IMG/VR virus record: IMGVR_UViG_3300027656_000001
Coordinates: 1 to 45,280 of that record
Source of the DNA: a virus
Lineage: Duplodnaviria > Caudoviricetes
DNA length: 45,280 bases
Direction: 5' to 3' (one strand)
In this document: in pieces, positions 1 through 45,280 of the stretch
How positions within the stretch are numbered: the stretch's first letter is position 1
Layout of the letters: each line of letters begins with the position of its first letter
Program-made: the position numbers and the translations under genes
Notes under the pieces: generated by a model
Databases searched by the model: none
Told to the model about the DNA's origin: nothing
Seen by the model: only the letters and a program-made list of their open reading frames with translations

Positions 1-99
1 CCCGCCAGCTCTCTGTCTGGCAAAGCCCCCTTGGAGAGGTGCAGCTCCATCTGACCGATCCCTATGGCCACATCAACGGTGTGGTGTCCCTTTCCACTG
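1..99. repeat. 99-bp exact end overlap (copy 1), circular-assembly overlap
   Basis: 1..99 is identical to 45182..45280, and one ORF reads straight through the junction. Confidence 0.95.
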
Positions 100-320
100 A
101 CGAGTGCCAGGCCCTGAGCCAGGTGCTTGCCTCCTACCTACCTATCACTGTGGTCGACGTCAAGGCCGAAGAGGTGGCGACCGACTGGGAAGCCCTGACC
201 AAGGCTGAGATTGTGGCCACGGTTGAGGAGCGGTTTGATGCTCACCTGGATATCGATGCCCGTAAGTCGGTGCTGATCGCTGCCGCAGAGGACCTCGAAT
301 CCCAGGCCAATGACGCCTGA
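1..320 (+). CDS. Right-end hypothetical protein, 3' part (true start ATG 45169, spans the junction); C-terminal Rho_N/HeH-like motif
   Basis: ATG 45169 (MTQITRQLSVWQSPLGEVQLH) is in frame with ORF 39..320; C-terminus WEALTKAEIV...LDIDARKSVLI resembles helix-extension-helix nucleic-acid-binding motifs. Confidence 0.7.
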   Translation, partial: RQLSVWQSPLGEVQLHLTDPYGHINGVVSLSTDECQALSQVLASYLPITVVDVKAEEVATDWEALTKAEIVATVEERFDAHLDIDARKSVLIAAAEDLESQANDA

Positions 321-435
321 GCAGGCACGGAAGGTCCTAGCAGCTGCGCCGACTGGATCGGTCTATGCCGAGATGGCCCGGAAGGTGCTGGAGAAGGCTG
401 GAGGCGGGGGTCTCAGGGTCCCCGAAAAGTTTTAG
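310..435 (+). CDS. Small hypothetical protein (41 aa, MTPEQARKVLAAAPTGSVYAEMARKVL...)
   Basis: Hand-translated; overlaps the upstream stop; late-gene-like G-rich codons. Confidence 0.6.
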   Translation: MTPEQARKVLAAAPTGSVYAEMARKVLEKAGGGGLRVPEKF

Positions 436-830
436 TAGAAAAATCCGTGGGGGGTACGCCTAGTGGTGGCTGGCCAAAAACCCCCCATGGCCCCCTTCTT
501 TTTGAAAATGATTGTTATTCTCGCCGCCGGGGCCGCATCACAAGCCTCATCCTGTCCAACCAGGCGCTTATCCTGTCCAATCAAGTCAGCCGCGCCCACA
601 ACCCCTTGCTATCACTGGGTTGGCCAGCCTCGCGTACCTGCTGAATAGACAGTGATGCAGGGTTTGATCAGGGTTAATGCGACAGAGTGTTGCAGGTTAA
701 GGTTAGATGATCAGCATATGGTATCTATTCGCGTGTGTTCTCATTATTGTGATCTGTGCGTTTTTCTCAACAAGCACCCCTTATTGAGAATGTTAAGAGA
801 TGTAGGGGATTCTTCAGCCTGACCTGGCTG
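436..830. other. Probable physical genome-end / terminal-repeat region (non-coding)
   Basis: Longest gene-free stretch, between right-end genes and early genes; homopolymer runs; ATCCTGTCCAA direct repeat at 549 and 570; composition switches from G-rich to C/A-rich. Confidence 0.55.
504..522 (+). promoter_or_regulatory. Fur-box-like site GAAAATGATTGTTATTCTC
   Basis: 14/19 match to GATAATGATAATCATTATC. Confidence 0.35.
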
Positions 831-866
831 ACCAGTATGGTTACCTCAGTTCAACCAGCCAACGCC

Positions 867-1190
867 ATGAACCGCCCCACCGCAGCTGAGCCCCTCGCAA
901 GCCACGAGACCGCAATCCTCGCGTTCCTGCATCGCCGTCCATTCTCTCGCCAGTTTGAAATAAGCGACGCGCTGAAGCTCCCCGGAGACCACAACAACTG
1001 GCTCACATTTACCGGACTGCGCAGCCTGCAGGCCCGTGGACTTGTCACCCTTGAACTCGTGCCCTGTCCCACCGGCAAAAGCAAACTTAAGATCTGGAGC
1101 CCAACCGACCCACAACCCACCCGCGTCACCCGCGCTTCCCACCGCAACCGCGATAGCCTTCGCCGGCTCTTCTCATTGTTTGGATTCTGA
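867..1190 (+). CDS. Early protein, winged-helix DNA-binding-like
   Basis: ILAFLHRRP-SRQFEISDAL...LRSLQARGLVT fits a MarR/ArsR-like wHTH pattern; ATG 867 preferred. Confidence 0.55.
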   Translation: MNRPTAAEPLASHETAILAFLHRRPFSRQFEISDALKLPGDHNNWLTFTGLRSLQARGLVTLELVPCPTGKSKLKIWSPTDPQPTRVTRASHRNRDSLRRLFSLFGF

Positions 1191-1196
1191 CCTAAT

Positions 1197-1216
1197 CACC
1201 ACACCACACCACACCA
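1197..1216 (+). repeat. Intergenic tandem repeat (CACCA)4
   Basis: Read directly; runs into a CCACAAGCC motif. Confidence 0.85.
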
Positions 1217-1244
1217 CAAGCCAAACCCACCCCCCACAAACACC

Positions 1245-1910
1245 GTGAACACCTCAACACGCGCCAGCTACGCCAACGCTGACCAATGCCATGTCAGCAC
1301 GGCCAGAACGCCTCTGATGCGATCCTATGGTCTCGTTTTGCCGCTCGCCCCGCCGGTGTCATACCGCCTGCGGTGGGACACACACCCTGATGAGCACTGT
1401 GAAGCTATTGCCGCTGAATACCAATGGGCCCTAGATAATGAAGACGCACGTCTGGCCGTCACAGCCCAGTTACGCACTGATGCCCGCAACTGGTTACAAG
1501 CTGAATTGTCCAAGATCACAAGCCTAGGATTCTGGCCCGTATTCACCAATACGGAGAGCTCCCTAGCTGAAGCACTCGCAGCATTCAACCAGCCCCATAG
1601 TCCCAACGCCCTAGTTCAAGTCCCCATCACCAACCTGCACAACGACCCACACCTCGTTTGGACACCCCTTGAAAATCTTCTCTTTCGATTCGTGCACGAC
1701 TATCACCACTGGCTCATTGGTGCCGATGCCACCTTTAACGGAGAGCTCGCAGTTACGCGCCACATACTGATCCCAGCACTACGGCAAAACGACGCCCTTG
1801 CCCGCTTTCTCGCCTCTGAAATCATTGGACAAGCAGCAACCACCATAGCATCTTCAACCGGAGCTTTCCCGGTTCAAATCATCGCCCGTGACATCCTCAC
1901 CCTCATCTAA
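1245..1910 (+). CDS. Early hypothetical protein with His-rich putative metal-binding motif
   Basis: 221-aa ORF; NLLFRFVHDYHH...F.GE.A...SEIIGQ pattern. Confidence 0.7.
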   Translation: MNTSTRASYANADQCHVSTARTPLMRSYGLVLPLAPPVSYRLRWDTHPDEHCEAIAAEYQWALDNEDARLAVTAQLRTDARNWLQAELSKITSLGFWPVFTNTESSLAEALAAFNQPHSPNALVQVPITNLHNDPHLVWTPLENLLFRFVHDYHHWLIGADATFNGELAVTRHILIPALRQNDALARFLASEIIGQAATTIASSTGAFPVQIIARDILTLI

Positions 1911-1923
1911 TCCAATGAATCAA

Positions 1924-1955
1924 ACCCACACACCCACACACCCACACACCCACAC
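1924..1955 (+). repeat. Tandem repeat (ACCCACAC)4
   Basis: Four perfect 8-mers starting 9 nt after ATG 1915. Confidence 0.9.
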
Positions 1956-1979
1956 GATACCATTCTAGCAGCGGGAAAA

Positions 1980-2141
1980 ATGACAATCGATGAACTACGT
2001 TTAGAAAAGATTGACTTACAGCTAGCCATAGATAAATTAGTTGTATCATTCAATCGCCGCCACCCTTCCACTAGAGTGGCGTTGCCTATTAATTACATTT
2101 GGGGCGAACCTCAAGTCACTGTAACCCTCTCCTTGCCATGA
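1980..2141 (+). CDS. Small hypothetical protein (53 aa, MTIDELRLEKIDLQLAIDKL...)
   Basis: Hand-translated; stop overlaps the next ATG (ATGA). Confidence 0.6.
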   Translation: MTIDELRLEKIDLQLAIDKLVVSFNRRHPSTRVALPINYIWGEPQVTVTLSLP

Positions 2142-2764
2142 TTCGCCAACCACTCACAAGCCGAACAACAAGCATCATCGGCACTTACCACCAGGCCAAC
2201 CTTGACGACATCGTCCATGGAAGTGATTGGTACCCATCAGCACACCGAACCGCTATCGCATTATCAGGCCCATTTAAGTGTGGCGTCATCACCTCTGCCG
2301 GTGTCATTGCCGCACTCAGCCCCAACAACAAATGGAAGCGCAACTTGATAGACGCGCAGCGCCTACTAAACGCATACATGCTTGACGGAGCCCACGCGGC
2401 CTCTCAGATTGGAGTCTGCACCTTTGACAACAACAAGGCGAAAGCCCTAGCCATTCTCAAGTTGCAATCCCCCACCGTTGACGACGTGGCAACCGTGCTA
2501 AACGGCCTAAAGATCAGCGCTTTCTATCGCTGCATCCTGGGGGACTCGCAAACCGTCTGCGTCGATGGTCACGCCTATTCCATCTGGATTGGACACCGCG
2601 TCACTACCTATAAAACCCCCAAAATTAGCCCCCGCCTATACGAACAGATCAGCGCGGATTATCGAGCAGCTGCCCGGATCGTATCAACCACCAGCCGACC
2701 CGTAACCCCTGCAGAGCTTCAGGCAATCACATGGCTCACCCATAGACGGATCAGCGCTAGGTGA
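2138..2764 (+). CDS. Conserved-looking phage early protein, possibly HhH-glycosylase-like fold
   Basis: Motifs WY..AH, AGVIAALSPNNKW, KISAFY, VCVDGHA, LQAITW. Confidence 0.7.
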   Translation: MIRQPLTSRTTSIIGTYHQANLDDIVHGSDWYPSAHRTAIALSGPFKCGVITSAGVIAALSPNNKWKRNLIDAQRLLNAYMLDGAHAASQIGVCTFDNNKAKALAILKLQSPTVDDVATVLNGLKISAFYRCILGDSQTVCVDGHAYSIWIGHRVTTYKTPKISPRLYEQISADYRAAARIVSTTSRPVTPAELQAITWLTHRRISAR

Positions 2765-2940
2765 CCCGATACTACCTGATCAACCTCTCACAGCTTGACA
2801 AACAGCTCCAAGCATGGAGAGAATCGATCTGGGCACAGCGCCTAGCTACAGAGTCTGACCGACTAGGCAGGCCATCAGGTCTTAGCCCCCCTGAAACACC
2901 CCCATCACATGAGCCCAAACATTCTGGCCTGCCTTTCTAA
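2761..2940 (+). CDS. Small hypothetical protein (59 aa)
   Basis: GTGA start/stop overlap with the upstream gene; open to TAA 2940. Confidence 0.4.
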   Translation: MTRYYLINLSQLDKQLQAWRESIWAQRLATESDRLGRPSGLSPPETPPSHEPKHSGLPF

Positions 2941-2968
2941 GGTAGGCCCTTTCTTTGCCCCATCGCCT

Positions 2969-2987
2969 GAGAATGATAATCATAAGC
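2969..2987 (+). promoter_or_regulatory. Fur-box-like site GAGAATGATAATCATAAGC
   Basis: 16/19 match to the Fur consensus; intergenic, upstream of a host-type promoter. Confidence 0.45.
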
Positions 2988-3033
2988 ATTCAACCCACCA
3001 GACCACCAGGGGGGGGGGTCCCTCTAGAAAAAA

Positions 3034-3089
3034 TCACAAGCCGACTGGGGCCCGGACGATTCAAAAGCTGTCACAAACCGACTGGGGCC
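3034..3089 (+). repeat. 19-bp direct repeat TCACAA(G/A)CCGACTGGGGCC
   Basis: Copies at 3034..3052 and 3071..3089 with one mismatch; preceded by G10 at 3009..3018. Confidence 0.85.
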
Positions 3090-3110
3090 TGGGCAAATGC
3101 CTCGATCCTG

Positions 3111-3119
3111 TGCTACCAT
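3111..3119 (+). promoter_or_regulatory. Host sigma70 extended -10 (TGnTACCAT)
   Basis: TGCTACCAT, 28 nt upstream of ATG 3147. Confidence 0.55.
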
Positions 3120-3146
3120 TAAGAGGTCCCACAGACATCACGGCTC

Positions 3147-3566
3147 ATGGCCACTCCCAAGCTAAAGCTCCACTCCCTTTCCGATGAGCGTCCTGCCCCC
3201 GACGCCTGCACGGAACTGCTTACATTCGTACAAAGTAAGGACGCTTCCTTATCTTGCGTCGGTTTCAAACGGATTAACAGCGATTACATCCAATGTCGAA
3301 GCATACACGACTCTAATCGTTTCTATGTATCAACAAATGAGATAGCTGCTTTTCTCACTACACACAACCTAGTAGAGCTGCCCGTATCCAAAGAACAGCG
3401 GGTCTACCATAATACCTTAACAGCCTGGATCGCTGCCCTCGACTCTCGCACCTGCAATACGCCCTACTACCACTCCTTGCGGAAAGCCTTCTTCAAGTTC
3501 CACGTCGAACAAGCAGGCTATACCTTCTCAGACGCTCTGTATACCAACTGCTGCTGCGGCTTCTAA
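3147..3566 (+). CDS. Early hypothetical protein, tandem paralog A
   Basis: 139 aa; shares its N-terminus and internal blocks with 3601..4020. Confidence 0.8.
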   Translation: MATPKLKLHSLSDERPAPDACTELLTFVQSKDASLSCVGFKRINSDYIQCRSIHDSNRFYVSTNEIAAFLTTHNLVELPVSKEQRVYHNTLTAWIAALDSRTCNTPYYHSLRKAFFKFHVEQAGYTFSDALYTNCCCGF

Positions 3567-3600
3567 ACTCCTCACAAGCCATCCCACTGCATCTATCTCC

Positions 3601-4020
3601 ATGACCACTCCAAAGCTAAAGCTCCACTCCCTTTCCGATGATCGTCCTTCTCCTTACCCCATCCGAACCCTGATAGTATTCCGGCAATTTGATTGTGATA
3701 ATTTAGCCAGCCACCCCAGTGCCCACTCATCCGACAGCGATTACATCCAAAAGAAAGCATCTAATGACAATAGGCGGCTCTATGTCGATGCAAACGACGC
3801 GGCTAAGTTTCTCAACGACCACAATCTACTAAAGCTGCCCGAAAAACCCAATCCCGCACGCGAAGCATACACAGCAGCCAAAGGCGCATGGCAACGCGCA
3901 TGCATAAGTTATCTCGCTCCCGGACACACATATTATGCAATCAAAAAGCTCTTTATCAGCCACGAACTGCTAAAGGCAGGCTACACCATCTCTGACACGC
4001 TCTACGATCAATACTGCTGA
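3601..4020 (+). CDS. Early hypothetical protein, tandem paralog B
   Basis: 139 aa; TPKLKLHSLSD, SDYIQ, FL..HNL and AGYT.SD.LY shared with paralog A. Confidence 0.8.
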   Translation: MTTPKLKLHSLSDDRPSPYPIRTLIVFRQFDCDNLASHPSAHSSDSDYIQKKASNDNRRLYVDANDAAKFLNDHNLLKLPEKPNPAREAYTAAKGAWQRACISYLAPGHTYYAIKKLFISHELLKAGYTISDTLYDQYC

Positions 4021-4056
4021 AGCCCTTCCCATTTGGTCCCACTCACAAGCCTTCTT

Positions 4057-4293
4057 ATGAGCCCCTGCGAGATTAAAGTTCTACTACTCATCTATGTATC
4101 ACCTCATATCCTATTTCACAACAGCCCAGCCCACTGTGAGGCCCTTGAAAAGTTAGAAAACCTCGGTGCCATTGAGCGTTGTGCCGGTCAACTATGGCAA
4201 CTCACTGCCTTAGGGGATGCCTGGGTGCGCGCCCTCTGTAACGTAAATTGTCCCACCATCGCCTACCTCGACAGCAACGGTAACCCTCTATGA
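4057..4293 (+). CDS. Hypothetical protein (wHTH-like ending LENLGAIER...WQLTALG)
   Basis: ATG 4057 after the motif; coupled to the next ORF. Confidence 0.6.
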   Translation: MSPCEIKVLLLIYVSPHILFHNSPAHCEALEKLENLGAIERCAGQLWQLTALGDAWVRALCNVNCPTIAYLDSNGNPL

Positions 4294-4442
4294 CCCAGCC
4301 CCAAACCATCCAACGTCCCCTACCTGACTTCCTCGAAGACCTCCAACACGCCTACCCCGTGCTACTATCCTCAGGTCCCGACATCGGTGACACCGAGCCT
4401 GAGCCTTCAATCGACATCTTCCAACCCAACGACGTCTACTGA
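4290..4442 (+). CDS. Small acidic hypothetical protein (50 aa)
   Basis: Hand-translated; ATGA and TGATG overlaps on both sides. Confidence 0.55.
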   Translation: MTQPQTIQRPLPDFLEDLQHAYPVLLSSGPDIGDTEPEPSIDIFQPNDVY

Positions 4443-4678
4443 TGCCTGCCTCCGCCTTGGACACCTCCTCTGTCAACCCCATCATCCAAAAAGCTCGATG
4501 GATTGCTGCCAAAATCAAGGCCGCAGGTCAACGTGGCCTGTCTGATGAAGAGAAGATCTTCATTGCCCAACTCTCCTACCGCGCCAATGTCAAGAACGAC
4601 ACGACCGCCAAGCAGCTGGTCAAGAACATCCAAACCGCTCACCTCGAGTTCCAGCTAACCCTGAATGCCGCCAAATGA
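4442..4678 (+). CDS. Hypothetical protein
   Basis: ORF coupled on both sides. Confidence 0.65.
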   Translation: MPASALDTSSVNPIIQKARWIAAKIKAAGQRGLSDEEKIFIAQLSYRANVKNDTTAKQLVKNIQTAHLEFQLTLNAAK

Positions 4679-4998
4679 GCATCGCCTTGGAAAACATGGT
4701 CGACCCTGAAGCCTACGATAAGCTGATCTACAAGGCACTCCACAGTGTCGTAGATCGGGTCATCGAGCTGGGAGCCAAGGCCGACACCTCTGAGGAAAAC
4801 GACAGCCTCCCAGCTGACCCTGAAGATCCAGACTCAGAAGCCACAGGTTTCATCAATGTCCTTCGCTCACAAGCCAACTTCACCCCGGCCGAACGGGCCG
4901 AGTTTCAATCCACTGGAGCCGTCCTCAACCTGCTCATCAACGTGGCTGTCTCTCGCCGCTCAGGTCTGTACATCATCGAAGAGGAAATCAACCCATGA
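4675..4998 (+). CDS. Acidic hypothetical protein
   Basis: ORF with ATGA overlaps. Confidence 0.7.
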   Translation: MSIALENMVDPEAYDKLIYKALHSVVDRVIELGAKADTSEENDSLPADPEDPDSEATGFINVLRSQANFTPAERAEFQSTGAVLNLLINVAVSRRSGLYIIEEEINP

Positions 4999-5396
4999 CT
5001 GACACCTTCCGCGCCCTGTACACTGAGCGGGTAATGCACTTTCGTGGTGTGCCTTTGATACCACCGCTAGACTGCACAGATCCGCAGTCGTGGATTGCTG
5101 AGCAGATCTACCAGATGGGCGCCGCCCAAGCCCAGCCCCAGCCCGAGCCGGTGGCTCCAGTGGCGCCGACTGATGAGGAATGGGACGAACTGTGGGACGA
5201 AAAAGCGGAGTATTTCGCTTTATACGCGGAGGCGAGACGATTCGGTCGCGCCGCCTACGCCGCCGGCCGCCCCAAGTCGCCGAGCTTGAAGGAGCAGGCG
5301 CTTGCCAGGCTGGCAGAACTAGAGAGCGACGAGCCTCGTTACGGGGCTGGAATTGCCACCATCCGCCGCGCCCTGGAGGCCCTGCCCAATGACTGA
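4995..5396 (+). CDS. Modular hypothetical protein (MTDTFRAL...PTDEEW...PSLKEQAL...TIRRALEALP)
   Basis: ORF; G-ending codons more frequent than in neighbours; flanked by 25-bp repeats. Confidence 0.7.
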   Translation: MTDTFRALYTERVMHFRGVPLIPPLDCTDPQSWIAEQIYQMGAAQAQPQPEPVAPVAPTDEEWDELWDEKAEYFALYAEARRFGRAAYAAGRPKSPSLKEQALARLAELESDEPRYGAGIATIRRALEALPND

Positions 5397-5413
5397 CACC
5401 TTCCGCGCCCTGT
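4995..5413 (+). repeat. 25-bp exact direct repeat ATGACTGACACCTTCCGCGCCCTGT
   Basis: 4995..5019 and 5389..5413, each beginning at a start codon. Confidence 0.9.
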
Positions 5414-5514
5414 GCGCTGAGCTGATTGCCCTTTTGGACTGCTTCGGGTCCACATTCAACATTCCTATCGAAGCGATCCGATCAACTAATCTATGCTATA
5501 GTGGGGTGGCATGA
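5389..5514 (+). CDS. Short ORF MTDTFRALCAELI... (41 aa), possibly a truncated remnant
   Basis: Hand-translated; same N-terminus as the 4995 gene; ATGA overlap with 5511. Confidence 0.5.
   Translation: MTDTFRALCAELIALLDCFGSTFNIPIEAIRSTNLCYSGVA
5494..5502 (+). promoter_or_regulatory. Possible host extended -10 (TGnTATAGT)
   Basis: TGCTATAGT, 8 nt upstream of ATG 5511. Confidence 0.35.
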
Positions 5515-5633
5515 TCATCGCTATCATTGTTCCCTTATTTTTACTTGGGATCTACGGTGCTGTCGGGTTGGCATTGTCCCCTGGAAGCCGTTTTGGGCCA
5601 CCTCCCAGCCCTCCTAGTGACACCAGCAGCTAA
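5511..5633 (+). CDS. Small single-TM peptide (40 aa)
   Basis: MIIAIIVPLFLLGIYGAVGLAL followed by a Pro/Ser tail. Confidence 0.5.
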   Translation: MIIAIIVPLFLLGIYGAVGLALSPGSRFGPPPSPPSDTSS

Positions 5634-5635
5634 TT

Positions 5636-5884
5636 ATGAACCACTCCCTCCCGCCTCCTCCGTCCCCCACGGAACTCTCCATCCTCGCCGCAGCCACAAG
5701 CCTCTGCCTAGTCCTCGATGGTCAGCTACCCCGTGACTTCCCTGCGGTCCAGGCTGCAGCCGATCGGGCCCTGGTCTCCGTTGGTTTGCCTCCCATCCAC
5801 CCCTCCACTGTCTTGCCAATCTGGACCACAGCCACTAAACTGATCCAGGACCCAGAGATCTGCCCCCTGCTCTTGAATCCATGA
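5636..5884 (+). CDS. Hypothetical protein
   Basis: ORF in the operon chain. Confidence 0.55.
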   Translation: MNHSLPPPPSPTELSILAAATSLCLVLDGQLPRDFPAVQAAADRALVSVGLPPIHPSTVLPIWTTATKLIQDPEICPLLLNP

Positions 5885-6078
5885 ATCCTGATTTCCCCAT
5901 CAAGCCACCGCTTGGCCTACGTCCTCGGATCGTTGCCGACCATATCCGGGCTATGGAGGTCCACGAAGCCTTAGGACGCGCTTTAGCACCCCGTGTCGGC
6001 GGCGGCCTCCAATACATCCCACTTGAATGGGTCGAAGAACTCATTGAGCTCATCACCCGCCACCAATCCAAATCATGA
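5881..6078 (+). CDS. Hypothetical protein (KPPLGLRPR...IPLEWVEEL)
   Basis: ORF with ATGA overlaps. Confidence 0.7.
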   Translation: MNPDFPIKPPLGLRPRIVADHIRAMEVHEALGRALAPRVGGGLQYIPLEWVEELIELITRHQSKS

Positions 6079-6215
6079 TCACCCCCTCTGAACTTATAAT
6101 CTCTGTCGCCTACTCAACTGCTGCTGGCATTGCTTTAGGTGCAGGAACGTTTTGGCCTTCTGTAGTGATAGTTTCTCTACAGGTCGCATTTATTACTCTG
6201 ACCCTGACTACCTGA
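6075..6215 (+). CDS. Small hydrophobic membrane protein (46 aa)
   Basis: Hand-translated; exactly fills the gap up to the RNAP ATG. Confidence 0.5.
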   Translation: MITPSELIISVAYSTAAGIALGAGTFWPSVVIVSLQVAFITLTLTT

Positions 6216-8696
6216 ATGGCAACCCCCGCCCAAATCCAACGCCAGTTCCAGCGAGAGCTTCAGGCCCACCAGGAAGGCGTCCAACGCCTGCGCCTGGCCA
6301 CAACCACGGCCGAAGCACGACAGTATGCCTCCAGCTCCATCTACGGGCAGAAACTCGTCGACCAGGGCCTGGGGGCCACCATCAAGGCCATCGAGTCGAA
6401 ACGCTCCAGGATTGCCACTGGATCCACCGGTGAATATGCGGCCCACGTCGCCCTCCTCGAGGGTGTCCAATCGTCGACCCTGGCCCTCATCACCCTCAAG
6501 ACCACCATCGACCTGGTGTTCGAGAAGCGCGAAGGCCGCTCTAAAGGTGTCCCCTATGCCAGCGTGGTGTCAGCCATAGGCGGGCGGGTCTTCGACGAAT
6601 GTCTCCTAAGTCAATTCTCACAAGCCCAGCCTGATGCCTACAAAAGCACCCGCATCCACCGCTCCAAGGGCTATGGCTACCGGGTGGCCAAATATCGGGC
6701 AACCATGCGGCGCATCTCCCACGAGGCCCTTAAGTGGCCCCACGGGCACCGGGTCAAGATCGGGGCCTGGCTGCTTGATCGACTCTGCTCTGCCACCAAC
6801 TGGTTCCACTCAGAGCAGACCCAACTCAACGGCCGCAAGAAGCTCATCGTGCTGCGGCCTGACCCCGTGGTATCCAAGACCATCGAGGCTATGCTCCTGG
6901 CTGCTGAGGCTGTCTCGGCCTGCTGCTGGCCTATGCTCTGTGAGCCCAACGACTGGACACCCAATCTGACGGCCTCGCCCGGTGGTTATCTGACCTCCGA
7001 GCTTCGATCTGGGACCCGTTCCTGGCTGATTCGAGGCGTCAGTCATGCCAAGGTTTCTCAGAGCTTTCCAGTTAAAGGGGAAACGCGAAACCGCGACCCC
7101 CTGATTCCTGGGGATGAGATGGGAAATCCTCTCTCCATCCCAGTTAATCCAGCTATAGCTGTTGAGCATGTCACGAATCCTGGGTCTCCTTCTCTCGAGG
7201 TCCCAGTCAGCTTCCTGAACACCATCCAAGGGGTCGCCTATCAGATCAATCAATCCATCTTGGAGGTTGCTCTCAGGTGTCAGGATGCCCGGGTGTCGAT
7301 CGGATCCTTCCGACAGTCTGACCCACTGCCCCTGCCTCACAAGCCAGATCCATGGGAAGAGGCCACCGAAGAGGAGAAGATCACCTACAAGAGGGGCAGG
7401 GTCTTGGTCGAGGAGGAGAACAGCTTACTGCTCCAACGCAACTACCAGACTGCTGAGACAGTTCACATCGCCAAGATGTACCTGAACGAGGAGTCCTTCT
7501 TCTTCCCGTGGTCATTTGACTTCCGGGGTCGGGTCTATCCCCTGGCTAACCACCTCAATCCACAGGGCACCGACTTTGCTCGCTCCCTGCTGGTGTCGGC
7601 CTACTCAGGGCCTGCCGATCGGGAATGGCTTGGCTTCCAGGTCGCCACCACCTTTGGCTTCGGCAAGGAGACCATGGAGGAGAGGCAGAAGTGGGTCGAT
7701 TCCAATTGGGACCTGATCACAGCAGTTGCCACTGAGCCTTTGCTCACTATCTCCAACTGGCAGGGGGCTGATGAGCCGTGGCAGTTTCTTGCTGCCTGCA
7801 TCGAGTATTTCGAGTGCTTCATCGCCTGCACTCGCACCTGGTCAAACCTCCTGGTAGGCTTCGATGCTACCTGCTCTGGCCTCCAACACCTTTCTGCCCT
7901 CACCCGGGACCGCGGCGCTGCTGAGCTGGTCAACGTGGCCCCCACGCCTAAGCCGGCCGACGCCTACAAGACCGTGGCTGAGGCGGCCAAGAAGTACCTC
8001 CCTGAGGAGTTCCACCCTCTGATCACCCGCAAGGTCACCAAGCGGGTCGTGATGTGTCTTCCTTACGGGTTGACCCAAAGCTCTGCTCGGGACTACTTAC
8101 GACAGGCCCTGCCCAAGTCCTTTGGGGTCCCCCTGAATGACCTGGTCGACGCCGTCTACCGTAAGGCCATCCCTGAGGTCCTTCCTGGGCCGATGAAGGC
8201 CCGTGCGTGGATCCAGGAGGCAGTCAATCAGGTCGCCCACGACACAGGCCAGCCAGTGGCCTTCACAAGCCCCTCAGGCTTCCCGGTGATCCTCGACAAG
8301 CGGATCTACCCCACCGAGCTGGTCGACACCAAGCTCCTGGGGAGACGCATCCGGCTAACGGTGGCTGACTTCGACTCCGCCACCGCTCCTCTCAACCAAC
8401 GCAAGGTCACCATTGGGTCGGTTCCGAACCTGATCCACAGCTTCGATGCTGCCCTGCTCCACTTAGCCTTCGAGGCCTGGGAGCGCCCCCTTGCCCTAGT
8501 CCACGACTGCATCTCCACGCTGAGCTGCGACGTGGGCTGGACCATGGAGCACATTCGGGAAACCTTTGCTACGATGTACGAGACGGATCAACTGGGTCGA
8601 TGGGCCGATCAGCTGGGGGTCCCTGTGGATCCCGAGGTCATGATCAACACCCTCAATCCTGATGAGATTCGACAATCCAACTACCTGTTCTGCTGA
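6216..8696 (+). CDS. T7-like single-subunit DNA-directed RNA polymerase (gp1 homolog)
   Basis: DFRGRVYP, DATCSGLQH, RKVTKRVVMCLPYG, PNLIHSFDA and VHDC motifs. Confidence 0.98.
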   Translation: MATPAQIQRQFQRELQAHQEGVQRLRLATTTAEARQYASSSIYGQKLVDQGLGATIKAIESKRSRIATGSTGEYAAHVALLEGVQSSTLALITLKTTIDLVFEKREGRSKGVPYASVVSAIGGRVFDECLLSQFSQAQPDAYKSTRIHRSKGYGYRVAKYRATMRRISHEALKWPHGHRVKIGAWLLDRLCSATNWFHSEQTQLNGRKKLIVLRPDPVVSKTIEAMLLAAEAVSACCWPMLCEPNDWTPNLTASPGGYLTSELRSGTRSWLIRGVSHAKVSQSFPVKGETRNRDPLIPGDEMGNPLSIPVNPAIAVEHVTNPGSPSLEVPVSFLNTIQGVAYQINQSILEVALRCQDARVSIGSFRQSDPLPLPHKPDPWEEATEEEKITYKRGRVLVEEENSLLLQRNYQTAETVHIAKMYLNEESFFFPWSFDFRGRVYPLANHLNPQGTDFARSLLVSAYSGPADREWLGFQVATTFGFGKETMEERQKWVDSNWDLITAVATEPLLTISNWQGADEPWQFLAACIEYFECFIACTRTWSNLLVGFDATCSGLQHLSALTRDRGAAELVNVAPTPKPADAYKTVAEAAKKYLPEEFHPLITRKVTKRVVMCLPYGLTQSSARDYLRQALPKSFGVPLNDLVDAVYRKAIPEVLPGPMKARAWIQEAVNQVAHDTGQPVAFTSPSGFPVILDKRIYPTELVDTKLLGRRIRLTVADFDSATAPLNQRKVTIGSVPNLIHSFDAALLHLAFEAWERPLALVHDCISTLSCDVGWTMEHIRETFATMYETDQLGRWADQLGVPVDPEVMINTLNPDEIRQSNYLFC
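7058..7074 (+). promoter_or_regulatory. Predicted phage-RNAP promoter 1 (TCAGAGCTTTCCAGTTA) inside the RNAP gene
   Basis: 17-bp exact match to 44910..44926, followed by a purine run; same two-site layout (in RNAP gene and near right end) as cyanophage Syn5. Confidence 0.75.
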
Positions 8697-8896
8697 TGTC
8701 CTCCCGATCCCAAGATGCTGCTAAACTGGCGCAACTGGCCACCAAGCATGAAGAAGCCGTCAGTCTACTGCTCCGACTCACTGAGTTCGTAAAAGAGGTC
8801 GATACCCGTCTCTCAGCTGCTCTCAGACAATTAGAAGCCATAGATGAGGCTCACGATGACCTCGAGCGTCGGTTCAGTCAAAGCCTAAGTAGCTAA
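8696..8896 (+). CDS. Small coiled-coil protein
   Basis: TGATG overlap with the RNAP stop; heptad pattern. Confidence 0.65.
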   Translation: MSSRSQDAAKLAQLATKHEEAVSLLLRLTEFVKEVDTRLSAALRQLEAIDEAHDDLERRFSQSLSS

Positions 8897-8980
8897 CACC
8901 CGGGGCTGACCAGCCGCCCCACCCAAGGTCATTCCGACCACTGGATCCAAGACTCACCTCCACCTCCTTTCACAAGCCTC

Positions 8981-9295
8981 ATGGCACTCAACAAGCGCGA
9001 CGAAGCCAAGGTAGACACCTACGACTTCCACGCCCCTCAACCTGCTCACCTGTACGACCCTAGGTCTATCGGTGTGATCACTATTTTCCGGTACGGCCGC
9101 AATGCCGCCGAAGACGGCCTCAAGCGCATCGGTACTGACTTCAAGATTCGCTTCGAGCGGGCCCAGACCGACGAAGCCGTCAAGGTGGCCAAGAAGACCG
9201 TCAAGGCCCTCAACGCCGGCACCCTCGATGTTGACTCTCCTGTGATCAGCATCTCCAACGGCCGCCCCCGTGGTCGCCAGAAGGTTGCGGCCTGA
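8981..9295 (+). CDS. Hypothetical protein
   Basis: 104-aa ORF with typical codon usage. Confidence 0.75.
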   Translation: MALNKRDEAKVDTYDFHAPQPAHLYDPRSIGVITIFRYGRNAAEDGLKRIGTDFKIRFERAQTDEAVKVAKKTVKALNAGTLDVDSPVISISNGRPRGRQKVAA

Positions 9296-9350
9296 TTCCG
9301 TTCACCAAATTCTTGAGGAGGCTTCGGCTTCCCCTATTGCACCTCCTCCC

Positions 9351-9626
9351 ATGGCAACCTACGAAGAAATAGCCGAACTGGCATCCGACATCAACACCAA
9401 ACTTGACACCAAGATCCAGCCGGATACCCTGGTCTACCTGATTGAGACCTTCATCGAGGACGAGGAGACTCCCTTCACCGAGGTCCCGATTGGCGAGATT
9501 GCTGAGCAGGTTCACGGCTTCATCCTCCTGGCAGACGCCTTCCTCATCGCTCAAGACGGCGAAGACATCGAGACGCTCGAGGGCGAGGTGGCCCAGACCG
9601 CCGAAACACTGGGGGTTGCGGAATGA
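9351..9626 (+). CDS. Highly acidic small protein (DNA-mimic candidate)
   Basis: 91 aa from ATG 9351; 23 D/E against 2 K and 0 R. Confidence 0.7.
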   Translation: MATYEEIAELASDINTKLDTKIQPDTLVYLIETFIEDEETPFTEVPIGEIAEQVHGFILLADAFLIAQDGEDIETLEGEVAQTAETLGVAE

Positions 9627-9784
9627 GCTTCCCTGGACCCGCATTTTACGAGACTGGTCTCCATCAGGACTCACTGATCGCCCGCTACTGGGACGATACC
9701 CTCGACGGTGATTGCACCAATGCCGAGGATGTGGCCACGTTCCTGGAACCCTTCTCCTTCACAGAACAACTTCAATCGTCATGA
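9623..9784 (+). CDS. Small acidic hypothetical protein (53 aa)
   Basis: Hand-translated; ATGA overlaps at both ends. Confidence 0.6.
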   Translation: MSFPGPAFYETGLHQDSLIARYWDDTLDGDCTNAEDVATFLEPFSFTEQLQSS

Positions 9785-10329
9785 GCAACAAGGATCTCCA
9801 CATCATCACCACCAAGCTCGAGGGCTTCATCTCCCTCAAGCCTTCTGGTAAGTTCAACAACTGCCGCATCGGTTTCAACCTTTCCGACGAGGAGTTTGCA
9901 ACCTTTGAGGCTGAATACGCAAAAGCCCTAGAGTGGGGCGCCACCAAGCTGGCCGGCAAGGGCCGCATCGGTCACGATCCTCAACCTTGGGGTGAGGATG
10001 GCTGCATCAAGTACAGCTACGGCAACCCCGATCCCGGCCCTGACGACAGCAAGAAGCCTGACTTCCTGTGGGTCCATGGTCCGGACAATCTCCCCTTCGA
10101 CCTGACCGAGACGGTACGCGAAGGCACCAAGGTGCAGCTGGCCGTCCGCTTGAAGCCATACGTCTTCGGCACCAAATGCGGCCTATCCCTACGGGTGGTC
10201 GCCGGCAAGATCCTTTCGGTGGTCTCCCAAGGTCAGGCTCCTGAGCCCGTCTCTGCTGAGGAAGCTGCGGATCTATTCGGTGCTGGCCCTGTGGCTGCCG
10301 CCGAAGAGGACGACGACATTCCGTTCTGA
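9781..10329 (+). CDS. ssb: Single-stranded DNA-binding protein (T7 gp2.5-like)
   Basis: Position before endonuclease I; acidic tail EEDDDIPF. Confidence 0.85.
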   Translation: MSNKDLHIITTKLEGFISLKPSGKFNNCRIGFNLSDEEFATFEAEYAKALEWGATKLAGKGRIGHDPQPWGEDGCIKYSYGNPDPGPDDSKKPDFLWVHGPDNLPFDLTETVREGTKVQLAVRLKPYVFGTKCGLSLRVVAGKILSVVSQGQAPEPVSAEEAADLFGAGPVAAAEEDDDIPF

Positions 10330-10700
10330 TGGCCTCGCACCGCTTCCGCTCAAAGCTCGAGTCAGCAGTCTGGGGCAAGATCGAGGCGGTGCAACCGGAC
10401 GCTCAGTTCGAAAGCCTGAAGCTTCCCTACACCCTGACCCATACCTATACCCCAGACATCATCCTGCCTAACGGGGTGATCCTGGAGGTGAAGGGGCGGT
10501 TCATCGTTAAGGGCCACGACTGTCGGCCTAAGATGCTGGCAGTCAAGCAGGCCTACCCGGATCTCGACATCCGCTTCGTCCTGCAAAGCCCGGGCATTCC
10601 CGCCGCGCCTCGATCCAAGACAAACCACGGGGAGTGGTGCGACAAGCACGGCTTCCCCTGGTGTCACTACCTCTCCATCCCACCTGAATGGCTCCGATAA
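10329..10700 (+). CDS. Endonuclease I / Holliday junction resolvase (gp3-like)
   Basis: FRSKLE, YTPDIILPNG.ILEVKG, PDLDIRFV motifs. Confidence 0.95.
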   Translation: MASHRFRSKLESAVWGKIEAVQPDAQFESLKLPYTLTHTYTPDIILPNGVILEVKGRFIVKGHDCRPKMLAVKQAYPDLDIRFVLQSPGIPAAPRSKTNHGEWCDKHGFPWCHYLSIPPEWLR

Positions 10701-12292
10701 ACCACAACGATCAGGACTCGGAGTTCGTCCGACACATCCCCTGCCCCACTTGCGGGTCATCGGATGCCAATTCCCTCTACACTGATGGTCATGAGCATTG
10801 TTTCGTCTGTGAAAGACACACAGGCCCTGACGGAGAGGTCTGCGGAGGAGCAACACAGGCTCCTGCAGTCGATCTTCCAGGGGAGGTCACTGCTCTCCGT
10901 TCCCGTGGGCTCTCTGCGGAGACCTGCCGTAAGTTCGGCGTCCGCCTCGACGTCGCCAAGAAACGCATCATCCTCCCCTACCACGACGAATCCGGCCGAC
11001 TCGTAGCCTACAAGTCCAAATACCAAGACAAGACCCACCCGGTTACCGGTGACCTCCCTGGCACCCTCTTCGGCCAGCACCTCTTCGGAGGAGGCAAGTC
11101 GATCGTGATCACCGAAGGCGAGCTGGATGCCCTAGCCGTCTGGCAGTGCCGACCCAACTGGCCTGTCGTATCGGTCCCCCTGGGAGCCAAGGCTGCCAAG
11201 AAGGCAATCAAGGTCAACCTCAAGTACCTCCTCAACTTCGAGGAGATCATCCTGTTCTTCGATAACGACGAGGCCGGACAAGTAGCAGCGCAAGAATGCG
11301 CCCCCCTGCTGCCCGGTGCTCGGACGTTTATCGCCACCGCGGCGCCCCTCAAGGACGCCAACGAAGCCCTCCTATCCGCTCCTGAGCATGTTCGTCAAGC
11401 CATCTGGAACAAGAAACCCTGGCGTCCTGCGGCCGTTGTGTCCGGTGAATCACTCTTTGCGCTCGTTTCTGCCCCACTTCGTGGTCGGGATGCTCTGTGG
11501 CCTTACAGCGATCTCAATGACCTTACCGGCGGTCTCCGACGTGGCGAGCTCGTTACTCTTACGGCCGGAACCGGCGTCGGCAAATCAACGTTCTGCGGTG
11601 AAGTAGCCCAGCACCTTGTCCAGCAGGGCGAGAAGATCGGCTATGTGGCCCTCGAGGAATCACTCCAACGGTGTGCCCTCAGGCTCATGACCGTGGAGGC
11701 AAACAGGCCTCTTCACATAGACAACAGCATCCCCGCTGAAGATCTCCGAAAGGCCTTCGACAACTCCGTTGGCTCTGGTCGGGTGGTCTTCAACTCAGGC
11801 TTCCGGGCTGTTGACCCTGTGGAACTCCTGAACGAGCTCCGTTTCATGGTCATGGCTGAGGAGTGCCACTGGCTCTTTGTTGACCACCTTTCGATCCTGG
11901 TATCAGGCAACGACGACGGCGACGAGCGCAAGCTGATCGACGTCACCATGACCCGCCTCAGGCAGTTCGTGGAGGAGACCAACTGCGGCATGTTCCTGAT
12001 CAGCCACCTCACCGGTGTCCAGGGCGGCGGCAAGTCCCACGAGAGTGGTGGTCGAGCCCACCTCAACCAGCTTCGCGGCAGCAGGTCCATTGGCCAGCTC
12101 TCCGATTGCGTCATCGCCCTAGAGCGAGACCTCGAGGAGGGTGAGAATGGAACAACTGTCCGGGTCCTTAAGTCCCGGCACAACGGACGCACCGGCCCTG
12201 CTGGGAAAGTCTGCTACAATTCAGAGACCGGAAGGATGCTCGAAGATCTCTCCGGGTACTTCCCACCATCTGAGGAGGAATCCCCATTTTGA
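10688..12292 (+). CDS. DNA primase-helicase (gp4-like)
   Basis: Zn finger CPTC...CFVC, TOPRIM TEGELDA/FDND, Walker A GTGVGKST, DHL, LRGS. Confidence 0.97.
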   Translation: MAPINHNDQDSEFVRHIPCPTCGSSDANSLYTDGHEHCFVCERHTGPDGEVCGGATQAPAVDLPGEVTALRSRGLSAETCRKFGVRLDVAKKRIILPYHDESGRLVAYKSKYQDKTHPVTGDLPGTLFGQHLFGGGKSIVITEGELDALAVWQCRPNWPVVSVPLGAKAAKKAIKVNLKYLLNFEEIILFFDNDEAGQVAAQECAPLLPGARTFIATAAPLKDANEALLSAPEHVRQAIWNKKPWRPAAVVSGESLFALVSAPLRGRDALWPYSDLNDLTGGLRRGELVTLTAGTGVGKSTFCGEVAQHLVQQGEKIGYVALEESLQRCALRLMTVEANRPLHIDNSIPAEDLRKAFDNSVGSGRVVFNSGFRAVDPVELLNELRFMVMAEECHWLFVDHLSILVSGNDDGDERKLIDVTMTRLRQFVEETNCGMFLISHLTGVQGGGKSHESGGRAHLNQLRGSRSIGQLSDCVIALERDLEEGENGTTVRVLKSRHNGRTGPAGKVCYNSETGRMLEDLSGYFPPSEEESPF

Positions 12293-12576
12293 CATCAGCA
12301 GCACAAGAACTACAGAACTTTCTGGCTGACAAGCCTGAGGTGATCTGCCTGACCTTTGCCCGGGACATCAACTACAGGGAGGGGCCCTACAGCACAGGAA
12401 CCCTTGAGGAGATCCTGCCTCTCCTGTGCTTTGACTACGACTCAGGCTTCGGCAGCCAGAATCTCTATGGCACCATCTGGTTTGCCGATGGATCCTGGGC
12501 CACCAGGGGTGAATACGACGGATCTGAGTGGTGGGATCATCATACTCCTCCGGCTTTCCCTCAGAGGTTCCAATGA
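12289..12576 (+). CDS. Hypothetical protein (YDSGFGSQ.LYGTIWF.DGSWATRGEYDGSEWW)
   Basis: ORF coupled to both neighbours. Confidence 0.75.
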   Translation: MTSAAQELQNFLADKPEVICLTFARDINYREGPYSTGTLEEILPLLCFDYDSGFGSQNLYGTIWFADGSWATRGEYDGSEWWDHHTPPAFPQRFQ

Positions 12577-14372
12577 GACTTGCCTTCGACCTAGAAACCA
12601 ACGGCTTCATGCGGCAGGGGTTCGACACGATCCACTGCCTCGTAACCCGTGACCTAGACACCAACGAGGTCCATGTCTACAACGACCAGGGCACACACGA
12701 GTCGATCTCGACCGGCGTAAGCTACCTGGCTGAAGCTGACCTTCTGGTTGGCCACAACATCATCGGCTACGACATCGAGGTGCTCCACGAGATGTTCCCC
12801 TGGTTCGACGCCAAGGAGATCGAACTCTGCGACACCCTGATCCTTTCCCGGCAGTTCTTCCCCCACGTCCTTGGGATCGACTACAAGATCCGCAAAAAGG
12901 GAATGCCCCTTAAACTCTACGGCCGCCATAGCCTGGAGGCCTGGGGTTGGCGCCTCGACTACCACAAAGGCGACTACAAGGATCATGCCGACTGGTCTGT
13001 TTGGTCACAGGAAATGCAGGATTACTGCGTCCGAGACGTGGAGGTCACAAGCCTCCTCTGGAAACGCCTCCAACCCAAAGCCGAAGCCTTCGCTCGTTCG
13101 GTCAAGATGGAGCACGACTGTGCCCGCATCATGGCTGTTCAGGAACGCTACGGCTGGCCATTCGACGTCAAGGCAGGAGAACAGCTAGAAAGCGTTCTCC
13201 GCTCTGAGTCTGAGGAACTGGCCGCCCAACTCCGTGATGCTTTCCCCTATGTGGCCGGCAAGCCCATGACTCCCAAGCGGAACAACCGCACCCTGGGGTA
13301 CGTCGAGGGAGCGCCCTTCACCAAGCTGACTGACTTCAACCCGACCAGTCGTGACCACATTGCCTGGGTCTTCCAAACCTGGCGCGACTGGCAACCCGAA
13401 GAGTTTACCGACACCGGCAAGCCCAAGATCGACGAGTCGGTCCTCCTGGCCCTGGTCGCCCCCGAAGCGCCCGCCTTTGCCAGGATGCTCGAGCTTCAGA
13501 AGGGCCTCGGTCAGCTCTCGGAGGGCAAGAACTCCTGGCTCAAGTCGGTCACCAGGGAGGGCCGGATCCACCACTCCTGCTCCCTCGCCACCAACACCGG
13601 ACGCAATGCTCATCGTTCCCCCAACCTTGGTCAGGTATCCTCTGACCCTCGCTGTCGTGCTCTATTCGGGCCTGGCAGCGGTTTTGTGGAAGTGGGCGCT
13701 GATGCTTCGGGGCTTGAACTTAGGATGCTTGGCCACTACCTCGCCTTCTTCGACTCGGGCCGCTTCGCTGACATCGTCGTCAACGGCGACATTCACCAGA
13801 TCAACGCCGACGGGGTCACCAAGGCCCTAGGCATCGAGATCACCCGCAAGGCCGTCAAAACAATCACCTACGCCTTCCTCTACGGGGCAGGCGACGAGAA
13901 ACTCGGCCGCACCGTCAACCCTCTCCTGAAGGGCCGGCAGGCCTCTGCCTTAGGCAAGGAGGTCCGGGTGGCCTTCGTGGCCGCCATCCCTGGCCTTGGG
14001 CCCCTCCTGGAGTCCGTCAAGGCTCGCTCCAAGGACGGCACCCTTAAGGCCCTCGACGGCCGGATCCTCTACCTCCAGGGCAAGCAACACGCCGCTCTCA
14101 ACTACCTGCTCCAGTCTGCCGGCGCCATCGTCTGTAAGAACTGGGTGGTGGAGAGCTACCGGAACATTGATGGCGAGCTGCGACTCGGCATCGACTATAC
14201 TCCTCTCGGCTTCATCCACGATGAAATCCAGGTGGCCGTTTCTCCTGTGGAGGTGGACACCGTCGAGCGGATCCTCACCGAGTCGATCGTCACGGTCGGC
14301 AAATCCTTCAAACTCAACGTGCCCCTGGCCTCCGAGGCCAAGCACGGTCCCAACTGGGCAGATTGCCACTAA
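12573..14372 (+). CDS. polA: Family A DNA polymerase with 3'-5' exonuclease (gp5-like)
   Basis: FDLET, GHNIIGYD, DASGLELR, KTITYAFLYG (Tyr at the 762-equivalent position, as in T7), IHDE. Confidence 0.97.
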   Translation: MRLAFDLETNGFMRQGFDTIHCLVTRDLDTNEVHVYNDQGTHESISTGVSYLAEADLLVGHNIIGYDIEVLHEMFPWFDAKEIELCDTLILSRQFFPHVLGIDYKIRKKGMPLKLYGRHSLEAWGWRLDYHKGDYKDHADWSVWSQEMQDYCVRDVEVTSLLWKRLQPKAEAFARSVKMEHDCARIMAVQERYGWPFDVKAGEQLESVLRSESEELAAQLRDAFPYVAGKPMTPKRNNRTLGYVEGAPFTKLTDFNPTSRDHIAWVFQTWRDWQPEEFTDTGKPKIDESVLLALVAPEAPAFARMLELQKGLGQLSEGKNSWLKSVTREGRIHHSCSLATNTGRNAHRSPNLGQVSSDPRCRALFGPGSGFVEVGADASGLELRMLGHYLAFFDSGRFADIVVNGDIHQINADGVTKALGIEITRKAVKTITYAFLYGAGDEKLGRTVNPLLKGRQASALGKEVRVAFVAAIPGLGPLLESVKARSKDGTLKALDGRILYLQGKQHAALNYLLQSAGAIVCKNWVVESYRNIDGELRLGIDYTPLGFIHDEIQVAVSPVEVDTVERILTESIVTVGKSFKLNVPLASEAKHGPNWADCH

Positions 14373-14380
14373 CAAGAACA

Positions 14381-14596
14381 ATGATTGGAACCGAACTGCT
14401 TACTAGACTTCAACAGCTCACACCTGAAGAGCTTCTCCTTCCTGTAAGAGTCTGCGCCGATCATGGTGAATTTGCCATGGTCGCCTCTGGCGTGGGGGTG
14501 GAGCTCCTGGTAAAGGAAGAGTACATGGCCAGCCTGGTACACCCAGACGACGCTGATGGTACCCAACCCCAATGTATCCTGATCGAAGCAGCATGA
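14381..14596 (+). CDS. Hypothetical protein
   Basis: ORF between pol and exo, ATGA overlap. Confidence 0.6.
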   Translation: MIGTELLTRLQQLTPEELLLPVRVCADHGEFAMVASGVGVELLVKEEYMASLVHPDDADGTQPQCILIEAA

Positions 14597-15336
14597 CCAA
14601 ACGCCCAGACCTACTTCTCATCGACGCCGACACCCCGGCCTACACCGCCTGCCAATCCTCCGAAGTGGAGGTCGAGCATGGTGATTGGCACATGGTCGCG
14701 TCGGACTTCAAACAGGCCAAGCGCCGCTTTGTTGACACCCTGGATCTCTGGAAGAAGCACTTCCAGTGTGATGCTGTTGAGCTGTTCTTCACCGGCCGGA
14801 ACAACTTCCGTAAAACCGTCGACCCTGAATACAAGGGCCACCGCCTCAAGCGTAAGCCCCTAGGCTTCCACCGCCTGGTCAAGTGGGCCTGCAGTGAGTA
14901 TCCTGCTCAGTTGGAAGAAGGCCTCGAGGCCGACGACCTCCTGGGGATGCGCTGCCACCAGACCGAGATTAACATCGTGCTCATCTCCGCTGACAAGGAT
15001 CTTCGCCAGATCCAGTGCCGCCAGTGGAACGGATCCGAAGAGGTCACCCCGACCCTTCTGGAGTGCGACTACTTCTTCTTCCAGCAGATCCTCACAGGTG
15101 ACGCTGTGGACGGCTACAAGGGCTGCCCCGGCATCGGAGCGGTCAAGGCCAAGGCCATTCTCGACAAGACCTCTAGGGAGCTCTGGTGGGAAGCAGTGGT
15201 CAATGCCTTTGTCAAGGCTGGGCTCACGGAAGCAGACGCTTTACAAAATGCCCAGCTGGCGCGCATCCTCCGTCCGGGGGAGTATGATTGGAAAGCCCGC
15301 ACACCCATCCTATGGACACCATCCCCCCACCTCTAA
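14593..15336 (+). CDS. 5'-3' exonuclease (gp6-like)
   Basis: LIDAD, NFRK..DPEYKGHR, EADD, DKDL, GDAVDGYKGCPGIG. Confidence 0.95.
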   Translation: MTKRPDLLLIDADTPAYTACQSSEVEVEHGDWHMVASDFKQAKRRFVDTLDLWKKHFQCDAVELFFTGRNNFRKTVDPEYKGHRLKRKPLGFHRLVKWACSEYPAQLEEGLEADDLLGMRCHQTEINIVLISADKDLRQIQCRQWNGSEEVTPTLLECDYFFFQQILTGDAVDGYKGCPGIGAVKAKAILDKTSRELWWEAVVNAFVKAGLTEADALQNAQLARILRPGEYDWKARTPILWTPSPHL

Positions 15337-15611
15337 CTTTTGAGATAACTCTGGAGCAGCGCCTTGCACTCTCCAGGATGGAGCTGGAGCTGCCCAACAA
15401 CACCAAACACGAGCTAGTTGAAGCGATCAAAAGCCTCATCTCTCAAAACTTCGTTCTTCAAAACAATTTAAGCAATGTCATTCGACCGTCACGACCATTC
15501 CGACCCCTCACTGATTCCCTGCCGGCCGACCTCGAAGCCGTCCGAGGAAACCCTGCCTACCGTAAGCTCTTCAATTCGAGGCCCCAGGCACTACAAGAGG
15601 GGGAAGATTGA
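15312..15611 (+). CDS. Hypothetical protein
   Basis: ORF from ATG 15312 (MDTIPPPLTFEITLEQ); overlaps both neighbours. Confidence 0.6.
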   Translation: MDTIPPPLTFEITLEQRLALSRMELELPNNTKHELVEAIKSLISQNFVLQNNLSNVIRPSRPFRPLTDSLPADLEAVRGNPAYRKLFNSRPQALQEGED

Positions 15612-15765
15612 GGTCTGGGACTTCATCCGAGACCAAGGCCTCAACTACCATCTGGGCAATGCCATCAAATACATCTGCCGTGCTGGCTTCAAGGACAGCA
15701 AGGTTGACGACCTGGAGAAAGCCATCCACTACCTGCAGAACGAACTAGAGCACTACCAGCCATGA
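15475..15765 (+). CDS. DUF3310 / SaV-like protein (T7 gp1.7 nucleotide-kinase-like)
   Basis: P.HY..G.IEVWDFI...GNAIKYICRAG.K...DLEKA.HY; start uncertain. Confidence 0.85.
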   Translation: MSFDRHDHSDPSLIPCRPTSKPSEETLPTVSSSIRGPRHYKRGKIEVWDFIRDQGLNYHLGNAIKYICRAGFKDSKVDDLEKAIHYLQNELEHYQP

Positions 15766-16031
15766 ACCGACCCAACGCCTTCGGAGTCATTGAGAGGGTT
15801 CTCAACCTCCAGGACAGTCTCACTGAAGCCAACCAGAAGCTAGCCGTCAAGAACGACCTTCTCCGTCAGCTGACGGAGCAGATCACAGCTCTGCAAAAAG
15901 AGGTTCGAGGCTTCGACGACGTGCTCCAGCAAAGCATCAGAGAAAAGCGCCTCCTGGAGGAACGTCAAGCAGCGCACCTTGAACGCATATACACAGCCCA
16001 TCCAGAGATTCCTCGGTATGACTCGCTCTAA
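15762..16031 (+). CDS. Coiled-coil hypothetical protein
   Basis: Heptad-rich ORF. Confidence 0.65.
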   Translation: MNRPNAFGVIERVLNLQDSLTEANQKLAVKNDLLRQLTEQITALQKEVRGFDDVLQQSIREKRLLEERQAAHLERIYTAHPEIPRYDSL

Positions 16032-16044
16032 CTCCACCCCCGAC

Positions 16045-16398
16045 ATGACCCACACCCACGAAGCCCTCAAGTGGCGGAGTGCGTTTGGGGTTCCAACGCC
16101 TGCCCCCGACACAGCCGGCTTCCAGCTGACCCTGATCGACGAGGAATACACCGAGTTCCTTGAAGCCAATGGCACGGATGACGAGGCCCACACCCTCAAG
16201 GAGCTAGCTGACCTGGTGTTCACTGCCTACCAGTTCGCCGCGGCCAAGGGATGGAACCTCGACCTGGCCCTGACCAGGGTCTACGAGAGCAACATGAGCA
16301 AGCTCGACATCGACGGGAAACCGATCCTGAATGAGCGTGGTAAGGTATTGAAGGGTCCAGGCTACTTTGAACCCCAGCTGTCCGATCTGATCCCATGA
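16045..16398 (+). CDS. mazG: MazG-like NTP pyrophosphohydrolase
   Basis: LIDEEYTE, KELADLVF, SNMSKL...GKVLKGP. Confidence 0.9.
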   Translation: MTHTHEALKWRSAFGVPTPAPDTAGFQLTLIDEEYTEFLEANGTDDEAHTLKELADLVFTAYQFAAAKGWNLDLALTRVYESNMSKLDIDGKPILNERGKVLKGPGYFEPQLSDLIP

Positions 16399-16577
16399 CC
16401 AAGCCTGTCTGTAAAACCTGCCGCTTCTTCCAGCCTATTAACGATCCCCGCGGGGAATGCCGCCGGTATCCTGATTTTATTGATAGAGATTACGGCCAAG
16501 CGCGAGTCTTGATGGATTCCAGTTGGTGCGGCGAGCACAAACCGAAAACCCCCATCGTCACCAAAAACCTCACATGA
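16395..16577 (+). CDS. Small 4-Cys metal-binding protein
   Basis: CKTC...GECRRYP...WCGEHK. Confidence 0.7.
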   Translation: MTKPVCKTCRFFQPINDPRGECRRYPDFIDRDYGQARVLMDSSWCGEHKPKTPIVTKNLT

Positions 16578-16759
16578 GCTACTATAATTGGGGCTTCACT
16601 CGGGAGGCCCCCGGGCAGTCCGCTCTGTGCCGAGTCTGCAACCAGGAGATCCCAAAAGGGCAGGATGCCATCCTCCTCACCACACGGCATTCTAACAAGT
16701 TCGCCCGTCTCTTTTTCCACCCTCACTGCTTCCCTGAAAAGCAAACTCTCACCTCATGA
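16574..16759 (+). CDS. Stand-alone PARP-type zinc finger-like protein
   Basis: A...A.CRVC...IPKG...FFHPHCF (CxxC...HxxC). Confidence 0.65.
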   Translation: MSYYNWGFTREAPGQSALCRVCNQEIPKGQDAILLTTRHSNKFARLFFHPHCFPEKQTLTS

Positions 16760-18183
16760 CCCAGGACGTCTCCAACCTCATCTCCCGCACCGGTCGGGTT
16801 CAGTCCTGGCTGGATGCCCTAGAGACCCTTAAGCAGCTTGATCCTGCTACAGCCGCTCTGTCCGACCTGGGGCGGCTGCCTGTCTCCTGTACCGTTTTCG
16901 TGGTGCAGGATAAGATGGAAGGCCCTGATGGCATCGAAGACTCTTGGCGGTTCACCTCCTACGCCCTGCGCAACGGTGCCGGCGTCTCGATTCACCTCTC
17001 CAACCTCCGTCCCAGAGGATCCGATAACGGTCGTGGCCTGACCGCTTCCGGCCCCGTGTCCTTTGCCAAGATCTACAGCACCCTCAACGAAATCCTTCGC
17101 CGGGGTGGCACCTTCAAGAATGGAGCCATCACGCTCCACCTCGACTACACCCACCCTGATGCCCTCGAGTTCGTCCAGGCCGATCGCCGGGAGCTCCCGT
17201 GGGTCAAGCGGTGCCTGGATGTGGACGACCGCTTCTTGGAAGACGCCTCGCCAGAACTGATCGATGTCGTGCTCCAGGCCATCGCCTCTGGGGACCTCTG
17301 GCTCAACAAGATCCGGTACGACGACCAAGACAGGCGGATCTACGGCAACGTCTGCCTCGAGGTCTACCTTCCTCACCGAGGGACCTGCCTCCTCCAGCAC
17401 GTCAACCTGGGCAAATGCACCACCTACACCCTGAAGCAGGCCTTTATCGAGGGTATGACCTCCCTGATGGCTATGCACCCCAAGACAGGGGTAGACGCTG
17501 ATGGGGTCTACCTCAGTCCAGCAGTGGATAAGCAAATTGCCCTGGGTATCCTAGGTCTGGCCAACTTCCTGGCTCAGGAAGGTGTGACCTATGCTGATCT
17601 GGCTGCGGTATTCCAAGACAGGCAGGATGCAAGTTCTAAGGCTATAGACCTCTATTGTCGTCTACACACTGCCATCCACGGGGCCGCCTACATCGCTAGC
17701 ATGGCTGGCTTCCACCGCGCCTTCGCCATTGCTCCTACTGCCTCCTGCTCCTACCGCAGCATCGACCTGAACGGTTACGCCTGCACACCAGAGCTGGCTC
17801 CTCCGATCAGCCGCAGCGTCGATCGGGACTCCGGCACCTTCGGGGTCCAGACCTTCGAGTATCCCCCCACTGTGGAGATTGCATCTGAAGTTGGCTGGAA
17901 CGACTACAAGTCCGTGGCCGATGGTATCGTTGGTATCTTCCAGGACACCGGCCTCTTCCACGGCTACAGCTTCAACTCCTGGAGCGACCGGGTCACCTAC
18001 GACCGGGACTTCCTGCAGGACTGGCTCGACAGCCCCCAGACCAGCCTCTACTACGCCCTCCAGGTAGCCCCAGATACACAAGCCAAAGATGACGCCCTGG
18101 GAGCTCTCGATGAGGAGTTCGCCGAGTGGTACGCCTTTGGCAAATCCTTCTGCAGCAGTGCAGCTGGTGGATGCTCGGAATGA
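16756..18183 (+). CDS. nrdA: Ribonucleotide reductase large subunit (cyanopodovirus type)
   Basis: VSCTVF, GNVCLE, TCLL, APTASCS, SLYY, C-terminal Cys pair. Confidence 0.92.
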   Translation: MTQDVSNLISRTGRVQSWLDALETLKQLDPATAALSDLGRLPVSCTVFVVQDKMEGPDGIEDSWRFTSYALRNGAGVSIHLSNLRPRGSDNGRGLTASGPVSFAKIYSTLNEILRRGGTFKNGAITLHLDYTHPDALEFVQADRRELPWVKRCLDVDDRFLEDASPELIDVVLQAIASGDLWLNKIRYDDQDRRIYGNVCLEVYLPHRGTCLLQHVNLGKCTTYTLKQAFIEGMTSLMAMHPKTGVDADGVYLSPAVDKQIALGILGLANFLAQEGVTYADLAAVFQDRQDASSKAIDLYCRLHTAIHGAAYIASMAGFHRAFAIAPTASCSYRSIDLNGYACTPELAPPISRSVDRDSGTFGVQTFEYPPTVEIASEVGWNDYKSVADGIVGIFQDTGLFHGYSFNSWSDRVTYDRDFLQDWLDSPQTSLYYALQVAPDTQAKDDALGALDEEFAEWYAFGKSFCSSAAGGCSE

Positions 18184-18296
18184 TGGAAAAGCTCGCTGGA
18201 ATCGCTCTGCTGATCTTCTTTGCTCTCTGCTCTTTTGCCTACATAAAGGTGGTGCTCTCCTTAAGTAATTGTGATTGTGATATCTGGCGAAAGTGA
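18183..18296 (+). CDS. Small single-TM peptide (37 aa) between the RNR subunits
   Basis: MEKLAGIALLIFFALCSFAYIKVVL; TGATG overlap. Confidence 0.45.
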   Translation: MEKLAGIALLIFFALCSFAYIKVVLSLSNCDCDIWRK

Positions 18297-18315
18297 ACAC
18301 CTGCCGACCCCTTCA

Positions 18316-19044
18316 ATGACCAGCCCCTATGTCTCCGTTCTTACCCGCAAGCGAAAATGGACACCTACCCAAGTCTCCAAAGGCTCAGTCAAGATTGAGA
18401 CCTCTGAAACCCTTAGCCGCTGCCTGGCTCTACGGCATCTCGAGTTGCCTGTCCGTGACCTTCTTGAGGCCGGACTTGCTCGGGATCTCCCACCCACTGA
18501 AGGTGTGGTGGCTGCCCTAGAATCCAACATGGCTGACGAGGAACGCCATGACCAAGCCCTCCAGTTCGTGGTCGATGCCCATGGCACCCACGTCAAAGAC
18601 GAGGCCACAGGATTGAACATCAGGGACGCCTGGGTCAATCACCCCGACCATCCCATCCTGAAGGCGGCCATCCTAGAGCGGTCTGTCTTCTTCGTGTTGC
18701 TGCCATTCCTCCGGTTCGCCGGGGACGTCGGGATCCGAACCGTCGCTGCTGACATCAGCCGTGACGAGCAGGTCCACGTCGCGGTGCACCACATGGTTGC
18801 ATCCGAGCTGGGACTCAAGCCCTCACCAAGTCTCAATTCTCTTCGGAAGGCTACCGTAGACTGGGTCTTCGACCGGCTCCCCATGGCCACCATCGGCAAC
18901 CCACAGCTGAGCAGCACCTTCTGGCTCCAAGCCTCTGACAACCTTTTCGAAAGAGGCAAGGCCCCCGAGCTCAGGACCACACGCTCTGCTCGGATGCCTG
19001 CCTTCTTCGAGGCTTCCAACGTCGATCTACCCTCCTATGGCTGA
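18316..19044 (+). CDS. nrdB: Ribonucleotide reductase small subunit (ferritin-like)
   Basis: DEERH and DEQVH metal ligands; follows the large subunit. Confidence 0.85.
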   Translation: MTSPYVSVLTRKRKWTPTQVSKGSVKIETSETLSRCLALRHLELPVRDLLEAGLARDLPPTEGVVAALESNMADEERHDQALQFVVDAHGTHVKDEATGLNIRDAWVNHPDHPILKAAILERSVFFVLLPFLRFAGDVGIRTVAADISRDEQVHVAVHHMVASELGLKPSPSLNSLRKATVDWVFDRLPMATIGNPQLSSTFWLQASDNLFERGKAPELRTTRSARMPAFFEASNVDLPSYG

Positions 19045-19210
19045 CCCCCTTCGCGTCCTTGTTGAGCAGCTCATCGAGGCCTTTCCAGATGCCTATCCTC
19101 CTATCAGCCTGACCGATAAGGAATTTGCCTTCCGAGCCGGCCAGGTAGACATCTGCCGGCGCCTGAAGACAGCCAAGGAAAATTTCAACCTAGACCAAGA
19201 TCTGACATGA
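19037..19210 (+). CDS. Small phage protein (57 aa; FP..YP......FRAGQ)
   Basis: Hand-translated; typical position before the virion module. Confidence 0.65.
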   Translation: MADPLRVLVEQLIEAFPDAYPPISLTDKEFAFRAGQVDICRRLKTAKENFNLDQDLT

Positions 19211-19228
19211 TACTCTGTCACTGTAGTT

Positions 19229-19597
19229 ATGTGTATCCCTAGTAGGCCTGCAAAGCCGAGTCAGTCCATAGGAGGCAAGTCTGGCACCTATATCAGCCGC
19301 ACCTCCGCCCTCTCAAAGGGTGGCAGCAACGCCTCTATCATCCTCTTAAAGGGGAGAGTAAATAAAGCACCAGTCACTCAAGCACCAGCCATTGCTGCAC
19401 CTGAAAAACCTGATCTCGGATTAACTGCCGCAGGCAATACCATTGAGAAAACCATGCAACTTGCCGGTGGCATAGGAACCATCGAATCCATCCAGGCATC
19501 AGCCCGATCTGCTGAGAACCTCACATTGGAAAGCCCGTTTGGTTTATATAGTCAGAGGGTGCAGCGGGCCAAGTCTCGCCTCTCCATTGCAATGTAG
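19229..19597 (+). CDS. Putative virion protein (Met-Cys start)
   Basis: MC N-terminus; located upstream of portal. Confidence 0.55.
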   Translation: MCIPSRPAKPSQSIGGKSGTYISRTSALSKGGSNASIILLKGRVNKAPVTQAPAIAAPEKPDLGLTAAGNTIEKTMQLAGGIGTIESIQASARSAENLTLESPFGLYSQRVQRAKSRLSIAM

Positions 19598-19600
19598 CCC

Positions 19601-19831
19601 ATGTGTCTCAGTAGACGGAAAGCGCCACCGCTTCCACCGCTTCCACCGCTTCCACCACCGCCTAAGGAGCCGGAACCCGCACCCCCGCCGCCTGTGCTTC
19701 CGTCGTGGATGGCTTCCACACCTACAGGCGCTGGAATCATTCGAAGGACCGAAGACCAGCGCACTGCACCCAAGCGAGCGGCCAAGGGTCCATCACGGCT
19801 GCTTATCCCTCTAGCTGGGAGTAAGCCATGA
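19601..19831 (+). CDS. Pro-rich virion/tail assembly protein (gp6.7/7.3-like)
   Basis: MC start, poly-Pro, C-terminal SRLLIPL; coupled to portal; contains (CCACCGCTT)3. Confidence 0.7.
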   Translation: MCLSRRKAPPLPPLPPLPPPPKEPEPAPPPPVLPSWMASTPTGAGIIRRTEDQRTAPKRAAKGPSRLLIPLAGSKP

Positions 19832-21498
19832 GAAACCGCACCGCAGCATCACGTTACGAGTTTCTGACATCAGACCGCACAGATCCCCTGGCAGCCGCTC
19901 GCAAGGCTACCGCTCTGTCTCTTCCATACCTGCTGCCACCTTCGGGTCATAGTGCTGGAAGCGACTTGCCTACTCCCTGGCAGTCCATGGGAGCTCGGGG
20001 CTGTAACGTCCTCACCTCCAAGATTATGATGGCGTTGTTCCCTGTGAACACGTCATTTTTTAAGCTCCAGGTGTCAGATGGTGAGTTCGTCGCCAACCCT
20101 GAGCTGAATGCCAAGATTCGTTCCGAAGTTGACGCCAGTCTGGCCAAGATGGAGCGGATTGTCAACCAGAGCATTACAGGCGGCTTAGACCGGGTCGTGC
20201 TGACCCAGGGCATTCGCCACTCGGTTGCCACAGGCAATGGCCTGCTGTTCGACAGCAAAGAAGGTCTCAAGTTCTACCCACTCGATCGGTACGTCTGCGT
20301 CCGAGATGGCAACAGTCGTCCTGTCGAGATCGTCACCGTTGAAGGAGTCGACCGCGACACCCTGCCTCCTAAATACCAGACCGACGAGCAGAAACCCAAT
20401 GGAGTCCAGAAGGATTCTGCTGGCCCCTCATCGGTCACCGAGGTCACACTCGAGGAAGGCGAGGTCCTGGTCTACACCTGGGCCAAGGTCAAGGACGGCC
20501 AGTGGCGCTGGTATCAGGAGATCGATGGCGTCAAGCTGGCCGGGTCTGAAGGACAGTGCCCTGTCGATGCTCCCGCCTGGATCCCGCTTCGCTTCAACAT
20601 TGTCGACGGCGAGAACTACGGCCGTGGTCGCCTGGAGGAGTTCATTGGGGACCTGATCAGCCTCGAAGGTCTTACCAAGTCTCTGGTCGAGGGATCAGCT
20701 GTGGCTGCCAAGATCCTCTATCTACTCAACCCAGGAGCCATCACCAAGCCGGCCGAGTTTGCTCAGGCTGAGAACGGCGACATCCTGGTGGGACGCCCTG
20801 AGGATCTGGTTGCCGTGGTCACCGGAAAGCAGGCCGATTTGGCCACCGCCTTCCAGATGGCCCAGTCCCTGAACAAGTCCCTATCCGAGGCCTTCCTGAT
20901 CCTGTCTGTCCGCCAGTCGGAACGCACCACGGCCGAAGAGGTCCGTACGGTCCAGCAGGAGGTCATGGAGCAGATGTCTGGGATCGTGGGCACCCTTACC
21001 ACTGAGGTGGCTGTTCCCTTCCTGAAGCGCCGCCTGTCGGTGCTCCAGCGCAAGGGTCAGCTGCCCAAGCTGCCCAAGGGCCTGGTGCTGCCCACTGTGG
21101 TAGCTGGCCTCGACGGCATCGGCCGCGGCCAAGATCGAGAGGCTCTGCTGCGGGTGGCCACCACCATTCAGCAGGCACTCGGTCCTGAGGTCTTCGCCCA
21201 GCGGGTGAACGTTGACGAGTTCATTAAGCGCCTATTCACCTCAGATGGCATCGACCCTGTCGGCCTGCTCATCACCCAAGAGGACCAGACCAAGGCCAAA
21301 CAGGAAGCCCAAGCCGCCCAAATCCAGCAGTCCCTGGTCGACCAGGCAGGTCAGCTGGTCAAAGCCCCCATGATGGATCCCCGTGCCAACCCCGAAGCGA
21401 TCGACGCGCTCAGTGCCTACGTCAACCCCGAAGCAGGCGCCGCCCCCGCTGGCAATCCAGCCGCAGCGCCCCCAGGAGCCCCAGCCGGAGCCCCTTAA
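19828..21498 (+). CDS. Portal / head-tail connector (gp8-like)
   Basis: PWQSMGARG, GENYGRG, ERTTAEEVR motifs. Confidence 0.95.
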   Translation: MRNRTAASRYEFLTSDRTDPLAAARKATALSLPYLLPPSGHSAGSDLPTPWQSMGARGCNVLTSKIMMALFPVNTSFFKLQVSDGEFVANPELNAKIRSEVDASLAKMERIVNQSITGGLDRVVLTQGIRHSVATGNGLLFDSKEGLKFYPLDRYVCVRDGNSRPVEIVTVEGVDRDTLPPKYQTDEQKPNGVQKDSAGPSSVTEVTLEEGEVLVYTWAKVKDGQWRWYQEIDGVKLAGSEGQCPVDAPAWIPLRFNIVDGENYGRGRLEEFIGDLISLEGLTKSLVEGSAVAAKILYLLNPGAITKPAEFAQAENGDILVGRPEDLVAVVTGKQADLATAFQMAQSLNKSLSEAFLILSVRQSERTTAEEVRTVQQEVMEQMSGIVGTLTTEVAVPFLKRRLSVLQRKGQLPKLPKGLVLPTVVAGLDGIGRGQDREALLRVATTIQQALGPEVFAQRVNVDEFIKRLFTSDGIDPVGLLITQEDQTKAKQEAQAAQIQQSLVDQAGQLVKAPMMDPRANPEAIDALSAYVNPEAGAAPAGNPAAAPPGAPAGAP

Positions 21499-21670
21499 TT
21501 CCGAGACCATCGAGCTGTCGATCCGTTCTACTACTCGCCCCATTGTGGGCAAGCCTACGGTCAAGAACAAGGTGGGCAAGCCCCAAATCGGGGCGCGATC
21601 TCTTGTTCGGACCCCAGCCTTCAACCAACTTCCTCTTATCATAGCAGAACCACTCACCTCTGAATCATGA
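21413..21670 (+). CDS. Small basic protein between portal and scaffold
   Basis: ORF fills the gap and has an ATGA overlap with scaffold; GTG start uncertain. Confidence 0.5.
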   Translation: MPTSTPKQAPPPLAIQPQRPQEPQPEPLNSETIELSIRSTTRPIVGKPTVKNKVGKPQIGARSLVRTPAFNQLPLIIAEPLTSES

Positions 21671-22506
21671 GCATCGACAACGACATCCAGGAATCTATGC
21701 GGGTCGCTGCCGAGCAGCAGGCCCTCGAGGTAGGCACCCGCCTCGCCGAGGAGGAAGCCCGCCAGGAGGAAGGCCTCTTCAGCCGTGCCCGCGAAGCCCA
21801 GGAGGCTGAGATCGGCTCCCTTCCCGAGAAGTACCAGGGCAAGTCGGCCGCCGAGGTCTACGCCCTGATGCAGAAGGAGCTGGCTTACAAGGCAGAGCAG
21901 GCTGCCAAGGGTGAGTCCTCCGAGGATGACCAGGAAGAGACCCCTGAGGCTGCTCCTGAAGAAACCCCTGCAGAGGAGGATTCGGAGGCCGTCACGGCCC
22001 TCAAGGAGGCCTCTGAGGAGTTCTACAAGAACGAAGGCAAACTCGATGAGGCCACCGTGGCCAAGCTCGAGGCCTTACCTAGTGCCGACCTAATCAAGGC
22101 CTGGCAGCAGCTCCAGTCCCAGACTGAGATCCAGGCTCCTATCTCGGATGCCGAGGCTCAGGAAATCGTCACCGCAGTAGGTGGCCAAGAGGCCTACAAC
22201 CAGGCCCTGGCTTGGGCAGCCGAGAACCTATCCCCTGAGGATCGGGCCTCCTACGACCAGGTCATCACCTCCGGCAACAAGGCCGCCACACGGTTTGCCG
22301 TGGAGGCCCTCACCAACCGCTACAAGGCGGCCGTAGGCTTCGACGGTGAAGTCGTGTCAGGTGGTCGAGCCAAGACCTCTGGGGTCAAGCCCTACCGATC
22401 TGATGCCGAGCTGCGCCGCGACCTGTCCAACCCTCGCTACCAGCAGGATCCAGCGTTCCGCCTTGACGTGGAAGATCGCCTAGCCGTCTCAGGCGACCTG
22501 CTCTAA
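21667..22506 (+). CDS. Capsid scaffolding protein (gp9-like)
   Basis: Acidic; VGG.EAY...WA.ENL and NPRY..DPAFR..VE.RL motifs. Confidence 0.92.
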   Translation: MSIDNDIQESMRVAAEQQALEVGTRLAEEEARQEEGLFSRAREAQEAEIGSLPEKYQGKSAAEVYALMQKELAYKAEQAAKGESSEDDQEETPEAAPEETPAEEDSEAVTALKEASEEFYKNEGKLDEATVAKLEALPSADLIKAWQQLQSQTEIQAPISDAEAQEIVTAVGGQEAYNQALAWAAENLSPEDRASYDQVITSGNKAATRFAVEALTNRYKAAVGFDGEVVSGGRAKTSGVKPYRSDAELRRDLSNPRYQQDPAFRLDVEDRLAVSGDLL

Positions 22507-22515
22507 GCCCATAAC

Positions 22516-22614
22516 GCCAGATGGTGTACCCCGGGTTCGACTCCCGGGGCTGGTATTGGGTGGTTCCCATTAATAACCGAACGTTCGGTTGGACCCTCTG
22601 CGGAGGATAATCCA
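22516..22614 (+). other. Structured capsid-gene leader (T-loop hairpin, palindrome, UGCG hairpin)
   Basis: CCCCGGG-TTCGACT-CCCGGGG 22529..22549; AACCGAACGTTCGGTT 22575..22590; CCTC-TGCG-GAGG near 22595..22606. Confidence 0.6.
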
Positions 22615-22688
22615 TACCCGTTGATTCTTTGCGCTTCATATTTGACTGAGCTCAGTCGATCGGTTCACATCCCTTCGACTTTAATTCT

Positions 22689-23705
22689 GTGACTTTTTCT
22701 GTAACCCAACCCGGCCGCATTAACAAGGCCGGTGACCAGCGGGCCCTCTTCCTTAAGCTGTTCAGCGGTGAGGTGTACGAGGCATTTCGCAACGCCACGA
22801 TCTTCAAGGAGACTGTTCTCAACAAGCAGATCTCCAACGGTCGCTCCCACCAGTTCATCCACACTGGTCGCATCACCGCCGCGTACCACACCCCTGGTAC
22901 CGCCATCCTAGGCTCCGGTGATCCCCCGTCCGCCGAAACCACGATCGAGCTGGATGACCTCCTGGTCGCCAGTGCCTTCGTGTACTCGCTGGATGAGGTG
23001 ATCTCCCACTATGATGTGCGTGGCCCCATTGCCCGCCAGATCGGCCAATCCCTGGCTGAGTTCTACGACCGTCGCATCGGTCGGACCCTGTCCCGGGCGG
23101 CCAGCCTTGCTGCCCCTGTGACCGGCGAACCCGGCGGCTTCCGCATCAACATCGGTGCCAACCAGGAGTACAATGCTCAGGCTCTGGTCGACGGCTTCTT
23201 CGAAGCTGCTGCCCGCCTGGACGAAGTGTCCGCTCCCAAGGACGGTCGCTTTGCTGTGCTGTCTCCTCGTCAGTACTACGCCCTGATCTCCCAGGTCGAC
23301 ACCAACATCCTCAACCGGGAGTATGGTGGCAGCCAGGGGAACCTGAACACCGGCGACGGCCTCTACAGCATCGCAGGTATCGGCATCCGCCGCTCCAACA
23401 ACGTGCCCTTCCTGGGTCGTTACGGTTCCCCGACTGGTGCGGTCATTGAGACCGACACCGCTGGCGGTTCTGGTACCTACGGCGCCCGCAACAGCTACGG
23501 CACTGCGGCCTCCTTCACCAACAGCTGCGGCCTGATCTACCACCGGGACGCTGCTGCTGTGCTCGAGGGCATCGGGCCCTCCATCCAGACCACTGGTGCC
23601 GACACCAAGGTCATCTACCAAGGTGACGTGATTGTCGGCCGCCTGGCCCTAGGTGCTGGCCCTGTCCGCGTATCCGTGGCTGGCGAGCTCCAAAACCTAG
23701 CCTAA
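22689..23705 (+). CDS. Major capsid protein (gp10-like)
   Basis: ALFLKLFSGEV, GRSHQF, IELDDLL motifs; GTG start. Confidence 0.96.
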   Translation: MTFSVTQPGRINKAGDQRALFLKLFSGEVYEAFRNATIFKETVLNKQISNGRSHQFIHTGRITAAYHTPGTAILGSGDPPSAETTIELDDLLVASAFVYSLDEVISHYDVRGPIARQIGQSLAEFYDRRIGRTLSRAASLAAPVTGEPGGFRINIGANQEYNAQALVDGFFEAAARLDEVSAPKDGRFAVLSPRQYYALISQVDTNILNREYGGSQGNLNTGDGLYSIAGIGIRRSNNVPFLGRYGSPTGAVIETDTAGGSGTYGARNSYGTAASFTNSCGLIYHRDAAAVLEGIGPSIQTTGADTKVIYQGDVIVGRLALGAGPVRVSVAGELQNLA

Positions 23706-23718
23706 ACGTGTTTTATAT

Positions 23719-23746
23719 GGCCTGGGCTTCTTGCCTGGGCCTTTTT
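23719..23746 (+). terminator. Post-capsid intrinsic terminator (T-phi analog)
   Basis: GGCCTGGGC-TTCTT-GCCTGGGCC followed by T5. Confidence 0.8.
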
Positions 23747-23782
23747 CCCTCTTGTGCCCAGAACGGCACTACCATCTTTGCC

Positions 23783-24388
23783 ATGACCACCGAGCTTCAG
23801 GCCATCAACTCGATGCTGACCGCTATTGGTCAGGCACCCATCACCAGCCTAGATCAGGCCAACCCTGAGATTGCCACAGCTACTCTAATCCTAAGCAACG
23901 TCCGAGAGGAGGTGCTAGGAGAGGGCTGGAACTTCAACTCCGAAAAGGGCTACACCCTGCTCGCTGATGGCAGTGGTGATCTCGTCGTTCCTCCGGGCAT
24001 CCTCAACCTCTCCGTCAACCAGGAAGACAACAAATTCAGGGTTCGCGCTGTCCAGAAGAATGGCAAGCTATACAATACCCTCAGCCATAGTTTCGACTGG
24101 GGAGCCAATACCTCCATCAGCCTGGACGTCGTGTGGAACTATGACTTCGAGGACCTTCCCACTGTCTTCCAGAGCTACATCGTTCAGCGAGCCGCCAGGG
24201 TCTTTGCGGGCCGAACCATTGGATCAGATAAGATGGTCCTATTCAATGCCCAGGACGAGGCACTGCTACGGGCTTCTTGCCTGGCCTACGACTGCACCAC
24301 CGGCCGGCACAACGTCCTCGTGCAGGGCGACAAGGGCCGGTACTTCATGGCCCCCACGCAGACCGCACTTTCCATCATTGCTAGGTAG
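23783..24388 (+). CDS. Tail tubular protein A (gp11-like)
   Basis: TELQAINSML.AIGQAP, GWNFN.E, FEDLP. Confidence 0.93.
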   Translation: MTTELQAINSMLTAIGQAPITSLDQANPEIATATLILSNVREEVLGEGWNFNSEKGYTLLADGSGDLVVPPGILNLSVNQEDNKFRVRAVQKNGKLYNTLSHSFDWGANTSISLDVVWNYDFEDLPTVFQSYIVQRAARVFAGRTIGSDKMVLFNAQDEALLRASCLAYDCTTGRHNVLVQGDKGRYFMAPTQTALSIIAR

Positions 24389-24390
24389 AC

Positions 24391-27111
24391 ATGCCCGCCG
24401 TTTCTCAGCAGATCGACAACCTGATAGGAGGGGTATCCCAGCAGCCTGATTCCCTGAAGCTGGAGGGCACCTTTGTCACCTGTGATAACTTTCTACCCGA
24501 GCCGGCCTTTGGCCTGATCAAGCGCCCTGGCCTCAAGCACATCTCTCAGCTCAGTGGGGCCCTGAGCGGGCCATCGAGGTGGGGTATACTTGATCGGGAC
24601 GACGAGGAAAAGTACCTAGTCCAGATCGGTCGCACCGCAGGAGCTTCGATGCTCAAGGTGTGGGATGCCCAGAGTGGCGAGACCCAAACCGTCAACGCCA
24701 TATCCGCAGGGGCCCAGGGTTACCTGGCACATAAAACCGATGACGACCTAGAGCTGCTCACCGTGGGTGACTACACCATGGTGCTGAACCGTAAGGTGAC
24801 GGTCACGCAAGGAAGCCTTTCTAGCCCGACAGATGTGCCCTATGCGATCGTCAGCATCAACGCGATCGGATACAGCAGCCGCTACGAGTTCACTCTATCT
24901 CCATCGACCCTCTACACCTTTACGACCTCTCACACTGCAGGGAGCACCTATCTGAGCCTCAGGGACGTCACCGATGGCCTAGCTACGGTGATCAACGCCG
25001 GCGGCATCCTGACCGCGAAGGTGGTGGGTCCTTATCTCTATGTGAGGCGGGTCGATGGTGCAAACTTTGACGCCACGGTTCAGGGCGGCACGGGAGGTGC
25101 GGCAATCGCCATTGCCAAGGGAAAGGTCTCCAGCCCCGCAGAATTACCCAGGCAGTTCATTAACAACGCCCGGATCCAGGTCCTCAGTGGAGAAGGCTCT
25201 GATGGTGAGGATTACTGGGTCACCTTTAAGACTGACAACGGAGTCAACGCAGGCGTTGGTGTATGGGAGGAGACGATTGGTCCTGGAGTCAACAACGGCT
25301 TCAACGTCGACACGCTGCCTCATGCCCTCATCCGAGAGGCTAATGGTACCTTCACCCTACGCAGGCTGGGCCTGGCTGAAGCCCTGGCCACCTTGCCTAG
25401 TGTATCGACTACAGGCATTGTCAGTGCGGTTACCGTTCTCAGCTCCACCAGGGGCCGGTACCTGGCAGGTCAAACTTTCTGGACCCGAGGAGGCACAGGG
25501 ACCAACCTCAGGCTCAGGGTGGAGACCACCGACGTCTCTGGGAATATCCTCACCGTTACCGTCAGTCGACCTGGATCAGGGTTCACCGCAGCTAATGTGG
25601 TAACCAATGAGTTCGGGGATACCTTCACCATCACGTCGGCTGTCACAGCCACAACCACTGTCGATCCGTTTGCCAAGCTATACTGGGTAGACCGTCAAGC
25701 TGGGGACATCACCACCAACAGCTGGGCAACCTTCAAGGATGCTACGATTGATGGTATCTCGTTCTTCAAGAACAGGCTGGTCCTATCCAGCCAGGACAAC
25801 GTCATCACCAGCGTTGCAGGCGACTACTTCAACTTCTTCCAAACCACTGTTACCACTCTTCTATCGTCGGACCCAGTCGACCGCTCTGCAGGATCAACCC
25901 GTCCTCTGAGATTCCGGCGTATGCTCCCATACCAACGTGGACTTCTCTGTTTTTCAGACAATGGACAATACAGCCTTGAAACCAATACTGAAGCCTTCAG
26001 CACCCAGACAGCTGAAATGGTGGAAGTGGGTTCCTACGACATGTTGTCAAATCTGGCTCCGGTTGACATCGGTCCAAGCATCCTCCTTGCCAGTCAAGGC
26101 GCCCGCTCCACCTCTGTGTTCGAGGCTCAATTCACAGCTGAAGGCCAGAGCCGTACACGAGTTGCAGAGCTAACCAGGGCCGTCCCCAGGTATCTGCCTG
26201 CTGATATTCAGGACATGCAGGCCACAACCACGGCCTCGATGGTGACCTTCCGTAGCAAGCAGGCAGAGGGCCAACTGTTCTGTTTCAAGTTCTACGACGT
26301 AAACGGCGAGCGAAAGCAGGCGGCATGGTTCAGGTGGATCGTCCCTGGGGTCATCGAGCACCAGTCCTTTTCTGGCAACGTCCTCACGTTGGTACTACGA
26401 TCCAAGACCAACCCAGCAACCCTAAGCCTGGCTAGCGTCACCATCGACAACAACAACTCCAACAGCCCCCTGGTCTTCGAAGGAAACCAAGTGGACGTGA
26501 GGCTAGACATCCACACCTACAATCCCTCGATCTTCTACAATGCCACTAACGACACCACCGAGGTAGGCATTGCCGACCACCTAGCTGATTACCAGGGCCT
26601 AACGTGGGAGTGCGTGACAACCAGCACCACCAATCCTGGGATCACCTTTACCGGTCCCCTGGTCAACACGGCATCCAATCCAGCCGGCCGTAGGTGGCAC
26701 CTCCAGGTCCCAGGGGATCTCAGTGCTAACACCTTTGCCATCGGCGCCTGTATCCGCTCAGAGGCCACGCTCCCAGCCTTCTACGTTAAGGATCGGAACG
26801 AGAAGCGCGACACCAGGAACATCCCCATTATCCACCGGGTCACCTTCTCGAGCTTCAACTCGGGATCCTTCCAGGTAGAGGTCAATAGCCTTGGCCGTGA
26901 CCTATTTGTGGCAACCCTCGAGCAGAAGGTCGCAGGAGCCTACATCCCAGGAGCCATCCCAATGGTACGCAATCGCACCAACACCGTGCCTGTCATGGCT
27001 AAAGGCGATGCTACTGCCGTCAAGATTGTGGCCCCCTACCTCTTCCCTGTTGCCATTGACAGCATCCTGTGGGAAGGTACATATGACACCCCCGGACAGC
27101 AGCGACTATGA
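24391..27111 (+). CDS. Tail tubular protein B (gp12-like)
   Basis: NLIGGVSQQPD, GLIKRPG, LPHALIR, FFKNRL, Q.AWFRW. Confidence 0.94.
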   Translation: MPAVSQQIDNLIGGVSQQPDSLKLEGTFVTCDNFLPEPAFGLIKRPGLKHISQLSGALSGPSRWGILDRDDEEKYLVQIGRTAGASMLKVWDAQSGETQTVNAISAGAQGYLAHKTDDDLELLTVGDYTMVLNRKVTVTQGSLSSPTDVPYAIVSINAIGYSSRYEFTLSPSTLYTFTTSHTAGSTYLSLRDVTDGLATVINAGGILTAKVVGPYLYVRRVDGANFDATVQGGTGGAAIAIAKGKVSSPAELPRQFINNARIQVLSGEGSDGEDYWVTFKTDNGVNAGVGVWEETIGPGVNNGFNVDTLPHALIREANGTFTLRRLGLAEALATLPSVSTTGIVSAVTVLSSTRGRYLAGQTFWTRGGTGTNLRLRVETTDVSGNILTVTVSRPGSGFTAANVVTNEFGDTFTITSAVTATTTVDPFAKLYWVDRQAGDITTNSWATFKDATIDGISFFKNRLVLSSQDNVITSVAGDYFNFFQTTVTTLLSSDPVDRSAGSTRPLRFRRMLPYQRGLLCFSDNGQYSLETNTEAFSTQTAEMVEVGSYDMLSNLAPVDIGPSILLASQGARSTSVFEAQFTAEGQSRTRVAELTRAVPRYLPADIQDMQATTTASMVTFRSKQAEGQLFCFKFYDVNGERKQAAWFRWIVPGVIEHQSFSGNVLTLVLRSKTNPATLSLASVTIDNNNSNSPLVFEGNQVDVRLDIHTYNPSIFYNATNDTTEVGIADHLADYQGLTWECVTTSTTNPGITFTGPLVNTASNPAGRRWHLQVPGDLSANTFAIGACIRSEATLPAFYVKDRNEKRDTRNIPIIHRVTFSSFNSGSFQVEVNSLGRDLFVATLEQKVAGAYIPGAIPMVRNRTNTVPVMAKGDATAVKIVAPYLFPVAIDSILWEGTYDTPGQQRL

Positions 27112-27557
27112 CCTACACCCTCATCCCAGCCACCACTGATCACGGCATCCTCCTAAACGTCTCCCTCTGCGAGGACGATCGGAGGGAGCTGTGGGCCAGC
27201 TCGACCCAACCTCTGGGTGCTGTCATGCGTGGAATCTTCGACTCCGTGGCCCCTGTGACCATCCTAGACAAGCACGGCAGCATCGCGGCCATTGCGGGGG
27301 TCGTGCATGTGTCAGACGTCCTAGGGGCCCCCTGGATGCTCTCCACGGATGCAACCAAGACGGAGCCCCTGGCGTTCGTGCGGCAGGCTCGAGAATGGGT
27401 AGACCAGCAGCTTACAGTCTACGAGCGTCTGGCCCATCGAGTCTACCGCTACAACCACGATCATATCCGCCTCCTCAAGCTCCTAGGGTTCAAGGTCGGA
27501 GAACCCAAAAACCACTCCCACCTATTCCTCCCCTTTGAACGATGTGTGTACCCATAG
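27108..27557 (+). CDS. Internal virion protein A / GNAT-like protein (gp13-like)
   Basis: DRREL, PWML.T, N..HIRLLK.LGF; position. Confidence 0.75.
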   Translation: MTYTLIPATTDHGILLNVSLCEDDRRELWASSTQPLGAVMRGIFDSVAPVTILDKHGSIAAIAGVVHVSDVLGAPWMLSTDATKTEPLAFVRQAREWVDQQLTVYERLAHRVYRYNHDHIRLLKLLGFKVGEPKNHSHLFLPFERCVYP

Positions 27558-28210
27558 CCCTAGCCCTAGGCGTTGCCTCCTTCGCCACCAGTGCAGTTGG
27601 CTCCATCGCCAGCTACAGCCAGGCCTCTCAGGAAGCCGCAGCCCAGAACCAGTACCAGCAGCGGCAGTTTGAACTGCAGACCCAGGCCTGGAACCAGCAA
27701 GAAGCAGCCTTGAATCGGCAAGAAAAGCTGAACCGAGAAGCTGCATCCAAGGCCTATATCTCGTCACAGCTCCAGATCCAGAACGAATACAAGAAGAGTG
27801 CCATCCAGGCTGACAACATGAGGCTGCAGGCTATGCGCCAGGCTGCTGACATCCAAGCCAGCGGCAAATCTGGCCGCAGCATCGGCATCTTAGCCATGGA
27901 CCCGGATCGGGAATATGGGCGAGACCTGGCTGTTCTAGGCTTGAACCTAGGCTACGCCCGGGACGACTACTACCAGTCGATCGACAGTATCTTCGACCAG
28001 GCAACCTCAGCCAATGCCCAAGTAGCTTCGCAACGCAGCCCAGCTCCAAGTACGCCCACGAAGGTCAAAGGGCCTAGCTCGCTGGGGCTGATTGCTGGTC
28101 TGGGTGGAGCGGCGCTCTCCGGCTATGACACCTTCAGCTCCCTCAAGGCGCCTAAAGGGACGATCCCTAAAACCCAACCCAAGGGCCAGACCCGAACTGG
28201 CTTCGGCTGA
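27542..28210 (+). CDS. Internal virion protein B (gp14-like)
   Basis: MC start, hydrophobic N-terminus, Q/A-rich coil, SG.SGRS. Confidence 0.8.
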   Translation: MCVPIALALGVASFATSAVGSIASYSQASQEAAAQNQYQQRQFELQTQAWNQQEAALNRQEKLNREAASKAYISSQLQIQNEYKKSAIQADNMRLQAMRQAADIQASGKSGRSIGILAMDPDREYGRDLAVLGLNLGYARDDYYQSIDSIFDQATSANAQVASQRSPAPSTPTKVKGPSSLGLIAGLGGAALSGYDTFSSLKAPKGTIPKTQPKGQTRTGFG

Positions 28211-28240
28211 TCCCCACTCGAAACTCCCCCTGAGCAAACC

Positions 28241-31200
28241 ATGGCCATCGACTACAAACCGCAGGGTCGCCGTGTGGCTCTGGGCGGACCTGGATCCCGT
28301 GAATTCAGCCCTGTCCAAGCTGCAGACAACTCGCAGAACGTCCTGAGGCAGGGACAGATGGCCTTGGACAGCTTCGCCAAAGCCCAGGAAGCCACCCTTA
28401 CCAACTCAGCCAAGGATCTGGAGGCACTTGCCCAGCTATCCAAGACTGCCACCACGTTTCTGGTTGATCGTCAGAAGGGCATCAACGAGAATGACCGGAA
28501 GCTAGGCATTGCTGACATCCTCAACGGAGACAGGCAGCCCAAGGCAGAGGCCTTGCAGACCTACCGAGAGAATGCCGAGCAGCTTAAAACGGCAGCCCAG
28601 GGCGAGCAGAGGGCCCTGAATACCCTCCAGGAGACCCAGCCTGTCCAGGCACTTGAGATCCGTGCCAACGATCCAGTGGTCAATGCGTGGCGGTCCTATG
28701 GACAGGCCCAGGGCATAGCCATGCAGGCCGCCGGCAGTGCTGAAGCCCTCCTCCGGCAGACTATGGGTTCGACCGATGCAACCGTAGAAGTAACGGACGC
28801 CCAGGGCAACACCCGGATGATTGCCCCCTCAAGCGCCAGCACACCTTCTGAGTTGAATGCCGTGTGGGCTGTGGCGCTTCAACGCTTCATTGGCACCAGT
28901 GGGTTGGATGGACCCAACGGTGCTATCAATCCATTGCTTGTTTCTGAGTTGGTTGCACCTGCGATCATGAGGATCAAAGGTGTCATTTTTGAAGAACAAT
29001 ATAATCGAATAGCCAAAGATCAAGCCGCCAAAGCTGAAGATCACACCCTAACTGTAATGGCTGCGGCCATTGCTCGGACTGATTTTAACAACCCTGTGGC
29101 CCTCCACGGTCTCTTCCAGGACGGTGCTCAGGCGTTTGTTGATAACGTGCCAGGGATGACTCGTGGAAAGGCCAACGAGCTAGTCTATGATCGCCTTCTG
29201 CAAGCGGCCAAAGGCAAAGGAAGGGTCGACGACGTCACAGCAGTCGAGAATACTCCGATAGCTGAGGACGGTAGTGACTCCAAGGGCACTCTAGGTACCC
29301 GCTTCCCGGAGAAAGCTCAAGCAGCTAGAAATGCCATCCTCGCCCAGAAAGATGCCGACGCTGCAAGACTTAAGGCCGAGCAAAAAGTCACGGTAGAAAA
29401 TATCGTTAATGCCTACAATGCTAGCATACTAAAGGCATCCCCCGATGAGGCAGCCAGGGCATACGATACGACGGCTGCAGCTTTGGCAGAAGCAAGAAAA
29501 CAAGGACTAGAGGGAGCAAGTGAGGCTGAGGTGGAGCACAGCGCCAAACCTCGCCGCCGAGCCGGCCAGCCCTACCTAGATGCTATTATTCAAAAGCAGA
29601 TTGACACGCCAGGCTTCTACAGCAAGGAGCAGATCCAAAAAGAGATCGCTGATGGTGTCCTTCCCCCTGGGTTTGACAATCGGATGACATTCCCTAGTGA
29701 TGTCCTTGCACCGACTCTACAGGGCTGGGAAAAACGAGCCAATGCAGCGGCTAAGGGTTACTTTCTTAATCTCCTACTGGAAAAGAACTTCAATATCAAT
29801 GACGTTGGAGGTGCAAAAATAGCCACCAGGACAAACCACCTAGTTGATGAATTGATGCTAGGATTACGGAAGGGCCTTGCTCAGGATCCCAACCTCAATC
29901 CAGACCGGGCCATTGAGGACATGATGAAAGAGTTCTCGAAGAGGCCTTGGTACCAGATTAACCCCACCAGATCTAAAACACCTGGATTCCCTGTTGACTT
30001 CAAGGAGCCCCTGGAACCCAATCGAATAAGCGTCAACATTGGCGCCAACGGTAGGTCCACCGTGACCGATTACAGGGGATTTCCGTTGCAGCCGATCGAC
30101 TACAAGACTCTACCCATACGACCAAAAGATCGTCTTGTCGAGGAGAGCGCCCTCAAGGAAGCTACTGCAGCCCTCAAAAAAACCGGCTCACTCCCTGACA
30201 ATATGCTGCCTGCTGTGCGGGCCACGGGTCTCACGCAGACCGAGTTCAGTAGAGACCAGATTAAAGCCCCTCGAGGCCTTGCTGGCTTAGAAGCCCGGGC
30301 ATCCCAGGGCCTACAGGAGGCCATCCTGGACAACCCCCGGTCGACACCTATCGAGCGTGTCTACGCCCAGCTGCAGATCCAACGGAAACAGCTGCTCCTG
30401 CAAAACCAACAGGTAGCTCCTGGCGCCCTCGCTCCTGAGACCGCAGACCTCCTTAGAGATCTCGGCAAGAAGGAAGGAGGCGCCCGGGCCTACGAAGCGG
30501 CCAACAGAGGAGCCGCCATGGATCTGCCCAACGGCATCCCAGGCCTCACCAGCATGACCATCAAGCAGGTTCAAGCCTCCGGGGCACGTCACGTTGGCAA
30601 GTACCAGTTCAAGCTGGGTCAGGGTCAGGCTCTTGCCGAACTCACGACTCGCTTGGGCCTCACCGGCAACGAGAAGTTTACCCCTGAGCTCCAGGACCGC
30701 ATGGCTGCCGAACTGATCTGGGGTGGCTGGAAGCGTCCTGCTCTCACGGCCTACCTCAAGGGCGGCGGCAACCTCGAGCAAGCTGTAGCGGACTTCAACA
30801 ACGAGTGGGAAGCCGGCAAATTGACCTTCAACGCTCGACCATACCTCCGAAAGATGCGAGCCGCCTATCAGGTTCGTGGCGCAGGGGCAGTGGGTCAGGC
30901 TGGGAACTTCAGCAAGGCCAACGTCACCTCTATTGACTACGAGCGCAAGGGTCGCGGTGACTCCTACCAACCAGGAGGGGTCGACATTAACTTCCAGGAC
31001 AAGCAATTCCCTGCCCTTCTTCCAGGCAAAGTCATCGAGATCGGTGAGCAGAAAGGAGGCTACGGCCTCTGGGTCGTAACTGAACATGAAGATCCCAAGA
31101 CAGGCCAACCTTTCCAGCTGATCAATGCCCACCTGGATGCCATCCACGTCAAGGAAGGACAGACCCTCCAGACCGGCACCGTCCTGGGCCGCCAGGGAAG

Positions 31201-31333
31201 CACCGGCACCACCTCCGCCGGAGGCATCGCCTCCATCGACCCCATCATGCCTGCCCCCCGTGGCAGCCGTGCCCAGGTCCCATATATCCGCCCAGCTGTC
31301 CTCAAGGAGCTCCTGGGCACCCTCATCCGGTGA
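28241..31333 (+). CDS. Internal virion protein C (gp15-like) with C-terminal lysozyme-like and degenerate M23 domains
   Basis: Position; KKEGG...GKYQF...QDRMA; GGYG.WV...AHL..I.VKEGQ...G..LG.QGSTG. Confidence 0.8.
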   Translation: MAIDYKPQGRRVALGGPGSREFSPVQAADNSQNVLRQGQMALDSFAKAQEATLTNSAKDLEALAQLSKTATTFLVDRQKGINENDRKLGIADILNGDRQPKAEALQTYRENAEQLKTAAQGEQRALNTLQETQPVQALEIRANDPVVNAWRSYGQAQGIAMQAAGSAEALLRQTMGSTDATVEVTDAQGNTRMIAPSSASTPSELNAVWAVALQRFIGTSGLDGPNGAINPLLVSELVAPAIMRIKGVIFEEQYNRIAKDQAAKAEDHTLTVMAAAIARTDFNNPVALHGLFQDGAQAFVDNVPGMTRGKANELVYDRLLQAAKGKGRVDDVTAVENTPIAEDGSDSKGTLGTRFPEKAQAARNAILAQKDADAARLKAEQKVTVENIVNAYNASILKASPDEAARAYDTTAAALAEARKQGLEGASEAEVEHSAKPRRRAGQPYLDAIIQKQIDTPGFYSKEQIQKEIADGVLPPGFDNRMTFPSDVLAPTLQGWEKRANAAAKGYFLNLLLEKNFNINDVGGAKIATRTNHLVDELMLGLRKGLAQDPNLNPDRAIEDMMKEFSKRPWYQINPTRSKTPGFPVDFKEPLEPNRISVNIGANGRSTVTDYRGFPLQPIDYKTLPIRPKDRLVEESALKEATAALKKTGSLPDNMLPAVRATGLTQTEFSRDQIKAPRGLAGLEARASQGLQEAILDNPRSTPIERVYAQLQIQRKQLLLQNQQVAPGALAPETADLLRDLGKKEGGARAYEAANRGAAMDLPNGIPGLTSMTIKQVQASGARHVGKYQFKLGQGQALAELTTRLGLTGNEKFTPELQDRMAAELIWGGWKRPALTAYLKGGGNLEQAVADFNNEWEAGKLTFNARPYLRKMRAAYQVRGAGAVGQAGNFSKANVTSIDYERKGRGDSYQPGGVDINFQDKQFPALLPGKVIEIGEQKGGYGLWVVTEHEDPKTGQPFQLINAHLDAIHVKEGQTLQTGTVLGRQGSTGTTSAGGIASIDPIMPAPRGSRAQVPYIRPAVLKELLGTLIR

Positions 31334-31368
31334 TGTAGGCACCCCTGCCCCTCACCATCCGATCACAT

Positions 31369-31398
31369 AGCCCCGCTGGATGCGTCCGGTGGGGTTTT
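31369..31398 (+). terminator. Terminator-like hairpin between the gp15- and gp16-like genes
   Basis: GCCCCGCTGGA-TGCG-TCCGGTGGGGT followed by TTT. Confidence 0.55.
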
Positions 31399-31421
31399 CG
31401 GTATCACCTGCTCCTACACCC

Positions 31422-34400
31422 ATGCCCGCTCCCAAGTCCATCTACGACGAGCCCGCCAACCTACTCCTGCCTTCTGTAACCAATCCAGGTCCCGAAGACA
31501 TCGCCGCCGAAGAGGAGCGGAAGCGCAAGGAACGGGAACTCAGGGCCAAAGCCGCGCTTGCCCAGAAAGCACAGGCCAACAAGGTCAAGGGTCTGTCTCC
31601 CAGCGGACGCAAGCTAAAGGCCAAAGACAAGCCCCAGCCTGCGGCCCCAACCCCACCAAGAAAACTTCTACCGGATAACCTCGAGGATAAAGCCCCGTGG
31701 CTTCCTATTTCCTGGGCACGAAAAGCTCTAAAGGATGACGGAAAGGAAGGAGCCCTGGGCCTAATCAAAGAGACGGCAAGAGTAGCCGATGCGGCTATAA
31801 CCCAAATGGTTGAAGGTGTAGCTGAGACTGCCCTATGGGGGGCTACTTCAGCCTACAGTTTCATTCAAAAAAACACCAACAAAAGTCTGATAGCTAAAAT
31901 CGCAGGTGGTCCTCTACCGGCACTACCCAAATCTTGGGACCCACTGGAAAAGGAATACCGGTACACGCTTATCAACTCGATGAGTAAGGACAACCGGCCC
32001 TCCAGTTGGGTAGGCAACATGGGCGCTGATGTCCTGAGCTTTGCCACCGCCACCACCAAAGTGGCCGCGATGCTGCCTAAGATTGGATTGGTGGCACAAA
32101 CCGCTGGAAAAGGGAAGCTGGCAAAGACGGCAGTTCAGGCTGTAACCGGCCTCCCTGCCAGCTTTGTCGCTGACTTCCTCCTGACCAAGCCCGGTGATCC
32201 CAACTTCGCCAGCATGGTCCGGGACCTGCCATTCGTCAGTCCAGAGATTGAAGACGTGGTGAGCCTGGGTCTGGCATCCAGTCGTACCGACAACGCTTTC
32301 TGGTCTAAGCTCAAAGCAGGCGTAAGCGGTAGCCTCCCAAGCGCCGTAGGTGATGCCCTTACCTTCCTGATAGCGTCTCGCAAATGGAGCCTGGGCTTTG
32401 CAAAACAGGGTATGCCCCCCGATGAGGCCATGGCTCGCGGTGTCGCCGCCGGCGCCGAAGAAGCTAAAGCAGCCAAAGCAGCCAGTACCGGCCTAGCCGA
32501 CAAGCAGTGGCCCGTTGCCACCACCGGACGCCTCCGGGAACTGGAGACCAAACGAGTCGAGCTGGAAGCCGAGCTGGCTGAACTGGACCTCCGGGCCATC
32601 GGCAAGCCTCTTACACCAGAGCTGAAGCAGGAGCTGGATAACCTCCAGCCTACCGATCCCTCGCTGAAGACGCCAGAGGCTGCACCTGAAACCTCCCCCG
32701 AGCTGCAAGCAGCCGAACAGCGGCTCAAGGAGATTACCTCAAAACCTGACCCTGATACGACCGAGTTTGAGGCAGCTGCTGCCGAAGTCGACCGACTGAC
32801 CGCAGAGCAAGCCGCCAAGGCTGAACCTGATGTACCTCCTCTCGAGGATGGAGCTGTCCAGCAGGAAGCCAAGCGGATGGAGGATATCAACCGCCAGCTG
32901 GCCGACATCAACGACGAGAAGGCTCAGCTAGAGATGGATCTCTCGTCAGATCCTGCCAGCCTCCGAGCCGAGGATCAGGCCACTTTCGACGAGTCCACTA
33001 CCCCCAGCCAAGCCGCTGCAGATCAGATCCGACTCGAAACCTCCGTGCCTCGGATCGCCCGACGCGCTGATGTCGACCCAACCATCCTCAAAGGCGCCAC
33101 AAGCCCTACAATGGGTAAAAGCCCCAGTGTATTCACCGACGCCTTCTACAAGATCCTGCAGACCGCCCCAGACGTCACCGAGGCCACCATCAAGGTGATC
33201 CGGCAAACGGCCTCTGACATGGACCTCCGGGCCATTTCCAAGGCTGCTGGACGTCCCATCAACGAGGTGGTGGCAGATGCTACTCGCTTCATCGACGCCT
33301 TCAGGCAGGCTAATGCTTCTGCAGGGGACGCCGTAGCCAGTGGCGACGACCTGATCCAAACCCTGCGGGAGCAAAAGTTCACCAAGACCGTGACGGAGGA
33401 TGGCAACTCCAAGGAGCTGCTGAATGCCCAGGGGATCGTGGCCGCCAAGACCATCATCACGGACACGGCCAACCAGATCTACCAACTAGCCCAGAGCATT
33501 GACGAGCTCTATACCGCCGGCCGCAACCCAGGGAACCAGATGGATCGCTTGGTGGATCGCCTGGTCGCCATCTCGGAGCTTCACAAACTTACGGGTGCAG
33601 CCAGCGGCTACAGCCTCCGCATGTTCCGGGAAATCATTGGAGGCCAAACTGGCAAAGTGGCCCCTGACATGACCCCTAGTGCTGCAAAGGCACAGCAAAC
33701 CAAGTTCCTCAAGGATTGGGCCACGGACGTCAAGAAGCTATCCCGTGCAGGCCAAGATGCCGCCGCTCAGGAAAAACTTCAGGCCTTGGTCAAGGTGCTG
33801 GTGCTCAATGGTGGAGACCCAGGCGGCACCGTCCGTCAGTTTACCCTCCTCACCCGAGTCGGCGCTCAGTTAGCGATGGACAACATCTATAATTCGATCC
33901 TCTCGGGACCTATCACTCAGCTAAGAAATGCCACTGGTAACTTCTACTCGACAGTCGAAAAACCCCTGAGCCTGGGCCTTGCGGGTGTGTTTAGGAATGA
34001 TGCAGCCGCACGTTATGCTGCTGTTGCTGCCTATCGGGGTCTTTCTGAATCCCTCAGTGACGCCTTTGAGGTGATGAGAATCTCCTTTCAAACTGGCGAA
34101 CCCTTGCAGGTCAACCGACGCTTTGTCCTCCAAGAGGCAGATGCTCTAGCTAAGCTCGAAGCCATCCGACTCACCACCGGTGAAATCAAGCCGGGGATGG
34201 ATCCCAAAGCCTACTCCAGGGCTGTGGCTGAGAACGCCGCACTGGGGGTAGTAGATACCCTGTATAGGGTCCGCAACAACTCACTCTTCAACTGGTCCAG
34301 TCGTGCCCTAACGGCTGCAGATGACTTCTTCAAGATCATCAACAGTCGGATGAAGATTGCCATGGATTCCGCCTATGCGGCCCATAGTGCCGGCCTTTCA

Positions 34401-35816
34401 CCAAAGGAGCTGGACGCTCGCTATGCCGATATCTACACCCAAAAGTTCACCTCCAGCTTCCACGACGATCTACAGATCAAGGACGAAGCCTTGCTGGACT
34501 GGACTGATGCTAGTACCTTCCAGGATAACCCTGGTGGCTTCATCAACCGCCTCTCTAACCTTTTAGAAGAAGCCCCTATCCTACGTCTGGCAATGCCATT
34601 CGTGCGGACGCCCTACAACCTCATGGTCTACAGTGCCCAGCATTTCCCGCTACTCAACTTGGCGAGCTCCAGAGCTCGAGCCGTGCTCAGTTCGATGCCA
34701 GGTGACCCTGGTTTTGACCCAGTAGCCAAGTCCATTATGCAGGGTCGGCAAGCCATTGGTGCCACGGTCTTCGGCGCCATAGCCTTGGGAGCCCTTCAAG
34801 GGAACATCCGAGGCAATGGCCCACCGCCAGGTCCGGCCCGCGAGCTGTGGCTGCAAGAAGGTCCTGCCAAAGCAGTAAAGGTGATGGGTAGATGGGTCTC
34901 CTATGAGACAATCGAGCCCATCAACAACTTTATGGCCTTAGGTGCCGACGTTGCCCTACTGGCCCGCATGGGTTACCAGGACGCCGCCGAGCGCATAGGC
35001 CAGCAGCTGCTGTTCGCCTTTGCTGTTTCTGTAGTCGACAAAAGCTACCTAAGTGGCCTCACTGTTGTCGCCGGCTTTCTTGATCCTAAGACCTATACCT
35101 CAGGTAAACCACTTACTCGAGGCCTGGTGTCGACAGCAAACAACCTGCTGCCTATGGCTGGTGCTCGTCGAGCCATGTCAAATACCCTGAATCCCTACCT
35201 ACGGGAGATTGATGGCGAACTCAACAAGATGCTGGCTGTGGCAGTGCCTGGCTATGCTCTAAACTCCCCTACCAAAATTGACCCCTTCACCAACAAACCA
35301 TTTACCTCCCTGTCGGGTGGTTGGTATAATGCCATCTCCCCATTCAGGATCTACGACAAGGACTTCCCGGAAGGCACCGATGAGGCCATAGGTCAGGAGG
35401 TTGCAGCAGGGCTGACTGAAGCCAACTGGGATTCCAGCACCCTCACCACCAAGTTCGACCAGGGTGAGGAGATTGCAGCAGATGAGCGGGCCGCCTTCGC
35501 TAAGGCCCTATATGCAGCCAAACTGGCTCCACGGCTAAAGGAGCTATTCGATTCTCCCCGATACCAGCAGGCCCTATCGAGCTACAAAGCCCGCACTGTG
35601 GGTCTCAAGGCTGAAGAGTCAGAACACAGCGACCTGATTAACGATGAGATCTCCGACGTCAAGAAGGAGGCCCGAGCCATGATGCTCAACTCGTCCGAGA
35701 AGTGGAGAACGAGAAACGACCTGGTAATCAGGCGCAAAGCCGAGGCCGGCCGAGGCGACATCAACGCGGCCACCCAGACCTTCAAAGCACTTGAGGCACT
35801 CAACGATGACAATTAA
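31422..35816 (+). CDS. Internal virion protein D (gp16-like ejection protein)
   Basis: About 1460 aa; position before tail fibre; SILSGP.T, RAL.AADD.FK, PFVRTPYN motifs. Confidence 0.85.
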   Translation: MPAPKSIYDEPANLLLPSVTNPGPEDIAAEEERKRKERELRAKAALAQKAQANKVKGLSPSGRKLKAKDKPQPAAPTPPRKLLPDNLEDKAPWLPISWARKALKDDGKEGALGLIKETARVADAAITQMVEGVAETALWGATSAYSFIQKNTNKSLIAKIAGGPLPALPKSWDPLEKEYRYTLINSMSKDNRPSSWVGNMGADVLSFATATTKVAAMLPKIGLVAQTAGKGKLAKTAVQAVTGLPASFVADFLLTKPGDPNFASMVRDLPFVSPEIEDVVSLGLASSRTDNAFWSKLKAGVSGSLPSAVGDALTFLIASRKWSLGFAKQGMPPDEAMARGVAAGAEEAKAAKAASTGLADKQWPVATTGRLRELETKRVELEAELAELDLRAIGKPLTPELKQELDNLQPTDPSLKTPEAAPETSPELQAAEQRLKEITSKPDPDTTEFEAAAAEVDRLTAEQAAKAEPDVPPLEDGAVQQEAKRMEDINRQLADINDEKAQLEMDLSSDPASLRAEDQATFDESTTPSQAAADQIRLETSVPRIARRADVDPTILKGATSPTMGKSPSVFTDAFYKILQTAPDVTEATIKVIRQTASDMDLRAISKAAGRPINEVVADATRFIDAFRQANASAGDAVASGDDLIQTLREQKFTKTVTEDGNSKELLNAQGIVAAKTIITDTANQIYQLAQSIDELYTAGRNPGNQMDRLVDRLVAISELHKLTGAASGYSLRMFREIIGGQTGKVAPDMTPSAAKAQQTKFLKDWATDVKKLSRAGQDAAAQEKLQALVKVLVLNGGDPGGTVRQFTLLTRVGAQLAMDNIYNSILSGPITQLRNATGNFYSTVEKPLSLGLAGVFRNDAAARYAAVAAYRGLSESLSDAFEVMRISFQTGEPLQVNRRFVLQEADALAKLEAIRLTTGEIKPGMDPKAYSRAVAENAALGVVDTLYRVRNNSLFNWSSRALTAADDFFKIINSRMKIAMDSAYAAHSAGLSPKELDARYADIYTQKFTSSFHDDLQIKDEALLDWTDASTFQDNPGGFINRLSNLLEEAPILRLAMPFVRTPYNLMVYSAQHFPLLNLASSRARAVLSSMPGDPGFDPVAKSIMQGRQAIGATVFGAIALGALQGNIRGNGPPPGPARELWLQEGPAKAVKVMGRWVSYETIEPINNFMALGADVALLARMGYQDAAERIGQQLLFAFAVSVVDKSYLSGLTVVAGFLDPKTYTSGKPLTRGLVSTANNLLPMAGARRAMSNTLNPYLREIDGELNKMLAVAVPGYALNSPTKIDPFTNKPFTSLSGGWYNAISPFRIYDKDFPEGTDEAIGQEVAAGLTEANWDSSTLTTKFDQGEEIAADERAAFAKALYAAKLAPRLKELFDSPRYQQALSSYKARTVGLKAEESEHSDLINDEISDVKKEARAMMLNSSEKWRTRNDLVIRRKAEAGRGDINAATQTFKALEALNDDN

Positions 35817-37638
35817 CCCCTACAGCCCAGCTACAGCCACAGGAAACGGAACCCAGGTGGACTTCACGTTCACCTTTCCGTATATCGCCCGGGCCCACAT
35901 CAAGGCCTCGATTAACGGTGCGCTGACAACAGCCTTCACCTTCTTCAGCTCCAGTATTCTGCGATTCACCACGGCCCCTGCAAACGGGGCTGTGGTGCGA
36001 ATCTTCCGGGAAACTCCAGGGGACGCCCTTGTTGCGGTGTTCCAAGCTGGGGGTCCTCTTCCAATTCCTGGACTCAACAACAACTTCCGGCAGAGCCTGT
36101 ACTACAACCAAGAAACTAATGAGAATGTAGCCAACGCTGTTGCTGGTCAGATACCGAATGGCACCATTACTGATGAAGAAGTAAATGCTGCTGCTAATAT
36201 CAATGCCACCAAGCTAGCCTTCACCCAAAGTGGCACAGGTGCGGTTACCAGGACCATTGATTCCAAACTTAAGGACATTTTCAACGTCAAAGACTTTGGG
36301 GCCAAAGGCGACAACAGTACCGATGACACCGCCGCCATCCAAGCATGTATCAATGCAGCAGAAGCCGCCTATCGGGGAGTTGTTCTCTTTCCCCGTGGCT
36401 TGTATCGAATCAGCGCATCTCTACAGCTGCCAAGTTTCGTTACCCTCCGCGGAGAAACGAAGGAAGGCTGCTGGATCACCAACCAGGGTGCGCCGCTTAA
36501 TGTGCCACATGTGGTCAACAAATACCCTGACGCTTTACTCTTTGCAGCGATTGAAGACTTGTCGTTTCTGTACGGCACCTACGGGGTTAAGATTGATGTA
36601 ACCGCAGAGGTAGCGGGCCTTAGGTTTCAAAATGTCGAATTTTTTAGCCACACCGAAGCTAGTTTCTATTGCAACAAGCTGCTGCAAACAAGTACATTTA
36701 CTAACGTCAACTTCAGCACTAGCAAGTATGGGTTAAGGGTTCCTGCGTTTACATCCAATGCGAACACGTTCGTAAATTGTGGATTCCTCGTCAATACCGA
36801 AGCCTGTGTTGATCTTTACATTTCGGAAGTAAACAACTTCATCAGCTGTAGGTTCGAGGGTGGTGGCGTGGCTGGTAAGCCTACAATCAAGGTTTTCCAA
36901 GCCAAAGCCCTAAACTTTACTGGTTGCTACTTTGAGGCAACTAATAGAATCCTGCTCCAGGAAACGGGCTCCTTCAACTCTGTCAGATTTGAGGGTAACC
37001 ACTTCACCGGATCAGGTGGAGGCCCTGGTTGGCAGCCCTACACCTTTACAAGTGATGGCGTAGTTGAGTTTGGTGGCAACAGGTGGGGAGAGGTGCCAAG
37101 TGACGGCCCCGCAAAGATGCTTGTCACTGGCATTAATAACTCCATCGCTGACCCTACAAAGATGTTGGGCAGCAAGGACAGCACTATCTACCTGACTGCC
37201 ACTAGGTCTGCGTACAACATCGTGTCACCAGTAATTCCGTGTCCAAACCTTACAAGGAACTTGATAGGAATTACCAAACTGGTAACTGACGGAGCACTCA
37301 CCAACCTTAACATGCTCACGGGCATTCTGACAACGAACCTTTATGCGATAGAAGCTGGCGGCTTTCCTAATAGTCATACTGGCATCTACCGTTTAGTTTT
37401 TCAATCCGTTGGAGTTGGTGTTATTGATGTCAGCATTACCACCATTAGCTCAACTTCATTAGTTGGTGGAGTAAGTGCCACACTTGCCTCTGGTTATACT
37501 AACACTAGCGCCACAGTAGCAATAACGTTTGCAGGCGTTACACCAGCTACGCAAATCTCATCTGCGTTCCAATGGAGCTTTGAGTGTCTTAACACTGGCA
37601 CCACCCGTAATGACATTATGATTCCAGCAATCGTCTAA
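35806..37638 (+). CDS. Tail fibre/tailspike: T7 gp17-type N-terminal anchor plus pectate-lyase-like beta-helix
   Basis: GNG....FTFTFPY, LNNNF.Q.LY..QE; NVKDFGAKGD...DDTAAIQA. Confidence 0.9.
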   Translation: MTINPYSPATATGNGTQVDFTFTFPYIARAHIKASINGALTTAFTFFSSSILRFTTAPANGAVVRIFRETPGDALVAVFQAGGPLPIPGLNNNFRQSLYYNQETNENVANAVAGQIPNGTITDEEVNAAANINATKLAFTQSGTGAVTRTIDSKLKDIFNVKDFGAKGDNSTDDTAAIQACINAAEAAYRGVVLFPRGLYRISASLQLPSFVTLRGETKEGCWITNQGAPLNVPHVVNKYPDALLFAAIEDLSFLYGTYGVKIDVTAEVAGLRFQNVEFFSHTEASFYCNKLLQTSTFTNVNFSTSKYGLRVPAFTSNANTFVNCGFLVNTEACVDLYISEVNNFISCRFEGGGVAGKPTIKVFQAKALNFTGCYFEATNRILLQETGSFNSVRFEGNHFTGSGGGPGWQPYTFTSDGVVEFGGNRWGEVPSDGPAKMLVTGINNSIADPTKMLGSKDSTIYLTATRSAYNIVSPVIPCPNLTRNLIGITKLVTDGALTNLNMLTGILTTNLYAIEAGGFPNSHTGIYRLVFQSVGVGVIDVSITTISSTSLVGGVSATLASGYTNTSATVAITFAGVTPATQISSAFQWSFECLNTGTTRNDIMIPAIV

Positions 37639-37718
37639 AACAGCTGTGGCTATTCAAGACTCTGCCTGAGTTTGAAGGCGCCAAAGACGTCTAACCATCC
37701 TCTGTTTCCTGCTAACTC

Positions 37719-38006
37719 ATGTCCCTTAAATCTCTCGTCGGCGTCCCTTCCGACACTCCTGTCCAAACCGTCAGCATCCCCCTGCCCACCGACGGTACGG
37801 GTCTGGTTCTCCTGATTGCATTCGCTGTTGGGGAAATCCTCCCATTCCTAGGCGGGCGATTCAAGAAGTTCAACGGCATCACCCAGGGCCTTCTGCGCCT
37901 GCTCTCCCTGGCCAAACCCTTCCGTAGGGAAGATGAGGCCGTGGCCCAGTTGAAGGCTGAGCTGGAAGCCATCAAGAAGACCTTCGATCGTCAGGGTCTG
38001 CGATGA
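37719..38006 (+). CDS. Small membrane protein (holin candidate)
   Basis: TM segment GLVLLIAFAVGEILPF; coupled to the endolysin. Confidence 0.55.
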   Translation: MSLKSLVGVPSDTPVQTVSIPLPTDGTGLVLLIAFAVGEILPFLGGRFKKFNGITQGLLRLLSLAKPFRREDEAVAQLKAELEAIKKTFDRQGLR

Positions 38007-39121
38007 CTGACATCCTCTGGAAGGTGCCTCAATACTTTCTCCAGGGGGATTCAGTCACCCGCCACGGAAGCCGGATGTGCCGCGCCAGCACCTGCGCGAT
38101 GGCCATCAAGTTTCTGCGACCCGAATCCCTCAAGGGTGCTAACGCCGACGATTTCTACCTGAAGACGGTCCTGAAGTACGGCGACACCATCTACCCAGCC
38201 CCCCACGAGAAGGCCTGCCTCGAATACGGGGTCAAGGCCACAAACTACACCAACGGTACCTTCACAGCCCTGCTGGAGGCCTTACAGAGGGGTCCGGTAG
38301 GTGTGGGCTTCCTACACCACGGACCTGTCACAGCCCCCCGTGGAGGGGGCCACTGGGTCCTTCTGATCGGAGCCACCGAAACCCACGGCATCTTCCACGA
38401 TCCCTACGGGGAGCTGGACAACGTCAACGGCGGCTACGCCCAGATCGGCTCAGGAGGCAAGGCCGTCCGCTACAGCTGGAAGAACTTTCTGCCCAGGTGG
38501 GCCAGCCCTTCCATTGGTCCTGGGTTCTATACCACCTTCGAGCTGGTCGAGGCTGATAAAGCCCCCGATGCACCTAAAGCTGAGTCTCCGCTGCCAATCT
38601 CAGCTGCAACCCTTGCTCACATCTGGGGATGCCGGCCTGATCAGATCAGACCCTCGGAGATCTCCGAGCTAAATGCCGGGATGACCAAGTTTGGCATCAC
38701 CTCCAAGGCCAACGTGCGTCACTTCCTGGCCCAGACCGCTCACGAGAGTGGCGGAGGCCGCTGGATGGAGGAGCTGGCCTCCGGGACGGCCTATGAGGGA
38801 CGTACAGACCTCGGAAACGTCCAACCTGGGGACGGTGTCAAGTTCAAAGGGGCTGGCTACCTCCAGGTGACGGGTCGAGACAACTACGCCCGCCTTGCCA
38901 AGGCCCTGAATGCCCCCAAAATCCTCCAACTGGGCTGCCCGTACGTTGCCGAGACGTACCCAGTGACCTCGGCAGCCTGGTGGTGGAAGGAGGTAGGCAA
39001 GCTCATTGCCCTCTGCGACGCTGGATCCACCGTCAAGAACGTCACCCTGGTGGTCAATGGCGGCTCCAACGGTCTCCGTGAGCGGGAGGCACTCTATCGC
39101 AAGACCCTCGACGTAATCTGA
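38003..39121 (+). CDS. Endolysin: C39-like cysteine peptidase fused to GH19 lysozyme/chitinase
   Basis: MCRASTCAM...GHWVLLIG...HDPYG; FLAQTAHESGG, KGAGYLQVTGRDNY, VNGG.NG. Confidence 0.88.
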   Translation: MTDILWKVPQYFLQGDSVTRHGSRMCRASTCAMAIKFLRPESLKGANADDFYLKTVLKYGDTIYPAPHEKACLEYGVKATNYTNGTFTALLEALQRGPVGVGFLHHGPVTAPRGGGHWVLLIGATETHGIFHDPYGELDNVNGGYAQIGSGGKAVRYSWKNFLPRWASPSIGPGFYTTFELVEADKAPDAPKAESPLPISAATLAHIWGCRPDQIRPSEISELNAGMTKFGITSKANVRHFLAQTAHESGGGRWMEELASGTAYEGRTDLGNVQPGDGVKFKGAGYLQVTGRDNYARLAKALNAPKILQLGCPYVAETYPVTSAAWWWKEVGKLIALCDAGSTVKNVTLVVNGGSNGLREREALYRKTLDVI

Positions 39122-39124
39122 ACC

Positions 39125-39358
39125 ATGGCAAAGGCCACCGAAAAGGACTTTAACGTTCTTCATGGGCTCCTCACCACTGAGCTCACCAACCGAATCAACA
39201 AGGGCGCTGCTTGTTCCACCGCAGACCTCAGGACAGCCGTAGACTGGCTGGCCAAAAACAACATCACCGGGGTCGTTGCCCAGGGCAGCCCCCTGCACTC
39301 CCTCATGGAAGGCCTGACTGAGGCCGATCAGGAGTTTGTGGAAGGCCTGGTCCAATGA
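39125..39358 (+). CDS. terS: Terminase small subunit (gp18-like)
   Basis: KATE..FN.LH.L.T.E...STADL..A..WL..NNITG. Confidence 0.75.
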   Translation: MAKATEKDFNVLHGLLTTELTNRINKGAACSTADLRTAVDWLAKNNITGVVAQGSPLHSLMEGLTEADQEFVEGLVQ

Positions 39359-39588
39359 ACGAGCAGCTCCGGGGCGCCATCCTTGCCGCCATTGCGTCGG
39401 TGATGGGGTGGCTTGCCATTACATCGGTTGGACTTCTCATTCAGGTGTCCACCCTCCAGGCCACCACCACCGCCCTGAAGGAGTCGCAGCAGCAGAACTC
39501 CGAGCGAGATCATCGCCTGGAGGACAAACTACGAGACGAGCTTAACGAGCTTCGAAGCCTTATCGAGGAGTTTTATGGCCGCAAGTAA
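39355..39588 (+). CDS. TM plus coiled-coil small protein (lysis-associated candidate)
   Basis: N-terminal TM followed by heptads. Confidence 0.6.
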   Translation: MNEQLRGAILAAIASVMGWLAITSVGLLIQVSTLQATTTALKESQQQNSERDHRLEDKLRDELNELRSLIEEFYGRK

Positions 39589-39853
39589 ATCTGCAAAGTA
39601 TTACGCTAAGAACCCAAAAGCCGCAGCCAAGAAAGCAGCCTACCAGCGAGTCCTCAACAAGAAACCGGCTGTAAAGGCAGCCTCTGAGGAACGCTGGGCA
39701 GAGCGCAAGCGGCGAGGGATTGCTGGGAAAGGCGGAAAGGATCTTAGCCACCGTACGGACGGGAAGATGGTCCTCGAGTCGCCGGCAAAGAATCGAGCCA
39801 GGAATGGGCATGGTGATAACGCGGTACGCAAGCCTATCAAACGGAAACGCTAA
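39575..39853 (+). CDS. Basic phage protein (GKGGKDLSH...NRARNG)
   Basis: K/R-rich ORF. Confidence 0.7.
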   Translation: MAASKSAKYYAKNPKAAAKKAAYQRVLNKKPAVKAASEERWAERKRRGIAGKGGKDLSHRTDGKMVLESPAKNRARNGHGDNAVRKPIKRKR

Positions 39854-39907
39854 ACCACCTCATGCCAAGTTTGACCCCCGGACCACCTTCTCCAGGATCT
39901 CCAGGCC

Positions 39908-40168
39908 ATGACCAGCTCCGAAGCGAAACGCCTGTGGCGCGAATCCATTAAGGCTCACTACAACCACAGATGTGTCTACTGTGGGTCTCCCGACAATCTT
40001 ACGCTCGATCATGTTAAGGCCAAGGTTAACGGTGGGCAAGATGTTGCCTCCAACCTCGTAGCCGCCTGTGTGTCGTGCAACCGAAGCAAGGGTTCGAGAG
40101 ACGTCCTCGACTGGTTCCTGAGCCAGCCCTTCTTCCACCCGTCCATCCTGCAAAGTCTACCCCTATGA
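39908..40168 (+). CDS. HNH endonuclease
   Basis: CVYCG...LTLDHV....GG.D..SNLV.AC..CN..K. Confidence 0.9.
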   Translation: MTSSEAKRLWRESIKAHYNHRCVYCGSPDNLTLDHVKAKVNGGQDVASNLVAACVSCNRSKGSRDVLDWFLSQPFFHPSILQSLPL

Positions 40169-41241
40169 CTGCGGTCGTCATCCAAAACCCTAACCGTTTG
40201 GGGTACATCAAACGAGACAAAAAACGATACACCCTTTTGAGAGAAAGGCGAAGATACCCAGCGTTGTGGGCCAAAGCTGGAGCAGTGCCATCACTGGACC
40301 TGCGCTTTGCTGACGACAAGAGCCTGATCGACGCGGTCACTGGGCAGCAGTTGGTCACGCACACCCGCGTCGGCTCTGGCACGTTTACGGATAGTGCTGG
40401 GACGCTGCAGACGGCAGCCACTAATGTGCCTAGGTTCGACCACAACCCCACGACCGGCGAGAGCCTGGGGCTGTTGGTGGAGGAGGCGAGGACTAATTTA
40501 CTGCTGAACAGCGGCACCCTGTCAACTCAGAGCGCCACTGTTACCGCTGTCGCCCATACGCTGCATTTCACCGGCACCGGCACAATCACGCTGACAGGCG
40601 CCAGCACTGCCGGCCCGCTGGTTGGCACCGGCACTGGCGAGGCTAACCGGGTCAGCCTGACGTTTACCCCAACCGCAGGCAGCCTGGCGCTGACAGTGAG
40701 CGGCACTGTTACTAATGCCCAGCTAGAGGCCGGAGCGTTTCGGACCTCCTACATCGCCACCGCCGGAGCCACTGCCACCCGCGCCGCAGATGTGGTCATC
40801 ATCACGGGCAGTGCGTTTAGTTCGTGGTATCGGCAGGATGAGGGCAGTTTCTTTGTGAGCCACGATGCAAGGCAAGTTTTACTGGTCGCTAATAACAATT
40901 CATTTAACGAACGCCAACCCCAAATGGGACTAGGCGCAACCTTAGTACACGATTTTTACAACATTACGGGTGGTGTTATTCAGGCAAACAACACTGGTCT
41001 AACGCATATTATTGGGACTACCAGCAGGGCTGCTTACACATATAAAACGAATGACTTTATTGGTGCAGTAAATGGGTCGCTAACGGCATCTGACACTTCT
41101 GGATTAGTAAGTTCATCAGCAAGCCAGCTAAATATTGGCGCCTTTCAGGGTGGAGGAAGTGGTGCTTGTGGAACCTTAAGGCGTATTTGCTTCTGGCCCC
41201 AACGCCTTCCCAACTCCACGCTGCAATCCATAACCCAGTAA
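40165..41241 (+). CDS. Virion fibre/spike protein with lectin (LamG-like) C-terminus
   Basis: PRFDHNPTTGESLGLLVEEARTNLL, AQLEAGAF.TSYI.T...TRAAD. Confidence 0.75.
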   Translation: MTAVVIQNPNRLGYIKRDKKRYTLLRERRRYPALWAKAGAVPSLDLRFADDKSLIDAVTGQQLVTHTRVGSGTFTDSAGTLQTAATNVPRFDHNPTTGESLGLLVEEARTNLLLNSGTLSTQSATVTAVAHTLHFTGTGTITLTGASTAGPLVGTGTGEANRVSLTFTPTAGSLALTVSGTVTNAQLEAGAFRTSYIATAGATATRAADVVIITGSAFSSWYRQDEGSFFVSHDARQVLLVANNNSFNERQPQMGLGATLVHDFYNITGGVIQANNTGLTHIIGTTSRAAYTYKTNDFIGAVNGSLTASDTSGLVSSSASQLNIGAFQGGGSGACGTLRRICFWPQRLPNSTLQSITQ

Positions 41242-41353
41242 CACCATGCCAACCCCCGACTACAAAACCCTCGCCTTACGCCTTTACGCTCACGCCCAGT
41301 AACCAGGTGTTTGCCTAGTAATTTTTTTCCTTTTCTCATTTCCTCTTAAACCC

Positions 41354-41938
41354 ATGTCTACTCTTCCTGCAGGCGAATCCGCCTACGGTGCCTTTCCTAG
41401 CACCACTGTGGCTGCCGCCAGCCGTACCACAGTTCAGACCCCCTTCTCCAACCAGGTATCCACCGGCTTTGCTTTCCGCAAGACACGGCTCGACAAGCAT
41501 CGCCTCAACCGCACCATCCAGGGCACAGCTACTGTGGCTGTCGTCAACGCTTCTGTGGCCGTCGCCACGGATGCCATCAACACCGTTCGCCTGGCTGACC
41601 GGGTTCCTAGCACCCTGGTAAACGGCAAGCGCACCGGCCGTGTCCGCAGCGTCACCCAGACGTCCATCGGCACCATCGGCACCCTGGTGGGTGGCACCGG
41701 CTACACCAATGGAACCTACACCAACGTTCCCCTACGAAGGGTGTCTTCTAATGAAGGCTACCGTGGTGGCGCAGCTGCCAACATTACCGTGGCTGGCGGC
41801 ATCGTGACCGTCTGCACCCTAGTATCCACTCGAACCGGTGAAGGCTACGCAGTGGGCGATACTCTGACCGCACAGGCCGGAACCATAGGTGCGGGTACAG
41901 GCTTTAGCGTCACGGTTGCTACCTTGACAGAGGGCTGA
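41354..41938 (+). CDS. Thr/Gly-rich putative virion structural protein
   Basis: GGTGYTNGTYTNV...G.GY.VGDTLT beta-rich module. Confidence 0.7.
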   Translation: MSTLPAGESAYGAFPSTTVAAASRTTVQTPFSNQVSTGFAFRKTRLDKHRLNRTIQGTATVAVVNASVAVATDAINTVRLADRVPSTLVNGKRTGRVRSVTQTSIGTIGTLVGGTGYTNGTYTNVPLRRVSSNEGYRGGAAANITVAGGIVTVCTLVSTRTGEGYAVGDTLTAQAGTIGAGTGFSVTVATLTEG

Positions 41939-41941
41939 ATC

Positions 41942-42556
41942 GTGGCACCACAAAAGCCCAAGGTTACATCCAGCTCCGATCGCTCCAAGCGGGCTGCTCG
42001 GTCCAAGGCGACCGTGTCAGGTTCCAAGCCATCCAACCGGGCCAACCGGGCGTCGGTGTCGACGGCCAAGGTAACCGGGAGTGGTAACTTCGAGCGGGCA
42101 GACCGCCAACGCACTAGCATGGCTCGTGTGACAACTGCAGGAGCGCGGTCTACCGCCCCCGGCACTGCCAATGCCACAGCCAACGCTCGTCCGGTTACTC
42201 GGACGGCAGCTAGCAACACTGCCTCTGCGCGTATGCGTGGGACGCTGCGCACGACTGCTGCTGGCAGAGCTGGGGCAGCCGTGGCCAGGGTGGCTGGAGC
42301 GGCCAAGAGCTTTGGCCCCGCAGCTGTTGCAGCGGAGACCCTCAAAGCTCGCCCCACGGCCGCGGGTACCCTCACGTCAGCCCTCAAGCGTGGCGACTAC
42401 AAACCGCGCCAAGGACCCAGTGTCCCTTCGCGCCTGACGCAAGGAGGCATGGACAAGGGCTCCTTCAACAGCGCCTTCAAGGCTAGCCGTGCCGCCGGGA
42501 AGAAAACCTTCTCGTGGAAAGGCAAGAAGTACACGACCAAGAAAGCCGGCGAATAA
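41942..42556 (+). CDS. Highly basic Ala/Arg/Thr-rich protein
   Basis: C-terminal SFNSAFKASR.AGKKTFSWKGKKYTT motif; GTG start. Confidence 0.7.
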   Translation: MAPQKPKVTSSSDRSKRAARSKATVSGSKPSNRANRASVSTAKVTGSGNFERADRQRTSMARVTTAGARSTAPGTANATANARPVTRTAASNTASARMRGTLRTTAAGRAGAAVARVAGAAKSFGPAAVAAETLKARPTAAGTLTSALKRGDYKPRQGPSVPSRLTQGGMDKGSFNSAFKASRAAGKKTFSWKGKKYTTKKAGE

Positions 42557-42585
42557 CGCATCGGATCCTCCGTTTTTCCAGCATC

Positions 42586-42608
42586 AGGGCCTTCGGGCCC
42601 TTTTTTTT
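42586..42608 (+). terminator. Strong intrinsic terminator just upstream of terL
   Basis: AGGGCC-TTCG-GGCCCT with a T8 run. Confidence 0.85.
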
Positions 42609-42614
42609 ACTCCT

Positions 42615-44423
42615 ATGGCTCTATCTCCAGAACAGCTTCAGACGCGGCTACTCTCGGATTTTTCTTTCTTCTTACGGATCCTATGGAGACACCTGGGTCT
42701 ACCGGAGCCCACCCGGGCACAGCTAGCAATGGCCCGGTATCTCCAGCATGGAGGACCAAGGATCCAGCTCCAGATGTTTCGAGGCTGCGGCAAGTCCTGG
42801 GTGACGGCCGCCTTCGTGATCTGGACCCTCTACTGCGACGTGAACAAGAAGGTCCTGGTCGTCTCCGCATCCAAGCAGCGGGCCGACGACTTCAGCCTAT
42901 TCGTCCAACGCTGCATCGTAGACTTCCCATTCCTGCAACACCTCGACAACTCTGGCAAGGACAACCGGTGGAGCCGGGTTGCCTTTGATGTAAGGGGAGC
43001 CGAACCTTCCCAAAGTCCAAGCGTCAAGAGTGTTGGTATCACGTCGGCCATGACCGGCTCCAGGGCTGACCTGATCGTACCCGACGACATCGAAAACCCC
43101 GGCAACTCAGCAACCGACATCCAACGGGAGAAGCTGCTCCAGCTGACGACCGAGTTCGAGTCGATCCTGGTGCCGAAGCCTTCCTCGCGCATCATCTACC
43201 TCGGCACACCCCAGAGCCTCTTCACCGTATACTCCAAGCTCGAGGTCCGGGGCTACAAGGCCCTCGTGTGGCCCAGCCGGTATCCGACTGAGGAGACCAT
43301 CTCCAGCTACGACGGGCGGCTGGCTGAGGAACTCGAGACCGACATCAGGGAGTCGACTCTGGCTGCAGTAGCCGGCCAGCCCACCGACACCCGATTCAGT
43401 GATGCCCTTCTGCGGGAGCGGGAGATCGTCATGGGCAAGGCGAACTTCCAGCTTCAATTCCAGCTGGACACCTCGATGTCCGACCTCCTCCGATATCCAC
43501 TGCGCCTCGGTGACATCCCGGTGGTCAGCCTGGATCCCCGCAAGTGCCCTGGCACGGTGATCTGGTCCCAGGACCCAGCCAACCGCATCTCGGATCTCGA
43601 GGCCATCAGCCTACCCGGAGACCACTGGTTCCGGCCGGCACGTCTTGGTGACGACTGGCTAGACTGGCCAGGCGATACGATCATCGCTGTCGACCCGAGT
43701 GGACGCGGCAAGGACGAGACCGGCGTGGTGATCCTCAGCCAGGTGGCTGGCAACATCTACCTACGGGCCCTGAGAGGCTTCCGGGAGGGCTACTCCGATG
43801 CGACCCTGACGGCCATCTTGAAGCTGGGCCTGCAGCACAAGGCTACGATGTGCCTGGTCGAGTCCAACTTCGGGGACGGGACAGTCATCGCTCTCCTTCA
43901 AAAACATGCGAGGGAGCTACAGATCCCCATGACCTTCGAGGAGACCCGGGCCTTCGTCAGGAAGGAGGAGCGGATCCTAGATGCCCTGGAGCCGGTGACC
44001 ACGCAGCACAGGCTCGTCGTCGACCGTGGGGTAGTCGAGTACGACCTCCAGAGTAACCAGGACCTACCCCTGGAGGAGCGCCTCCAGAAGACCCTGGCCT
44101 ACCAGCTGACCCGCCTTAGCCGGGACAAGGGTGCCCTCAAGCATGATGACAGGGTCGACGCCCTGGCTATGGGGGTCGCCTACTTCACCGATCGGCTCAA
44201 CGTGAGCCAGTTCGAGGAATCCAAGCACATCAGGAACGAGGCCTTCATGGCCATGCTAACCCGGGCCGAAAAGGACGGCGTGGCCTTTGCTGACGAGCTG
44301 GTCCTGGGGGACACCAGGCAGAAGCTGGCGGATCGGGCGAAGCGGGAAGAACAGGCTCGAGATCGGCCGAGGATGGGGGGCAATGTGTCGGAGCGGACTC
44401 GGAAGGCCAGTGGACGGAACTGA
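42615..44423 (+). CDS. terL: Terminase large subunit (gp19-like)
   Basis: FRGCGKSW, TGSRAD...DDIE, YLGTPQ, VDPSGRG.DE, HDDR.DAL. Confidence 0.97.
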   Translation: MALSPEQLQTRLLSDFSFFLRILWRHLGLPEPTRAQLAMARYLQHGGPRIQLQMFRGCGKSWVTAAFVIWTLYCDVNKKVLVVSASKQRADDFSLFVQRCIVDFPFLQHLDNSGKDNRWSRVAFDVRGAEPSQSPSVKSVGITSAMTGSRADLIVPDDIENPGNSATDIQREKLLQLTTEFESILVPKPSSRIIYLGTPQSLFTVYSKLEVRGYKALVWPSRYPTEETISSYDGRLAEELETDIRESTLAAVAGQPTDTRFSDALLREREIVMGKANFQLQFQLDTSMSDLLRYPLRLGDIPVVSLDPRKCPGTVIWSQDPANRISDLEAISLPGDHWFRPARLGDDWLDWPGDTIIAVDPSGRGKDETGVVILSQVAGNIYLRALRGFREGYSDATLTAILKLGLQHKATMCLVESNFGDGTVIALLQKHARELQIPMTFEETRAFVRKEERILDALEPVTTQHRLVVDRGVVEYDLQSNQDLPLEERLQKTLAYQLTRLSRDKGALKHDDRVDALAMGVAYFTDRLNVSQFEESKHIRNEAFMAMLTRAEKDGVAFADELVLGDTRQKLADRAKREEQARDRPRMGGNVSERTRKASGRN

Positions 44424-44502
44424 GGAAGGTCCTCAAAAGAGGTCGAATGGGGAAATGTACCCGATCGACCTTGGAGAGGCCTTCCCGGTCACGCTTTACT
44501 GG

Positions 44503-44811
44503 CTATTTCCCAGTAGATGCTCTCACTGCGGCTAAGCGTTCCCCTGCGGCTGCACGGTTGGCTATCTCCTCGTCGGTTAGAAAGATATTCCTTGCCGATC
44601 CATCGGAGAGGACAAGGAGCTTGTCGACCCCACGGGCCTGGTCCAAGGGGTAGTCCACCTGGTAGCCTGGGTTGAGCTCCAATGCCTTGGTGAAATGAGG
44701 GTTCCGGTGAACCAGCCCCAGGAAGATCGACCGCTTGGTGGTGTAAAAGCTGACCGTGTGGTGGGTGTGGTCGATCTGAACGGTGGTCTCGGCAATGTCG
44801 AAGGAAGGCAT
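44503..44811 (-). CDS. Lone antisense hypothetical protein (102 aa)
   Basis: Sits in the gap after terL; genome-like codon usage on the minus strand; AGGAG and extended -10 upstream. Confidence 0.7.
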   Translation of the reverse strand: MPSFDIAETTVQIDHTHHTVSFYTTKRSIFLGLVHRNPHFTKALELNPGYQVDYPLDQARGVDKLLVLSDGSARNIFLTDEEIANRAAAGERLAAVRASTGK

Positions 44812-44834
44812 GGCATCTAGAGAATGACTCCTTG

Positions 44835-44843
44835 ATCCTAGCA
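44835..44843 (-). promoter_or_regulatory. Host extended -10 (TGnTAGGAT) for the antisense gene
   Basis: Minus-strand TGCTAGGAT, 24 nt upstream of ATG 44811. Confidence 0.5.
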
Positions 44844-44909
44844 CACCCTGCGGGGTGCTTTGGTGACCCCTGGACTGATTCGACACCAAGCCAGTCATGC
44901 TCTACGTTT

Positions 44910-44926
44910 TCAGAGCTTTCCAGTTA
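44910..44926 (+). promoter_or_regulatory. Predicted phage-RNAP promoter 2 near the right end (phi-OR analog)
   Basis: Identical 17-mer to 7058..7074; followed by hairpins and an AT-rich tract. Confidence 0.75.
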
Positions 44927-45168
44927 CAAGAGGGACAACGCGAAACCGCGCCCCCTGGATTCAGCCTGGTAGATGGGGATGAGACTAGAAAAAACCTCTA
45001 TAGCTTTATTCAGCTTCTTTTCTCTTTATCTCCTCATCATCCCAGTTAACATGACTATATAGTACTATAGTTGCTAGATCCTCCCATCCCCTTCTGTGTG
45101 GGTAGGGATGGCTGGGTCCAGCAGCACATGCTCAAAATCCCTTTGTGTGCCACTGGCACTGCTGCCAC

Positions 45169-45280
45169 ATGACTCAGATTACCCGCCAGCTCTCTGTCTG
45201 GCAAAGCCCCCTTGGAGAGGTGCAGCTCCATCTGACCGATCCCTATGGCCACATCAACGGTGTGGTGTCCCTTTCCACTG
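45169..45280 (+). CDS. 5' part of the junction-spanning gene (continues to 320)
   Basis: ATG 45169 is in frame with 39..320. Confidence 0.65.
   Translation, partial: MTQITRQLSVWQSPLGEVQLHLTDPYGHINGVVSLST
45182..45280. repeat. 99-bp exact end overlap (copy 2)
   Basis: Identical to 1..99. Confidence 0.95.

Follow-up and report, generated by a model that had tools for sequence, protein, structure and literature searches.

Here we report that a short DNA word is tiled over the left part of a complete T7-like cyanopodovirus genome from fresh water. In the window, by which we mean the whole 45,280-nucleotide stretch analysed, 13 copies of YCACAAGCC lie on the plus strand between positions 538 and 8978, and they constitute a real one-direction DNA signal under selection. 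Because related phages use different words, and these words are rare in host genomes, the array words are likely a phage-private signal and not a copy of a host Chi. In our preferred reading, which we hold at a probability of about one in three (0.35), the word is read during genome entry by a phage-encoded, probably ejected protein, for which only a candidate can be named. In that case DNA injection by podoviruses would follow a sequence code, in which a private word every 0.7-1.5 kb serves a ratchet or clamp formed by ejected proteins that co-evolve with it.

Exact matches begin at 538, 1214, 1516, 2154, 3034, 3572, 4043, 4867, 5694, 6618, 7337, 8263, and 8970. These coordinates and the gap range of 302-926 bp, taken from an earlier sequence-only reading, were all exact on recheck, as was its count of only two further copies in the whole window (13045 and 33097) and none in reverse. 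Copies total 15 on the plus strand and 0 on the minus strand, whereas 100 dinucleotide shuffles gave 1.34 on average and never more than 5; the 8-mer core CACAAGCC occurs 16 times on the plus strand and never on the minus strand, adding a site at 18077. Against a Markov-2 background of the early region, TCACAAGCC was observed 11 times where 0.19 copies were expected (log10 p -15.6), confirming enrichment over composition, and the best dispersed 8- or 9-mer in 24 control windows reached only log10 p -7.1. The word had also been described as not protein-driven, and this description held: the tested early ORFs contain seven copies, in all three frames, compared with 0.82 expected and a maximum of 4 in 1000 synonymous resamplings of these ORFs. 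A protein-driven or compositional origin of the array is thus ruled out by the Markov-2 background, the synonymous resampling, and the control windows. A tandem repeat or structured RNA unit was likewise rejected, since the array flanks are unconserved and carry no accessibility signal; selection for RNA single-strandedness was absent over 101 sites (unpaired probability 0.586 vs 0.581, p 0.45).

The 13 copies are evenly spaced (mean gap 703 bp, CV 0.27, maximum 926), beyond what random placement between the same end copies would give (p about 1.5e-5). Such evenness implies that large gaps are selected against and points to a reader with limited range. The two halves of the early part hold seven and six copies, and copies number 1.48 per kb as far as 500 bp beyond the RNA polymerase gene and 0.08 per kb thereafter. 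The few late copies also exceed expectation (3 vs 0.30 by synonymous resampling), and all are on the plus strand: YCACAAGCC at 13045..13053 within the DNA polymerase gene, found at the same place in the related loci L001, L006, L008, and L010; CACAAGCC at 18077..18084 within the ribonucleotide reductase gene, present in L010 too; and YCACAAGCC at 33097..33105 within the gp16-like gene.

Gene content bears out the earlier identification of the window as a T7-like cyanophage. A gene for a T7-like single-subunit RNA polymerase (RNAP; 6216..8696, plus strand; phrog_414, E 3e-180) contains three array copies, and the array stops about 280 bp beyond it. All three gp14/gp15/gp16-type genes are present on the plus strand: a gp14-like internal virion (ejection) protein (27542..28210; PF24072), an internal virion protein with a C-terminal M23 peptidase, assigned by position to gp15 (28241..31333), and a gp16-like internal virion protein (31380..35816; phrog_6651, E 6e-121), our candidate reader, for which PDB gave no sequence match. 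Because the window was assembled as a circle whose ends overlap by 99 bp, we can only infer the physical left end (about 430-500). A putative genome end or concatemer junction at 425..600, with C/G runs and GTCCAA repeats resembling the same place in L008 and L044, was placed from the gene order terminase, junction, early genes, and its position is approximate. The earlier claim that the array covers the first-injected DNA stands insofar as the array spans the probably first-entering, host-transcribed region, the end itself being placed indirectly.

Two further elements accompany the array. A conserved non-coding hairpin element (8902..8945, plus strand) lies immediately 5' of the last array copy, which in L006 sits about 40 nt earlier. 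Inside the RNAP gene is a putative phage promoter with a hairpin (7058..7105, plus strand), also present in L001 and L008, with a second copy at about 44910-44960; given these separate candidate promoters, the array word was rejected as the phage promoter. The region is present in four freshwater metatranscriptome runs, where long contigs start near 7053-7100; these starts were not used as evidence, since contigs reveal neither where RNAs start nor how abundant they are, and assemblies may break at the repeat.

A translocation or transcription signal, which the sequence-only reading had offered as its alternative, survives. For transcription, the reader of the word, on DNA or nascent RNA and every ~700 nt, would be either a host factor or a small protein made early by the phage, and reading would renew the processivity of host RNA polymerase or process the early message; we regard this explanation as rather doubtful. 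Since transcription pulls T7-type genomes in, such a signal would also pace entry. The word is confined to the sense strand, its array covers the region that the host probably transcribes, several copies closely precede start codons (8970, 4043, and 3572, and others in Syn5, L061, and L094), and a short-lived modification would select for even spacing. However, the distance to start codons is not fixed, as the shift in L006 illustrates, the word sites show no accessibility or flanking-structure signal, and by eye the copy at 538 seems to lie 5' of the promoter-like region. Searches for an early protein common to word-sharing phages found none, though small proteins may be missed. The winged-helix-like first ORF, for which an atlas search gave only sub-0.9 to 0.9 winged-helix leads, had fewer than two matches in a comparison with 16 other genomes, and DUF7178 co-occurs with several different words.

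The word varies by phage lineage. Close relatives keep the window's word, with gain and loss of sites: it is present in all 22 sister-clade loci (67 forward, 2 reverse), and carriers of CACAAGCC form a single clade both in the RNAP tree, a fast tree without support values, and in the gp16 tree. Other cyanopodovirus arrays are built from TCACCATCA in Syn5, P60, and S-CBP2, from CCACGAGAG in S-CBP42, and from ATCTCTCAT in S-TIP28. Several lineage words (TCACCATCA, TCACAATCA, TCACACTCA, and TCACTCTCA) are near single-base steps apart, and L052 and L058 show mixed counts; a protein and its site that drift together would be expected to give this pattern. Among 64 distinct cyanopodovirus early regions scanned at a threshold of log10 p -8.5, 14 passed, nine of them with arrays of this word type, and many had no array. 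Spacing was regular over 12 other arrays combined (p 1.4e-6), L061 and L006 not being regular individually. A comparable array was not found in T7, SP6, phiKMV, two pelagiphages, or five siphoviruses of Synechococcus hosts, and the first 10 kb of P-RSP2, which we take to be a phage without RNAP, gave nothing above control level. The repeated TCAACAATC of HTVC019P is purely intergenic and was treated as a leader element different from the array. The CCGCAAG repeats of T7 resemble GCAA-tetraloop hairpins by eye.

These lineage words bear on the proposal of the sequence-only reading, host Chi mimicry, in which RecBCD entering the left end meets Chi and degradation stops or recombination starts, as for LLS and MD8. 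That reading had itself named host-genome findings that would speak against mimicry, and judged by them mimicry is not supported; we consider it improbable. Its orientation argument stands: the array strand is the one that RecBCD entering at the presumed left end would read, all copies being on the plus strand with a G/T-rich reading on the minus strand, in line with the rule relating Chi orientation to the entered end (PMC12315714, in part). Its statement that the word is one base from E. coli Chi holds only for the two CCAC copies, the dominant minus-strand form GCTTGTGA being two bases away, and several array words resemble G-N-N-N-G-T-G-R on the minus strand. Of 60 host-family genomes, 58 gave a RecC family match, one such protein aligning with E. 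coli RecC at E 1e-68, although the window phage's own host may differ, and no gp5.9-like inhibitor was annotated among the window ORFs scanned. Terminal polar clusters have precedent in LLS, MD8, and P1, which share with the array a short polar word near one end, laid over genes, in the orientation readable by an enzyme entering that end; there, however, RecBCD reads a word already known as the host's Chi, whereas the array word is rare in hosts, lineage-variable, evenly spaced, and spans the early region (PMC12315714, in part).

Host genomes argue against mimicry. The predicted over-representation did not appear: the highest density of CACAAGCC among 251 host-family genomes was about 62 per Mb, where a uniform base model predicts 30.5 and E. 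coli Chi reaches 217 per Mb (1008 copies). In samples of 1.2, 0.8, and 0.8 Mb from three closed host-family genomes, the window's word had O/E of 0.5-1.5 and showed no leading-strand skew beyond Markov-3 composition, contrary to the expected replichore polarisation; no other 8-mer stood out in these samples either, so their power is limited. TCACAAGCC was rare in all five host genomes counted (3-22 per genome), as was the S-TIP28 word ATCTCTCAT across 111 genomes (0-27 copies per host chromosome). At least six phage words contrast with nearly invariant RecC Chi-channel segments in the aligned N-terminal part of RecC from 12 host genomes. These segments differ from E. coli at Q38, S39, T40, L64, W70, L134, and Q137, residues that we take to have a role in the Chi channel. 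The word does not follow host RecC (Syn5, S-TIP28, S-CBP42, and the window all differ), the five Synechococcus siphoviruses lack an array, and phages that share a host or have related hosts can differ in word or have none: on host WH8109, YCACCATCA occurs 21:0 (forward:reverse) in Syn5 and 0:3 in S-TIP37, whose sense strand thus lacks Syn5's word. Conversely, one word serves phages on hosts of clades 5.1-II, 5.1-VI, and 5.2-CB4 (PMC4646655 Table 1). We treat this negative as provisional, because the host samples may not include the true host and nothing Chi-like, whatever its sequence, emerged from them; a Chi may lack polarity or go undetected in some hosts (PMC8022716, in part).

Words that are rare in hosts and variable among phages, with no co-varying phage gene, would also fit a strain-variable host DNA-tracking enzyme that binds the word, such as a type III/ISP restriction-type translocase or another defence helicase. 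T7 entry driven by EcoKI sets a precedent for a restriction enzyme pulling phage DNA. Head-to-tail sites would avoid cutting while the enzyme pulls the DNA in or is titrated; we judge both the enzyme and this mode of action very unlikely, since one word is kept by phages with RNAP identities of only about 40-47% and so outlasts the usual persistence of a restriction specificity, and we know of no contiguous 9-bp asymmetric restriction sites.

Nor does the word follow the phage RNA polymerase. A pause or termination signal of the class II type for the phage's own enzyme, blocking read-through into early genes, would likewise be a short, polar, sense-strand word, like T7's ATCTGTT. However, L023 and S-TIP28 share the word and have SSBs 96% identical and RNAPs only 35% identical, and the L023 RNAP shares 77% identity with its counterpart in S-CBP42, whose word differs. 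Since the word survived this RNAP swap, phage RNA polymerase appears an unlikely reader on these sequence comparisons, and we give the pause-signal explanation hardly any credence. ATCTGTT is also a short polar word near the left end, but it differs in sequence, is missing from the window, and is carried separately by Syn5 at 238; a template on which T7 halts at ATCTGTT also yielded terminated products with Syn5 RNAP (PMC9624206, in part). A primase recognition site of the T7 gp4 type, which should mark the lagging template along the whole genome and be reversed beyond the origin, was rejected, the right 36 kb and Syn5 each holding 0 reverse copies.

Our preferred reading, an entry signal, makes three inferences: entry begins at the left end, the phage itself encodes the reader, and the reader's substrate is double-stranded DNA. 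The array covers the DNA from the left end through the RNA polymerase gene. Each copy would license or clamp the next entry step of under about 1 kb, most plausibly through an ejected virion protein of the gp15/gp16 type, and stepwise entry would continue until the phage RNAP gene is inside and phage RNA polymerase takes over. The window's spacing (CV and maximum gap) and the combined regularity of the 12 other arrays suggest the limited range that such a reader would have. The T5 injection-stop signal is a sequence that governs DNA transfer, but is a single stop region and not a tiled word; KOPS, the polar octamers read by FtsK, form a word gradient for a translocating protein, but are a host chromosome signal, and neither is lineage-variable as the array words are. 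A close parallel is the T7 ejectosome, with the same gp14-gp15-gp16 gene set. In T7, gp16-C has been proposed to act as a clamp once about 850 bp of the genome have entered, a step close to the array gap size, and its point mutants make entry independent of transcription (PMC8954989, in part); the array spans the DNA needed inside before phage RNAP exists. T7 differs in having no such array, its gp16-C binds DNA without sequence specificity in vitro, and the consulted passages of PMC8954989 report no entry sequence signal.

Comparison of core genes found no protein co-varying with the word. Among five key phages, ejection-protein similarity and diagnostic columns do not follow it (gp16 of P60 and S-CBP42 are 42% identical and the words differ, whereas those of P60 and S-CBP2 are 20% identical and share the word), and motif-pattern columns in gp14, gp15, and gp16 were no more frequent than control patterns in a scoring that covered 16 of 19 genes, leaving out terL, terS, and a small post-RNAP gene. 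Further points against an entry signal are the phages without an array (T7, SP6, phiKMV, two pelagiphages, and many cyanopodoviruses), the 12 copies that remain beyond the RNAP gene in Syn5, and the density profile: across six complete genomes, a model with a step at RNAP and one in which density declines smoothly from the left end fit about equally (log-likelihoods -728.1 with 6 parameters vs -724.3 with 12). A gradient of this kind and the one-end polarity would also suit a terminase, portal, or phage exonuclease reading polar words as it nears a left end packaged last, a phage-private counterpart of Chi or KOPS, and a lineage-specific word rare in hosts fits a phage reader. We nevertheless hold packaging or end maturation to be unlikely, because terminase similarity does not track the word (the P60 terminase is closest to those of L025 and S-TIP28, both with other words), motif-pattern columns are not in excess in exonuclease or portal, and the right end has no mirror array.

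The control of slow, stepwise DNA entry in podoviruses is an old open question, and the hosts of array-carrying phages are among the most abundant photosynthetic bacteria. The arrays are present in the cultured phages Syn5, P60, S-CBP2, S-CBP42, and S-TIP28, and are therefore directly testable, with natural controls in S-TIP37, which grows on Syn5's host without Syn5's word, and in the RNAP swap between S-TIP28 and L023. Should the words prove to be Chi after all, they would be the first picocyanobacterial Chi sequences. Whichever reader is correct, a fast-drifting polar code of 8-9 bp points to an undescribed DNA-tracking protein.

The window is a complete T7-like cyanopodovirus genome, in which an RNA polymerase (RNAP) gene at 6216-8696, whose product is 36-38% identical to the RNAPs of the cultured cyanopodoviruses S-CBP42, S-CBP2, Syn5 and P60, is followed by the standard set of replication, head, tail, ejection and terminase genes. 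The record was assembled as a circle with an overlap of 99 bp, and gene order, together with a junction sequence common to the related phage records L008 and L044, suggests a physical left end at about 430-500; fixed ends with short terminal repeats are described for related phages (PMC3350473). The array would therefore start at the genome end, and it stops about 280 bp past the RNAP gene. The array region was found in four freshwater metatranscriptome runs.

The window has 15 copies of the motif YCACAAGCC, always on the + strand; 100 dinucleotide shuffles averaged 1.34 copies and never exceeded 5. The coordinates and strand reported by the sequence-only reading proved exact. The motif's 8-mer CACAAGCC has an extra copy at 18077 and still no reverse copy. 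The top early-region word, TCACAAGCC, was observed 11 times versus 0.19 expected (log10 p -15.6, Markov-2), while the best dispersed word reached only -7.1 across 24 control windows taken from seven phage records and -7.5 in five siphoviruses. Array gaps average 703 bp (maximum 926, CV 0.27), a regularity with p about 1.5e-5 under random placement, and copy density falls from 1.48 per kb up to a point just past the RNAP gene to 0.08 per kb beyond it. The earlier view that the motif is not protein-driven also held: in 13 early ORFs, one of them with a mis-framed start (4058) and no copies, seven coding copies are spread over all three frames, versus a mean of 0.82 and a maximum of 4 in 1000 synonymous resamplings. 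Late coding copies number three, versus 0.30 by the same procedure.

The related records L001, L005, L006, L008 and L010 (RNAP 73-88% identical) carry this word in the same orientation. An alignment of the RNAP gene of the window and its relatives places the word at four positions, with sites both gained and lost; two window sites are missing from L008, which has one new site, and the post-RNAP copy of L006 lies about 40 nt earlier than in other relatives. In a sister clade, whose RNAPs share 43-47% identity with that of Syn5, the word was present in 22 of 22 loci checked, with 67 forward and 2 reverse copies, many of these entries being homologous sites in short fragments; five longer records gave sense:reverse counts of 12:1, 7:0, 6:0, 5:1 and 6:2.

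Other words form such arrays elsewhere. Among 64 distinct early regions (70 of at least 5 kb, less 6 duplicates), 14 contained a dispersed word that reached a log10 p of -8.5 or better. The present type accounts for nine (the window, L006, L008, S-CBP2, S-CBP42, L023, L061, L094 and L161); four others belong to a CAAGGAC/AGGAC class, which may partly be a ribosome-binding or coding signal, and one has CTGTCCACT, with reverse copies. The Syn5 word scored -7.0 in this survey and -8.5 in a separate early-region analysis. Genome-wide, YCACCATCA counts are 21:0 in Syn5, 9:0 in S-CBP2 and 8:0 in P60; the word is CCACGAGAG in S-CBP42, ATCTCTCAT in S-TIP28 and L023, TCACTCTCA in L061 and CACATTCA in L094. 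Taken together, twelve other arrays, with ends picked by eye, are spaced more evenly than expected by chance (Fisher p 1.4e-6), though not L061 or L006 individually. Such an array was absent from the cyanopodoviruses S-CBP1, SS120-1, P-SSP7, S-SBP1 and P-RSP2, and from T7, SP6, phiKMV, HTVC011P and five Synechococcus siphoviruses.

A second one-strand class among early-region words, CA[AT]GGAC / AAGGACGCA, partly codon- or RBS-like, reaches up to 20 copies in many clade-B cyanopodoviruses (L017, L018, L072, L083, L097, L101-L106, L127, L153). TATCCAC, TGTCCAC and CATCCAC, which resemble DnaA boxes, are among the top words, near control level, in L016 (P-SSP7), L014 (S-CBP1), L089 and L155. HTVC019P (L433, 1030-7365) has a repeated leader with core CAACAATC ahead of five early genes, all intergenic.

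The sequence-only reading had proposed that the array mimics the host Chi site. The word orientation is correct for Chi, 58 of 60 selected host-family genomes encode RecC, and PMC12315714 and PMC5101192 describe terminal polar Chi clusters in LLS and MD8 and recBCD in marine picocyanobacteria, respectively. However, the word lacks Chi-like abundance in this family. Across 251 genomes of the presumed host family, CACAAGCC tops out at about 62 per Mb, against a uniform expectation of 30.5, and is below its reversed control in many larger genomes; E. coli Chi, with 1008 copies, stands at 217 per Mb and at 4.2 times its own control. Three closed genomes were sampled (1.2 of 2.75 Mb, 0.8 of 2.41 Mb and 0.8 of 2.45 Mb); in them, the window's word had an O/E of 0.5-1.5 and showed no skew in excess of Markov-3. 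Of 12 words tested, one, TGAATGTG, reached an O/E of 3.4 in one closed genome, with no leading-strand skew. The S-TIP28 word has only 0-27 copies per chromosome in 111 genomes. The N-terminal RecC segments, which line the Chi channel in E. coli, are nearly invariant in an alignment of 12 host proteins of 51-98% identity, with several positions differing from E. coli; a single such enzyme with six or more exact 9-mer targets is unlikely. Nor do words track hosts: S-TIP37, on the Syn5 host, has YCACCATCA at 0:3, and S-TIP28, on CC9605 (clade II), has a word that differs from TCACCATCA. Hosts of TCACCATCA-using phages span clades 5.1-II, 5.1-VI and 5.2-CB4 (PMC4646655, Table 1). The host negative is weakened because no Chi candidate, whatever its sequence, emerged from the host samples, and because functional Chi may be unpolarised or undetectable (PMC8022716). 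We regard Chi mimicry as improbable; the array resembles Chi and KOPS in being a polar word that a tracking protein would read, and differs from Chi in its host abundance, in the lack of extra skew in the sampled host genomes and in a word that does not follow the host.

The phage RNAP also appears an unlikely reader, because L023 and S-TIP28 (L444) keep a common word despite RNAPs only 35% identical. Their SSBs are 96% identical, and both RNAP genes carry three copies of the word; the L023 RNAP is 77% identical to that of S-CBP42, whose word is absent from L023. The two phages, with near-identical early small genes and unrelated RNAPs, differ by a replaced RNAP gene, and the incoming gene carries the resident word. 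That the word pauses phage RNAP is hardly credible, as in Syn5 the T7 pause word ATCTGTT occurs as a separate element, at 238. A primase site was ruled out since reversed sites are absent, and selection for RNA accessibility was not seen at 101 sites (0.586 vs 0.581, p 0.45). This leaves a reader that senses direction and has limited range, and whose word drifts from one phage lineage to another and is seldom found in hosts.

We favor, at a probability of only about 0.35, a model in which an ejected phage protein would read the word during DNA entry; until the RNAP gene is expressed, the ejected proteins are the only ones of the phage that are sure to be there. In T7, as proposed in PMC8954989, gp16-C clamps the genome about 850 bp in, and host and then phage RNAP pull in the rest; the window gaps are all under 930 bp. 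Several observations count against entry reading. Similarity of gp16 does not track the word (P60/S-CBP42 42% identical, words differ; P60/S-CBP2 20%, word same), T7 gp16-C binds DNA non-specifically (PMC8954989), and a step at the RNAP gene is indistinguishable from a gradient in copy density. None of 16 scored core genes had a clear excess of word-matching columns. Weighing this evidence for and against each reader, we consider an early-transcription signal possible though doubtful, a packaging or end-maturation signal unlikely, ahead of Chi mimicry, and reading by a variable host translocase very improbable.

Several other elements were recorded. An element of roughly 45 bp, a putative phage promoter with a CGCG-AAAC-CGCG hairpin downstream, lies inside the RNAP gene (7058-7105; L001:2301, L008:4537), within a clade-specific protein insertion, with a second copy near the right end (44910-44960); the Syn5 promoter also lies within the RNAP gene of that phage (L012:4929). 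After the small post-RNAP gene, a highly conserved non-coding hairpin with a downstream box (8902-8945), shared with L001, L005, L006, L007, L008 and L010, is a possible processing site or origin element. The first early ORF (867-1190) is winged-helix-like in appearance, with Atlas leads scoring no higher than 0.9 (MarR_2 in 42% of one cluster), and is missing from relatives with the same word. A DUF7178 protein (2099-2764), common to S-CBP2, S-CBP42, L008 and L044, has by eye a VDxH motif resembling HhH-GPD DNA glycosylases. Tandem paralogous 139-aa early genes (3146-3566 and 3600-4020) have a common 61-bp start and are preceded by a 22-bp direct repeat (3034-3093), whose first copy opens with the array motif and which lies directly upstream of an extended -10-like sequence. 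The gp15-position protein (28241-31333) has a C-terminal M23 peptidase domain.

No description of such arrays was found in the mostly open-access full-text literature searched. There is a real chance that the arrays, as a polar DNA signal, represent a new mechanism, and their function is open to direct test in cultured phages.
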